Positions 1-64,000 of a stretch of 64,000 bases of DNA are shown in pieces (position 1 is the first letter of the stretch; each line of letters begins with the position of its first letter). The DNA is from Amoebophrya sp. A120. Taxonomy: Eukaryota; Protista; Dinoflagellata. The stretch spans positions 2,222,089-2,286,088 of the forward strand of contig CAJINV010000001.1 in NCBI GenBank assembly GCA_905178155.1. The letters run 5' to 3'. The position numbers were made by a program, and so were the translations under genes. The notes below the pieces were generated by a model. The model did no database searches and was not told where the DNA came from. It worked only from the letters and a program-made list of their open reading frames with translations.

Positions 1-1126
1 AGAGGGAGAGGGAGCAGGGGGCCACCACCCCCCGCTCTTGCGGGCGCAGGCCACGAACGCAGGGGGCCCCCGCCCCTCTTCGTGGTTAGGCAGAGGGCCC
101 GCTCCACTCGCCCCTGCGGTAACACAGGGGTCCCCCGCTTCGCACCCTCCCGCCCGCTAGGCGGAACGCAGGGGGGCCCGCCCCCCAATCTTCCCCCGCC
201 CCGCTCCCTAGCTAGGGGCTTTTGTGGTGGGGCGGTCTTGTTACACCAGGAAGAGTTAGCTACGTGATGCGAGCTCCTAGTGTTAAGTTCGTTACACGGA
301 GGCCAAGGCTAGTATATCAAAAGACGAAAAAAACTTCAACGCGCAAGTAGGGCGCCGGGGGTAGGCTCTTGTCGAACAATCATAACCATAAGCAGGGCGC
401 CGGTAGACTTTTTCTATGCTGTATCTCTTGCTGCAAGGTCATTTTTCATTTGCAAGGATCCAAGTGGCGCTAAGGTAAAGGTATCGCTGTCACTTTCTCA
501 AATCATCTGAAACGCGAGACCTAGGCTTCTAGTGGTCTCAGGTGAAAACAATCAATGTGCTGTGGCACAATCAGATCCAAGAAGGGGGCAACTCGCCAGA
601 TGTCACGTTGCTTGTTGCTGCACCACGTGGACAAACAAGCGCGAAAGCTCACTACGTGCCAGTTTTGGTTGATCTGCTTCTCCTGGATCCCTCGTCGCTT
701 TTCATTACCTCCAAGGGTGGCTCGACCTCCGTCAGGGATGTCTATTCGCCTTCCTCGCGTTCTTCCCGCTCGCCGCAGGGTGGGCGGGATATGGCCTCCT
801 AGCTAGCCTTCATTCCGAGGTAGCGGTGGATAAGGCAAGTACACAGACACAGGTGGGGGTGGGCGTGACATGGAGAAGATAAAACTTCCGCTTGTCTTCT
901 TCTACTTCATGATTAGACCACCCTGCACCCTTTACTTCTCTTCTGCTGCATCTCCTTTCGGTGACGCGCTGCTCTTTTGCATCCATCCGCCAATTGCGTT
1001 TGTTTCGCTGCATGGCACCGGGGTTAATTACTCACGGGTCTGTCTCGCACTGGGGAAAACCGCTCGTCTGAGTCGCCCAGGCATCCGGCTCTCGTACGCA
1101 GGAGAAGCTTGTTCTAGTGCGCGCCA

Positions 1127-1974
1127 TCAAGCCGGCGTGGTCGTCGTCGTCTTGCTCAACCTGGCTTCCAATTCCGCCTGTACCATGGTCATGTTCATTT
1201 CGAAGGTCTGGATCAACCGCCGCAGTTCCTGCGTGGACTTGTTCCGAAAATCCGTCGCTTCGGTATCCCCCTCCAAATCATGTAGCTCCGTCTCCAGCGC
1301 CTGCCGTTCCTTCAGCAGGGTCGCTACCTCCTCGTTCAATTCGTCAAAACGGGTTTGCAACTCCTTTTCCTCCTTCACCGCATCCGCGTCGTCGGACCGC
1401 GTCCGCAGGGTCTCCTCGCACTTGAACAGGCTCTCGATCGCGTGGCTCAAGTGCCCCTGAAAATCGTCCTCCCACGTGCGGTTCGTAGAAGATGCAGCGG
1501 GCTGGAGAGAGGAAGGGGAACGGGGCAGATCGCCTGGGTATTCATCCAGGAAGCTTTTTCATTTTATGATTTTGTGATAAGCTTCCTTTTGTTCTCGTTG
1601 GTCTGTGGAAGCCGAGGCCGTCCATATCGCGGCGCGCAAGAAAAAATGGCGAAGATGCAAACAAGAAGAAAGCCACGATCCAGAGCTGTCGCTAACGCTC
1701 CACATGATGAAAGAATCCGGAACTTCTTAAAAGTACCTATTATCGGACTCCGCACGGTAAGCCGATTTATGAGCGCTTGGTCATGGGGTTCGAAAAATTC
1801 GTCATTGAGGTTTTGTGGCGGTGGTGCCGGACCAGCCGGCTTCGTAGAAGTACTGCCTGAAGACGCGGATGCTGGTGGTGCGGCCTTTTTCGCGGCAGGA
1901 GCTGCGGCCGTGGCACTCGGAGCTTTACCCAAAACACCACTGCGCCACGCGGCTTCATCAGCTGAGTCCTCCAT
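1127..1974 (-). CDS. Hypothetical coiled-coil protein (probably 2 exons)
   Basis: ORF 1127-1450 is E/K/L-rich and heptad-like, and is preceded by a TTTTCAG acceptor at 1457. The upstream ORF segment MEDSADEAAW...INRLT can join it in phase 0 via a GTGCGG donor. Start is uncertain. Confidence 0.45.
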
Positions 1975-2556
1975 CTTTCTACTTGTGACAGAATTTTTTT
2001 CACGTGGATATCTAAAGTTGTCCCAAAACAAACAAAGCGAGGAGCAAAGCTTGTAGGTCTTGTGCTTTTCCTCTTCAAGGTCCACACGCACAATGATCTC
2101 GACGCCCTCACGACGACCGTCGTCGTTCGTTTCATACTCATTTAGTAAATTCTCACACGCAGACATAACTACCTTGATGCTCCGGCGGGACAGGAACAGG
2201 TGCCACTACACGGTTACGCAAAAAGACTTTGTGCAGAACAACGGCAACAACGTCCACTCAACCGACTTACAATGATCACCGCGATGAATTCGTTTCATAC
2301 GCCGTTGAGGCTTATGACCAACAAACTATAATCGGCGCGTATTCGCCCCGCGCCGCGGGTTAAGATTCTCTTTCTCATGTGAAATGGTGCATGCCATGAC
2401 CTCCCTTTGTTCTTTCTTACAACTGCGGTTTCTGTAACACTGCTAAGGGAACATCAATCAATGCTGTGGTCGTAGTCGTTCGTACATAATTTTTCTTGCG
2501 CTAGTAGAGCCAAATAGAAACATCTTCAAGACGTTTAATATGTTTATTCCGCCCCG

Positions 2557-3225
2557 TCATGAATCGATGGATTTTTTCCAGAAGTTTGGGTTTTGCGTTA
2601 ATTTTCTTCGAAAGGAGTCGAACCACTGCTCCAATGCCCCAATGGGGACGAGTTTCTCTTGCACCAACGCCTGCCCCCGCGTTCGCCACTGTTCCTCGGT
2701 GAGGATCCAACCGCTCATGTGATCGTAGCAGTTCTGCGCAAGCGCCTTCACAAATGTGAGGTAGTCCGTCTGTTGCTGCTGCACCTGCTGTTCCTTGGGC
2801 ACGATTTTCTGCTGTATTGCGGACAGCGGCTCGACGAGCACTCCTATCCTCGTAAACTGCGGTTCCGGTGTGACCGCGACGATCGCCGTTTCTGCAGACA
2901 ACATGGCTGGCTGTGCGGGCGGCGAGTTCGACGCACTGCTCTTAGAAGTACTGGCGGATGATGAGACGCGGAAGATCGCGGAGGGTTTGTCATTGGCCAG
3001 ATGCCCGAGGAACTTGAAGCCGTTGTCGGACAACATGAGGTAGACAGACGCGCCGTGGTTCTCCGGCAACGCTTGCGCACCGGTGAGGAAGAGAACCAAG
3101 TGCTGCAGCTGGGAGTGCGGCACTGGGAGCTGGAACATGATCTCGTTGTCGCTCATAATCTGCCCGTTCACTTGCACCGGCTGACCGGGAAGGATTAATC
3201 CGATCACGTTGCTCGTTGCGGCCAT
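2557..3225 (-). CDS. HIKESHI: Hikeshi/OPI10 (DUF775) Hsp70 nuclear import carrier
   Basis: Intronless ORF with the family motifs GLILPGQPV, HLVLFLTG..LP..GASVY, FLGHLANDKPSAIFRV and C-terminal VP..ALEQWF..F..KL..NPNFWK. Confidence 0.9.
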   Translation of the reverse strand: MAATSNVIGLILPGQPVQVNGQIMSDNEIMFQLPVPHSQLQHLVLFLTGAQALPENHGASVYLMLSDNGFKFLGHLANDKPSAIFRVSSSASTSKSSASNSPPAQPAMLSAETAIVAVTPEPQFTRIGVLVEPLSAIQQKIVPKEQQVQQQQTDYLTFVKALAQNCYDHMSGWILTEEQWRTRGQALVQEKLVPIGALEQWFDSFRRKLTQNPNFWKKSIDS

Positions 3226-4173
3226 GATCGATGTTAGTCGGATTCAAAAGTACAACTAGAGTCGGATGAAATAATGAAATAGCGACAGAAGTAGAGGATG
3301 AGACCTATCAGTTTCAAGCTGTGCTGTCGCTCTCCTTGTCCGTAATGAGCAATTTACGGATATTTATTCCTGTCAGCAGGGGAGTAGGACTCTGGACTCT
3401 CGATCTCGTCGTTTTAACTACCAATATCAGGAAGCAATGACTTCTAATTCATCTGTTTGATAGTGCAAACTCTAACTCTTTCTTAAATTTCTAGAAGATG
3501 TTGAGACGACCCTGCAACTAGAAGCAAATCATGAAACAGAGATACTAGTATGCATTGCCCACCGGTTTGCCTTCGCCGATGCATTTGCAGTTTTGTTTGT
3601 CGTCGATTCTTTCATTGTGTGATTCTGGAGTAAGATGCCGTTGTGAAAATCATCCTCCAATGAATTTTGATCTGCTAATGTGTATGCATGCAAAAATTTT
3701 GTACAGGATGTGTGGTTCCGCTTCGTACTTGAGACGACTATATCAAATTCCAAAAAAGTTGCTACATGTATGATGAAACAAAAACGAAGATTTTTGTGTG
3801 CTACTCAAGCGGTAATCTGCTTGATGCGCTCCGTTCATACTCCTAGGAAATTTTGAAAGATTAAGATTTACGATTGGAAAAACTATGATGAAAACAGATC
3901 TGACTAGAAGTCATCCTGTTTCTGAACTAGAATTTCTGCTATTGTTCCGAAGACTAAAAGATAACTGCTCATCAAAGATAAAGATTCATTGTAAATGTAA
4001 ACTCCGAATAAAACAGGTTAACGGAAAACTACCGATTCTTCTGGTGGTTGTAGTTCGAGTTCCAGTGTAATTGTACAGAATACTAATGATTTGACCTGGA
4101 GATGAATTATTGCAGGTGAAGTGTACTGTTGCTGACGCTTCTAGTTCTACCCAGCAAAAAATCTCATCATCCG

Positions 4174-7100
4174 TCAGTCTTCGTACGGCATCAGAACGGT
4201 GTAGGAAATCCGTTTCTTTTTCGGCACTGTGGACTGTTTCCGGATAACTTTCTGCGGTCCGCGGCGAAAACCGTAATCCGACAGGTTCATCAATTCGTCC
4301 GCGGCGTTCTGTGCCTGCATCTCCTCCTTCAGATCCCGCACCTCGTAAATGAGCCGGCGACTGCTCAACCGGCCCAAAGCCGACTGCTTCCGCCGCTGCT
4401 CGTTCATCTGCGATAAAGACTTCCCCGCGGCAATGCCCTCCGGCGGCCCCGCGCCGGACTTTTTTGGCATCTCCGTGAGTGTGCGCGCGCCGGGCACGAG
4501 GAAAGACTTGGGTTGGTGCTGGAACATATCAAATGTAAAAATGTCTGGGTCTGGAAGAATTCATGTTTGTCATGCTTGTCTGGCATGACTCTTAAATCTG
4601 TCATGCACGTTACCCAAGAGCTTCGCTTTTCTGTGATGCAGAAGCGCAGTTTGTCATGCAGAATAGGCAACACCTAGGAGCTCAGAAACTTGTCATGCTG
4701 AGCCAGCATCTGTAGCCTCATCATGAGACGCCACCCAGCATCACAAGTTAAAGTTTCCAGACCCAGACATTTTTGCATTTTATAGAACAGTGCGGGGCCG
4801 CACAGGTAGCTCGGCCGCGACTTCTTCCCGGTGTTGTTCTCCTGTTCCTCTTCGTCTTTATGGATTGCAAAAATGTCTGGGTCTGGAAGATTGCAACTTC
4901 TCATGCTAAAGCCGAATAGTGCAAAAATCTGTGTTGCATGAGTGCCAAAAGCTGTCCACTTTCGACCAAGTTGGGAGGGGGTTTCTCATGCAGGATAGGC
5001 ATGGCAGAGACCTCACAGACTCTGTCATGCTAGGTCCCGCATTCCAGACCTCAGGGGTCATGGAAAACCTGCATGACAAGTTTACACTCTTCCAGACCCA
5101 GACATTTTTACATTTGATAGTCTTCCGGGGAAGACGAACTCAGCATCCGACTGTTCTGCTTACTTCGGACCTGTTGCGATGTTGTGGTCTTTTTTCTCAC
5201 GACAGCACTGCCGGTGGAAGAGGTGGAAGTTGTTTTGTGCACCACGCGGGACGGAGGCGACGAGGCTTTATTGAGATCTCTCAGCCTTGTACTACTAGTA
5301 ATGCCTGTTGCAACCGGTGCCGTGGCCGGTCGCCGGTCGTATTCGAACTCGTCGAAAAAGTCATCTTTTTCATTCTTATCCACTGCAAAAGTATCGTACT
5401 CGTATGAATTGCAGGTATGCATGGCAAATCTGGGTGGTTTGCTAGTGCTACCTGAGTCTGCATTACAAATTCCAACTTTCATTTTCTTCTTGAAAGAATT
5501 TGTCATGCGCTTTATACTAGTACGACTACGATAACGATACTTTTGCAATGCATAATTCTCCTCCAGCTGCAAATCCTCAGTTTCTTGCAGTAAAGTCCTC
5601 GCTTTCAACTCGTCGGGGCGCAGCGTGGTCACCATGGACGAAGGAGATTCATTTTCGTTTCCGCCATGTGAGTCTTCTCCTGCTCCTGGTCTTCTTGACG
5701 AGACAAGAGATGAGACTTTGTTCATGGCGTTTGCGGACTCTTGTGACGCGGTTTTTAACACCCTTTCCGCTCGATGCTGTTCTTGCATCATCTCTTCCTG
5801 TTCGTGGTCTAGCACGACCGTTTCCCCTTCTTTGTAGTGCGCACCGAGACCGAACGCGAAGGTCATGCCCTTCTTCAGCGTCTTGTCTTTCATATTTTTC
5901 GCTGGTGATACTGACCTACTATTCGAAGATGCGGCTCTCGCCCCCGTCAGATCATCGTTCGGCCCGAGGCCCTGGAACATGCGCTGAAAAGCAATTTTCT
6001 GCTCCGCTTCGCTTCGTCGCAGTGGCGGTTCCTCGGGCACGACGAAGACCTTCTTCTTGTGTCCATTTGGCAACTCCTGGTCGGCTTCTCGCAAATTGAA
6101 CAGCGCCATCGCGTTGGCCCACGCCTCCTTCTCGGCCTGCTTCGGGACCACCCGCTCCGCGTAGCACCGCTGGAGGAAGGTGACTCCCTCGAAGTCCCGC
6201 GGGCCCATCTCAATTGCCGCACGGCCAAAGGCTTTCACCAAAAACCACCGCTTTTTGCTCAACCGGGATTTCGTGATGGCGTGCCGGTCGAACATCGACC
6301 GCTGCGCCTTCTCCTGCTCCTTTTGCGCGAGCATCCACAAGTTATTGTTAACCAGAATCCTCCGCACCGCCTCCTTATCGTCCGCGTCGCCGCACAGCAC
6401 GAATTTCGCATTTTCTGCCTGTTCTAGGTTCCGCAAATCATGCTCTTCCTGTTTCGACAGGTGCGCGATGTGGTCCGTGTCCTCCAATTCTGCCGACCCT
6501 AACTTTTCCGTCTGCTCATTCTTACTGCTCGCCGAACCAGCGGAATCCCGGCTGAATCTGCGGCCGGCCGCCGCACTGGAGGATCTTTTGGACACGACTC
6601 TCCTGTTACCCGCTCCTGGGGCAGAAGACGGTCTTCTACCACCGCTTTGGCTTTTCGGACTGAGCGACGACCCATGGTCCGCTCCCGCGAGAGATTCCAC
6701 CGCGAACACCGGACCGGTTATGCTTTTCGCCAATGCGTATCAAGTGCAAAAGTGTCTGGGTCTGGAAGAATGCAGACTTGTCATGCATATTTTCTATGAT
6801 GATTGATGCCTCTAATGCATGATCTAGCGACACAGATTTTTAGAGCGCTTCCTAAACCTAATGCCTATTCCGCATGAGAAATGCCCTCTCCACGTAACAC
6901 AAACTGGAGTCCTGTTGCTGGTCATGCAATACAGATTTTTTTGGAATTTAAAGACAGCATTACAAGTTGCAGTCTTCCAGATCCAGACATTTTTGCAATC
7001 CATAATGCGCCGACGTCTTTGAAGCGCTCCTGCTGTTCCTCGCGGAAATACTCCAGTGCCTCGTTTGCGTCACGGATAAAATCGCCCGGCGCGGGCGTGT

Positions 7101-8326
7101 CTACGTCGAAAAATTCCGCCACGCGGGAGTAGGGGTCCACGTCCGGATCCTCTTTCAGACCTAACGTTTCCAGCAGCTTCTCGTTCGTGGCAAACTGGCA
7201 GTCGCGAAACTTCGCCCGTATCTTTTCGCGTTTCGCCGGGTCCTGCATAAGCGAATTCCTTCTCGCCCACCAAGGGCTCGGGATACCCTGCTCCTTGAAA
7301 AAATCCAGGATGGCCTCCGGGGACTGGTCGGGGACGAAAGCGGAAGAACTGAAACTAGAACGGGAACGGGAGAATTGCAGCCCTTTCTCTATCTGATAAT
7401 TTCAACAAGTTGGAAGTTAGTATATTCACTAGATTCTGCTTGCAGAAGCAGATCGTCGATGTAGATGGCCTACAGCAACGGAAGCAGTTGTACCAAAACA
7501 AGAGACATCGATCATCTGACTAAGTATGAGAATCAGAATTTAGTAAAACTCACCCCAACTTTTGTCGTCCTCTCCGGCATCAAACTTTTGAACGGCCTCG
7601 GGTTTTCCCCGAGTACGCTGTCCGTCCGCTGGAAGTGCAGTTTTGGATTGCTCGCCGTGTCCACGATGCCCAGCTTGGCCGCCGCAATTGGGTCGCTGTG
7701 TCCGGCCGCTATGCCGTCCATCACGTCTTTAAGCGAGACGCGCTCGCCGCCCGTCCCATTGCGGCTCGGCGCGTTGGAGGATTCTGTTGGTTTTGGATTT
7801 GGAATGCGATATGATCGTCTATTTTCATGTCAATGTCATGTTGATATTGTAGATTGTAGCCTTCTTCTTGCGAAATGCTTTTAACCGCAAGAAGAAGAAC
7901 CCAGACTGCAAGCATGATGAATTTTACCTGCATCCTCGAAATCGTCCAAATAGTCTTCGGGGTCATCTTCCTCATCCTCCGACTGGTAGTTGCCCTCGTG
8001 GTATCAGATGCAAAAGTGTCTGGGTCTGGAAGAATTCGAGATTTGTGACGCAGTTTTGCCTGACCCGGATTGTCTGGCATGCAAGCCAGCACAGCAGCAC
8101 AGATTTCGAGCAGGTCTCCCAAGGCCTAAGACGCATGACAAATCCCCTGCTTCGGTAACAAGAAACGGGCACGGGGCCTTTTGCTGGCCATGCATGACAG
8201 AATTTCTCATGATGTAGAATTCGCATCACAAATTGGAATCCTTCCCGACCCAGACATTTTTGCATTTGATACGTGACGCATCGGAGGACCGGCGTCCACG
8301 CCCAATTCGTCCTCTGCGTAGGCCAT
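4174..8326 (-). CDS. Large hypothetical low-complexity protein; 8 exons (5 introners + 2 GT-AG introns)
   Basis: Start MAYAEDELG at 8326. The frame is continuous after removing introners 8002-8271, 6738-7004, 5377-5554, 4859-5119 and 4527-4784 (each plus one 5-bp repeat) and GT-AG introns 7784-7927 and 7393-7553. Junctions read PMRH/EGNY, EDA/ESSN, KVG/IEKG, VGAL/AKS, SPED/EEE and PALF/QHQ. Confidence 0.75.
4527..4784. mobile_element. Introner family A (258 bp), TSD GAACA
   Basis: TIR TATCAAATGTAAAAATGTCTGGGTCTGGAA...TTCCAGACCCAGACATTTTTGCATTTTATA. GAACA at 4522 and 4785. Removal restores frame. Confidence 0.92.
4859..5119. mobile_element. Introner family A (261 bp), TSD GTCTT
   Basis: Family A TIRs. 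GTCTT at 4854 and 5120. In-frame join. Confidence 0.92.
5377..5554. mobile_element. Introner family B (178 bp), TSD ATTCT
   Basis: TIR TATCCACTGCAAAAGTATCGT...ACGATACTTTTGCAATGCATA. ATTCT at 5372 and 5555. Stop-free and 3n, so ORF 5108-6733 reads through it. Confidence 0.88.
6738..7004. mobile_element. Introner family A (267 bp), TSD ATGCG
   Basis: Family A TIRs. ATGCG at 6733 and 7005. In-frame join. Confidence 0.92.
8002..8271. mobile_element. Introner family A (270 bp), TSD CGTGG/CGTGA
   Basis: Family A TIRs. Flanking repeat has 1 mismatch. In-frame join. Confidence 0.9.
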
Positions 8327-8771
8327 ACTTCGTTCTGAGACTATTTCTCGCTCGTCTTTAGAATTCGCACAGCACGTGGGGGTGGGGAAAAAAAGTCCCG
8401 TGCTGCAAAAAGAAAAGATGTGTGATTTCAATTTTGGTCAACAACGTTTTGCTTCCGAAATAGCTTAGCGTACGACAACGAGGCATCAAAAGGCAGTTGT
8501 CATGAACTAACACTGTACGCGTTTGTGAAAAAGACTGGCAAGCAGGCGCTACGAATCGAAAAAAAGACGAGTGCGACGACCCCCAGCCCCCCACGCATGG
8601 CAACAAAAAAAACGAAAAAAACCGGCAGCGCGTGCCACAATAAGTTGTTTTCCTTTTCGCAGCGATACATCCAACCGCAAATCAAGAGCAGATGCCCCCC
8701 AACCCATGGACGAGATATGATACGACCACATTGACCGACAACGGTCTTATGATACGAGATATGATACGACC

Positions 8772-9592
8772 TTATCCCGCGGGTCATCTGCTGTAGAATC
8801 CCGACGGCTTGCTGCTGCAGCTCCTGTGCGCCGGTGGCGTGGAGAACATCGTCCGGCACGACGTAGGAGATGTTAACTGCGCCAGCCCGCGATGTGGAAA
8901 TACTTATGGACCGGAGGAAGTCCGCTACTTTCTGGTCTTTTGCTGTCCCACTCCTCGTATCCAGCGCAAAAGGAATCGCACTCGTTCAATTTGTAATGCT
9001 CTTACTTAGTCTCGCATGACAGATCTGCTTTCCTGCATGACAGATTTGATTTCGTTTTTCCTGTCTGCATGACAAGTTTCATTTTTCCTGTTGCAAAATT
9101 TGTGAAGCGACTCCTGCTAGTGCGATTCTTTTGCGATGCATAAGCCATCGCGCGCTCCCACCCATACGGGGTCCCGACAACGAACATCCGTAACGCCCGG
9201 GTCTGGTTGTTCATTGCGCCGCCTGCCTGCTGCAGGTGGATGAGGGTGTGACGATCCGGCCCCGTCGGAACACTAACATTTGCCGCCACCTCCTTCAATA
9301 TCCTCGCCTGGATTGCCGCCTGTTGCTTGTTGATCAGCTGGCACGCAACGTGGACACGCGCCTCCCACTTGTCCGGGTCCGCACCAATTCCGAGAAGGAA
9401 AAGATGCGCCCCTCCGCCCATCATCACACCCAGTGGTATTCGTGTGTCGGAGCCAAACCCATGCAGCCCCGGACCACCCAAGGCGCTGCTGTTTGCAGTT
9501 GCAGTTTTGCTCGGACACAAAATCGTTGATGAGGGTACGCAAACCCCATGCCACTGCTCCCCTGCCTTCCACTGCATCTCCAAGTGGGTCAC
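8772..9592 (-). pseudogene. Gene fragment with an old family-B introner, running into the 37-bp repeat
   Basis: ORF 9002-9592 (...GWERAM) joins in frame to RSGTAKDQKVADFLRS...QQMTRGIR after removal of 8958-9142. The 5' part is disrupted by CCCTGCCTTCCACT repeats (9549-9657). Confidence 0.45.
8958..9142. mobile_element. Degenerate introner family B (185 bp), TSD eroded
   Basis: TATCCAGCGCAAAAGGAATCGCACT...AGTGCGATTCTTTTGCGATGCATA. Flanks CCTCG/AGCCA share only one base. Confidence 0.7.
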
Positions 9593-11187
9593 GTTCCACT
9601 TTGCCTTCCACCACTCCCCTGCCTTCCACTTCCCCTGCCTCCCCTGCCTTCCACTTGCTCACTGCCAGATGGCACGCTCACGAAGCCCCACCAGGTTTAT
9701 CGACGCCAGCCTGCCTTCAACCGCGCCACCTGGTTTGGCGGCAGTCAGCAGGTGTCCATCAACAGGTGCTGGGCAGACTGACGTATCCGAATGGGTGAGC
9801 TTCGGGATTGGTGTCCGGCGGGGATGAGCTGGGTCGCGAAAGAGTTGGCACTTGTTGCGTCCGCCATGCGGACTACATCCTGGAGGACCTGGAAAGGGGT
9901 GCTGCTTTTGTCCGGCCAAGCCAGTGAAATTCGTATCCACAGTGACACCGACACGCCCGTCCAAGTAAAACCGAAGATCGCCCCGGCATTGCATAACAGG
10001 ACGAAATAAACTTAATTAAATCTTGTGCCTAGCATTACATATAGGTTCCGAAGTCGAGACCTCTTCCGACATGAAGTGGCAACCGTTGCCATAGGCCAGA
10101 TTTGCATGCCACTACAACTCTACGACACACTCACAAAACTGCAACCAAAGTCACATGCACAATCAACATACAAGAACTCTCTGCCGATTTGGAACATCGA
10201 CGAGGCCAATTTGTAAAACGACGAGGGCAGTTTGCGATCGAGACAAAGTGAGTCGAAAATCACACAAAATGCAAAAGACCATGCAATTTTTTATCTCTCT
10301 CATCGATCCGAAAACGAAATTTGTCAACTTTTTGAATTTGTTTTGAATTCGTTTTGAATTGATTTTAATGTAAGGCACTTTGGAGTTAACCCCAACCCAT
10401 GGACGAGATATGATACGACCACATTGACCGACAACTCGGAAAGGGGTGTCCGAAGGGGGCAAAAATGCACCCCCCTGACCACCCCCCTTGCCGGGTTTCC
10501 TCTTCCGGGCGAACGTCCTCGCTGTGGTCCGGTCCCGGAGGTGGCCCAACCACTTCTCGAAGAGCGGGCCTATTCAACATTGCCGGGCCATCTGAGCGAC
10601 AACGCACAGCACGAAGGCGCTGCCGCCTGTTTCGTGTCTTGCTATGAAGGCCTTTTGAAAGCCGAGCTATCACGTTCCTCGTGGAAAAGATGAAGTGATG
10701 CTGTACTTCTGTTGATTTCCGGGTAGTTGACTCCCTGACAAGAGAAAAAAAAATACCCCCCCAAAGTGTGAGCTGACAAAAATGATGCTATTTGCCGATT
10801 TTTCCGCCCTAACATGGACGAGATATGATACGACCACATTGACCGACAACGATGTGCAGTGTCCCCTAGTTCTACGAATTGTTACTTAGAGCTTTAACAC
10901 GCGTTAGCATGAGACGTGGCGAATCTCTAGTGAATTTTGCATGACAAATAGCAGAGGAGACTGCCGGGACATTGTCCCTCTCGCCCTTCTGGGAAGAGCG
11001 TTCTGCACACCGCAGAACTCGCCGGCTATGCGGCAGGCAGCTGGACATGGCCTGGGCGTCGTTCTTTGGCCATGTCTTTTCGTCTTCCTGTGCTTGCAAA
11101 AGAGCAGGCACTGCAGCAGCCGTGGCAAAGACGCCAAAAACAAGAGCCGCGAAGCACATACAGTTTAGGCAAGATGACGGCCCCACT

Positions 11188-11429
11188 TCCCAGGGCCTAC
11201 CTGTGCACTTTTTTGAGCACTTTTCTGCGCTAAAGTTTGCTTATCACGGTCGAAAATGGGCGCCCGGTGAATTTTGGGGTGAATTTTGAAAAAGCCGTGG
11301 GTGAATTTTGGCCCAAGGTGCCTATTCAAAATTCGCTAACGCACGAGAAACTCCGGGTTTTGGTGCTTCAAAAAAGTTTCGCCAAAACAAAAAGCCCCAA
11401 AATTCACCAAGAAGATTCCTGACCTGGGA
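11188..11429. repeat. Small foldback/MITE-like segment with GGTGAATTTTG subrepeats
   Basis: TCCCAGG...CCTGGGA ends. GGTGAATTTTG occurs three times at ~11265-11310, with an inverted copy CCCCAAAATTCACC at ~11395. Confidence 0.4.
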
Positions 11430-12077
11430 GTCACGTCAAAGAAGACTAGAGGACCCGACCAAGATGAGGCAGGAACACAGCTGGGACGAAGTTACAGAGC
11501 AAAGCAGGCGATGCTAGCATCCATTGCAACGCGTCTCCAGATGTTCAGGCCGAGACAGCAACGACCCGTGACGCGACTTCTCTATTTTGAGATATTGAGC
11601 TACTGCCCCTGCCCCCCTTTCCAGGCATGGCCCTCCCTATCGATCCGCCACCATCGAGTCTGTGGACCAACATGGAGTATTGTGTTGTAATACCGGCGCC
11701 ACAAGCCACCTGTGTTGCTTCTGCAGCCCACCAGCAGATGCCCCCCAACCCATGGACGAGATATGATACGACCACATTGACCGACAACGATGTGCAGTGT
11801 CCCCTAGTTCTACGAATTGTTACCGACCTTGACCTTGATTTTTGGAAGCACTTATTGGTATTTTCTTGAACAAAAGAATGCAGCAAAACGAAGAAAAGGC
11901 ACATAAACATATGCGGCTCCTCATGATTTTATTCGCTACGGTCAAACCGCGAGTTGTTGTACCACCAGCATTTACATCTAGGTTTCTATACTGATTGAAT
12001 GATTTACTTTTTCCACCTTTCGTGTCTGTTTCTTTTTTTTATCTACCACTTGACCCAGCAAGGATTTGACAGTCACA

Positions 12078-15000
12078 TCAGCCGAACGTCCCTCCACCGC
12101 CGAAGCCGCCAAATCCACCACCACCAAAACCGCCGAAACCACCTCCTTTGCCGCCCTTGCCTCTTCTGCCGAAAGGATCTCCGAAGGGGTCTAACGGATC
12201 TAGTCTCGGACCTTTAAGTCCCTTCCCCTTGCCACCCCCGCGGCCGTTGCCACCCATCGGATCTAAATCGTCTCCTCCGAACAGTGGGTTATTCAAATCG
12301 GGGTCTCCGATCCCGGGGTTATAGGGGTTTGGGCGTGGATCGATGCGTAGCGGATTATTTCCCGGTCCTCGTGGGGGTACAACGCCAAACAAATCTCTCT
12401 CCGCGTCCGGATTTCTCGGGTACGGGACATTTGGTGGAGGTCTTGGGTCGGCCAGGGGGTTTCGCCCGTACGGGTCGTCACCGGCGAGCGGATCCGGGAC
12501 CCCGAACAAATCGCGCTCGGCATCCGGGTCTCGAAAAGCCGGTGCAGGGTTGAAGGCGCCTAGTGGTATATGAAAATTTAAATTTTTGGGATGAACATTT
12601 AAACTTGACGATCGAACAAGACATTGCTTCATCACGTTTACGTTGGTTCACCGGGTCCGGGGCCCCGCTCTAAAAATACTTACATGCACTTCTCGAAGAG
12701 CCCCATCAAAAGCGAAGAAAAAAAGCACTATACCTCCCCGCGCCGGTCCTGGATCAAAGGGATTCACCGGGTCGTACCATATCCCGGGAGGTACGATCGG
12801 TCCTTGACCCTTCCCACCTCCCTTCCCTGGCCACCAGCCCCCTCTCGGCGGCGGCGGCCATTGCACCCGATTTCTCTCCATTTCCTCGAAATGGCTTCGC
12901 GTCCGCTCCACCAACTTCCGCTCCGTCTCCGCCCGGCCCGCGAGCGTCTTCGCGGCGCGTTCGCACGCGCTTTTCCACTCCTTGGGGGGGACGTCCTGGT
13001 CGGAGGAGCAGAACGAAGAACTCGCGGGATCCGACAGTCGCGCCTGGGTGCGCAGCTCGTTGACGGCGGTTTCGGACAGGTTCGCGGCGTAGAGGGCGTA
13101 CTTGCAGGTTTCGGGGCCGGACAAGTACCGGTCGAATTGATCGAACACGTTTCGTATGAACTGCAAAAGTATCGCACTCGTATAAATGCATGACAAATTC
13201 CCTCAGCATGAGAAATAAAATTTGTGATGCGAATTCACTTTGAGCAAAAAATTTGTAATGCATGACTGCAATACGAGTACGATACTTTTGCACAGGATAT
13301 TTCGCCAGACAAAATTCTGCATGTGCAGGGCCACGCTGCACTGGGTGTACACCAGTTTGCTGGCCTTCTCGACCCGCTATCCTGTGTAAAAACGTCCCCA
13401 CCCCAGAGTTGTCACGCAGATTTACCATGACAGGAACATTTGTGATGCGCAACCCCATGACAGGCATTTTCAATCGTGTTTGGGAACTTGTGATGCTGTA
13501 AACAGGATGAGAAGGTCGATTTGTGATGCGGCTTTCCTTGCTAACTTGCACTACCTTACGGACTGAAACTTGTCATGCGTGACTCCTCAAACTCCTAGGT
13601 TTGTGTTGCAAAATCCCCATCCTGACTCTGGTGTGGGTACGTTTTTACTCAGGATACCCGCCCAAGGGACTTCACGTCAAGGAAAGCCAGCACGGTGTCC
13701 ACAATCTCTGCCGGTAAGTTCTCAAATTTCGGCACGACGAGCCCGTAAAAATACGGGTAGATCACACTGTCGTGGACCTGTAGTGTGATGTATGAATGTT
13801 AAACTAAAAAAACTGTATTGTCAATGAAACTGCTCGGTATTGCTTTGTAGTTGTCATTGTTGACTACACGCACGGGCACTGAGCAAAAACCCGAAATGTT
13901 CACATGATGCCCGAGGTGGTTTTACGACGATGAGAACCAAGATGAAACAAGCCGGAGGTAGTATTCTTTTTCTACATTTTCTTTGTACCAGCTTCTTCAC
14001 GGTTTCAACGCTGTTGTTGCAGCTTTGGGTTCTGTTGTTGCCGACTTGGCTTTGCCCCGCAGCTACGTCCACCTTTAGTAACTGCTGGCCCTGGCAGAAG
14101 ACCAATGCCGTGTTCCCCGAAGTCAAAAACATCAGTTCGAAGGTGCCCCGCCGCGCCTCGTACTTTATGCGCGTCAGCGACTCCGACGTCTCCAGGGTTT
14201 CTGGCGGCGCGCGCATCAACCCGGTCTGCAGGCTCGCGCGGTGCATATCAAATGCAAAAATGTCTGGGCCTGGAAGAATGCAAGTTTATCATGCTTGTCT
14301 GGCATGACTCGAGAATCTGCGTTGCATAGCCACGAAAAGGCCCTCTTACCTGTCATGCAAAAACGCAGTTTGCCAGCATGCGGAATAGATACGAAAGACA
14401 TGGCAGCCAAAAAATTTGTCATGGTGCGTAGCTGCGCATTGCAGTGCGTTTATCATTCACTTTTAGCATTACAAGTCTCCAGACCCAGACAAATTAATTT
14501 GCAATCCATAGTGCACCAGATCGAACACTTCGCGTGGCGTGGTCACTGGCGGCGGCTTATCCAAGTAGATAAAGTCCCCACCCCATATTCAAAAGACGAT
14601 TTGTGTTGCTGGATTCCTGTACACAAATGAACTTTGTATTGCAGCAAGAGCTTGTCGGCATTTTCTAAGCCCATTTATTGGGTACGCATCCGGCTAGCAG
14701 CTGAGCATGAGCAACAAGTCTGACGTAGGCGGAAACGCATGACAGACTCGCTGTACAATGCGCCACACGCGTGCCGTTTGCCTTGCACCCAAGACAAGCC
14801 TGATTTGTGGTCACAAATCAGCATCACAAATTTCCTTTTCGATATGGGGAGGGGGGATTTTTCCATACGATACGGCTGTTCTTCCGCGGGCCTGAAAGAT
14901 GAGGACGCTGAGGTCTGTGGTCCTCTTCCCCCTCCGCGTGAAGATGGCACGAAAGAGGCACTGCTGGAAGAAGAAGACGTGGCTGCGCTTCCTCTGGTGG

Positions 15001-15610
15001 CATTATCTCCAACTACAACTTGATCCTGCTGTGTGATTATGTGCTGTGCGACTTTTCTGTCGCCGGCGTCCACCTCCATCGGAACTACTACTCCTTCGGG
15101 CTGTTCGTGCGCAGCGGGGGCGGGTGGTCCTGGTCTCCTGGTACCGCCACCCACCAATAATTCACTTGGCGGCTCAATTTTCATTCTCTTCGGGGAAGAC
15201 TCAATTTTCACCGGACTGCTCTCGCTGGTTGATGTGGCTTGCGGTCGGTTATTCGTTGTCGCGGTGGCCGAGTTGATGGCCGAAGTTGTACTAGATGCGG
15301 CGACTCCCCTGGTGGTTGTACCTTGCACGGCAGCAGTCTGAACTACCGCGCCACCTCCTACAGCAGCCCAGGCCACGGGCTCGGTGCTGCCTGTGAGTCC
15401 GTACGCTTCGCGGAGGGAGTTCCATGTCAGGGTCAGCAATCTGATCTTTTCCACCGTCGCAGGACCGTAAATGGGCATGGGCTGCAGCGCCTTGTCACGC
15501 AGCGCGAGTACTCTCGGTCTCGCGTCCGCAATGGTTTTCTGCGCACCGTCAGCAGCAGCGGCGAGGTCGCCGCTCAACAGGGCAGTGAGCTTCTTTAGCT
15601 CCGTCGCCAT
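12078..15610 (-). CDS. FBXO7/PI31-like F-box protein (FP-like region + F-box + Pro/Gly-rich tail); 4 introners + 2 GT-AG introns
   Basis: After removing 14558-14872, 14246-14510, 13378-13656, 13155-13299 and introns 13778-13988 and 12560-12733, it reads KKLVHDSVIYPYFYGLVVPKFENLPAEIVDTVLAFLDVKSLGRVEKASKL...NFVWRNVF (F-box) and VPPGIWYDPVNPFDP / GPRLDPLDPFG (PI31-type proline-rich motif). Confidence 0.75.
13155..13299. mobile_element. Introner family B (145 bp), TSD TTTCG
   Basis: TATGAACTGCAAAAGTATCGCACTCGTAT...ATACGAGTACGATACTTTTGCACAGGATA. TTTCG on both sides. Join FVWR/NVF. Confidence 0.92.
13378..13656. mobile_element. Introner family C (279 bp), TSD CCCGC
   Basis: TATCCTGTGTAAAAACGTCCCCACCCCAGAGT...ACTCTGGTGTGGGTACGTTTTTACTCAGGATA. 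Splits the F-box; join SLGR/VEK. Confidence 0.92.
14246..14510. mobile_element. Introner family A (265 bp), TSD GTGCA
   Basis: Family A TIRs. GTGCA at 14241 and 14511. Join DLVH/RAS. Confidence 0.9.
14558..14872. mobile_element. Degenerate C-like introner (315 bp), TSD CGGCT
   Basis: Imperfect ~50-bp IR (TATCC...CCCCATATTCAAAAG..ATTTGTG / CACAAAT..CTTTTCGATATGGGG...GATA). CGGCT on both sides. Join EEQP/PPVT. Confidence 0.8.
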
Positions 15611-16419
15611 TGTGTTGACGATGTCTCACCTCGAAATAGTAGGAATCGCGCAAAAATAAATATGTAATAGATGTATGTGATCTTCACATGGTAAAAAAGA
15701 GGACTTAGAACGTTTTGCGAGCGAGAGGACGAAAGGGGTACTAGTACAGCACGATCTTATGCTTCTTACGATGGGTAGACGTGAGATTCTTGCGACATCG
15801 ACATCGCCGTAAAACTGGGGGGCGGGGAGCTTTTTGTGTCTTGAACCTGAACGATTAGAAACTGCAACTTTGCTCGACTCGCCGGCTACAGGTGCCAAGA
15901 TAAGTAGCAGTTAGTTGTTGAAAAAATCGTTTGCGTTTCATCAGCCCACCTCCTAACCTAACATGCGAGGCAGTCCGGATCTCTTTCATGTTTGCCCCAA
16001 GAGAGATCGCGATCCTGTTTGATGTTCTCCATTGTACTTATCCTCGTCCCTCGTATGAGAGCACAATAATAATAGAAATACCAATCACTGTGAAACCAGA
16101 CATACATCTGCAGTCATGGCGAAAACCAGACCGAATTATACAACTCATAGATGATGGTCATGATCACGTTGCAGAATCTTACAAGGAGAATCTTCACTGA
16201 AGATTGATGGAGAGGGAGAACACACCAAGTACAACTGCGAGTCATTCACTACATGTACATGTTGTACATTGATATTACACGGGGGTCGCTTGTTGAGGGC
16301 CCATCATCAAATCGCTTCAGTTGTCGCTTCAGTTTTACAACTTTTGAAAAACCCCAATGCGTGATCTGGGTCCCCATCAAATTATGTCGTTTTTGGAAGA
16401 AGAAGTGTGTCACTTTCCA

Positions 16420-17658
16420 TCACCAATTGATGATTTTGGTCGCGAAAATGAAGCTGACCATGAGGAAAAAAACCACGACGCTGACCGCGAACAGGAACAC
16501 CTGCGTGAAGAAGCCCATCTTGCTGCTCCACAGCATGTCCCGCGCCGTTTGGTTCTTGGCCTGCAGGCTGTCCGTCCGCTTGTCAAAATCTTCGTTGATT
16601 TTGTCCAGCAACTGGTTGTCTTCCTGCAGCCTCCCGCCAATACCGTGCGCAATCCCCACCATCTGCTCCACGGAATTCGCTACCGTTGCCAGCATCTCCT
16701 CCCGCTCGGCCTCGTCCAATTTTTTCTCGTCATCTACTCGATAGGACGAGGCGTTCGGCGTCGACGGGGCAGTGCTGAGCGCATCATGTACTACACCACT
16801 GCCTTTCATTGCCGTTGTTTTCATATTCGAGCCGGAGGTCGCAGAAGTTGCAAGAAGCCTCTGCTTTCGATATTCTTGGAGCGACAGACTGCTACTCACC
16901 ACTTCTGCAACCACAGCAGGGGGTGAAGCTGAAGAAGAAGATCTATTCCCGGTTGTCGTGGCTGCTATTCCTATTATGTCTACTCCATCACTTGTTATTT
17001 CAGTCCCCGGCTTTTCTGTCGCAAAGCTCTGCAAGGTGTCAAAGTCGCTTTCTACGCCACTGCTTCGAGCAGGTGCACTGGCAAACTCATCGCTTGCAAT
17101 AATTATATCCGCTTCATCCGCATCATCAACATCATCTGTCAACAAACCAGTCTTGCTATTCCTGCGGGAGGACGACGACGCCCCGCTTGTTATCAGCCCG
17201 ACTTGCTGCAGCTGCTCTTGATGTTGCGATCGAGTTTTCAAGTGCTGCAGCCGCTGCGCTTCCCAGCGGGAAATCCGCTCCTCCACCTGCTTGCGCTGGG
17301 GCCCAAGGGGCATATCCTGTGCAAAAGTATCGCACTCGTATTGCAATCATGCATTACAAATCTTCTTTCTAAGGTAAATCTGCATTACAAATTTTATTTC
17401 TCACGCTGAGGAAATTTGTGATGCATGTATACGAGTACGATACTTTTGCAATGCATAGGGCAAACAAGGCAACAATTCCTGCACGAAGGACTGCACATAA
17501 ACGTCCACCGTAATCTCGTCGCCCGCAGTTTCTGGAAACTGCTCCAGGTAGCGCAGGAAGCCGGTAAAATCTTCCACCGTGTCCCTCTGCGCCCGCAGCG
17601 GGTCGCTGAAGCTGCCGTTTGGCAGGTGCTGCTGATACGCCGGAGCGACGGATGCCAT
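16420..17658 (-). CDS. Tail-anchored SNARE, Use1-like (Qc)
   Basis: C-terminal SNARE heptads EREEMLATVANSVEQMVGIAHGIGGRLQEDNQLL followed by a terminal TM helix. Two ORFs join in frame (PCLP/LGP) across introner 17313-17457. Confidence 0.7.
17313..17457. mobile_element. Introner family B (145 bp), TSD GGGCA
   Basis: Family B TIRs. GGGCA at 17308 and 17458. Interior is inverted relative to 13155-13299. Confidence 0.92.
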
Positions 17659-18548
17659 GATTTTTCTGCTCGCGTGTGTCCTCTCTATTTGATCATGCGA
17701 GAAATGAACCCTGTGCGTGGTCCCGTATACTTACTTAGGCTGAAGCTCCTGATGGACTTAGATTTCGCGAAAATTCTCTAAACCGCCATACCTGAGGGAC
17801 GAGTGCCATCCATTCAAAAACTCAGCCCTTATAATTTTTGATTACCGACGAACAGACTTACAAAAAACGCTGGCTTGCCGGAAAGTAGGCGACTAAAACA
17901 CTTGTCGGCGTCACTGATGTTCAAAGTGTACATGGTTCACTTTCACTTTTGCTTTTCCAATTCCATCTCCATGCATACAGATTTATAGTTCGGAGCAAAT
18001 TTTTTCTCCTTGTTTTCATTTTCACATTCACACGATAAAACGATATAGGATACAACCAAGATAAGTGGCTCTTGTCCTCATGCTCCCAATATACAAGAGC
18101 TCTTCATCGAAATATGAAAATGAATAGCATTAGCCTATAGCAATATGTGTATGTGATCGACCACGATCTAATATATAAAGTGTTAAGACTGTATCTGTAC
18201 TGCACACTCGGATTTTTCATCCGAGAGTATGCGAAAAATAGATCTTCATCATTTACTGACGATATCGATATTACCGATCATTAAAATCATTGCAATCTCG
18301 TGACTGAATCAAACGCTTCCTTTCAGTTTCAATGTTAAAGAAAGAATGTATGGACTGGTACATTCAGGCTATTTCAGGAGATGAATCTGGACCTTTTCTC
18401 CCGACTGCATGGCCAGCACGCAGTCGTCTGTAGTAGTATTTGTAGCCTGCTCTACTACTTTTTACATTCTGAAGTAAAGTTGTATAATCCTCGCCGCCAC
18501 AGGTACTTACTTCTACATCTACTTCCTGATCCTGTCAATAATATGATC

Positions 18549-21500
18549 CTATAAAGAGCCACGCGACAGTGCCACGGAATTTTCCGACCGTAACGCACAC
18601 CAGAGGCGATCGAGTGTGTCCTGCGAGTTCTCGCCCTCTTCCAAAGCGTCCAAAATTCCCACAATTGTTTTTTGCCGTTCGCGGTCGTAATCCGCACGGC
18701 TGTCCACGCTGGCGTGCAGCATAGACGCTGTGGTTTCCCGCAGCTTATCCACTCGTCCGACCTCGGTGCTTCTGCCATGATCCCAAGCGGAGGTTGTTGT
18801 AAAGCGATTGTCTGTTCCCGTGTTGAAGCGTGCTGCAAAATGAGGATCTCCTGTCATCTGATCCCCGGGCACCATCGGGTTGAAGAACGTGACACCGCGC
18901 TTACTCCTACCCGCACCACCAGCAGCCCCGCCGTCACGAAACAAGTTGTGGTGGCCGCTGCCGCTCCGCGCCGCCGACGTCAGGCTACTACTCGCGCCGA
19001 CACGCACCGATGTGCGCCTGCTGGTGCCGCAGTGTTGACCACCTGCCTCAGTCGTAGCACGTCCTCCGCCAGGATTAGCCACTAAGGTGCGCCGCACCTG
19101 GAAATTCAACCCAGTAGATCCGGCGGATTTATTAGTACTTGCAACTACGGCCGTCGAGCGGCTTTGTGCCATGGTCAAGGGCGCGATATCATCGCGCAAC
19201 TCGTCCGAGTCGTCACTAGTACCCTCCTGCAGCTCCAGCGAGCGCTTGTTCCCGCTGATCCTCTTCGTGGTTCGGGATAAAACCACCAGCGCTTGCCGCG
19301 GCGCGGTGAAGAAAGGAAGTAGTGCTACTTTCGCAAGCTGTTTTTGAAACCAACTGGCAGGATCGGCGAAAAAGAACGATTTGTCGCGCCTTTGCTGCAA
19401 GTCACTGCTCAGGGTTTTCATCCACGCAGGAGTGCGCGAAGAGTCTCCATGCGACGACGCGCGGTGCGACACGGCTGCGTCCTCCGCAGCCTTCATGTGC
19501 GTATGAATTGCAAAAGTGTCTGGGTCTGGAAGGTGGCAACTTGTCATGGTAAATCTGAAGAATGCAAAAATCTGTATTGCATGAGTGCCAAAAGCTGTCC
19601 ACTTTTGACCAAGATGGACAGGAGTTTCTCATGCAGGTGGATGGGCATTGCAGAGACTTCGCAGAGTCTGTCGTGCTAAGTCCCGCATTCCAGACCACTC
19701 AGGGCTCATGGAAAATCTGCATGACAAGTTTACACTTTTCCAGACCCAGACATTTTTGCACTTGATAGTGCGCCGCCAGGTCCGATTCCAAGCTCGTGAT
19801 GTTTACGTTTTCAAACTCCCCCTCGTCCTCCTCCAGGTCGTCGGCAAAACTGCGGTCCTCGACCACGTGGCAGTTTTTCGCCCGGTCGCGCTGCCGGTAC
19901 ACCCAGCCGCAGAAGATCAGGATGAAGAGCACGTACACGCCGAACAGGAACCGGATCAACCAGTCGCGCAGGATCAAAAAGTCGCCTTGTGGGCCCTGGA
20001 CCCCGAACAGCGCGTGCAGGCCTCCCTGCAGAAAGTTCACGAGCAGCGTGGCCAGAATGAAAATGTCCAGGTAGGTGAGGTACCCGATGTTGCCAACACT
20101 CTCGCCGGCGCTCGACTTGAAGGACGCGCATCCTGAGTAAAAACGTCCCCACCCCAGAGTCAAGAAGGGGACTTTGCAACACAAACATAGAAGTTTTGGG
20201 ATTCACGCATCACAAATTTCAGTCCTCAGTGTAGTGCAGGTTAGCAGGGAAAAACGCATCACAGATCCATGTCCATCTGCTCTTCCTGGTTGATGCAGCA
20301 TTACAAATGCCAAAACACGACTAGAAACGCCTCTCATGAAGAGGCGCATTACAAATGCTCCTGTCATTGCGAATCTGCATGGCAACTCTGGGGTGGGGAC
20401 GTTTTTACAAATGATAACACGTTGGTCAGAATCACCATCACCACCACTGCGAGCCCGTCCCGCGGGTTGTCGATCGCGCCCAGCCGCTCCTCCACCCAGG
20501 CGAAGCTGAAAAAGCCGAACAGGTATGGATTGCAAAAATGTCTGGGTCTGGAAGATTTCAACTTGTCATGCTGTCTTTGGATTCTACAATAAATCTGTAT
20601 TGCATGAACGGCAAGAGAGGTCCAGTTTTTGTCATGGCCAGAGGGCATTTCTGATGCGGTATAGGCATCAGGAAGCTCTCATAAGATCTGTGATGCTAGG
20701 GCATGCATTACATGCATCATGGATCATACAAAATATGGGACGCTGGTCGTATCAGATTGCGTAAGTTGTAAAATCAGATTACGAAATGCAATCAGGTTAC
20801 TGAAATCAGATTACGAGACGCAATCAGGTTCTACCTAAGCGAACGCCAGGCGGCCCCAGCGGCCCGCCGGAATCAGTGGCGCGCCCAGCCGACCAAGGGG
20901 CTGGCCGACGGGATCAACGAGAACCACGACGGGGCAAGAACACAGCCAGACGAGCGGGCAAGCCGCGGGGGCGCATTGACTGGCGCAGCAACGAGAAGAG
21001 GGAGGCGTCGGCCAGGGCAGCCGCCGCCGGCCGGCCGGCCGGCGGCGGCTGCCCTGGCCGACGACCAGAAACCCCAAACCCTAGACCCCCAACCCTAACC
21101 CAGACTCCTGATTTCACTGATATTCTGAATTCAGTAACTTGATTGCACAACTAACCTGATTGTAATAATAAATCTGGGTCATGGTGCGTTCCACGTACCC
21201 AAATTCCACGTACCCAAATCTGCGCACCCAAATGGGTACTGTTTTTGGGCACCCGTGGGTGCCCAAATCCCGGCGGTACGAGGTGGCGTTGCGCGTTCCA
21301 GACGAATTGTTCAGAACTTTTATCTTGCGATTTTTGTTTTGTTTTTTCAGGATCGCAATAAAAATAAAATTTCAAAACTTCGCGGCCCAATCCGCGAAAT
21401 GTTAAAATTTAATTTTTATTGTCAAGAAAAAACACTTCTCTCGTAGCGCAAACTTTGCAGAAGAGTTGAATTCTATTGCAATAAAAATAAAATTTAGAAA

Positions 21501-24500
21501 CTCCGTGCCTTGAGCCGCGAAATCGGAGCGGAAAACCCACCCGGGTGCCGTTGGTTTTCTTTCTCATTCCTACCAACTAGACACGGCAGGCTTCCCAGCC
21601 TGGAAACCCTAAACGGGGCACGGGGGCGGAAGGACAATGGCCCGGGCAGGCTTCGGAGCGGAAAACCCACCCGGGCGCCGTCTTCTTTTTCATTCCTACC
21701 ACCTAGGCGCGGCACGCTTCCGGGCCCGAAAACCCTAAACCGGGAAGGGGGGGCGGGTAGACAATTACCAGGGCAGGCTTCATCGGAGTGGAAAACCCAC
21801 CCGGGCGCCGTTCTCTTTTTCAATTCATTCCTACCCCCGCGGCGCGGCAGGCTCTCGAGCCCGGAAACCCTAAACGGGGCACGGGGGGCGGAGAGACAGC
21901 TACCCGGGCAGGCTTCGGAGCGAAAAACAAGCCCAGGCGCCTTTTTCTGTTTCATTCCTACCACCGAGGCGCGGCAGGCTTCCGAGCCCGGAAACCCTAA
22001 ACGGGGCGCGGGGGGCGGGAGGACAGTTGCCCGGGCAAGCTTCGGAGCGGGAAACCCGCCCGGGCGCCGTTTTCTTTTTCATTTCTATCACATAGGCGCG
22101 GCAAGCCTTCGAGCCCGGAAACCCTAAACGGGGCACGGGGGGCGGGAGGACAGTTACCCGGGCAGGTTTCGTAGCGGAAAACCCGCCCGGGCGCCGTTTT
22201 CTTTTTCATTCCTACCACATAGGCGCGGCAGGCCTTCGAGCCCGGAAACCCTAAACGGGGAGGGGGGGGCGGGGGGACAGCTACCCGGGCAGGCTTCGCG
22301 GCGGAAAACCCACCCAGGCGCCGTTTTCTTTTTCATGCCCACCCAACAAATAGGCGCGGCAGGCTTTGGGGCCCGCAAACCCTAAACGGGGCACGGGGGG
22401 CGGGGAGACAGTGCCCCTAGCAGGCTTCGGAGCGGAAAACCCAAGACGGCGCCGCTGTGTTTTTCATTCCTACCAACTAGACACGGCAGCCTCCCGGGCC
22501 CACAAACGGACCCCAAACGGGGCACGGGGGCGGAAAGGCAGCGACCCGGGCAGGCTTCGTAGCGGAAAACCCGCCCGGGCGCCGTTCCCTTTTTCATTCC
22601 TACCCCCGCGGCGCGGCAGGCTCTCGAGCCCGGAAACCCTAAACGGGGCACGGGAGGCGGAGAGACATTTACCCGGGCAGGCTTCGGAGCGGAAAACCCA
22701 CCCAGTCGCCTTTTTCTGTTTCATTCCTACCACCGAGGCGCGGCAGGCTTCCGAGCCCGGAAACCCTAAACGGGGCTCGGGGGGCGGGAGGACAGTTGCC
22801 CGGGCAGGCTTCGGAGCGGGAAACCCGCCCGGGCGCCGTTTCCTTTTTCATTCCTACCACATAGTCGCGACACGCCCTCGAGCCCGGAAGCCCTAAACGG
22901 GGCGCGGGGGGCGGGAGGAAAGTTATCCGGGCAGGCTTCGGAGCGGAAAGCCCGCCCGGGCGCCGTTTTCTTTTTCATTCCTACCAAATAGGCGCGGCAG
23001 GCCTTCGAACCCGGGAACCCTAAGCGGGGAGAGGGGGGCGGGGGGACAGCTACCCGGGCAGGCTTCGGGGCGGAAAACCCACCCAGGCGCAGTTTTCTTT
23101 TTCATTCCTACCAAATAGGCGCGGCAGGCTTTCGAGCCCGGAAACCCTAAACGGGGCACGGGGGGCGGGGAGACAATGCCCCAGGGCAGGCTTCGGAGCG
23201 AGCGGAAAACCCAACAAGGCGCCGCTGTCTTTTTCATTCCTACCACCTAGACGCAGCAGGCTTCCGGGCCGAGAAACCCTAAACGGGGCACGGGGGCTGA
23301 AAGACAGTGACCCGGGCAGGCTTCGTAGCGGAAAACCCGCAAAGGCGCCGCTTTTTCTTTCATTCCTACCACCTAGGCGCGCAGGCTTCCGAGCCCGGAA
23401 ACCCTCCACGGGGAACGGGGGCCGGATAGACAATTACCCGAGCAAGCTTCGGAGCGGAAAACCCACCCGGGCGCCGCTCTCTTTCTCATTCCTGCCTCCT
23501 AGGCGCGGCAGGCTCCCTAGCCCGGAAACCTTAAACGGGGCGCGCGGGGCGGAAAGACAGTTTCCCGGGCAGGCTTCGGGGCGGAAAACCCACCCGGGCG
23601 CCGCGTTCTTTTGTTTGTTTTCATTCCTATCAGCTAGGCGAGGCAGGCTCACGAGCCCCAGGCCTAAGCGGGGCACGGCTGGCGGAGAGACAGCTACCCG
23701 GGAAGGCTTCGGGGCGAAAAACCCGCCCAGACGCCTTTTTTTTTGGTAGCGCGGGGCCCCTTCCCTAGATGCCCCCCTCCCCTAGATGCCATGTGGAGCC
23801 CGGCGCCCTAGATGCCATGTTGAGCATGGCCCCTCGTTCGCTCCTTGCAGGAGTTTTGGGCCCCCTAGATGCCATGTTCGTTGAGCATGGCACCCGTGTC
23901 AAGGAATCATGACAACCACAGTACGCCGCCCTCTTTCCACAACAAGTACCCCCAGGCCAAAAATAAAAGGAACGACATTTAGTGCACTGCATTGCAAACC
24001 GCCGCGCATTTTCTAGGCGGGCGCGAAAGGGCGATCCGCTTTACGGGACCGGCGGGAAGATCGAGCGCGGGACAGGAATGTAGAGGAGCCACCCGGGGGG
24101 TGGACCAGTGTGAAACAACGCGAGGCAAAGCACAGCTATGCTCTGCGGTCTCGCGCGTGCTGCGCAATGGCTTTGATAACGAGGGGGAGGACGAGAACGA
24201 CAGGCGTTGAGTCTAAAAATCTTATTTTTATTGGAGGAGTGGATGCGAAATTCGTCAGCTATATAATTTTAATCCGCGAATTTTCAAAATTTAATTTTTA
24301 TGGGCCGGAGAAAGCGAAACTGTCGGAGACGTGGTTCGCGAGGAAACAAGGCAAATCCGCGAAAGTTGGAAATTTTATTTTTAATTTTTTCATTGAAATT
24401 GAAAAAGCGACAACCTTTTTTGCAGTCCCAAATGTGTCTTGTAGCGTGGGGGTTCACGTCCGGAAAGAGGGCTCATTGGTTTGGGTGCGTGGTTTTGGGT

Positions 24501-26957
24501 ACGTGGATTTGGGTACGTGGATTTGCTTGGGTACGTGGATTGCCAGGATACCATAAATCTGATTTCATTTCGATAATCTGATTCGAACCGATGAAGCCCA
24601 AAATATGCATCACAAGTCGCGCATTCTTCCAGACCCAGACATTTTTGCATTTGATAACAGGGAGGTGAGGACGAGCAGAAAAAAGTAGTTCCACACAAAG
24701 GGGACCCACTCCCGCGCGATCCGCCACTGGCAACGATGCAGCACGCCCACCGGGAGGCGCTCCACCGACACGTCGAAGCTGTCCGGACACAGAAACCAAT
24801 CCGGCATGCGGAACGCCCACTCAAAGGACCGGTCAAGCTCCTCCTCGGGGATCTCGTCAAATTCCCACGTGTCACTGTCCTCGCAGTACAGGTCAATGCT
24901 CAAGTCCTGGACGTCAAACGGAAACTGGCGCGCATCCATGTTGCTCTGCATGGTGCCGTGGAAAATTTTCTGCGAAATCGCCTCGTAAATCACCCGTGTA
25001 GTGTATCCTGAGTAAAAACGTACCCACGCCAGAGTTGTAATGCAGATTTGCAAAGACAGGAGGACTTGTAACGCGCATCCGCATGAGAGCCATTTCCAAA
25101 CGTGTTTTGGAATTTGTGATGCTGTGAACAGGATGAGCAGATGAATCTGTGATGCGGCTGCACTTGCTAACCTGCACTATATTACTGCAGAGTGCAACTT
25201 GTCATGCGTGACTCACAAAACTCCTAGGTTTGTGTTGCAAAATCCTCATCCTGACTCTGGTGTGGGTACGTTTTTACTCAGGATATAGAAGTCTGGGCAG
25301 CAGCCGGCTTGTGGTCCTTCTGCTTGCTACTTTTGCCGATATTCTTTGTCGCAGAACCCTCCCCGGCTGTGGGGGCTTGGGCAGATGAAAAAGGATGGTC
25401 TTGATGCAGTTGCTCCGTTCCAAGCATCTTCCCTGAATGCTCTTGCACTTGCAAAGGCAATGCTCCTGCTGCCTCGTCACCTCCAAGGACAGGAGGAGCG
25501 TCGGTACTACCAGGTGCTGCTGCTGGGGAAGAAGCTATTGGATTCATAATCTTGGTTTGTCGCGCTGTCACGGTTGGTCGGCGAAAAGATCCCGCGCTGT
25601 TCAGCTGTTCTGCAACTTCCACTTGCAACCGTCGCGCAGGAAGAACCGCAAGAGCACCACCAGCGCTCCGTGAGGTCGTGTGCAGCTCCGGATTTTGTTC
25701 GCCACCCGAATGTCGCGACAGCACCTTGCTCAGGGATTGACTCTCACTGGGCCGCGGGGACGACTCCAAAAATTCTTCTTCTTCTTCGATAACTTCTGTG
25801 ATGGTCCGTTTCCACGCAGTCCACTCGGTGTCCACTTCCTGCAAGTTGTGGCAGTTTTTGTACAGGAACTTGGGCATCTCGAAGGGACACTTTTCCCGGC
25901 GCCGCGCTGCTAAGAAACCGCCCCCGCTGGTACTACTGTGGCCAAGCTCCTTCTGCATGTGGAGCCACTCTTCTTCCGATACCTCTCGATGCAACCGAAG
26001 CTTGCAAAAAACCCGATAGGTCTCTTCCGGCAGATTGATCTGGCTCACGCGAAACGGGTGGAAGCTAAGCCGGACCTTTTTACGCTGGTGGTGTCCTCCA
26101 TCAGCAGGTCCGAATGGTGCAGCTGCTAGACCGGCTTCGGTCCAAATGGAGCAATCTTCACTCCCGCGCGAGTCGCGCGGGAGTGAAGATTGCTCGTCGC
26201 CAACCGTACTAGCGGGTTTGGTGTTGGTCAAGGCGTCGAGGACCTCCGCACCGCCGGGGACTTCCTCGAACAACGTCTCGTTTTCTCGGACCGCCATGAG
26301 TTTCGAGCCCGCACGTGAAGTAATATGGTCTAAATCAGCTTGCATCGAAGCACGGGCTGCTCCCTCCTTAATATTCTCGCTGCATTGATGCTGCAGCCCA
26401 CTTTGATCTTCGCTGGGGACGGAGGGATGAGCGGGTGGACCGGGACGAGATTCCTGTTCTCGCTGCGGAATAGGGTCCAAAAGCGTCGGAAGCATTTGCT
26501 GGTGACCGCCCGGCGCTCCTCCTCCAGAGCCGCCACGACCTATTCAAGAGCTACAAACCATCTGCACACTCACTTTTGCATTTGCGCACAGCGCACTTAC
26601 TTGAGAATTACAAAAAGTTCTGTCTATGCGAAAACTTGATGCTGGACGATATGCGATAATCAACAACAAACTTGCAAAAAGGTGACTTTTGTGATGGTGA
26701 TTTCTTGTTGCATACCACCTCCACCGTGACCAGTGCCTGCCCCCATGACTGGCGTCGCGGCCAGGGCCACACTCGAGTCGAGGTCGCGGCTGTGGGTCTT
26801 CACCAGGCTTTTGTCAGGCGCCAACCATTGCTGTTGCGCTTCCTTGTGGAGGTGCACAGCTGCCATCACGCCGATGCCCGTTGGCTTCAAGCCGATGTGG
26901 TTTCGCACGCTCGGAATCGCGGCAATGGGTTTCATAGACATGTGGAAGAAGTTGTCC
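18549..26957 (-). CDS. Cys-less pentameric ligand-gated ion channel (pLGIC) subunit; 5' end uncertain
   Basis: Spliced product contains VRLSFHPFRVSQINLPEETYRVFCKLRL (beta1-2), MDARQFPFDVQDLSI (Pro-loop), PDW, IARE..FVWNYFFLLVLTSL/FGFFSF (M1), LAVVVMVILTN (M2), IGYLTYLDIFIL (M3) and M4. In-frame joins across introners 25004, 20524, 20129 and 19502. A probable GT-AG intron lies at ~26540-26716. Confidence 0.8.
19502..19767. mobile_element. Introner family A (266 bp), TSD GTGCG
   Basis: Family A TIRs. GTGCG on both sides. Join LAAH/MKA. Confidence 0.92.
20129..20416. mobile_element. Introner family C (288 bp), TSD ACGCG/ACACG
   Basis: CATCCTGAGTAAAAACGTCCCCACCCCAGAGT...ACTCTGGGGTGGGGACGTTTTTACAAATGATA. 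Join LTN[V/A]SFK. Confidence 0.9.
20738..24598. mobile_element. Non-autonomous foldback/Mutator-like element (3861 bp), 9-bp TSD CAAAATATG
   Basis: CAAAATATG at 20729 and 24599; GG...CC ends. Modular inverted arms: AATCAGRTT repeats, CCACGTACCCAAA repeats (21191-21232 vs 24480-24540) and AT-rich blocks (21355-21420 vs 24270-24385). Confidence 0.8.
21524..23735. repeat. GC-rich minisatellite, ~17 copies of a ~127-bp unit, most containing AAACCCTAAA
   Basis: GGAAACCCTAAACGGGGC recurs about every 126-135 bp (21602, 21863, 21990, 22117, 22244...). Near-identical multi-unit blocks lie ~770 bp apart. Confidence 0.93.
25004..25285. mobile_element. Introner family C (282 bp), TSD TAGTG/TAGAA
   Basis: Family C TIRs; interior closely similar to 13378-13656. 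In-frame join AQT[S/T]TRVIY. Confidence 0.9.
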
Positions 26958-28469
26958 TGAAGATGAAAAGTTTTTTCGTGCAAGCAAGCAGTCAGTGGTT
27001 GTGGTTCTGCTTCTGCTTCTGCTTCTGCAGTGAGGTTATAATTAGCAAAGATAGATGACATGTTGACGTGTGCTTGATTTCATTGTTCAGGTATAGCATA
27101 AAGCATTTGGTTCGAGAAATGGGTCACTTTCAAAATACTGCAGCCCCGCTTATGATGATGAAAGAATGAGGCATAGCAATAACTGCGGTTTTGGTCCTTT
27201 CCTTTTCCATGAAACAATAAAAATCCAGTACTCGACGCGGATTCATGTCCAGTACTCGACGCGATTGCCCTGCAGGTTTTCGCAGCCCGCTTTCCTTCCT
27301 TTCATTGCTTCGCTGGAAAGGCGCGGAGGTGTGCGGCTTCTCATCCCGTGGTCGGGGGATCTCAAGAACATCCCGCACCGGAGATGCCGTGCGGCTCTTT
27401 GTCTTTTTCATCCCCGTTGATGCTGTTGTACAACCGGGCGCGGAACCGTGCCTGTTCGCATCCCGCTGTATAAAAATATGTTGCCCATGCGCCGGAACGC
27501 CGCGTTTAGAAGAATTTTGGTTCGATGCCGATGCGACCGACCGTTTAGACTCGTGGTTCGACGACCAGAAACTAATATTGCTGATACTAAACATCTTGAT
27601 TTAATATTTTATTTCCAGCGAGGACGACAAAGAGAGTAGTGAAAGGAGACTGCCTCGGTCGTGCAAAATAAGTACGACCTGACCACCTCGGCAGCGCGAC
27701 CTCCTGCTGCGTGATCACAACACGAAATAAACACACCTACTTCACACTAAAGCCAGAGGACACCTCGCTGACTAGGAGTAGGAATTACCTATGTCAAAGG
27801 AGACGAAGGCGATGATTTTGATTACCATTCCATTTCCTGCTATAATTCTGATGCGCCCGAAAGTAATCTTGGTGGAGAAACTTACTACCTCAAGCACTGA
27901 AAAAACATGTCGAGGCCAAAAATTCTACAACTTCCTCTGCAGTTACAACCCTCTACAAAGAAATGCCAGATTCTCTCCCCAGCCCCAGGTGCAGTGGATG
28001 CAGTTAGACCGATAGGAGGACATATACATCTTCCTGGACAGCATCCTATTGTTTCGACTTTACTCTGAAAGAACCTACCATGGATCAGACAGAGACTCCT
28101 GCGGCACGAAAAATCTCGACATTTAGGACGACAGCGACATCCAAAAAAAAAGGAAAAAAAGCGCAATGCAAATGCTTTTTACAACAAAAGAATCTGGTGT
28201 TTCTACTTTTGAAACACGGGCCGCTGAAACACGATGCCAACTCAACGTCAATCTGATTCGGATTCCGAATTATCAAACCGACCAAATCCAAATCCAATTG
28301 GCATCGACGTCACGGACCTCAAAATAAAAAAAAACTCGAATTGCTGTTGCTCAGGTTCCGTGCATAATTGTGCTCTAAACTCAAGCATCCTATAGCGAGT
28401 AAGAAATGTCCTCGATGCAGATGTCCTCTTTTTTATTGGCCATACTCATTGTCCGCGTCATTCTACACT

Positions 28470-31069
28470 TCAGCCACCCACCTCAGCCTTCGACAGGTCA
28501 TGATGCCACACCGGCCAGAGGGACTGGACGTCACACGGCGCACGGCACAGCGGACAACTCCGGTTCGCACTCACTACGAGGCGGAAAAGTCCGCCCCAGC
28601 CCAATTTTCAAAAATTTCAATATGTGGCTTTAGTAGTCCCGGTTAGAGGAGACAATCGGGAACGCGACCAAGCCAGTGGTCGCTGAATGCGGGGGCGCGC
28701 TTCGGGCGCTCCGCCTGCCTGGGCAGGGGCCAAGCGTCGCGCCGCGCCATATCCTTGCGCTCCTATTTGGCGAATGCGCATGGTGTGGCGCACTTTTGGG
28801 CGCCGACTTTCCTGGCCGTCGTATATTTGTGCGTGAATGCTTCACAATGTTTTCCAGAAAAGTCCGCCCCAGGACGAACAAGGAGGCCGAATCTGGTACC
28901 CGTCGACCCTGGGGCGGACTTTTCTTGATCGGGGTACTCAGGTCGGGATTGGCCTCTCCCAGAAAAGTCCGCCCCAGGCCGAACGGGCACTGCGCCAAGT
29001 GGTCGGTCGGAGAGGGCAAAAGAGGCGAAAAAACATGACACGGGGTCCCCGAGCCTCTGGGGCGCTATCATTAATTCAAGGCCAGTCCTGGACTGGCCCC
29101 ATTTCACACTGCGCGCCGGGCGGGAAACTGCCTTTCCAAGCTGCGCGGGTTGGGGCGTACAAGTCGCCACGAAGTCAATAATGGGAGTCGATCTCGCGGA
29201 GAAGAATACCGAGACGCAGCAGCGACAAACGGGGCATGCTTTCCGTGCGAAAAGATCTCGCGCAATGAAATTTTTGAAAATTGGGCTGGGGCGGACAACT
29301 CCGGTTCGCACTCACCCACGAATAGGCACAATCCCAGCAGAAAGCGCATCGGCGGGAAAAAAAACTGCAAGTCAGAGGACTGTAGTTGTTATTTTGCCTT
29401 GTAGTTATTGGACCTTGCGCGTGCTGCCCCGCCTTCTTGGTTATGGTTTCGCATAGGCATGACAAAAATTACTGTTTTCTGTTTGCCTTCAACAGCTGGG
29501 CCGCGTTTGTGAACTACAACCAGCTTCCCGCAAAGGCGTGCCATGACAAGCAATTTGGCCCTATAGATACTTACTCTATTTCTTCGTCGAGCAGTTTTCT
29601 TCTGTCTGCAAAAGCGCGAGCCTCCATCAAATAAATGTATACAGAATGGTACTACATCGACATCCAGTGTACACCAATGACGCAGTATAATTCTCCTCGA
29701 ATAACACGTGTCCACACTTAACGGACGTCGGTGCTCGGATTTCGCCAAAACAAATGTTGCAATCGATGCCGCCCGGCCGCGCCGTTCGTGGTGGTAGGGA
29801 CGGTTTCTTGCGCAGTTCTTCTCTTCGCAGCAGTCCTGGTGCTGCAGTAGTGTTTCGTTCAAATTTCTCTACTGTAGAAGAAGTGCTGCCGTTCATTTCA
29901 TGCAGATCTAGTCCGCCTGCCGCAGGAGCATCTATCGCTGGTTGACGATCATTCCTTTCGCTGCTAGAACGTGATTGTGACGTAGAATTAGCTGGTGGCT
30001 TCGAACCTTTTGCATGGATGATGCTGGTTTCAGCAGACAACATCCTGCTCTGTCTGTCTACTTCGTCTTCTTTTCCTTCGCTGAAGCTAACCCGGGGACC
30101 ACTTTTTGTCGGATGTCTTGAAAGCACAATATCTCCTATTCGTCGCTTCATCTCCAGGATCACTCGCGGAACAAGCACCTCATGCATCGGCGGCGCGTTC
30201 TTGTACAGCCGACGTAGGTACAGCGCTACCTGCACGACACACAGCGCGCTAAGTGCGTAAAAGTACCGCTGGACCATCGTTGTCGGCTTATTAACATCAT
30301 TCTTATCCGCTGCTGTCCTTCCCCGCCGTTCCTCGTATCCAAGCGAGCGCCGCCGCCAGCCGAGTAGCCGGTGCGGCAGACTTTCGTACATCCCGACAAG
30401 AAAGAAGGATGCACGGTTCAGCGTCAGCGCCAGTTGAAGTGCGTCATTGAGGAATTGACTTGTCCTCGGCGAGAGTCTTGATGCGCCCAGTACAGCAGGT
30501 AGAAGTTGGTTCGTCGCAACTTGCAATCCTGAGAGAAACACCCGGGAAAGAAATCCTGGCACGCGCTCCGCCCGAAAGAGATAATTATCTGGAGGCCAGC
30601 CACTACCGCTAGGCTTTCCTGTTTCATTCACTGGCGACCCAGGCCCGACTATTTCCGGTTCTAGTACTTCTCTCTGCCCCTGCTGAAGCTGATGTCGGTA
30701 GTTCCCGGAAACCGTAATATGCCGCGCAACCACTGGCGCCAGGTCCGCGTACTCTTCCCCGAGGGTGCGCGGTCCGGCCAGGAGGAGAAAATCCGCAAGC
30801 GCGTTGGCGACGCGCGGCAGGACGGCGCGGTACCGGTGGCACGTTTGGCTGCCAAAAAGGGTCTCCGCGAACTGGGCGAACCTCGCCCGGAATCTCTCCC
30901 GGTACTGCTCATCCTTCTGACTCGCCGCCAGGAGGTCGGTTGTGTCAGCATAGGGTGGGTACCAAATGGTCTTGTTATTTTCAAGTGCAGTCGAGTTCTT
31001 GGGTGGAATGAAGGGGGCACTAGAAGAAGAACTAGAACTAGACGAACTATCTGGCGCTATCTGCAACAT
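28470..31069 (-). CDS. PEX10: Peroxisomal RING peroxin PEX10
   Basis: Pex2/12 N-domain motifs ASQKDEQY, RTLGEEY and FFLVGMYESLPHRLLG. The RING is rebuilt from three pieces: CNICFGEIRAPTSVKCGH / xFCWDCAYSWVSANRSCP / LCRAPCDVQSLWPV. Stop at 28470. Confidence 0.88.
28575..29290. mobile_element. 716-bp inverted-repeat insertion with a 25-bp exonic duplication inside the PEX10 RING
   Basis: GCGGACAACTCCGGTTCGCACTCAC at 28550 and 29291. Perfect 31-bp IR at 28589-28619 / 29266-29296. Internal AAAAGTCCGCCCCAG motifs occur in both orientations. Confidence 0.8.
29347..29703. mobile_element. Degenerate introner (357 bp, F-like), TSD AAGCG/ACACG
   Basis: CATCGGCGGGAAAAAAAACTGC...GCAGTATAATTCTCCTCGAATA, with internal CATGACAA motifs. 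Removal joins CGH to xFCWDC. Confidence 0.75.
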
Positions 31070-31786
31070 GCTTCGTGATGGAAATTCATCGGCTAGGGGT
31101 TAGGTAGGCACACGATTTGATATTTTCGGTCAGCTAATGGTACTGCTTTTTGTTCTGCTTGTGGTGCAATATTTGCCGTTTGGCTTTGTACATTGTTTTT
31201 AATTTCATTTCCTCACAACTTGAACTTCGGGAGAAAAGTATAAAGTCAGACTTTTCCTGATAGATGAAGATCGCAACGCGAAACTTACGTCGAAGCCGCA
31301 CCCGAAGCCCGCTGTCATTCATTATCTATACGCTACGTAGAGGAGCCAATGTGATCACGAATCGTGCGCGCGTGCAAAGCAAAAAAAACGCTTCAACAAC
31401 CGTCATCAAAAGAAAGTCAATCTTCGACATTGCCTTCGTCATATTCGACAAGTTAGGGCTAGCGCGGAAGCGGATCTTTTCGCTTACTTTTGGTACGGCC
31501 TTCGTGGGGAAATAAGGGCTTTTGACGATGAACATCAGACAGTTGTTTTAAATCACTCGAGAAAAGACGCCGTGTGCATACTTGGGTTTTGCTTTTCCTT
31601 ACTGCGTGCTTCACGCCGAGTGCTGCATCGTATGTTGCAGCGCCGGTGAGTCCTTTGTGTCCGTGTCTTTTTCTTCTGCTTGTTGAAATGGAAAAGCAAA
31701 AAAGAATTGCGAGTGCGCTTCTTAAGGTGAGCGGGAAAAGAAAAAAAGAAAAAAATTTCGTCAAACGCAACCGACTCTCGCCTTAC

Positions 31787-34700
31787 TCACAACCCCTCCG
31801 TCAGCGAGGCTGGCTCCCCAAAATTTACCCCCATGCTCTGGTTGGTGCGCAGCCAATCGGCAAGCGGGATTCCGTCGACAACCGTCCCCACCTTCTTTGG
31901 ATCAACAGTTTGCGTTTTCACGTCCAAAGGTGGATCGTGAACGTGGCGCCAGAATTTTCTCGCTGCCCCGAGCAAGCTGGCCTTTGCGGTGCGTGCGCGG
32001 TAGGCAGAGGCCGTGATTTCGTCGGAGAGCTTCTGGGTTAGGAGATCTCGAACCGGATCCGTAATCTCGCTGTCCACGTGGTCCTGCACGGTCTTCTTGA
32101 TTCGAATACCAAACCCCTTTGCCTCCCGCATCCCCACACCGGCGGCCGTACGGGCGATTTCTCGTGCAAGTTTGGACTTCAGGGTGTATTCCCCGTCGGT
32201 CTTTTTTGCGGAGGATGCTGAAGATCCTGGAATAAAGGTCGAAAACGTGGAAGTAGAACGACTCGTCCCAGGAGGTGACGCGCTTCCACCAGCACTGCCG
32301 GAAAGAACCGAAGATGAAGCGCTGCCAGCCGGACCGGAGAAGGATCCAGATCCACGGGCACTAAAACCGCTGCTTCCACCAGCACCTTGTGGAATGATGT
32401 CTTCGCCGAAGTTTTCCCGGAGAACGCCCAAGGCCGTCGCAGTGCCACGGTTCGCAAGAGCTCGCTCCAGAGTGTGCTCGCGGCCCGCGAACTGCGCTGC
32501 GGACAGCCCCACCCCGGTCGGCGCGAAGGGGCGGATCGATTCACGCGGCTGATACTCGAAGGGACTGGAAAAGTAACCGCTGCCGGAAAAAGAAGATCCG
32601 GCACCGCCTGCGGAAAAAGCGCGTAATTCAGAAGAAGAGCTGCCAATCCGCCCTGCGCTTGCCCTCCTCGACACTGTGGCCGGGACCTCTCCTGCACTGC
32701 TTGCATTATCTAACGGCTGCGCGATGCTGTCGACCGAAGCTGCTCCTGTTGCTCCTTCCCCACCCGGTTCATCTGCTACTTCTGGCTGCTGCGCCAGCAA
32801 CGCACCCAGAACATTTCTCAACGAGCTTCCGGCGGCTCGACGAGGCTTGATCTCTGAATCGCTCGAAAATGACCCGGAAGTAGAGGAGCCACTGAAGGAC
32901 GATGCTGCAGACCCAGAGCTACCTGCACTCCCCGAGGACCACGTCACCAAGCTTCCCGGCACACCGGTGGCGATGAATTCTTCGCGATTTTGCAACCCCA
33001 ATGGGACCAAGTAGTTCTGCAAAAAATGGTAGTGCACCAGTGCATCTACATCCTTTTCCGCGTTCTCGTTTTGCAGAAATTTGACACTGTTCTTCACAAC
33101 GTGTTTCAGTTCGGCCTCCGCGCGCGCAAACAGGTCCAAGAGCTCCGTCCGCGCCCCGTGCACCGCCGCAATCGGCGCGCGGGCGACGGCGGCGTGCGCC
33201 TGTTGCAGGGCGGACTTGTACGTTTCGTCGAGAACCTATGCACAGAAAAAGATCCTCCCTCATCCATTTTTGCATGGCCAACACGTGACATGTTTCGCAT
33301 GACAAATTGGACGAGGATGGGTCCTTTTTTGTGGATAGGACCAGCAAGGAGGCGCGCGCACTGGCAGTGACCACCTCGAGCGGCGTGCCGCCAAAGGGCG
33401 AGCTGATTACACAACAAGCCGGGACCGGAATCGCCGAGCTGCCGACAGACGGTGGTGAAGTAGATCCACCTGATGTTCCACCAGAGCCGCCTGACACCGA
33501 ACTACTACCTGTAGTCGTTTTCACAATTCCTGCTCCACCGTTGGTCCCCCTATCTACTTCATCTCCCGGGGAAACAAGTGCGTCAGTGCTTCCCATTGCG
33601 GAACTGCTTCCAGGAGCCCCCATGATCACCTGCTCTCCAGTAGTTCCAGCACCGGCTGCCAAATCGTTCATATCAGGAGGACCTTGCTGCACGAGCTGCG
33701 TGTCTTCATCTCGCGGTAGTTGTACTCGTGCACGACGTCCGAGAACGCCGCCGGAGGACATAAACGAGCCGACAGGAGGTCTACTTCCGCCGGTAGATGT
33801 TGACCTCGCACTGCTACTACTACCCGAGAACAATAAATGCGCGTCGAAATGCTGACACAACTCCGAGACCTTCTTCCGTGCTGCCTGCTCCGCCTGCGAT
33901 TGCAGGGTGGGATCGCTGGGAAGGACCGGCGGCGGCGTTGTTGTGGCGGCTACGACCACCGGCTTTTCCGGCGGGGGGCACTTCGGACAGGTCAGTTTCT
34001 TGCCGCACCCGTCATCCACCTCTTTGCCGCACTCCGCAGGGGTGCACTGCGTGCGCGGCTTCGTCTTGCCTGAAATATGTTTTTGTCTTTCCGATTCCTT
34101 TTCCTCCACCGTGATTTGGCACAGATAATATTTCGGGTCTACTTCGGTGATGTGAAAAACCAGGTGCATGTAGTCTGTTGAATCCCCATCCCCTCCAAGT
34201 ACAGGAAAGATTGCACTAGATACTTACCCTTAGCCTTACGCACAAAACTCTCAAAAATAAGCGCAAGCATATGTACATTGGCAGCTGTTCATCTTTTTCC
34301 CGGCTTCCATTCCCGACGAAGATGTTGCCTTGCAGACCTGCCAGGCCTCCTTGCACTTGCCACACTGGATCTTTCCGCCGCAGCCGTCGTCTTCCTCCCC
34401 ACAGGTGGAGGCGCACTTTTTCTTTTCACACACGCACTTGTTCTGCACGCACCGGTCCTGGGCGTTTTGGCAAACGCCGCAGGACACCTTCCCGCCGCAA
34501 CCGTCCAACTGCGTGCCGCACGTCAGACCCTCGTCGCACTGCGCCTTCACCGTGCAACGGCACTGAAACAGCTCCAACGGCTGCGACAAAGCCCACAGCG
34601 ACAGAGGAACCGCTCCCGCATGATGTGCAGCTTCAGGTTCAGCTTGTGCGCCAGCGCTAGCATACCTGTAATGATCTACTACTTCCGGGGTCGACAGTAA

Positions 34701-37700
34701 TGCCAGTTGCAGAGCAGCGGCGCTGCCAGTCGAAGATGCGGTGGGCACCATCAAGGACCCCCCTCCGGATGTTGAAAAGGAGCCAGCAGAAGAAAACGCA
34801 GCAGCAGGTGGTTTTTGGTTCCAATACTCCAATTTCAAATGCAAAAGTGTCTGGGTCTGGAAGAGTGCGCGACTTGTCACGCAGCTTTTCTATGACCCAT
34901 GAGGTCTGGAATGCAGGACTTAGCATGACAGACTCTGCGCGATCTCTCTCATGCCTATCCTGCATGAGAAACTCCCTCCCGACTTGGTCAAAACTGGACG
35001 ACTTTTGGTAGTCATGCAACACAGATTTTTGCATGCTTCAGATTTAGCATGACAAGTTGCATTCTTCCAGACCCAGACATTTTTACATTTCATATCCAAC
35101 TCATAGAACCCGCAGGTGTATGGTTCGTTCGTCTCCGTGTTTCGTTCCGCGCAAAAGGATTTCAGCGGTTCCGCCGTGCGCCGCGGGTCGGTCAGTTGCA
35201 AAAAATTTCGCATCACATCCACGTACCCGGGGGACGTCACGGGCGGCAGCGACCGCGCGCCACACGCGATTTGGTTTCCGCACCCGTCGGGCTCGAACCC
35301 GCAGCCCTTGTTGTGGCTGCACTTCGCCTTCGGCTGGCACACACACTGGTTCTGCACGCACACGCCTGGGTTGTTCGTCAGGGAGTTGTAGCTTTTTTTA
35401 AGCCTGTTTGAAGCAGTAGAACTTGATGTAGTTTGAGTTTCACTTTTTTCCGCCGCACAAGATTGCACGTACTTCTCCAGTGTCCGCGTCAGAGCCTCCA
35501 CAATCTTCGCCGCGGATTTCTGTGCGACGAAAGGGAGCGCGGAGTAGTCCACGGTAGCAATGACGTCTTCTGGCAGGGCGGAAGGACTTCTGTTGGTACG
35601 ACCTCCGGACGACGAGGACGACCCAGAGCCAGAGGTCGAAGAAGATGATGAAGCTCCAGGTAGTAAAAAACGCACCTCCCCGATTGGCGCTGAAGGTTCC
35701 TCTGCCATCTTCGCGGCTCCACCTGCAGTACTTCCCGAGGCGGATCCAGCTGAACTCGTGCTTGTTCCACTGAACAACGGGGTTGAAGATGTACTACGTG
35801 CTATCGAACTACCTGGAGCTTGGTGTGCCAAGGCAGCAGCTCTACTCCGCTTCTTTGTGGAAAAAGCCGCAAAGAAGTGTTCTTGCAACAGCGATGTACT
35901 ACCAGAAAGACCACTTGGCGCATTCGACGACCCCGAGCCGGACTTTGCTGCTACTTCCCTGTTCTCCGCGTCCAGGGCTGCCTGCTGCTTCAACGCCGCC
36001 TGGCGTAGTAAGTTGTGGTTCCCGCAGTACACGAAGCCCCCGCAGCCGTCCTCGATGAACCCACAGTCGAAGTGGTCGCAGGAGGTCACACTGCTTTTGC
36101 AGTCCGATTTCACCATGACCAGTTCCCACTGTTGCGACGCGGAGTTCGGGTCTGACGGCTTGGTGGAGGTCACGGTAACAAAGCTGTTGTTCGCCTGTAG
36201 TCCAGGAGCCACTGGAACGGTATCGGAATCTAGCGCCTCTCCATTCTCGTGCTTTAAAATTCGCACAACGTTGCCCTTCACCCATCGCACTAGCCACTTT
36301 TGCGACCGGTCACGGTGTTTCATTTTTGAGAGGTACGTTGCGTGCTTCTGATTTGCGCTTCTTGATGATGTGGTTGCACTCTCCCTGCTGCCGAAATTTT
36401 TCGTAGTGCTCACACCTATTGTAGTGTAGTTTCTTGCGCCAGTTGTTGTACTAGCAGACATCGACACAAACGAATCTAGGAAGAGCGCGTCCGCGTCGCC
36501 CCCCGCGAGAAGCGAGTACAGAGCCCCATGCCCGATTGGCTTAATGCGCCACGCGGTCGTCGTGCTGCGAGCGAGTGCAGATTTCAATATTCCCGCCTCT
36601 TGGGTAGATTCGTGCTGCTCAGCTACAACCGCGCTGGCGCTGTCGTAAGAACCTTCGTCGTGCTGGTCCTTGTGCTGTAGAAAGGAACGAGATCTCTTTC
36701 TGCTCTCTTCCTGCTCCGACACCAGCGACGACACTGGCCTTGCAATGCTGGTGACTGAGGAAGACGCGCTACTGCTAGCAGCTGGTGGTCCTTGTGCAGG
36801 AGTAGGCCCAGCAGGCGATGCACTTACGATACCTGACTGCGAAGGAGCACCAGTCACGGCACGAGCCTGAGACTGACTGCTTCCGAACGAAGCAGCTGCA
36901 TCAGTCGCGACCTGCCCCTCTGCGGGGGCTTCTGCAGAAGCTTTATTCCCGGTAATAATCCGAATCGGGGCCCTTGAAGTAGCACCATTCATCGTCGAGG
37001 ACAACGCTGCTTCGCTTCCTGCTGAGCCCGCTGGTAGTTTCATTTCACTTGGAGGTCCGTCGACGAGCAGCAGCCCCGCCAGGGGACTAGCGGCGGAAGC
37101 CATACTGAGGTACTTCCCCGAGGACAGCTGTCTCAGGGCGTAGTACCCATCAAAGCTTGGCTTCTTCTGGATGGGCAGCGTGACCCACTTCTGCGAAAAG
37201 TTCTCCTGCTTGTCGCTAATCCCAGCCGCCGTGGTGTGCAGCAGACGGACAGCGGCGGTGGAACTGGAAGCTTCATTTGCCGCATGACGCTTTTCTTTTT
37301 TCGCGGTATTTGTGGATGTGCGGAGTAGTTGCTTCTGCTTGTTTAACTTGAAATTCTCCTCTTCGTGCTGCTGTACCATGCTCAAAGGTCCCACCGTCGG
37401 AGCACGCCCCCCCGCTGCCGATGCCACAGTTGGCGCTGCCAGTTGTGTGGTTGTACTAGACTCGCTGCTTCCACCGAGGAAACCAGTACTGGAACCACCC
37501 TGAAGCCCGGCTGAACTACCACCCGGCACCGCTGCAGAACCAGTGGTCAGCTGCGGCCCTACATCAAACGCGTCCAGTACCCGGCCCGTCGAGCACTGTA
37601 CGATGCGCCACTCGGCGCTGTTCCCGCTGTTCAGCTTCAACGGCTGCATATGGCGTTCTCAAACGTTACATTCTCAACTGTTACATGGGTCTGTCATGCA

Positions 37701-40054
37701 AAAGTGCCTTCAGCCGGCAGATGATCGAGCTGCTTCGCATGACAAATATCGGAAGGGCTGAACAACATCTAAATCTGCGCCAAACTTGTAATGCAAAAGG
37801 CGCAATCTTCCTCCTTTCAGTTTTGCCAGTCTTGCATGACAAATTCATGTAACAGTTGAGAATGTAACAGTTGAGAATGTAACAGTTGAGAACCCCATAC
37901 TGCAAGTACCAGAGCTGCGACGCGTCCCCCTCTGCCAGTTTCAGTGTGCCCGCATACTTATGAATTGCAAAAGTGTCTGGGTCTGGAAGGGTGTAAACTT
38001 GTCATGCAGGTTCTCCATGACCCATGAGGTCTGGCATGCGGGACCTAGCATGACAGAGTCTGTGAGGTCTCTGTCATGCTTATCCTGCATAAGAAACTCC
38101 CTCCCAAATTGGTCGAAAGTGGACAACGAACTTTTGGCAGTCATGCAACACAGATTTTTGCATGATTCGGCTTTAGCACGACAAGTTGCAATCTTCCAGA
38201 CCCAGACATTTTTGCAATCCATAATACTGGTACGCAAACGTCGCGTTTTCCCGTTCGACCGCGTCCATGTACCGACCAGAGCTCCATTGGTCGATCGTGT
38301 ACACGCTGCCCTGGACAATATGCAATGCAAAGGCATAAGCGAGCCCCTCTAGTATAAATTGCATCTTCACAAATTTTTCAAAGTAAGGCTGCGACAGCCA
38401 CAGCTATAATTGTCCAGCTCACCATTTCTAGCAGAAATCTCTTGTACCATAATGCTACGGGTAAGTACAACGAGCGCGATTTAATACTTTTGCCTTGGAT
38501 ACACAAGTGAAAACTCCCATTTCTGGGAGTCGGCGGTCAGGTCCAGGGGCTTCATACCCAGCTGCGTCAGCGAGACGGAATCCAGGGCCAAATCCGTGTT
38601 TTTCTGCTTCACCGAATAGACCATCCCACAAAAAAACTATTTCACTGTGTCTGTGACGATTTTGCAAGACCTGCATTACAAATTTGTTACACATGACGCA
38701 GAATATTTGCCATGCGCGCTTTTCAAGGGAAAACACGCTTGGAAATCCAATGTCTTGCAGGTGTAGCAAGACAGACACTTTGGTGCTTCATTTTCTGCAT
38801 CACAAGTTCACAGCGAAACAGTTTTTTCTTGCGATATACACACCGGACAGCGCAATCAGGTCCCGAACCTTTTCGAACACCCACAAACCGCTTGTTGGTC
38901 CGTTTTGTTCTTCGACATCAGTAGACGAACCAGACGCAGTGGAGGACGAAGCAACGGTCACCTCTGGACGAGAAAGTGGTGCTCCCCCTGGACGTCGTGT
39001 GAGCATCCCGTTACTGCCAGGTCCACCTGAAGATGTCGTGCTGTCGTCGTGCACTGGAACCTCTAGCTTCTGCGCACTGGACTCCTGGATCACCTCGTGG
39101 CTGAGAGGCTATGCAGTGCAAAAGTATGGTATCTATCGTACTCGTATAAATGCATTACAAATTCCCCCAGCATGAAAAATATAATTTGTAATGCAGATTT
39201 GCCTTGGAAACAAGATTTGTAATGCAAGACTTGCATTTGTACGAGTACGATACTTTTGCACAGGATAGAGGCTCTCCCTCGGCAATCTCCCGCAGCCGCA
39301 GTATGAAATGCAAAAATGTCTGGGTCTGGAAACTTGTAATGCTGCGTTGGAAATAGTGAATGCTCTGCAATGCATAGACAAGCATGAGAAATATCTGCGC
39401 TTCTTTGTGTTGCGTTTTTCGAATGACAAACTGCGTTTTTGCATGACAGGCAAAAGGGTCTCGTCTTGGACACGCATCACAAACTTTTTGGTCATGCCAG
39501 ACAAGCATGACAAAACTCGCAATCTTCCAGACCGAGACATTTTTGCATTTGATACGCAGAACCCATCGCTGATGGTTCCCGAGATCCGGTGGCTGGAGCG
39601 AAAAAACAACTTGCTGGTGCTCCGGCTGGGAGCTGCCACGAGGACCTTGATGTTCTGTTCCACCAGATCCTCCGGCCACAAACCGGCCGCTTTGCACCTG
39701 CTGCAGTGTGTAGGTGTCATCCTTTTCGGCGCGACGCACTATCCAGTCCTGCGACCAGCTGTTGCTCGCACCATTCGACGTTTGCAAGGCTTCACCGTCC
39801 GGAGAATCCAGGTAGCGCCCGGTGCTTTTTTCGAAAATCCGGTAAATCCCGTCGAGCTCGCCCGGCGAGGGGACCTTCTGGGCCTGCGCAACGTCGAAGA
39901 CGACGGAGAAGTGCTGGCTCAGAGACGCAACGAGAGCCAGACAGTGCAAGAATCCGTGCAGCAGAGGACCCGTCATAGTACACCTTTTGCGCAGCCTTGG
40001 TACCCCCGCCGCAGCCCGGTCGTCGCGGTTGTGAGATGAGATACTGGACGACAT
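31787..40054 (-). CDS. Very large secreted/surface protein with ricin-B (QxW) lectin-like repeats and CGxxxDGCG Cys-rich repeats; 8 introners
   Basis: Signal-like LLHGFLHCLALVASLS. Repeated Y.I.Q..SG.YLD...SQxW units and CG..xDGCG..xxCG repeats. Frame is restored across 39302, 39110, 38622, 38319, 37959, 37649, 34833, 33237 and GT-AG intron 34070-34276. A further 3' exon is possible (GTGAGT donor at 31790). Confidence 0.75.
33237..33337. mobile_element. Short introner family E (101 bp), TSD GAACC/GGACC
   Basis: TATGCACAGAAAAAGATCC...GGGTCCTTTTTTGTGGATA. Join LLVL/DETYK links ORFs 32919 and 31787. Confidence 0.8.
34833..35094. mobile_element. Introner family A (262 bp), TSD TCCAA
   Basis: Family A TIRs (left end TTT). 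Join YEL/EYW. Confidence 0.9.
37649..37899. mobile_element. Introner family D (251 bp), TSD CTGCA
   Basis: TATGGCGTTCTCAAACGTTACATTCTCAACTGTTACA TIR built from 15-bp TGTAACAGTTGAGAA subrepeats. Join WYLQ/PLK. Confidence 0.92.
37959..38223. mobile_element. Introner family A (265 bp), TSD ATACT
   Basis: Family A TIRs. Join AYQY/AGT. Confidence 0.92.
38319..38501. mobile_element. Degenerate introner family B (183 bp), TSD GACAA/CACAA
   Basis: TATGCAATGCAAAGGCAT...ATACTTTTGCCTTGGATA. Join SQKWEFSLV/QGSVY. Confidence 0.8.
38622..38836. mobile_element. Introner family F (215 bp), TSD TAGAC/TACAC
   Basis: CATCCCACAAAAAAACTATTTCACTGTG...CACAGCGAAACAGTTTTTTCTTGCGATA. Join LSGVY/SVKQ. Confidence 0.82.
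39110..39267. mobile_element. Introner family B (158 bp), TSD GAGGC
   Basis: Family B TIRs. Join GEPL/SHEV. Confidence 0.9.
39302..39554. mobile_element. Introner family A (253 bp), TSD CGCAG
   Basis: Family A TIRs. 3n and stop-free in the host frame. Join WVLR/LREI. Confidence 0.92.
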
Positions 40055-41300
40055 GATTTGTTCCCCGCCACGCTGTCCGCGGTGCGGACAGCGGTTCGAG
40101 ATGATGCAAAGACTCCTCACATCTTATGTACAGGGAGCATTGGCATTGTTGCTTGATACAATCAATCGCTCTCCCCAGCGGCCTCGGTAGGAGCGATTTT
40201 TTGGTACGACGTAGAAATAAACTTACTTTCTGCAAAGGAAGCAGATGAGAAGGAGGTTTGTCGCTTCTCCTCAGGTGGACAGTGTGCAGAAGCGCAGCTG
40301 CGCGTCGTTCGTATCGAGCATCTGCCTGCAGAAGATGAGATCCTCTCACTTCCATTTGCATTTTCCTCGTCCTCCAAAGAAAAAACATCAAGATCAACAC
40401 CATCACCAGAAACGCTCGCGCATAATAGGTACAGCAACCTCCACACTCGACGGATTACTGACTCAGTGGACAGAATAGCGCAACACCGGAGGAACTCCTC
40501 GACGCCTCAATACAGAAATTGCCATCATGTCGCCTCGCAGCTTGAGCGGCTTCTTAATCAGCTTACACTTTTTTAGCATCGTCCGGTTTCAAAATAGAAG
40601 CATACAGCCAGTTTAAGTATGGATTTGTCCATATCTGTTTTATTTATTGCGTTAAAATTGTATGCTCCCGCATTGCGCTTTCTTCCCGTTGCAGCAGGTT
40701 TCATAACCATCGTTACGGAGGCTTTTTCGTGCAGCTTTGATGCTTGACCAAAGCCTGCTTTCTGCTTCTGCACAAAGTGGAAGACAGGATCACTCCCATC
40801 CTGTTCAACGGTTCTGACTTTTCATCGGATGAAATTTTATCATATATTACACGACATGTGGTGAACGCACATTTTAGTTTTGTTTCTATCCTATTTTTTC
40901 ATATCCAAAATCGCTCGCTAGAGCACGGCAGAAGCCGTGCTGCTTTGCTAATCTAGGTAGTTTTCGTTTTTTCTCATTTTTGATATGCTTGCAGCATTCG
41001 TTGCATAATATGCACCGGATTCAAAATTTGCTAGTAATTGCAAGGAAAAGTCTATAAGAAGCAATAGTAAATCATCAATCATTCACAAAACTCGTCGTAA
41101 GAAAGCCCAAGTTCCATTTTCTGGTATTACGTCTAGACGCATTTTCAACTTCGTGGTGGAAGATTGATCTTTTATCAGCAGGTGGAACATTGATTTTCTA
41201 TCTTCAGCTTTCATCGTGTGTGCTCTTCCCACGACTATCTACTGACTCCTTTGGCCGTGGCAACACGACCACGACAACACCATGAATAGCACACGACCAC

Positions 41301-42373
41301 TCAACTACTTCCCCCAGGAGCTCCTGCGGGTCGCAACTGGGCCCGGCCTGTGATCCGCTGACGGCAAATGGGGCATTCTCCACGAGGCATCCCCCGCACC
41401 GCGCACCCCGCACACGCGCACATGTGCCCGCACGGGAAAAAAACCTGATTGGCCTTCTCGTCGTAGCAGATTGCGCACACCTCTTCTTGGGTGGTCCCCG
41501 CGGAGGTTGTTGTAGCGCTAGAAGTGGTGGCGCCACCTCGTCCGGACGAGGAAGTGCCGACTACATCCGAACCAGAGCCGGGAGCTTCCGCCCCGATCCG
41601 TACGGTATCCGTCGAAGACGCACGCGTCGAGGCCGCCGAAAGGGAGGGGAGGAAGGGCGCCGGGCTCTCATCTCTGCGCCCGATCCGTTCTGTGCTGGCT
41701 TGAGCAGCAGCGCGCGCCAGCAAGCCACGAAAAGGTTGAATATCAGTGGGGACGCCAAATAGTGGAATTGTTGTACCTGTCGTGTGGTAGAAGTGTAAAG
41801 TAAATTTGATACTGCGCATGCGCAATAAATTTTCAGCATCAACACTCTTATCTGCAGACTGCAGTTGCGCGCGCGTCCGTGAAGATGCTCTCCTGGTCCT
41901 CCACCTCGAATCATCAAATTCAAATACGAATAGTAAGTTGTGCTATCCGAAAAATCCGCACGATGAGAAATAATCATACAAGAACATGTGCAGCATAATA
42001 TTAATATCTCGAGTAGTAAGTCCTGCACCAGTCCTCGCTATCCAAAAATTTTTTCCGTACCTTCCGATGCATCAGCGTGACGCGCCGAAAGTGGTGGAGA
42101 GCGGGACCGACCACGTGGCGGCGGTACAATAATCTGTGGCTCGTCGACCAGGGGTGCAGCGGCGACTCCCCGCGTCCTTCCCACAGAAGGCAGAACGGAA
42201 ACACCCTTGATGAAGATGAAAAGCAAAAGTGATGCTGATATTACCCCTCCTGGTGGTACAACCCCGCTAAAAATAGAAAACAAAAAGGAAAGATATTGAT
42301 AATGCTTTGACTCCACACCGTAGCCGTTGATTCTAGATTTACATAATTTCATCCGTATGACCTGCAGGAGCAT
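41301..42373 (-). CDS. C3HC4 RING (IAP/MGRN-type) E3 ligase-like protein
   Basis: CAICYDEKANQVFFPCGHMCACAGC...CPICRQRI. In-frame GT-AG introns at 41777-42060 and ~42206-42361. Start uncertain. Confidence 0.7.
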
Positions 42374-42538
42374 CACCTAACTCCATTCCGCTCGCGTTTC
42401 AAAAATGCAGCTGCAGGTGCAACCGCGGTCGTGTTTGTTACCAAAACGCCACCATCAAAACAATTAGCACTTATGCACATGATGAACATGGTGCTTTTCT
42501 CTCCGTACCCGCCATAGAGGGTGGACGAGGTATTGCGA

Positions 42539-44809
42539 TCACTTTTGCGGTGTATTCATATCCCTACGAGCCGTCATTCTCGCAGCTCCCCGTGCCTCCG
42601 CCTCATTATCCCCAGCTCCCAAATTTTGGTGATAATGCTCACGAAAGATGCGCTTTAGCTGCTCAACGTCCCACCGGGTAAGGTGAGGGCTCTGCTGTAG
42701 ATCCGCCCGGGCCGAGTCGCGTGCACTGCTAGTGCTCATGTTGCAGTAGTTCGAACTCTCGTAAAAGTCGCGCAGAGCAGCGAAGACCGCTTTGCGCTCC
42801 TCGACCGCGCTCGCAGTCAGCTCGGAGTTTCTCTGCATTTCAGCCCGCGTCGCTGCCCGCGCATCAGTGGTGCTCATGTTGCAATACATATAATTCTCGT
42901 AGAATTCGTAAAGCGGCCTGAACACCAGTTTCCGCCGTTCGACGTCACTACGACTTAGGTCGGGGCTGCTCTCGATTTCAGCCCGCGCCGCTGCCCGCGC
43001 ATCAGTGGTGCCCATGTTGCAATACATATAATTCTCGTAAAATTCGTAAAGCGGTCTAAACACCTGCTTGCGCCGTTCGACGTCACTAGGACTTAGGTCG
43101 GGGTTTCTCTGGATTTCAGCCCGCGCCGCTGCCCGCGCATCAGTGGTGCCCATGTTGCAATACATAGAATTCTCATAGAATTCGTAAAGCGGTCTAAACA
43201 CCAGTTTCCGCCGTTCGACGTCACTACGACTTAGGTCGGGGCTGCTCTCGATTTCAGCCCGCGCCGCTGCCCGCGCATCAGTGGTGCCCATGTTGCAATA
43301 CATATAATTCTCGTAAAATTCGTAAAGCGGTCTAAACACCTGCTTGCGCCGTTCGACGTCACTAGGACTTAGGTCGGGGTTTCTCTGGATTTCAGCCCGC
43401 GCCGCTGCCCGCGCATCAGTGGTGCCCATGTTGCAATACATAGAATTGTCATAGAATTCGTAAAGCGGTCTAAACACCTGTTTGCGCCGTTCGACGTCAG
43501 TAGGACTTAGGTTGGGGTTGCTCTCGATTTCAGCCCGCGCCGCTGCCCGCGCATCAGTGGTGCCCATGTTGCAATACATAGAATTCTCGTAGAATTCGTA
43601 AAGCGGTCTAAACACCTGTTTGCGCCGTTCGACGTCACTAGGACTTAGGTCGGGGTTGCTCTGGATTTCAGCCCGCGCCGCTGTCCGCGCATCAGTGGTG
43701 CCCATGTTGCAATACATAGAATTCTCGTAGAATTCGTAAAGCGGTCTAAAAACCTGCTTGCGCCGTTCGACGTCACTAGGACTTAGGTCGGGGTTGCTCT
43801 GGATTTCAGCCCGCGCCGCCGCCCGCGCATCGGTGGTGCCCATGTTGCAATACATAGAATTCTCGTAGAATTCGTAAAGCGGTCTAAACACCTGTTTACG
43901 CCGCTGGACGTCACTAGGACTTAGGTCGGGGCTACTCCGGATTTCATCCCGCGCCGCTACCCGCGCATCAGGTGTGCCCATGTTGCAGTACATAGAATTT
44001 CCGTAAAATTCGTGAAGCAGTGCGAACACCTGTTTCCACCGCTGGACGTCACTAGGACTTAGGTCGGGGTTTCTCTCGATTTCAAGCTGCGTCGCGGCCC
44101 GCGCACTAGTGGTGCACATGTTGCAGTACATAGAATTCGCGTAAAATTCGAACAGCGGCCGGAAAACCTCTTTGCGCCGTTCGACGTCATGTGCAGTTAG
44201 ACGGGGGTTCCGTTCAATTTCAAGCCGCGCCACGTTGCGCGCGTGACTGGACAGCAAGTTGCAATACGAAGAATTCTCGTAAAACGTGAGCAGTGGCTGG
44301 AAAACTGACTTACGCCGCTCAACGTCATTCACAGTCAAATCCGGGTTGCGCTGGATTTCGAGCTGCGCTGCCTCGCGCGCGTCCGACCCTATCAAATGTA
44401 AAAATGTCTGGGTCTGGAAGAATGCGCGATTTGTCATGCAGCTTTTCCATGACTCATGAGGTCTGGAATGCAGGAACTAGCATGACAGATTCTGTGCGAC
44501 CTTTCTCATGCGTATCCTGCATGAGAAACTGCCTCCCGACTTGGTCAAAACTGCACGACTTTTGGTAATCATGCAACACAGATTTTTGCATGCTGCAGAT
44601 TTAGCATGACAAGTTCCAATCTTCCAGACCCAGACATTTTTACATTTGATAGCCCCACTCATGTTGCAATACACCGGATTCTCGTAAAAAACGTACAGAG
44701 CCCTGAAAGCCTCTTGCTGGTGATAGGCGGAGCTCGCCCAGACGACCCTCTCGGTGCCGAGGGCCAGCGAAGCCACCCCGCGCAGCCAATAGGTTGCCGA
44801 CAAGCCCAT
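42539..44809 (-). CDS. Tandem-repeat protein with 13 x 46-aa helical repeats
   Basis: Unit FRPLYEFYENSMYCNMGTTDARAAARAEIQSNPDLSPSDVERRKQV (138-bp period). The first exon MGLSATY...YCNMSG joins in frame across introner 44390-44651. Confidence 0.85.
44390..44651. mobile_element. Introner family A (262 bp), TSD GACCC/GCCCC
   Basis: Family A TIRs. In-frame join NMSG[S/A]DAR continues the repeat register. Confidence 0.92.
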
Positions 44810-45699
44810 GATCGTTCCTTCTACCGAAGATCTTTGTGCTGCAACTTCGCGACAAATAAGATGCAATACCTCTATTAGACTTTTTTTTCGTATCCTTATT
44901 CTAGATCTAGATTCATTTGTGCTTGTGGCTACAAAATTAATAAAAAGCACAAATATCTTAAAAAAATCGTGAAATTGAGAATAAAACGACTCAAGCTCAA
45001 GCTCCTACTTTACGTCCATCCTCGTGGTAAAAGTGCAAAGGTTGAACTCCAGATCCAGTGCTTATTGAGATAGCAAGCAGGTGGTTCTCAGAATAAAGAT
45101 AAACGAAGTGAAAAATAATATTGAGATAGCAATCGGATGGTTCTCAGAATGAGATGAAGACGAAGAAGTCCTGTGAAACGACCAATCGGAGGAGCGTTCG
45201 TTGTTGATCTGACTCTTTGTCTTGATCGTTACCAGACCGCAAAGCTTGTCAGCACCCGGAGGCGGAAAGCGCATGCGCTTGATTGATAAGATCCAGTTCT
45301 AAATCTTCCCTCTGTCTTATTACGTGCTCCTTTCGACAACTAAATTATCTTCTGGATCATCTGTTATCCTGAGCCTGACGATCGGTGAGCACTGCTGAAG
45401 ATCATGGTCTCCGCCAGAACAAAGTTAACCACAATCAGGTACCATGACGTAGAAATATCTCTGCCACAAGCGAAATTTTTTTGTCAGAGCAACGATGGCA
45501 GAACTAAGTACTTATTTAAAGTGCTGCCACTCCAACTATAATCGATGTTCGCAGTTCGCTTTGTCAAGAATATCATAATCTCCCACGAACGGAGTGCCGC
45601 TTTTGCAGCGGTGTCTCCTTCTTGTGCATTGAAATACTCCATCACTACCGTGAAAAAAACGAAAAGTGGTGTTCTTTGCGAACATTTAGTAAAAAGAAC

Positions 45700-48657
45700 T
45701 CAGTCATGAAAACAAGAAAGAAACTCCGACGTTTGATTCATAGGTACTTTTGCTCGTACCCATCTCCACAGAAGCACGAGAGCCCCGAACTCCTGCAATA
45801 CGCCGAATAGTGCTGACAATGCGGCGGACGTTGATGCTGAGGAGCCATTCTCGAATTCCACAGCCGTGCGCCCTTCTTCTTGCAGCTCTAGAGTAGTACT
45901 TTCGTCTTGGAGCACCATTGTGAAACTGACCACCTCCAGAAAAACGCGAGCGAAAAACGCCGTGAATAACACCCGAGCGGTGAAAAGAACGTGTGCATCC
46001 GCCGACAGCAGGCCACCACGCGCGAAGAGCAACTCGCACACCCAGGAAGGAGACCTCTGTGTGGTAGTTGTAGGTTCCAACGCAACAAGGGAACCCTTCA
46101 GCTTCTGATGGTGTGGTCCACCTTGTAAAGATGATGCAATTCCTAATGTGTAGTTTTGCGATTGATCCTCTTCTTGCGAAGAATTTTTGGAAGGAAGCAG
46201 AAAACGCCAGCAGGACGCCGAGTTCTTGGCCAGCACATCCTGCCCATCCTGGAGTAAAGCAAGTTCTTGCTGAAGGTGGGACAAGCAGTGGTTTCGTTGG
46301 CTGTTCTCCTGGTAACCTTCTTCACACGACAAGGTCTCTTCATCACTTTGTACTTGTAGTTGCCGATGGCGATGCCGACTGCTAAATAAACTAGTATCTT
46401 CGCCTGTTCGAAGCTGCTTTACTGCTCCCGAGTGCAACATGGTAGCGGGCCGGCGGGCGCGAGATGAAAGAGAGGCACTATTCGTCGGCAACAGGGCCTC
46501 CCGCGCCCGAACCCAGGGCGCCAAGAAATCGGTCTCGAAACGGCGAAAGCAGGCGTCCACGCTAGCGAACAGAAACAGGAGCACCGGGTCCAAGCGCACA
46601 AAAATCTGCCAACCGCAGGCACACACCGTCCAGCGCAGAAGGGAGAGGTCGGGGAGTTCTGGCGTATCTTTGTCCAAAAGAACGCCGCCTGGTGCAGCTC
46701 TTTGCTCCGCCGGGCCGCCGAAATTCTTGGTCGGATTGTTGTTCTTCTTGCGGCAGAAAGAAAACGGAAAAATTATAAACCGCGACACTGCAGTGATTAC
46801 TCGTTCTTGAAGCAAACACCTTTCATCACAAGATGAAGCAGCAGCACCCTTCAAATCTGCTGACGCGAAACTTCGAAGAGGATTTTTGGAAGCAACTGCG
46901 CTGTCCTCTGGTGACGCTGCGAATGGTGCGGAGGTGGCGCCAGCACAACTGCTTCCGTTGTTCCGTGAAGCTGATAGTTGTACTCTGTGATGCGGTTCTA
47001 CTACTTCCGGCCCCACCTTGACGAGCATCATCTTCTCTTTGTTTCTATTTCCAGCGCATCTCTTGCTGCCAGTTTGGTTTTCGCTAGCATCGTCCGCGGC
47101 CATGATAATCTTCGAGGCCTGTTGGAACTCCAAAAAGGCGCGCTCGTCTTCGTAAGCGGAGATTTCGTCCGCACTACTGGAAGTTGAACCAACTGAATCT
47201 GGGCTGCTTGTTGTAAAAACGCTGGCGCAGGAGCTGCCGTTCAGATGTTTCTTGACCTCCGGCGAAAGGGCTTCTTCAGCATGCTCGCCGCCCCTGGAGG
47301 GGCTGCCCTCCACTTCTTGCGCGAAAGAATTTTTGATGTAGCTTGAGCCGCTTATTGTCTTGCTCGTAGTTCCTGTGCAGCTCTTGCTCCCCCGTCGGCG
47401 CATGTTCAGGCCAGTTGTGCCTGCGGGGACGACCGCAGAGGAACAAGAAGTCGATTCTGATGAATCCATACCCTGTTTCTGTGTTGCAGAAGAAGAAACT
47501 AGTGCACCACCTGCCGGCGAACTTTCTCCAGTAGTTTTTCTTGACGACGAACCTTGTGTTGGTTCGAAAAACTGCTGGTCATTGTCCCGTTGCACCAGCT
47601 CTTCCCGTTTGATCAGATTCTTTTCGAACAACTTCCGATACCACACGGCCGTCGCCCTGCTGCCTTCAAATGTGGACAGCAGCACCGCACCGGCAGAGAG
47701 AGCAAGTAGCGTGGACAATTGGTGCATTCTGCAGGTAATAGTATCCGCAAAATAAATGGGAGAAGCAGTAGAAGTAGTTCTTGCGGTGGCTCCAGCATCA
47801 ACATCTTCTGCGGCGTTGAGTTTCAGCAGCAGACGGAGCATTATCCCTGCGGCACAAAAGCCTCGGAGAACCCACTTCTGTCGCACCGCGGGGTAAGAAA
47901 TGGATAGGCCTGATGTAGTCGGTGAAGTAGATTCCATCAGCGCAATGACGAAGAAGATCCCGAGTTGCAGCGCAACGACGAAAAGCGCCGGCGAACGATA
48001 AAGGGCGACACCGTAGCTGCTGATCATGTTGTTCCCCACATCAGAACTCGTTGTACTATCGCTGGAGCGCCCGCTCGCAGCTTCATCTCTAGCCACGACT
48101 GAAGATGTAGATGTAGTCGCACACAAGTACTTCTTACTGATAAAAACCACCACCTCAGCCACGCCGCCCGAAAACACGCCAATACAGCAGAGTCCGCGTC
48201 GGCTGCAGCGCAGAAAAAAACCCTGTGTGGTTTCCAACACTTTCTCCGCGAGTTGCGAAGAAAACCAAGAACCCTCGACGTTCCGCACCCAGAGCGAGCG
48301 GGAAAAAGAGCTGCGTGAGTTGTGGTTGCGCAGACAGCGCAGGTACTCGGCGACGGCGGTGGAATACCAGAGCCATGAGAACACGGGCCAGAGGAGGAGA
48401 ATCAATGTCGCCGCGAGGACCTCCTCGTCGTCCCAATTTGGAAGATGCAGGAGCATGACCCCATCTCCGCCAGTGCGCTGTTTTAGCTGCGCGAAGAGAA
48501 GCCACACTCCGGCCAACACGAAGGGAGTCGTTAGCGACGATAAGAACTGCATCAGCGGCGCTACCAGAAAGACCTGCATCGGCATCTGCAGCACATTGTC
48601 ACAAGCGTCGAAGCTCGCGGCGAGAAAGGCCTTCGAAAACAGAAAACCAAAGGCCAC
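45700..48657 (-). CDS. Hypothetical multi-pass membrane protein (upstream exon probably 48788-49024)
   Basis: 985-codon ORF with several hydrophobic segments separated by Ser-rich insertions. No family recognised. Confidence 0.6.
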   Translation of the reverse strand: MAFGFLFSKAFLAASFDACDNVLQMPMQVFLVAPLMQFLSSLTTPFVLAGVWLLFAQLKQRTGGDGVMLLHLPNWDDEEVLAATLILLLWPVFSWLWYSTAVAEYLRCLRNHNSRSSFSRSLWVRNVEGSWFSSQLAEKVLETTQGFFLRCSRRGLCCIGVFSGGVAEVVVFISKKYLCATTSTSSVVARDEAASGRSSDSTTSSDVGNNMISSYGVALYRSPALFVVALQLGIFFVIALMESTSPTTSGLSISYPAVRQKWVLRGFCAAGIMLRLLLKLNAAEDVDAGATARTTSTASPIYFADTITCRMHQLSTLLALSAGAVLLSTFEGSRATAVWYRKLFEKNLIKREELVQRDNDQQFFEPTQGSSSRKTTGESSPAGGALVSSSATQKQGMDSSESTSCSSAVVPAGTTGLNMRRRGSKSCTGTTSKTISGSSYIKNSFAQEVEGSPSRGGEHAEEALSPEVKKHLNGSSCASVFTTSSPDSVGSTSSSADEISAYEDERAFLEFQQASKIIMAADDASENQTGSKRCAGNRNKEKMMLVKVGPEVVEPHHRVQLSASRNNGSSCAGATSAPFAASPEDSAVASKNPLRSFASADLKGAAASSCDERCLLQERVITAVSRFIIFPFSFCRKKNNNPTKNFGGPAEQRAAPGGVLLDKDTPELPDLSLLRWTVCACGWQIFVRLDPVLLFLFASVDACFRRFETDFLAPWVRAREALLPTNSASLSSRARRPATMLHSGAVKQLRTGEDTSLFSSRHRHRQLQVQSDEETLSCEEGYQENSQRNHCLSHLQQELALLQDGQDVLAKNSASCWRFLLPSKNSSQEEDQSQNYTLGIASSLQGGPHHQKLKGSLVALEPTTTTQRSPSWVCELLFARGGLLSADAHVLFTARVLFTAFFARVFLEVVSFTMVLQDESTTLELQEEGRTAVEFENGSSASTSAALSALFGVLQEFGALVLLWRWVRAKVPMNQTSEFLSCFHD

Positions 48658-49190
48658 CAGAAAGTAACCTTTTGATGTAGGAAAAATTCTTGCTGTCTAC
48701 GGCAACTACGCAAGGTCGCGGTGAGAAAACAAGTACAACTCGTTATCAAGTATCGACAAATCAGTGGGGTTTCGAAACTTTTTCATTTCATTCATGTTCA
48801 ACTTTTGGCGAAAAAACGCAATGAAGCCATCCAACGAACAGGAGGCTCATCTTCATAAGAACATAGTGGCACATTATACCTGGACCGTCGCAAGATAGTT
48901 GGTTCACGAGGCCGTAACGCCAGCAAAAAAATAGCGCCAACACACCCTCCAACGCATACTGGCCAACCTCGTACTTGAAGCGGCGGGAAGCCAGCGCCGG
49001 AATATTGGTGTCTCGCGAAACCAAAAAACCCTGGATGAAGTGTTTTATTGTTCTGGAAAAATTTTTGGTGATGGTGGTTTGGTATCCAATTTATTTATAT
49101 CTGAAAGTATGTAAGTTTTTTCCTCTACCGTATCTATTTATCACCACGAAAAAACCAGTGCGCCCTTCATTCATCCGTTCATTTTTAATT

Positions 49191-50260
49191 TTATCGTACC
49201 AATTTTTCCCGCTCCAAGATCCATCCGCAGATCGGGTACATATCAAGTGCAAATGTGTCTGGGTCTGGAAGATTACCAGGTTTGTCATGTTGGAAAACTA
49301 AGGGCAGGGCGTCCCTTTGTCATGCATATTTTCCATGATCCATGATGCCTGTAATGCATAGCCTACCATCACAGATTTTTAGAGGGCTTCCAGATGCCTC
49401 TTACGCATGAGAAATGCCGTCTCCGCGTGGCACAAACTGGGCTCCTCATCCTGGTCACGCAATGCAGATCTTTTTAGAATCCAAAAACAGCATCACAAAT
49501 TGCTAACTTGTTCCAGACCCAGACATATTTGCAATGCATAGTACAGACACGCGAGCAAGAGGATCACGCATACGAGGACAGCCAGTACACCGGTTTCGGC
49601 CCCGACGCCCGGGCGAATCAACGTTGCAATCAGAGATCTTCCGGGGCTTTTGCTCTTATTTGCTTTTTTCATCCCCGGTCGTCGCGCTTTCCGAAACTCC
49701 GCAAGCTTGACATAACACGGCAACACCTTGCTGTGGTCAAGCAACATTTCCACTGCGTGTGATGCAAACCACCCCTGGTACAGGAGACCGTATTTGAACA
49801 ACATTTTGATTTTCCGTGTTGGCTTTTTGGAAAAAATCACTTGCTCCTGTTCCCCGTTCCGGCTTTCACCAAGCCCAACCTGATCGGCTGCAATGTTTTT
49901 TACCACTCCACCAGATGTTTGCCCATCGCCACCCCGGTCTTGTTCATCACCCTCGTTGTCCCCATTCGACGCATAATTCCACCGCGGAACTTGTGGTCTA
50001 CTGCTGGCGACACGAATCTCGGCCGCCTTGTAGCCTGCGAGGTAGTCGTAAACGCTCAATTTCACGCCGTTGGCCTTCGCTTCCTCCGCTGCCAAAAGAC
50101 TGCATTCCGCCAGGACGTAGCTTTGGCGAAGGTTTTCTGCTTCCCGGACAGTTTGGCGGAACGATGCTTGCGCGCTGAAAACGAGAGCAATCACCAGCAG
50201 TGTGACGGCGACAATGCCGGGGGCCGCTCCTGAGGTCGTGGGGCCTGTCAGGGCCATCAT
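49191..50260 (-). CDS. Hypothetical two-TM protein
   Basis: N- and C-terminal hydrophobic helices. The join LLACLY/PICGWILEREKLVR* crosses introner 49241-49540. Confidence 0.65.
49241..49540. mobile_element. Introner family A (300 bp), TSD GTACA
   Basis: Family A TIRs. GTACA at 49236 and 49541. Interior similar to 6738-7004. Confidence 0.9.
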
Positions 50261-50921
50261 GTCATCCACATCCAAAATCTAGTTGTAATTCTCAGAAGAA
50301 TAGACGCACACAAAGCTCCTCTGTCGTGAACGCCCTCATCGCAGAACTTATTCTGAAACGGAAGGACGAAACTGGTGTGACTGAATCACTCAATTATGAC
50401 AATGGCTATAGACATACGAGCTTCATCAATTATACTTCTCAAGTAGCCTGCTCGTGCTCCAGCGGTTCCTCCAGACATGAAAATCATTGTTCATGATATC
50501 GTATCTAGAAATGAAAACCGACATAGCACTGCAGCAGCACGCTCTGTCTACTACTCCAGCTCGCAGAAGAGCTCATAACTCTACCGAAGCAAAGTGTGCA
50601 GTTCTGAAGTCAGAAGCTACTTCTCCAGTTAACATTTCGCGCGTGTCATTATTGTGGCGTTAGGTGACGTCGACCTCGAACATTCGGCTTCTGCAACTGA
50701 TAACAAGTCCGAGTGACCTTGGTGTAAAGCAACAAGAATAAGAAAATCACCACTGACTTCCGCATTCATAGTCGTAAATACTTTCATTTTGATGAGTCGT
50801 AGTCGCTGTGCATCGTGATCGTGGTACAACTTCTGTCATAGTCAAACGCAACGGAAAAAACGCAAGAATCAAAAACTCAGGTTGATATTTAGCGCCATGT
50901 AAAAATGCCATTGATGCACCA

Positions 50922-52655
50922 TCAGGCTCCGGCAAGACCAATTCCGGCAACGGCCTTATCTTTGCGCGGCCTTTCGTGCAGGTTCATGATGCTGCTCACC
51001 TCTTTCTCACTTAGCAATCGAAACTGGCCCGGTTGCATTGGCGTGAGAGGATCGTCTCCCGGGACCCACCAGGAGGAAAAGTGAGCTGCGGTGTAAAGCG
51101 AAGTTGAATTTTCTCCGAGATGAACTTCTTCCTCCAGTTTTCGAAGATCGTCGCGTGTACTACTGACTCGGCGCTCGTCGTCGTCCCCGTGGTCAACAAC
51201 GTGTGCCCTCGTACAGGTTCCTAGCGTGTCTTTTTGGTACCAAAGCAGCGCGGTTTCCACACTGTCCAGTTCCTGTGCGACCTTCTGAACCACCCCGCCA
51301 AGACTGACGCGCTGGAGGGTGAGCGTCTGGTATCCGCAAGCCTTCAGTAATCGCCGCACCTCGTGCTTTTTCCCCGATTGAAGCGTGACCTCCACCAGCA
51401 CGACGTGCAGGTTGGCGACGGAGCTGGTCCTCTTCGCTTTTTGCACAGCACGACGTGTTGGCGCTTCGTCTGCACTTTTATCCGGAACAACTTCATATCT
51501 GCTCCGCTCGCTATGAGAACGTTTCTTGCCACTTGCGCTGTCGCCAGCCTCAGCATTTTTTGCCGTGTCTGGTAAAGAAGTGGAGCTGGCCGCATCATCT
51601 TCAACTTCATCCGCAACCACAGCTCTACAACTCCCACGCTTGTTTTTACATCTCACGTCCTTATCATTCCCAAATCGCCGCTGAAACCTGTTTGCGGGCA
51701 CAGACCGGGAATCGATAACGCTTATGCGGTCGTCCATGGTCGTCAATTTGTGAGCAAGAAAAGTCGCAGTTCTCCTCTTTTTCTGAGTTTTTTCCTGAGT
51801 TTTTCCACCTCTATCTTTATCTTTTCGAGAAGCAGTAGAATATCCAAGAGTATTTCGATGTTCATGATAGGTGTTCCTCTCTTCGACGTTTTCGGCGCTA
51901 ACTTCGTCGTCCAACGGCCGCAGTGACTTCGCCAGTACCCGGTACACTTTGGTATGTCCGACATCCGGCGAAGTCACCTTGTGACTGAACCTTCCGTCGT
52001 CCGTGAGGAAAATCAGCCCCTCCGAGTCCAGATCGAGCCGCCCCACTGGGGAAATGGTGATGTTCTTGACCGGGCCCTCGTAGGTTCTTTCTGTGGACCA
52101 CGATGAGGGGAATTCTTTCGCAGTAGAATCTTCTCGACAACTTGCCGCCTCGTCTGTCGTGGTCCCCGTCCGCTTTCCTTGCGAAGTAGATCCTCGCTCG
52201 GCCAAGGCCTGGGTCAGCAGCTCAGAAATGAAAGGCACAAAGGACGATTTGTTTTCGCTTTCAACAGTTTGCAGCTCTTCTTGGCACCCATTTGTATTGT
52301 TCCCGAGTTCTGGATCGGGAATGATCCTCATCTGGCCGAACGAACGTGGAGGGGCTTCGGTTGTGCCTGGTGCCGCACCTCTACTTCGTATTCTGGAAAA
52401 GTACTTCGACGTCGATGGCAGAAAGCGCTCGGTTTCTGCAACATTGGTCTGTGGAGGACGGGACGTCAGCACAAGCCGCGGTTTGTAATGGAGCAGGTAC
52501 ACGTAGTTCTTCCTTTTTTCTCCTTTTGCTTTTTGTTTTTCATCGGAGCCGCATGATCTGGGAGGCCGGTCGCTGGTTTCGCTTATCATTTTCGAAGTTG
52601 GAACTGTGAATTCGGTTTTACGAAATCTAAACAACAACCAAACAAGCCAGGACAT
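50922..52655 (-). CDS. RsuA/RluE-family RNA pseudouridine synthase with long insertions
   Basis: Motifs LLHYKP, PVGRLDLDSEGLIFLTDDG (catalytic Asp), KVYRV, GKKHEVRR, LQRVSLG and PGQFRLL. Confidence 0.88.
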   Translation of the reverse strand: MSWLVWLLFRFRKTEFTVPTSKMISETSDRPPRSCGSDEKQKAKGEKRKNYVYLLHYKPRLVLTSRPPQTNVAETERFLPSTSKYFSRIRSRGAAPGTTEAPPRSFGQMRIIPDPELGNNTNGCQEELQTVESENKSSFVPFISELLTQALAERGSTSQGKRTGTTTDEAASCREDSTAKEFPSSWSTERTYEGPVKNITISPVGRLDLDSEGLIFLTDDGRFSHKVTSPDVGHTKVYRVLAKSLRPLDDEVSAENVEERNTYHEHRNTLGYSTASRKDKDRGGKTQEKTQKKRRTATFLAHKLTTMDDRISVIDSRSVPANRFQRRFGNDKDVRCKNKRGSCRAVVADEVEDDAASSTSLPDTAKNAEAGDSASGKKRSHSERSRYEVVPDKSADEAPTRRAVQKAKRTSSVANLHVVLVEVTLQSGKKHEVRRLLKACGYQTLTLQRVSLGGVVQKVAQELDSVETALLWYQKDTLGTCTRAHVVDHGDDDERRVSSTRDDLRKLEEEVHLGENSTSLYTAAHFSSWWVPGDDPLTPMQPGQFRLLSEKEVSSIMNLHERPRKDKAVAGIGLAGA

Positions 52656-53329
52656 CCCTCTTTTTAGTTTGCTCGTCGGGTCAAGCTCAAGGGAACCTCC
52701 ACCCCCTCGTTTAAATCTACTTCACAAACAGTCGTTCCCTGGTAGGGGTAGTAGAGGAATGCCTTTCTTCTATCTCCACATGCTATACAAACGCACATGA
52801 GTACTTACTTAGTACCCTCCTTTCATTTCACACCGAAAATGATGTCGCTTTGATCTACTTATGATCCAAAAAGCGCAAAGATTCACAACATTTTTGCGCG
52901 AGCTTCTGCTTCCGAGAACCGTCAAGATTTGAGAACGATGTGCTGTTGCTTTGATTTTGGTGTGCCGACGGACAAGACCCTCGAAGATTTTGCACGACAG
53001 GAAAAAAAAAGAGGCGACAATCTTCTCTTGCTAATTCAATCTGCTGTGCCTGCTTCACCGACTGAAGACTCACCGCAGGAAAGGCGAAGACAAGATCCAA
53101 TGATTTTCCATGAGAACGGACCGTCCTCACGATTACGCCTGCTTATCGTCCGAATGCGCTGGATCGTCCGATTTATCTTGAAGTTGAAATATTTTTCCTG
53201 AAAGACAAAGTACTCCACCCTAGCACATACTGCCTGGATGTTGCTCGATGTCAAGAGGCGTCCTTCGTCTACTGCAGCGGAGAAAAACCATGTACATGTA
53301 GTTCTCTGCTCCTAAGCACATTTTTGGGC

Positions 53330-56231
53330 TCAATCCAAGACACCGCCTCCTTCGTGCACATCCGTTGCGATATTTTTCACGCGGTTGCGCAGCCCAGCCA
53401 GCTCGTCCCGCATTTGCTCTATGGCCTGCGTGCTCATCGCCGCGCCCTGGTTGTATCCGTCAAAATTTCCCGGCGGCAAACGGCTACTAGTCGACGCGCC
53501 TGGCGCGGCACCTCCTGCGGGCGGGCGAATCCTGCCGCCAAAATTGTAGGGGCTGGAATTTGCTGTCGCGCTTGTTCCCCCGGGTGACGAAGATGCTCCT
53601 GCCGACGAGCTGAGAAGCGACGAGAGAGAGCCGTACCGAGACTGGTAGAGTAGGACGCCGAGAACCACAAAGAGCATTGTCGGAAGCCGAATGTTGCCTG
53701 GTTTTTTGATGACAAGAGAAGCAGCTCGTATGCAGTGCTACATATGCAAAACACCAATACTACAACTTCCTAAAAAGTGGTGATCGTGATTGTCTGTACC
53801 AAAGAAGCCTCCTGCATTCCAGGCTGCTGCTTCTTCTTCTGCTTCTGCTCGCAAATAACCCGGATCGACCACCTCGTAAATTTTTGCTATCCTCTGCGTT
53901 GTGTCCTGCTTGCCCCACCGCCCTTCGTTCATAGTTCCCTCTTTTTTCAGCGAACTCGAGGTCCCGCTCCCGCCCCGCCCGTCTTCCTTCTTTTCCGTGA
54001 TGGAGAGCAAGGTGACGTCGTCCCGGACTGTTTTGCCGAGGGAATAACTTGATATGCCGCGCTTGGTCCATACGACGGTGGGAGGAAGCTCGTCCTCCGT
54101 AATGTTGAACAGCTCAAGCTTCTCATCACTCCTGTCATGATCCCGGCGGGGGTTCCGCTTCTGCGCGAACAGCAGCCTCTTGATCAGATGCAGGGAATGC
54201 AGCCCCGGCTGAGGTAGCACCCACTGCACGCCGCTACCTCCACTCGTCAGGGTGTAGGAGACCAGACTATCCGTGTAACTGAATGTGAATAAAAAATTCG
54301 AAATAAACGGGCCTTCGCGGCAAAGGCGAACTAGAAATACGATTCTAGTCCTACCCTGGTGGAGGACACCCCAAGAACCACGATTGTCATTCTTTTTTGC
54401 TTGCAGGAGCCGCTTTGCTTCTGGAACATGTTGGGCCGCTGCAGCAGGAAAGACTCAATACACGAAATCGAAAACCAACAACGCAGCTGCGAATAAGAAC
54501 AAATACGTCCAAAACTACCAAAACTTACGCTGCTAGCACCCGCAGTGGTCTTCCCGGGATAGAATCCAGGATCGCCGCCGTGTCCACGAGTTTCTGGGTG
54601 ACCAGTCCCGGCGTGATGTCGCGCAAAGACCCCAATGCATCCGTAAACACGAAAATTTTGCTCTCCCTCGGACAGGTCACCAGCGCACGGCCCTTCTGCA
54701 CGGCGCTCGTGCTGAGGCGCAAGGGTCCGCCGTCCGCGCAGGTCTGGTTCTTTTGAAACAAAACGGTGCCGTTCACGTGCAGCACCGCAAACCCGCCGTG
54801 CTGCTGCGCCAGGTACAATTTTTCCCCGCGCCAGACCGCATGCTCGATGGGCCCGGTAAGGTTCGTGGGGAACTGGTGGATCGTAATACTGGCTGCGGAA
54901 TCCTGTCTACTATTCTCTGTCTTCGCTTGTTCAACATCCGCGCTTGGACCGCGTGCCCGATCCACTGGCGCGCCGTCAAGCGACACTAACGCGAACCGGC
55001 TCGACATATCGAAAAACATTGACTCTGGGACCACGTCGGGCACAGCAGGAGCAGATGAACCGGTTTCATTTGTAGTTTTTGCACCATCAGTTTTATTTCC
55101 GTTATTTTCCGATGAGGATGCTCTTGATGCGGAAGATTTTTCGGCGCTCTTGCTACCTCGGTCGGCAGGAGCAGGCGCATTTCCCTTGTTCCGCACTCCT
55201 GTCCTTGCAATGGCGCCGCGCTTCGGGTAGACCCGCAGCAGGCGAAACTCGAAATTGGTCGCGTTGTGGAACAGAAGCGGGATCTCGCCGCCAGCTACCG
55301 CACTGGATATTGAAGAAGAAGAACTCGTTCTACTTCCGGCATTTATGCTACTATCTTCACTTCTAGATGTTGCTGCGCTAGTACCCACTCTTCTTGCGCT
55401 CACCAATTCGTAGTTCAACAACACCCTCGCACTCTCCGCCACGGCAGTCGGCTCCGCGGGCGACACGACGGTCGCGTTGCGAATCGCAGTGTGCACTTTC
55501 TGTTCCAGCAGGTCGTTTTCGATCGTCCGCGCAGAGAAAACTGTTGCACTAGAAGCAGAACTTCTTCCGCTACCTCCCGAAGTTCGGTCCTGGTCCTGGT
55601 GTGTCGACGAGGAAGTAGACCCAACGACGTTTATTTCATCTACTTCCAACAGCAGGTGCGACAACCGCGTACCGCCGGAGTGGATCGAGTTTGCAGATGC
55701 GGAAGGTACGACGTTAGCGAGGAGACTTTTCGTGGGGTCTTCGATCCGTAACCTCTCAAACAGCCAATCTTCGGGTATGTCCGTCGGCAAAAAGGATACA
55801 TCCGGGTCGAGCAGCGCGTCCACATCGAAATTCTCCAAGGGGGCAAGCAGTGGCGAATCTGGTGGCAGCTGAGCTTTCATCTCTTCGAGCATTTTGATAC
55901 GTTCCTCCGTTATCTTAATGTCCTCTTCCAGCAACCGCTTCTCCTCAGCTGCCATAAGAGTGGCGAAGCTCGGCCTCGGTTGTAGTGTGCCTGCACTTGT
56001 TGTTCCACTTGGTGTTCCAGAAGAAACCGACGTTGCTGGTACCGCTTGTACTAGTTCTAGGTGACCGGAAAACAAACCGACAACACAAAGCGCTAACTGC
56101 TGCCACATCATCGCAACGCCGCACCAGCGGAAAATACACGACGCAGCGGAAATACGAACCATGATTGACCCACAAGTGCAGTAGATGCAGCACGCAGTTC
56201 GTACGCGGATACTGGATCCGAGGTTTCTCAA
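53330..56231 (-). CDS. Probable single type-I membrane protein split over ORFs 54525-56231, 53738-54229 and 53330-53677
   Basis: Signal-like N-terminus, long luminal ORF, and a C-terminal TM plus short coiled coil. Exon junctions not fully verified. Confidence 0.45.
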
Positions 56232-58369
56232 GTAATTTGATCACAAGAAGCGAATTATTTGCTTCATTTCAACCATTGAAAACTAAATCACCGTGATCTT
56301 TATATCTCAAACTTGATCAGACGGAAGGCAGCAGAGGTGTTTTCGCCATCCAGGAAACCCATGGAAGGATTCTGTACGGAATGGCAGAACTCATACCATC
56401 ATCACTTCAATTTTCCGTCCACACAAAAGATCATTGCCGATCGGGACCGGGTGTGAAACTGCGGTTCTCTCTCCAGCGCCGGCCTCTCGCTAGTTGATCT
56501 ATCATGAAGAGATCGTTCTATGGTTCAAGAACAAAACCACCTCAGCTTTTTCGCGCAGAACTACTCCGCACCAAAAGCCGTCGACACCACACGGCCATCA
56601 AGGAAGAAGACGGCATAGAATTGGAATTGCAGAAATCAAACTGTCGAACTATTCGCGCATTGGGAGGGCTCGTGATTATCCTGCCGGAAGAACCAGAACC
56701 ACTGTTCATCTCGACAAAGACCTCTTCACGGAAAGAATGAGAATCGTGGGTAGAAGAAATTGGAATGGGGAAACGAAGGAATCATGGGTAGAATGAAAAC
56801 TACTGGCGGTAGTCAGCATACCTACACAACAGATGCGAATTTCTGTAGGACGACGAGGTCGTACAACCAGAGACTACTTGTTCTACTACTAGTGTACTTG
56901 ATTCAATACAGCAGGATCGAGCTATGGTTCGGACTTCGGATCTTCAGACACTTGGATTTAATGGATAGTATGTTTGTCATCAATTCCACCGGGTATTTGC
57001 TGTGCAGAACGCACGGCAAAAAAAGAGTGGTGGATCTGACGACGCGCATGAGAAGTTGTCATCAGTTGTTCCAGTTTCCGTGGATTCTTTCCCTGCTGAT
57101 CGTCTTCCAGTCCGACCGCCTGTGTAGTGTGTTTAGAAGTGAGCTTGTCATGCAACAAGGGCAACATACAACGATAGTAAAGATCTTCCCTACACATACA
57201 TGCAAGATCAAGCGGATTAGTACTTACATGATCGCAGTCATATGGGTATGTCATTGCGCGTTGGTTTTTTTCTGCGTAGGTATTTTCTGTCAGACATCTA
57301 AGGAAGTTTGTCCAGCATACGCAGCCTGATCGTTGTAAACAAGATCAAGCCGCTTAGTAGGACACTTACTGCGAATGTTTGAGAAACGGTAAAACGCTGT
57401 TCTCAAAGGTTGTCATCATGAAATGTGCCACATAAGTTTGTACTCCAAATAAAGCATGTACAACGAACTAATCGATGCCACAACGCGGCACCGCCATGTT
57501 GCTCAGAGAAGATAGCGAAAACCTAGAAAATGTGTGTGCTCCATGGTTTGACCCGGGAGTTTGGCCGCAAAGCGACCCTACAGTGCAAGATTCTGTAGCC
57601 TCAGATGGCAGAAAAATCAGGCACGTGCTCCTACCGCGACAAGGAATATGAAGCCAGAGTGATTTGCTAGGAGCGCAAACTGAAAGTGAATCCAGCTTGC
57701 ACTCGACCAGCGCCACTCTTTGCTCTAGGATGTTGCCGAACCTGCGACACCACAGGCTTTCTGAAGTAACTCAGAAGCCGGTGCTCAGGAACACTCGGCA
57801 TCGCTGCGCAAGAGGAAAGTGAGAGTTGTGCGCAGCATGGCATCCAGGAAGTTCCTGTTGAGATCCAACCGGGACAAAATTATTCCTGTCTTGAACGTGC
57901 GTGTCAGCACGCGACAAAAAACGCCCGCTCATCAGGCGCTCGTCTCACAGATTTGTTTCAGGTGTTGATTGCTGCTAAAAATCAGCGAAAAAAAGGCTGG
58001 TACAGTGTATCCGGCACGACGAGGGAGTTGAACCAGTGGCTTTGGGGCGTCTGGACCTGTGATCTCCTTCTTTCCTCGTATTGATCCGCATGGTATCTGT
58101 TGAATTTGAATATGAAATTGTCGCTTTCGTTTTCGACGGTGAATTCCAACTATGAAGTGGGCGTTGCGAATTTATCACGCGGCACCCGCGACCGCTCGAT
58201 TAATTTGATCTTTACGCAAGGTCGACATGTTGCATCAGACAGGGATAACTTAAGAGGTTTCTCTTTGGCATCGGAGCCCAGCAGGCTCCTCCCAATAGAG
58301 GTGTCAGAATTTACCAATTGGGTCATCACAGTAAATTGTCGAAGTGATTCTGCTTGCAAGACAGCGACT

Positions 58370-60947
58370 TCATAAATTGTTTTTCTCATGCCTGAAAATC
58401 GAAACGTACTTTTCTGGGTTGCTCTGCATGGAGATTGGCCTTCCGGAAGGCAGGGTCTGCATGAAGTCGTTTTGCGCATCCGCGTAGCCTGGTATATCCG
58501 CCCACAGCGACCCGGTCGGCGGCCGACGACCAAAGTCCGTCGGCAATGACCGCCCCAGGTTCAGCGTATCCTGTGATCCGAATCTCGACGGTAGGGTCAT
58601 GCTCATATCGGGGGACACCGAGTTGCTGTAAAACCCGTCGAACTCCGGTGCGGTCCGCGGCCGGGTTCGGTTCTGTTGCGACCCGCCGCGTCGTGTCCCG
58701 CCCACGCTGTACTGACTTCGTGGCGTGCTCGCGCGACTGCGCGGCGTCCCGTGGCCGGACCGCAACCCCGTCCCGCGCCGACTGCCACCCCCGGGCGTGA
58801 TTGGCCTCGGGTGCCCGTCTCGTGGGGTTTGCGCCCCGGACATCGTACCAGGAACACCGCCGTGCCGCATAATCTGGCTCCCCCCGGGGGCCGTTTGCGG
58901 GCGGTTGGCCGCGCCGCGCGCCGACTCCGGCACGACTACCGCTAGCGCGTAGTGCGCCATAGGGTCCTCCACGTGCTCGTCCTCCGGCCGGTCGATGGGC
59001 ACGGACGTCGGCGACTGGTCGTAGGCCGCCTGCTCGCGGTAGTACTCCTCCAGGTCCCCCCGGCTGTCCTCCTTCAAAACCGGTCGCAGTTTGCTGATCC
59101 GGTAACTGCAGTTCAACTTGTCGTTTTCGCTGGCCACCGTGGGGCCCGTGTGCACGGGCGTGGTCTGCTGGTGGGTCTCGAACGCGTCGGCGATCTGCTC
59201 CGAGGTGACTATGTTTTTCCCGCTCTCCGGGTCTCGGACGATGGGCGCCTGAAATTTCGGCTTGTTCATCTGGTCCTTCTCCGCCTGGCTCAGCGCGGCC
59301 TGCTCGGCCTCGTACCTGGCCTTGGGGCCCTTCGGCTGCGCGTTCCGGGCGTCTATGGCGGCCTGCACGTCCTTGCGCCGCCCCTGCATTAGCGCTACGG
59401 CCGTGGCGGAGGTGAAATCCGGCAGTTTGTCTTTGTTCATGTGATAAATCGGCACACAGAGGAGGCCCACGATTCCGAGGCCCAGGAAAATGGACGTGAG
59501 AAGCAGACCGATCGTGGAAAAACCCATCCCAGATTGCCCGTCCTGGTTGTTCGATAATAATTTTTGAATTGTTTTTACACGACCGTTGTCGGTAACCGTA
59601 GCACAACAAACGTGTGGTCGGTAACTAACAGTCGTCGACAAAATGCACATTCTGCAAAAAGAAAAATCATCCCCCGCACTGTATCAGATTAACGAGATTC
59701 GCGAAAGTAGTGTTTCTTCAAGACAGGAACCGCCGTCGTTGCAGATCCACAGCCAAGAAGTAGTCTCATCATTATCGTGCGGGGGATGAGGATGTTCAAG
59801 TGCATCTTGGAAAATAAGGCCCCTCTACCTTATGGAGTTCCGATCCATTCATTCGAAAAAAAACTTACCTCGCGATTCTGAAAGAACTGGAACAGGAAAA
59901 AGCACCACATGAAGATCAGCCCGAAGAAGTAGCCCATATGGAGTTCTCAAATGTTACATTCTCAACTGTTACATGAATTTGTAATGCAAGACTGGCAAAA
60001 GTGAAAGGAGGAAGATTGCGCCTCTTGCATTACAAGTTTGGCGCAGATTTAGATGCTGTTTAGCCCTTCCGAAATTTGTCATGCGAAGCAGCTCGATCAT
60101 CTGCCAGCTGAAGGCGCTTTTGCATGGCAAATTCATGTAACAGTTGAGAATGTAACGTTTGAGAACGCCATAGCCCATCTGTCGTAATTTCAATTTTTCA
60201 TTTGGAAAGTAGAACTGGGTAGTCTTTAATACTTACTCATTCTGGAAGACCTAGGAACCGTGCGTAGTCGCCCTAGATTGCGATCATTTCCATGCTTTAA
60301 TTTTTCGCTTAGGATCGAACTTTTTGGATCGAGTGCCGAGCATGGAACGCAGCCTTTCTACCGAGGAAGAGGATGATCCCATTATGATTGGCTCCTCTAA
60401 CTCTAGCATAGCTCCTCTAAAGAATACTAATGAGACCAAGACGACGTAAAGAGCACGACTGCTATGCTAGATGTTGCCATCCGCACGTACTATCATCGGC
60501 ATCGCCGGCTGCAACTGCAAGAACTCATCTATAACTAGTATGTAAATGCATGTTTACGTAAGTAACTCTGTCTAGTATACTTACCATGCATGTTCGCTGC
60601 ACGTTCATTTTTGCCCCGGCGGAGTTCATGGCCTCCATCAGTTCCTGAACGTAGACCGCTTGTAGGAAGAAATCTTTAAACTCCCGCCGATCCACCTCGC
60701 GGTTGTTGTCATCGTCAATCCATTCCATAAACTCGAGCACTTGCCGTTTGGTAATTCTTCCCTTCTGCGTCCGCCAGTCGTTCAATAGATCCACAAACTC
60801 GTCCACGGAAAGCGCGCCGCTGTTGTCGCGGTCGTAAAACTCGAACAGGTTGTCCAAATCCCGGGTGTCCGTTGGGAACGGCTGATTGCCCTGCCGCCCG
60901 CGGATCCCGCGGACATCCAGCTGTTTGGCTTGCTGCTTCAACGGCAT
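58370..60947 (-). CDS. EF-hand pair + two TM helices + R/S/T/P-rich tail
   Basis: EF loops DRDNSGALSVDE and DDDNNREVDRRE. Phase-0 GT-AG introns 60179-60584 and 59543-59868 plus introner 59937-60172 give RTCM/MGYFFGLIFMWCFFLFQFFQNRE/DGQSGMGFSTIGLLL. Confidence 0.78.
59937..60172. mobile_element. Introner family D (236 bp), TSD GCCCA
   Basis: Family D TIRs. GCCCA at 59932 and 60173. Interior is the reverse complement of 37649-37899. Confidence 0.92.
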
Positions 60948-62665
60948 GATACCAGCGCCGAGGAATTGTACTTGTAAAGAAGCACGACGACGACAATTGC
61001 TATGGCAGCAGCGGAAACGGAGAGAAAATGGAAGTCACCAGCTACACTGCAGTTCTTCTTGCCACGGTCCTCGTGGTAGGCTGAACTTGCACGACGAGAC
61101 CTCGTGCAACATGAAGGTGACACGAAGCTTTGGAATCGAACTTGGTCGTAGAACTACTTACAACTGAGGGCGAACGATATGCAAATGCAACCACAGGTTC
61201 ATGCAGTAAAACTTACGAGGGGAGAATTTGTGGAACTTTTTTAGAAAAATGTTTGTCATATGCTTTCATTGCTAGGGTGATCATGCTCATCAACGGGGTC
61301 ATTATACTTGGACTAGAATTGAGGCTGCTGCTTCGAAGATTGAGAGGAGTAAAGCGAAATATTGGACGATGTAATGCCACGAAAAATGTATGAACGACAT
61401 GCCAGGCTGATGAACGACATTGAAGTTGTGAACGATAGTACTATGACTACGTCGTACACTAGGTGATTTCAAACCAGTACGAATAGGAAGCGGCTTTTCC
61501 TTCCGTGTTCTCGAAGATACGTAGAGGTAAGGGCGTACGACAGACGATTCTGTGTTTGTACCGCACGATATACTAGGACTAGGAGCCTTCTAGGTGTAGA
61601 TTGATATATTCAACGAAAAAATCACAAAGACTGTTCAGGTTAGACCAGGACCGATTCTCATCTGCACATCCTCTTCGGTATTCCTAGTAGCGTCCGCACT
61701 GTCCCAAGCAAGATCATCTCTAGTAGTTATTCCTCCTCGCTATTCCTATTACTGTCCAAACTGTCCTTGCAGTCTGATCTCTTGGCTTTTGCACAAAATT
61801 GGCTGTGTGAACACGACAACGGATCACGGGCCTATGCCTGAGACTACGACTACCAGCAGCCCGCTACAATCCAAAGCCCGACTTTCGTCCTTGGAGTCGC
61901 ACGCTTAGCAGTCTTTTTCAAGCGACCTCCTTTGTTCAATACCTATTTCAGTTCTCTAGTTCCGCTACATGGTCAGCATCTATCAGGATCGAGTTCAAAT
62001 ACAGAAAGACCAAGTCAAAGTGTAGATCTAGATGCGCATACAATTATACAAATGGAGTTTTGATTCGCTGAGACGTAAATAAGTTTCGCGAACACCAGAA
62101 TAAGCTTAAGCAGGAGCTTCAAGCCACGGAATAAACATAAAGATCAAACAACCGACAGCTCAGAGAACCGACGTCGATATCCTCCTCTTTGGAAATAACT
62201 GAAGTTGCCATTGCTTCCTTTTCCCGTTGACCAGAAAAAAAGTGCGACGCGACAGCTGTAACCGCGTCAGAAAAACTAGTTCGCGTCTCGCGGAGGGGTC
62301 AAAATTGCGCAATATTTTTACGACCCACCCGCGGTCTAGGTCCACTTCCACTTACAATAAAAACCGTCCTCAGTTTAGCATTTCTTTGCAAATTACCTTT
62401 CGCGCCGAAATTCAGTAGTCTGTCTTGAAATCCTAGAAAACATCTTTGAAGTCAGCGTGAGCGTTAGCCTAAATCTGTATCAACATTTACAACTGTGCGT
62501 CTGCGTTGTTGTTGTTCATTCTTGGCCACGGGGATACTCCAACAAGAGCACTAACCAGGCCACGTCACAACAATAAGGTTGTTCGTTTGGTAGAATGTGA
62601 AAAAACCCCGATGTTCTTGACAACTCGAACCAAAGCTGGTGGAGGTTCTTGTTTATTTCGACCGC

Positions 62666-64000
62666 TTATTCTGGCCTCGCCGGCGGCGGCGTCGTGCTGT
62701 CATCTCGGCCGGATATCAAATGTAAAAAATGTCTGGGTCTGGAAGACTCATGCTGTTTTTGCATGACACAGAAGGTCTGGCGTGGAAGCTCTAGCCTCAC
62801 AGGTTTCGAGAAGCTTCCGCAATGCCGAACCCGCATGAGAAATCCCCCATTTTGGTGACAGAATGTCCAAGTTGGCAGCTTTTGCTACCTATGCATGAGA
62901 GATTTTTCTGTGTTCTAAAATGCGCATCACAAGTTCGGATCCTTCCAGACCCAGACATTTTTGCATTTCATACCGGACGGCCTTGTGACATTCGCGTCCG
63001 GCGCGTTCAGGTCAATCAAATCGACCAGCCTGCCGACCCCCGCCGCTGCCTGCACCTCGGGCGGCAGGATGGTGTCCTGCCGATCCACGACCGCGCTTTT
63101 CCGCAGTTCGGGCGGTATGATCGTGTCCTGCCGCTCCACGCTACTTCGCCGCCCGGCGCTGGATGAAGCTGCGTCGTTGGTAATCAGGTCCGGCGCTGCT
63201 GCATCGCCAGGAGCTTGTTCCACAACATCCTTCGCACGACTAGTACTAGCGGGCGCAGCACCAGGAGCGGCTGCGAGAGGATCTCCCGCTAGTACACCAC
63301 CGCCAGAATCGTTCAAACCGCGAATGGCGTCCGTGCCCATCGTGTCCATGGCGGTTTCCTGTCCGTTGTTCCGTATTGTTTTGGCGGTGAACGCGGACTC
63401 CGCTCCGGGGGAAAGTCCGGCTGGGCCGCCGATGGTGCTGGTTTGCCCCCCGGATTGCTGGAAAACGTTGAAGTCGGTGGGCTGGCGCCGCAGCCGCTCG
63501 ATCTCCGCCTCATCCATCTCAATCACGTTCTTCATCTGCTGCTTCTCCACCTGCTCCTGCTCAAGCACGCCCTGCAGTCTCTTCGTCTCTTGCTCCAAGC
63601 CGACCAGCTTCGCAACCTCACTGTACTGCTCTTGTGCGCGCATATCCATAGGAAAACTGCATCGCACAGGCACAAGGTGAAGACTTTTTGTTTTGAAGCT
63701 AATACATGTTGAGACAACAAAATCTTCTTTCCATATATCTAACCAACCTACAAGAGAACTCGGAAGATCTGGTCCACCTGCTGACAAACTCACTAGTAAC
63801 TCTGTCAAATTTTATAAAACTATCCAAGATTCTGATTTGTTTCATCACGTGTGCGAATACTGTTGTACAATTTTCTACACGGGATAACGCTGGTTCATGA
63901 CGGATTTGTACTTCGCCTGCCACTCCCGGAGTTTCCCGTCCTGGTACTGCACCCGGTCCTTCAGCATGTCGCATTCGGCCTGCAACTTCGACCGCTTGAT
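62666..64000 (-). CDS. 3' part of a coiled-coil protein (continues beyond window)
   Basis: IKRSKLQAEC...MNQR/AQEQYSEV...TRPSG/RDDSTTPPPARPE* after removal of two introners. Confidence 0.7.
62714..62972. mobile_element. Introner family A (259 bp), TSD CCGGA
   Basis: Family A TIRs. CCGGA at 62709 and 62973. Confidence 0.9.
63643..63886. mobile_element. Degenerate introner (244 bp), TSD GCGCA/ACGCT
   Basis: TATCCATAGGAAAACTG...CAATTTTCTACACGGGATA. In-frame join. Confidence 0.7.

What the first reader, a model, noticed from the sequence alone, without database searches (positions are those of the whole stretch)
20524..24656. Russian-doll intron: 3.9-kb foldback element nested in a 263-bp introner
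A second element with a 9-bp TSD (CAAAATATG), GG...CC ends and long modular inverted arms sits inside a family-A introner whose TIRs, TSD and flanking exons remain intact. If the gene is expressed, the TIR stem works across 4.1 kb, possibly helped by the foldback arms bringing the ends together. Introners would then act as safe havens for other TEs. The left arm itself holds an extra ~350-bp block (20835-21180) with inverted AATCAG repeats.
Basis: partly seen in the sequence, partly recalled or inferred. Interest (0 to 1): 0.8.

Follow-up and report, generated by a model that had tools for sequence, protein, structure and literature searches.

The report
Triple-nested transposons inside one odd intron
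In the marine parasite Amoebophrya, a 263-base mobile intron without normal splice signals holds a second transposon that holds a third, stretching it to 4.1 kb; RNA data indicate the whole stack is likely still cut out exactly, so the cell likely reads only the intron's paired ends.

Summary
The nesting is real but has three layers, not two. A 263-bp Amoebophrya A120-type introner (TAT...ATA ends, 5-bp duplication) splits a membrane-helix exon of a minus-strand ion-channel-like gene. Inside it is a 476-bp MITE (20738-24598; GG...CC ends; 9-bp duplication CAAAATATG). That MITE's right arm is split by a third element of 3,376 bp (21177-24552; GG...CC; 9-bp duplication ATAAATCTG), which carries a 2.2-kb array of 127-bp repeats. 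A stand-alone 458-bp relative of the MITE, with its own 9-bp duplication, was found in a metagenome contig. An RNA-type contig leaves exactly the 444 nt predicted for precise removal of the 4,138-nt intron, and the annotated protein reads through the junction; the joint itself was not displayed. Folding controls give no sign that the inner arms help. No transposase was found, so Mutator versus Merlin is open; Mutator-type GG/CC elements are already listed for A120. The parts are known kinds. The value is a natural 15-fold length test of an unexplained splicing system.

The parts
24657..24998 (-). Upstream exon (342 nt) of the host gene, ending ...LLVLTS/L
   Evidence: ORF; in protein P0001; length fits the RNA contig gap
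24657..24661 (+). 5-bp target duplication of the introner, copy 2 (ACAGG)
24608..24656 (-). Layer 1: introner, 5' part of the intron; almost all of it is the terminal inverted repeat
   Evidence: matches sibling ends at 84-91%; pairs with 20531-20580 in the fold
24599..24607 (+). 9-bp duplication of layer 2, copy 2 (CAAAATATG)
24562..24598 (.). Layer 2: outer 37 bp of the MITE's right arm (ATCTGATT modules, ends CC)
   Evidence: contigs from other loci join 21144/21166 to 24556
24553..24561 (+). 9-bp duplication of layer 3, copy 2 (ATAAATCTG)
21177..24552 (.). Layer 3: 3,376-bp non-coding element with GG...CC ends; arms about 21177-21232 and 24480-24552 built of 14-15-bp CCACGTACCCAAA modules
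   Evidence: no Pfam hit in its ORFs
21523..23744 (+). 127-bp tandem array, 17.3 copies, with a 6-unit higher-order duplication; most units carry the telomere-like AAACCCTAAA
   Evidence: units six apart 87% alike against 82-84% at other lags; 11 of 11 window copies of the motif lie here
21340..21521 (.). AT-rich CCGCGAA...ATTTTTA modules in layer 3 (also 24200-24400); related modules occur at other loci
   Evidence: raised summed contig depth and rearranged joints
21168..21176 (+). 9-bp duplication of layer 3, copy 1 (ATAAATCTG)
20738..21176 (.). Layer 2: body of a 476-bp MITE; left arm of AATCAG(A/G)TT modules 20738-20833, GC-rich core, 58-bp perfect palindrome 21006-21063, telomere-like run about 21067-21103, inner part of right arm 21101-21176
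   Evidence: 458-bp relative in L002
20729..20737 (+). 9-bp duplication of layer 2, copy 1 (CAAAATATG)
20524..20737 (-). Layer 1: introner, 3' part of the intron, with the TAT+7+AAA terminal repeat
   Evidence: motif as in PMC7789003 section 11
20519..20523 (+). 5-bp target duplication of the introner, copy 1 (ACAGG)
20417..20518 (-). Downstream exon (102 nt), beginning FGFFSF...

Best explanation
Three mobile elements are nested here, each with its own target duplication, and the 4,138-nt stack is likely removed from the host RNA in one step by Amoebophrya's non-canonical splicing, which likely recognises the paired ends of the outer introner and ignores what lies between. Shown by sequence: layer 1 is a 263-bp TAT...ATA introner with a 5-bp duplication in a coding exon; layer 2 is a 476-bp GG...CC MITE with a 9-bp duplication, inserted just inside the introner's terminal stem so that the stem stays whole; layer 3 is a 3,376-bp GG...CC element with a 9-bp duplication, inserted 37 bp from the MITE's right end and swollen by a 127-bp array. 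Inferred: layers 2 and 3 are non-autonomous cut-and-paste elements moved by a transposase encoded elsewhere, more likely Mutator/Foldback-type than Merlin-type (about 65:30). They are neutral passengers, tolerated because they leave the outer ends alone. The inner arms are not needed for removal.
For: Structure. Layer 2 exists without layer 3: joints 21144->24556 (1 contig each in X1, X2, X8) and 21166->24556 (2 contigs each in X1, X2), and a 458-bp relative in L002 with GG...CC ends and duplication CAAAACAAA, 73% identical over 409 columns. Insert present in DNA: a 1,076-nt contig with 0 differences bridges the right junction in X1 and X2, at depth 45.2 and 24.9, like other listed single contigs. 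Removal: in X3, record 3 (2,309 nt, 0 differences in the 3 listed pieces) maps 25286 to position 900 and 20123 to position 1345; the 444-nt gap equals the two predicted exons, 342 + 102. Protein P0001, annotated in Amoebophrya sp. A120, reads LTSLFGF. None of the six possible cut placements gives GT-AG on the coding strand (flanks). The outer stem is predicted for the real RNA and for 5 of 5 shuffled inserts. A Mutator family with GG/CC ends and 8-9-bp duplications is listed for A120 (PMC12130899 Dataset S2, fam65).
Against: The joint row for this intron was not among the 15 of 27 joints shown, so removal is read from coordinates. X3 is only guessed to be RNA (it does skip canonical CT..AC introns) and is a different sample from the DNA runs. 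The three raw-read RNA runs (X9-X11) laid no reads on these exons. Contigs joining 20728/20729 to 24599/24600, the empty-site form, exist in all 4 runs; they are most simply siblings of a very large family, but an empty allele at this locus is not excluded. The left junction is crossed only by one listed record with 30 letters on its short side, below the tool's 31. The DNA runs may be the source of the assembly. No transposase was found in 140 ORF searches. A 4-kb minimum-energy fold says nothing about folding during transcription.
Confidence: 0.72

Rival explanations
1. Stepwise, inside-out removal (a non-canonical twintron): layer 3 and layer 2 are each cut out at their own hairpin ends, restoring a short introner that is then removed.
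For: The predicted fold nests all three stems. A Mutator-type GG/CC family in A120 (fam65, 4 copies) is itself listed as making introns with non-canonical 3' ends.
Against: No joint at the inner ends with this locus's letters is among the 15 of 27 joints shown for X3; the 20734->24621 joint carries other letters and fits a sibling. The outer stem does not need the inner ones in the model. Contigs drop rare intermediates, so this test is weak.
Confidence: 0.1
2. The spliced RNA comes from cells with an empty or shorter allele, and the 4.1-kb allele is spliced poorly or not at all.
For: RNA and DNA runs are different samples. Joints of exactly 3,870 nt exist in the DNA runs.
Against: Exon pieces in X3 show 0 differences in 8 of 8 listed pieces. 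The insert's unique contig has the same depth as other listed single contigs. In two of the runs the 3,870-nt joint fits only 5 or 8 of the 9 duplicated letters, as siblings would.
Confidence: 0.1
3. One 3.9-kb foldback element with long modular arms that pull the intron ends together.
For: Modules do lie in mirrored order, and the predicted fold pairs them.
Against: A second perfect 9-bp duplication with GG...CC ends; relatives lacking the inner 3.4 kb; arms of only about 45-110 bp; 5 of 5 shuffles keep the outer stem. A pre-assembled layer 2+3 composite that jumped once is not excluded.
Confidence: 0.05
4. The junction in cDNA is a reverse-transcriptase jump across the base of a strong hairpin between 5-bp repeats, not splicing.
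For: Hairpin plus short direct repeat is the known setting for template switching (own knowledge, not tested here).
Against: All four introners of this gene must go for a 1,001-aa frame to open, and over 60% of this genome's introns are non-canonical.
Confidence: 0.03

Closest known systems
Introner elements / non-canonical introns of Amoebophrya sp. A120 (Farhat et al. 2021, PMC7789003; read: abstract, sections 5, 10, 11, 12, 32, passages of others, one supplement search)
   Same: TAT + 7 nt + AAA terminal repeat, 5-bp direct repeat, non-GT-AG ends, repeated family; the host protein is annotated in that genome.
   Different: That analysis kept only introns of 40-1000 bp and never uses the word 'nested' in text or supplement. 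This copy is 4.1 kb and holds two further elements.
Mutator-type introner family fam65 of A120 (Gozashti et al. 2025, PMC12130899; read: passages, Dataset S2 parts 1 and 16 and search hits)
   Same: Same genome, GG/CC ends, 8-9-bp duplication, a few hundred bp long.
   Different: fam65 is about 627 bp and forms introns itself; layers 2 and 3 are passengers.
Mutator/Foldback elements such as Tm1 of Meloidogyne (PMC3169594; passages read)
   Same: 9-bp duplication, unequal outermost bases, arms made of a variable number of 13-15-bp repeats, MITE-like derivatives, nested insertions.
   Different: Tm1 is tied to a Phantom-type MULE transposase; none is known here. Layer 3 carries a 2.2-kb direct array.
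Merlin transposons, including those of Symbiodinium (PMC8101967; passages and one supplement row read)
   Same: GG ends, 8-9-bp duplication, arms of 24-462 bp that can be very imperfect, internal tandem repeats (a 163-bp one in Sy.k_F2).
   Different: No IS1595-type transposase here; that survey found no Merlin hit in Amoebophrya AT5.2, another strain.
Nested introners of Micromonas (PMC3879977) and long non-conventional introns of euglenids (review PMC11282704); passages read
   Same: Introners inside introners are on record; hairpin-bounded non-canonical introns reach several thousand nt.
   Different: Micromonas introners are spliceosomal and nest within their own kind; here unrelated 9-bp-duplication elements are stacked in a non-canonical intron.

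Membership tests
Amoebophrya A120 introner element | Inverted repeat starting TAT, 7 variable nt, then 3 or more A | tested here: met
   TATGGATTGCAAAAA and its counterpart; definition
Amoebophrya A120 introner element | Direct repeat of 3-5 nt at the exon borders | tested here: met
   ACAGG on both flanks
Amoebophrya A120 introner element | Repeated family | tested here: met
   12 siblings aligned at 61-84%
Amoebophrya A120 introner element | Non-canonical ends on the coding strand | tested here: met
   No placement of the cut gives GT-AG (flanks); the GT...AG seen on the + strand is antisense to the gene
Amoebophrya A120 introner element | Removed from mRNA | tested here: met
   Indirect: 444-nt gap in X3 record 3 and protein P0001; joint row not displayed
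Mutator/MULE/Foldback (layers 2 and 3) | 9-bp target duplication | tested here: met
   3 of 3 insertions examined
Mutator/MULE/Foldback (layers 2 and 3) | Composite arms of short tandem modules with unequal outer ends | tested here: met
   definition from PMC3169594
Mutator/MULE/Foldback (layers 2 and 3) | MULE transposase in the element or in a partner with the same ends | not testable with these tools
   None in the window; no genome held
Single long-armed foldback of 3.9 kb | Arms of hundreds of bases that pair along the element | tested here: not met
   Best left-right matches 43-46 nt; centre is a direct array
Merlin | GG ends, 8-9-bp duplication, arms of 24-462 bp | tested here: met
   definition
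Merlin | DDE_Tnp_IS1595 transposase in the element or a partner | not testable with these tools
   None in the window; none reported for strain AT5.2; A120 not searchable
Twintron (stepwise removal) | Intermediates lacking only the inner element | tested here: inconclusive
   Contigs only, 15 of 27 joints shown; raw-read runs did not cover the gene

The most novel reading that the evidence does not exclude
A three-level non-canonical twintron: the two Mutator-like inner elements are themselves excised from RNA at their hairpin ends, inside out, before the introner goes. Amoebophrya's machinery would then remove any terminal-repeat transposon, whatever its family, and nested stacks would be built and cleared layer by layer.
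Probability: 0.1. Interest if true: 0.78.

Novelty: new variant of a known kind. Interest (0 to 1): 0.42.

Why it matters
How Amoebophrya removes most of its introns without GT-AG and without a detectable U1 is an open question (PMC7789003). This locus is a natural mutant: the intron is 15 times longer and its interior is replaced, yet the product appears exact. That points to the ends as the signal and gives a ready RT-PCR target for telling one-step from stepwise removal. It also defines two uncatalogued 9-bp-duplication element families, one shared with another genome. It does not overturn anything: nested transposons, nested introners and long hairpin introns are all known.

Tried and rejected
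No whole genome was held, so copy counts and a transposase hunt outside the window could not be run. Rfam: 0 hits in 64 kb, so the 127-bp unit is no catalogued RNA. Pfam: 0 transposase families in 9 + 131 ORFs. Raw RNA runs X9-X11 gave only introner-end matches from other loci. No RNA holder was on record. The array core was not found in viral contigs. L001 was a 23-nt chance match. A coding origin for the MITE core was tested: mismatches by codon position 9/11/17, not convincing. A fourth layer inside layer 3: the 8-10-bp scan gave only array-derived pairs. The GT...AG reading on the + strand was rejected because the open frame and the annotated protein are on the minus strand. Paper searches for a prior description found none for this arrangement; one search returned 0 papers. 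Subscription papers, including Roy et al. 2023, were not seen, and files 13-14 of the PMC12130899 supplement were not searched. Look-ups of earlier findings by place and by sequence were empty.
Full report
Setting. The window carries many short elements with TAT...ATA inverted ends and 5-bp flanking repeats: one search lists 19, of which 18 are 145-300 bp and one, this one, is 4,133 bp. Their end motif matches the published description of Amoebophrya A120 introners (PMC7789003 section 11). An exon beside the finding hits one protein, annotated in Amoebophrya sp. A120 (P0001, 99% identity). The host gene lies on the minus strand, has four predicted membrane helices and resembles pentameric ligand-gated ion channels (Atlas score 0.94 to clusters in which 16-28% of members carry PF02932/PF02931; weak PDB hits at E 0.046 and 0.81; no Pfam hit of its own). 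That label is a lead only.

Layer 1. The element runs 20524-24656 between two copies of ACAGG. Without the insert it is 263 bp and 61-84% identical to 12 of 12 siblings aligned. On the + strand its ends look like a perfect GT...AG intron, but that strand is antisense; on the coding strand none of the six cut placements gives GT-AG (flanks).

Layer 2. CAAAATATG occurs only at 20729 and 24599, exactly where sibling alignment breaks and resumes, and two siblings carry a single near-identical 9-mer there. The self-comparison does not bear that out: the best left-right matches are 43-46 nt and 2.2 kb is a direct array. DNA contigs then showed joints from 21144 and 21166 straight to 24556, meaning shorter relatives exist elsewhere in the genome. 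A pattern scan of metagenome contigs returned 2 loci; 1 (L002) holds a true relative (E 5e-36): 458 bp, GG...CC ends, 9-bp duplication CAAAACAAA, arms of AATCACGTT modules, 73% identical over 409 columns, no inner element. So layer 2 is a stand-alone MITE of about 470 bp. Several variant contigs cover it in the DNA runs (up to 9 at one site).

Layer 3. At the point predicted by those joints lies a second perfect 9-bp duplication, ATAAATCTG (21168-21176, 24553-24561), around 3,376 bp that begin GG and end CC. Of 834 candidate 9-bp pairs in the window, layers 3 and 2 rank first and second, and their arm scores exceed all 500 shuffles each. Layer 3 has arms of 14-15-bp modules, AT-rich sub-terminal modules that recur at other loci, and a 127-bp array with a six-unit duplication; 11 of 11 window copies of AAACCCTAAA lie in that array, and A120 telomeres are TTTAGGG/TTTGGGG. 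Its interior and arms are covered at about single-contig depth, so no close second copy was seen at 85% likeness. It encodes no recognisable protein.

Is the insert real DNA? A 1,076-nt contig with no differences bridges the right junction in X1 and X2, and exact contigs cover parts of the array. The left junction is crossed by one listed record with 30 letters on its short side, one under the tool's threshold. Contigs with the empty-site join also occur in all 4 runs; the family's summed depth there is over a thousand times that of a single contig, and in two runs only 5 or 8 of the 9 letters fit, so siblings are the simpler reading, but an empty allele is not excluded. These runs are one sample and may be the assembly's source.

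Is it removed? In run X3, which skips canonical introns and other introners and so behaves as RNA, record 3 places 25286 at position 900 and 20123 at position 1345. The 444 nt between equal the two predicted exons, 342 + 102; keeping even the empty introner would need 712. P0001 reads LLVLTSLFGFFSF across the site. The joint row was among 12 not shown, X3 is another sample, and the three raw-read RNA runs did not cover the gene. I put precise removal of the long allele at about 0.8.

Mechanism. Shown: three insertions, each with its own duplication; layer 2 landed at the inner edge of the roughly 55-bp terminal stem and left it whole. Predicted: the 4.2-kb pre-mRNA folds with all three stems nested, but the outer stem keeps the same 36 pairs with 5 of 5 shuffled inserts, so the inner arms add nothing in an equilibrium model. 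Inferred: the non-canonical machinery reads the outer ends and cuts in a fixed register. Two earlier scan notes propose one base before and four after the element; the imperfect duplications of two other introns of this gene, read against P0001, allow that register but do not single it out. The order of events (in place one after another, or a pre-built composite that jumped) cannot be told.

Family. GG...CC ends with 9-bp duplications fit both Mutator/Foldback (PMC3169594) and Merlin (PMC8101967). Modular arms with unequal outer bases, and a listed A120 Mutator family with GG/CC ends, favour Mutator; the internal array fits Merlin; no Merlin was found in strain AT5.2. Without a transposase, membership stays open.

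Novelty. The original study kept only introns of 40-1000 bp. 'Nested' does not occur in its text or supplement, nor in the main text of PMC12130899. In the latter's Dataset S2, A120 families whose typical element is 200-300 bp show end coordinates of 2,700-13,900, which I infer to reflect long, probably nested, copies; so such stacks may be common and simply undescribed. Nested introners are known in Micromonas and kilobase hairpin introns in euglenids. Verdict: a real, well-supported three-layer stack, a new variant of a known kind, useful as a test case for an unexplained splicing system. Interest 0.42.

Noticed in passing
window 26149-26207: A 47-bp near-perfect palindrome in an exon of the host gene. 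P0001 lacks 16 in-frame codons there and X3 record 3 starts to match at 26159 with 26 other letters before it: a 48-nt mini-intron or a reverse-transcriptase skip.
   Followed up: partly
window 28551-29317: Another modular element-like stretch between genes: 31-bp perfect inverted repeat (28589-28619 / 29266-29296), a roughly 25-bp direct repeat at both ends and internal AAAAGTCCGCCCC modules.
   Followed up: no
window 42692-44383: 138-bp tandem array (about 10-12 copies) inside a 645-codon minus-strand frame, so probably a 46-residue coding repeat; a family-A introner sits at its edge.
   Followed up: no
window 20129-20416: An introner of the second family with one degenerate end (ATG for ATA) and a 4-of-5 duplication that still appears to be removed in X3 record 3 and P0001.
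   Followed up: partly
window 10813-10885 and 11751-11823: Exact 73-bp direct repeat about 940 bp apart.
   Followed up: no
window 20731-20906 (run X7, record 21): Another copy of the MITE's left end in a different flank; its match starts 7 letters inside the 9-bp duplication, which may hint at a preferred AT-rich target. Two of the three duplications seen begin CAAAA.
   Followed up: no
L002 384-747: 17-bp tandem array of palindromic AAATATTT units, unrelated to the window.
   Followed up: no
window, other genes: All ORFs with clear Pfam hits are on the minus strand: Hikeshi-like (2560-3243), Use1-like (16423-17346), Pex2/Pex12 (29630-31099), ricin-B-type lectin repeats (34923-40123), RING (41304-41942), pseudouridine synthase (50925-52721), EF-hand (60528-61034).
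   Followed up: no

What the first reader, a model, noticed from the sequence alone, without database searches (positions are those of the whole stretch)
28550..29315. A different intron-like insertion with a 25-bp coding duplication splits the last CxxC of PEX10
The codons VSANRSCP are duplicated on both sides of a 716-bp IR-bounded insert. Removing 741 nt restores C-P-L-C-R, whereas retention loses the final Zn ligand and stops at 29175. It lacks TAT...ATA ends. The obvious canonical pair (TGG|GTGAGT...CGTAG|TGAGT) drops one base and creates TGA, so correct splicing needs a non-canonical donor, again after a G. The duplicated exon sequence overlaps the IR (GCGGAC) and partly resembles the element end (CACTACGAGGCGGAAAAGTCCGC, CACTA-like), hinting at homology-guided insertion.
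Basis: partly seen in the sequence, partly recalled or inferred. Interest (0 to 1): 0.8.

Follow-up and report, generated by a model that had tools for sequence, protein, structure and literature searches.

The report
Introner with host-overwritten end, partly spliced
In the marine parasite Amoebophrya, a small hairpin-ended jumping element sits in the zinc finger of the peroxisome gene PEX10 between two perfect 25-base copies of gene sequence; it is likely an ordinary transposon-intron whose one end was overwritten by look-alike host sequence, and contigs that are likely RNA hold both a cleanly joined and an unspliced form, so it is probably a young, partly spliced intron that the public gene model missed.

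Summary
The 25-nt duplication, the 716-nt insert and the broken last CxxC of PEX10 are real and are not an assembly artefact. Likely-RNA contigs of one sample contain the exact 741-nt joined form (about 60%) beside a read-through retained form (about 40%). DNA contigs show only the filled allele. The public A120 protein model is the retained form.

The insert is probably not a different class. Its intact end reads TAC-N7-AAAA, close to the A120 introner consensus. The 25 nt split into a 5-nt duplication plus 20 nt of host exon that match the element's tip at 14 of 20 positions, in exact register (8 of 126,398 window sites do as well). The best reading is a normal TA-ended, 5-bp-duplication introner whose other tip was exchanged for host sequence. 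The RNA hairpin still closes, so the usual cut likely gives a GT…GA intron. CACTA is not supported.

The main rival is reverse-transcriptase skipping between the repeats, which would make this a knockout. The scan noted long duplications and the fixed cut register before, on other DNA of this genome. New variant of a known system; interest 0.5.

The parts
29703..31069 (-). PEX10 exon 1 (Pex2_Pex12 domain and first half of the RING)
   Evidence: Pfam PF04757; identical to P0001 = CAD7923340.1, named by its source as Amoebophrya sp. A120
29343..29704 (-). Upstream 362-nt non-canonical intron; looks like a decayed TAT...ATG element with a mismatched 5-nt duplication. No contig cover inside it. 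Three registers fit; the one given is 1 before and 4 after the element.
   Evidence: Joint 29340 to 29703 with 2 shared letters in X3; same junction as a loose end in X3, X4, X6; ends printed
29291..29315 (+). Duplicate copy 2 (gene-upstream copy, codons VSANRSCP). Re-parsed as 20 nt in the place of the element's right tip (29291-29310) plus a 5-nt duplication (29311-29315).
29297..29310 (+). 14 nt of host sequence standing where the outer 14 nt of the right inverted repeat would be (8 of 14 still match the left tip)
   Evidence: inference
29266..29296 (+). Right arm of the perfect 31-bp inverted repeat; its last 6 nt are shared with the host duplicate
28575..29290 (.). Insert body (716 nt; 736 nt to 29310 under the re-parse). 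No Pfam match in 4 of 4 ORFs tested; no Rfam match at a family's own threshold. The 16-nt terminal motif recurs exactly at 28584, 28857, 28909 (minus) and 28962.
28575..28619 (+). Intact left terminal inverted repeat, 45 nt, beginning TAC-N7-AAAA
   Evidence: sibling contigs begin to match at 28575
28550..28574 (+). Duplicate copy 1 (gene-downstream copy): a 20-nt end-like host stretch (28550-28569) plus a 5-nt duplication (28570-28574)
28571..29311 (-). Predicted intron (741 nt, GT...GA) if the cut falls 1 nt before and 4 nt after the hairpin; one of 26 equivalent registers
   Evidence: register inferred
28470..28549 (-). Last coding stretch of PEX10 (final RING cysteine and tail to the stop), conserved with the AT5.2 orthologue

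Best explanation
The insert is likely an ordinary Amoebophrya A120 introner (a TA-ended, non-autonomous inverted-repeat transposon making a 5-bp duplication) whose one tip was probably exchanged in register for look-alike host exon sequence, and which is probably spliced from about 60% of PEX10 transcripts. Step 1 (inferred): it landed 5 nt from a host 20-mer that matches its own tip at 14 of 20 positions. Step 2 (inferred): during or soon after insertion, strand exchange between the right tip plus duplication and the host flank plus duplication (19 of 25 identical) replaced the outer 14 nt of that tip, resolving inside the shared 6 nt. This lengthened the apparent duplication from 5 to 25 nt. 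Step 3 (computed): the pre-mRNA hairpin still closes to the terminal UA, because the host copy pairs with the intact tip. Step 4 (product shown, enzyme and register inferred): the cell's non-canonical splicing removes exactly 741 nt, most likely at 28571-29311 (GT...GA), restoring the RING. Removal is incomplete, plausibly because the 5' TA and the A at -7 of ordinary A120 introners are both changed here.
For: Joined form: a 35-nt unitig lying at 29291-29320 with 5 letters left over in X3 (depth 15.5) and X6 (depth 10), and a 1551-nt X4 record that begins 5 letters before 29291. A k=31 graph simulation of exact removal plus retention gives records of 31, 35, 54, 74, 305 and 706 nt, all seen in X3; 4 of 4 canonical alternatives that ran gave other sets. 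DNA run X1 does not break at 28574 or 29291. Insert cover in X3 is not DNA carry-over, since the neighbouring intron has none, and it matches the window at every letter whereas X1's collapsed record differs at 3. Interior depth (8.9) equals retained-junction depth (9.1 and 9.8), about half the exon depth (19-22). Tip likeness: 14 of 20 at offset 5 only, 3-7 at the other 12 offsets; 8 of 126,398 window sites reach 14. The 5-nt rule holds in 14 of 19 window TAT elements exactly, and in 5 with mismatches. The duplicated codons are native host: the AT5.2 orthologue keeps the same RING stretch, and 116 of 150 relatives have the restored 10-residue spacing. The hairpin pairs down to the terminal UA with probability 0.96 or more. 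All 9 predominant A120 splice-site types in Table S4 have T at +2.
Against: One sample only (X3 = X4 = X6), contigs not raw reads, library type not on record, and RNA status is a guess. The 5 unlaid letters of the junction were not printed. Contig depth is a poor measure, so 60% is rough. X4 lacks the right retained-junction record. No sibling copy was seen with both flanks, so a 5-bp duplication and a full right tip for this family are inferred; the tip inference rests on depth steps of 95, 70.6 and 42.9 against 24-27, which the tool warns are no copy number. The left end scores below all 38 TAT ends on a matrix built from them (2.6 against a minimum of 5.0 bits; top 0.19% of window sites). 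The cut register was not pinned here: the PEX10 upstream intron allows three registers, and the annotated protein P0151 was uninformative. Chance alone would give only a few such end-like sites genome-wide.
Confidence: 0.58

Rival explanations
1. [quoted passage not shown] All real mRNA retains the insert and the allele is a recent PEX10 knockout.
For: The geometry is the textbook one. Falsitrons reached up to 70% of cDNA reads with repeats of 3-16 nt (PMC8240250, passages). Removal is partial here while the neighbouring intron has no cover. The public model is the retained form, and PEX10 is not among the six peroxins listed in PMC7789003.
Against: Skipping at the hairpin base would not halve cover of the 650-nt loop in a library fragmented before reverse transcription, yet interior depth equals retained-junction depth (holds only for such libraries, and the type is unknown). 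The organism removes hairpin introns without GT-AG routinely, including in this gene. The usual geometry yields an exact, T-at-+2 register.
Confidence: 0.17
2. One-ended insertion finished by microhomology repair: only the left end was joined by the transposase, and the right end annealed at the shared 6 nt, so the 25-nt length is accidental (closest to the first reader's view and to note e1-10627074).
For: 6-nt microhomology at the right junction. Long duplications were noted elsewhere in this genome (unchecked).
Against: It does not predict that the end-like stretch lies exactly 5 nt from the joined end, the standard duplication length.
Confidence: 0.1
3. No splicing: the RNA came from a mixed culture in which about 60% of cells carry an empty or precisely reverted allele, and the filled allele is never spliced.
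For: The RNA and DNA runs are different samples. 25-nt repeats favour precise deletion. Contigs drop rare variants.
Against: No branch in DNA run X1. The insert differs at 3 of 706 letters from its collapsed sibling, which suggests it is older than a laboratory culture (inference).
Confidence: 0.08
4. A true 25-bp staggered cut (5 plus two helical turns, as in IS481EU and IS1202), followed by loss of 20 nt of the right tip by slippage.
For: IS481EU makes about 4, 15 or 25-bp duplications within one family, and is not separated from the TA..TA-ended IS3EU/GingerRoot group (PMC10045372, passages and discussion).
Against: It needs two rare events and still leaves the 14-of-20 likeness unexplained. 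No 15- or 25-nt duplication among 19 window elements.
Confidence: 0.05

Closest known systems
Introner elements / non-canonical introns of Amoebophrya sp. A120 (Farhat et al. 2021, PMC7789003; abstract, passages, sections 10, 11, 16, supplement passages and part 3 of 5 read)
   Same: Same organism by database label; inverted-repeat ends with an A-run at positions 11-14; non-coding; absent from the joined transcript form without GT-AG; probably repeated in the genome
   Different: Direct repeat 25 nt against 3-5; TAC rather than TAT; one tip replaced by host sequence; substantial retention
A120 introner families of Gozashti et al. 2025 (PMC12130899; passages; supplement file 8 rows 1-41 of 58 seen), including fam38 noted as '5-bp TSD, TA/TA Termini'
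   Same: TA termini, size near 0.7-0.8 kb, inverted repeat near 45-50 bp
   Different: The column I read as duplication length gives 2-6 in the 26 of 41 rows with a value. The element's end motifs were not found in 12 of 14 supplement files searched (long cells are cut). No family assignment possible.
End-targeted insertion of IS911 and IS30 (PMC9333248 and PMC7986276, passages)
   Same: An end joined a few bases from an end-like sequence, with sequence conversion by branch migration, would give this structure
   Different: Bacterial copy-out-paste-in elements with a known transposase; none identified here, and ordinary window introners show no such targeting
IS481EU (PMC10045372; passages and discussion)
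   Same: A 25-bp duplication class beside a short class
   Different: There the element between the duplications is intact; here one tip is missing
Falsitrons such as CD19 exon 2 (PMC8240250; passages)
   Same: Direct repeats at the base of a hairpin, partial skipping in cDNA data
   Different: This organism does remove such hairpin introns in vivo; the artefact is untested here

Membership tests
A120 introner elements | Inverted repeats at both intron ends forming a hairpin | tested here: met
   31 bp perfect, stem extends to the terminal UA; fold z-score -6.2 against 20 shuffles
A120 introner elements | Direct repeat of 3-5 nt at the boundaries | tested here: inconclusive
   Literally 25 nt; 5 nt under the re-parse; no sibling seen with both flanks
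A120 introner elements | End begins TAT, 7 variable nt, then 3 or more A | tested here: inconclusive
   TAC, 7 nt, AAAA: third base differs; matrix score below all 38 TAT ends
A120 introner elements | Removed from RNA without GT-AG | tested here: met
   Exact 741-nt joined form in 3 of 3 likely-RNA runs of one sample; no exact register is GT-AG; RT artefact not excluded
A120 introner elements | Repeated in the genome, no transposase | tested here: met
   X1 body record differs at 3 letters and has about 1.7 times flank depth; further contigs share the left end; 0 of 4 ORFs with a Pfam match
CACTA (EnSpm) | Termini CACTA...TAGTG with a 3-bp duplication (recalled) | tested here: not met
   CAC lies in the host duplicate; sibling contigs match from TACGAG with other flanks; the right end has no TAGTG
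IS3EU/GingerRoot | TA..TA termini | tested here: inconclusive
   TA at the intact end; the other tip is replaced (for the feature)
IS3EU/GingerRoot | Duplication usually 6 bp | tested here: not met
   5 nt in the window's TA-ended elements and under the re-parse
IS3EU/GingerRoot | IS3-like DDE transposase | not testable with these tools
   Non-autonomous insert; no genome held
Tc1/mariner MITE | TA target duplication (recalled) | tested here: not met
   The empty site has no TA at the insertion point
IS481EU-type long duplication | Intact element between 25-bp duplications | tested here: not met
   The right tip lacks 14-20 nt relative to the left
Falsitron (RT artefact) | Present in cDNA, absent in direct RNA reads | not testable with these tools
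   Only contigs of unknown library type
PEX10 | Pex2_Pex12 domain plus C-terminal RING | tested here: met
   relative P0004 is named peroxisome biogenesis protein 10

The most novel reading that the evidence does not exclude
The unknown transposase of A120 introners took a cryptic end in the host exon as partner, transferred one element end 5 nt from it, and host branch migration finished the insertion: a eukaryotic case of IS911/IS30-type end-targeted insertion. This would point to IS3-like chemistry for these introners. The resulting intron, lacking the 5' TA and the -7 A yet about 60% removed, would show that hairpin geometry alone can set the cut in a spliceosome with no detectable U1.
Probability: 0.15. 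Interest if true: 0.8.

Novelty: new variant of a known kind. Interest (0 to 1): 0.5.

Why it matters
How A120 inserts and splices tens of thousands of non-GT-AG introns is an open question. This locus is a natural mutant: the hairpin is kept, but the terminal bases of one end are swapped for host sequence, and removal drops to roughly 60% while the neighbouring intron is removed fully. That separates hairpin geometry from end sequence in one testable gene. The 20-plus-5 structure is also a footprint of how insertions are resolved, and offers a rule for the long duplications noted elsewhere in this genome. Practically, the public PEX10 model (CAD7923340.1) has a truncated RING, probably by annotation error. 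It is one locus in a published system, and the RT artefact is not excluded, which caps the score.

Tried and rejected
No genome is held, so sibling copies could not be read. Raw-read runs X9 and X10 gave 0 laid reads and metatranscriptome X8 gave 0 on the 70-nt stretch: no test. A 21-nt end motif found 0 stretches in metagenome contigs. A 16-nt motif gave 11 viral loci; the top 40 blast lines showed nothing beyond 22 nt, taken as chance. A PEX10 profile search of metagenomes returned 80 loci whose best segments were 56% identical or less, so no empty allele was seen. The only Rfam hit, mir-9338 at 24.8 bits against a threshold of 98, reflects the internal hairpin. General end-targeting was tested and not found: 38 flanks of 19 ordinary elements average 5.4 of 20 at offset 5, maximum 10. 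Pinning the cut register with annotated protein P0151 failed because the informative change is synonymous. In one search the sixth variant (723 nt) did not run. CACTA and mariner were rejected (see membership). Paper searches for a described equivalent listed none describing a host-overwritten introner tip, judged from titles, abstract starts and the passages read; the library lacks most subscription papers, and figures, 17 of 58 A120 family rows and bioRxiv supplements were not seen.

Full report
Observation. The window has a perfect 25-nt direct repeat at 28550-28574 and 29291-29315 and a perfect 31-bp inverted repeat at 28589-28619 and 29266-29296. On the minus strand lies a Pex2_Pex12 plus RING gene, identical over its first exon to a protein that its source names Amoebophrya sp. 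A120 (P0001, CAD7923340.1). Removing 741 nt restores CPLC and a 26-residue tail (498 aa). Retention gives a 38-residue foreign tail and a stop at 29177-29175. The public model is the retained form. The duplicated codons are native host: the AT5.2 orthologue has the same RING stretch and tail, and 116 of 150 relatives have the restored spacing of 10 residues (19 had no motif match, 15 had other spacings). The homologue search returned no second A120 PEX10 among 7990 candidates of 255-814 aa, and DNA run X1 showed no second copy.

Transcripts. X3 is probably RNA: it skips the upstream intron 29341-29702 and has no cover there or beyond 31135. Its records break at exactly 28574 and 29291, where DNA run X1 runs through. 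From unexplained depth in one bin I inferred an unshown 35-nt junction record of depth about 15. One search showed it: 35 nt, depth 15.5 in X3 and depth 10 in X6, and X4 has a long record starting 5 letters before 29291. A k=31 simulation of retained plus exactly joined transcripts gives records of 31, 35, 54, 74, 305 and 706 nt, all seen in X3. Four canonical alternatives give other sets. Retained-junction records have depths of 9.1 and 9.8 (X3), 7.9 and 6.6 (X6) and 6.2 (X4, left only). The joined share is therefore roughly 55-65%, a rough figure from contigs of one sample. In X3 the retained form is covered across the whole insert.

What the insert is. Contigs from other loci begin to match at 28575 with different flanks, so the terminus is TACGAG and CAC is host; CACTA fails. 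The end reads TAC, 7 nt, AAAA, against the published A120 pattern of TAT, 7 nt, three or more A (PMC7789003 section 11). It scores lower than all 38 TAT ends in the window but within the top 0.19% of sites. A 16-nt terminal motif recurs exactly four times inside the insert and nowhere else in the window. X1's record of the body differs from the window at 3 of 706 letters and has about 1.7 times flank depth, which suggests a second, near-identical copy. Depth steps of 95 and 70.6 suggest that three of four arms extend past the point where ours stops. Both inferences are weak, as contig depth is no copy number.

The re-parse. The host 20-mer in the duplicate matches the element's terminal 20 nt at 14 positions, and only at an offset of 5 nt from the intact end (3-7 matches at the other 12 offsets). 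Eight of 126,398 window sites match as well. Five is the duplication length of the window's ordinary introners (14 of 19 exact, 5 with mismatches). So 25 = 20 + 5: a standard duplication plus a tip whose outer 14 nt are host sequence. The inner 31 bp are perfectly symmetric and the Cys-Pro codons are conserved, so host overwrote element and not the reverse (inference). The simplest route is exchange between two stretches identical at 19 of 25 positions, during or soon after insertion. Ordinary elements show no flank-to-tip likeness (mean 5.4 of 20), so targeting is not general. Chance would give only about four such sites among 29,850 introners (my estimate), which keeps open a rare targeted pathway like that described for IS30 and IS911 (passages).

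How it is likely removed. Exact removal has 26 equivalent registers and none is GT-AG. The fold pairs the host copy with the intact tip down to the terminal UA (probability 0.96 or more). Earlier AI notes on other windows propose a cut 1 nt before and 4 nt after the element, with a 5' TA and an A at -7 (unchecked leads). I could test this only partly. The upstream PEX10 intron keeps four bases of the left duplicate, and one of its three possible registers has both features. All 9 predominant A120 site types have T at +2 (Table S4). P0151 was uninformative. Applied here, the rule gives 28571-29311, GT...GA, with G in place of A at both +3 and -7, a plausible reason for partial removal (inference).

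Rivals. Reverse-transcriptase skipping is the serious one: up to 70% of cDNA reads with shorter repeats (PMC8240250). The halved cover of the loop interior argues against it only if the library was fragmented before reverse transcription, which is not on record. A mixed culture with an empty allele, a one-ended insertion with accidental length, and an IS481EU-like 25-bp cut are less likely, for the reasons listed under rivals.

Comparison and verdict. Published A120 introners have 3-5-nt repeats. The family table of PMC12130899 gives 2-6 in the 26 of 41 rows seen with a value, in the column I read as duplication length, and notes one family as 5-bp TSD with TA/TA termini. A review (PMC11282704, passages) and a dinoflagellate preprint (10.1101/2020.10.14.339549, passages) describe only short duplications. 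Repair-born Daphnia introns with direct repeats were seen as a search listing only. The searches named under Tried and rejected listed no paper on a host-overwritten introner tip. Long duplications were noted on other DNA of this genome (e1-10627074). The finding is real and is a new variant of a known system. I put the re-parse near 0.8, real splicing near 0.75 and the whole explanation at 0.58. Interest 0.5.

Noticed in passing
window 29343-29704: The upstream PEX10 intron looks like a decayed TAT...ATG introner with a mismatched 5-nt duplication. It has no contig cover in X3 despite little remaining hairpin and only 2 shared letters, so RT skipping cannot easily explain it.
   Followed up: yes
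window 8687-11823: A 38-73-nt sequence recurs at about 8705, 10398, 10813 and 11751 as nested long direct repeats; possibly more long-duplication inserts or a small repeat family.
   Followed up: no
window 21500-23750: Tandem array of about 127-nt GC-rich units, some 17 copies.
   Followed up: no
window 42633-44715: Coding tandem repeat of 138-nt (46-residue) units, interrupted by a TAT introner at 44390-44651.
   Followed up: no
window 31790-40054: 2110-aa gene P0151 with a ricin-type lectin domain has 9 introns: 8 look like TAT-type elements (7 have the size of a mapped element plus 5 nt) and one can be read as GT-AG beginning GTAC with an A at -7.
   Followed up: partly
window 4527-60172: 19 TAT...ATA elements with 5-nt duplications, 14 exact and 5 mismatched: the published introner system.
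   Followed up: partly
window 28575-28613 (run X3): A 180-nt likely-RNA contig carries only the terminal 39 nt of this family between unrelated sequence on both sides, so related ends sit in other transcribed loci.
   Followed up: no
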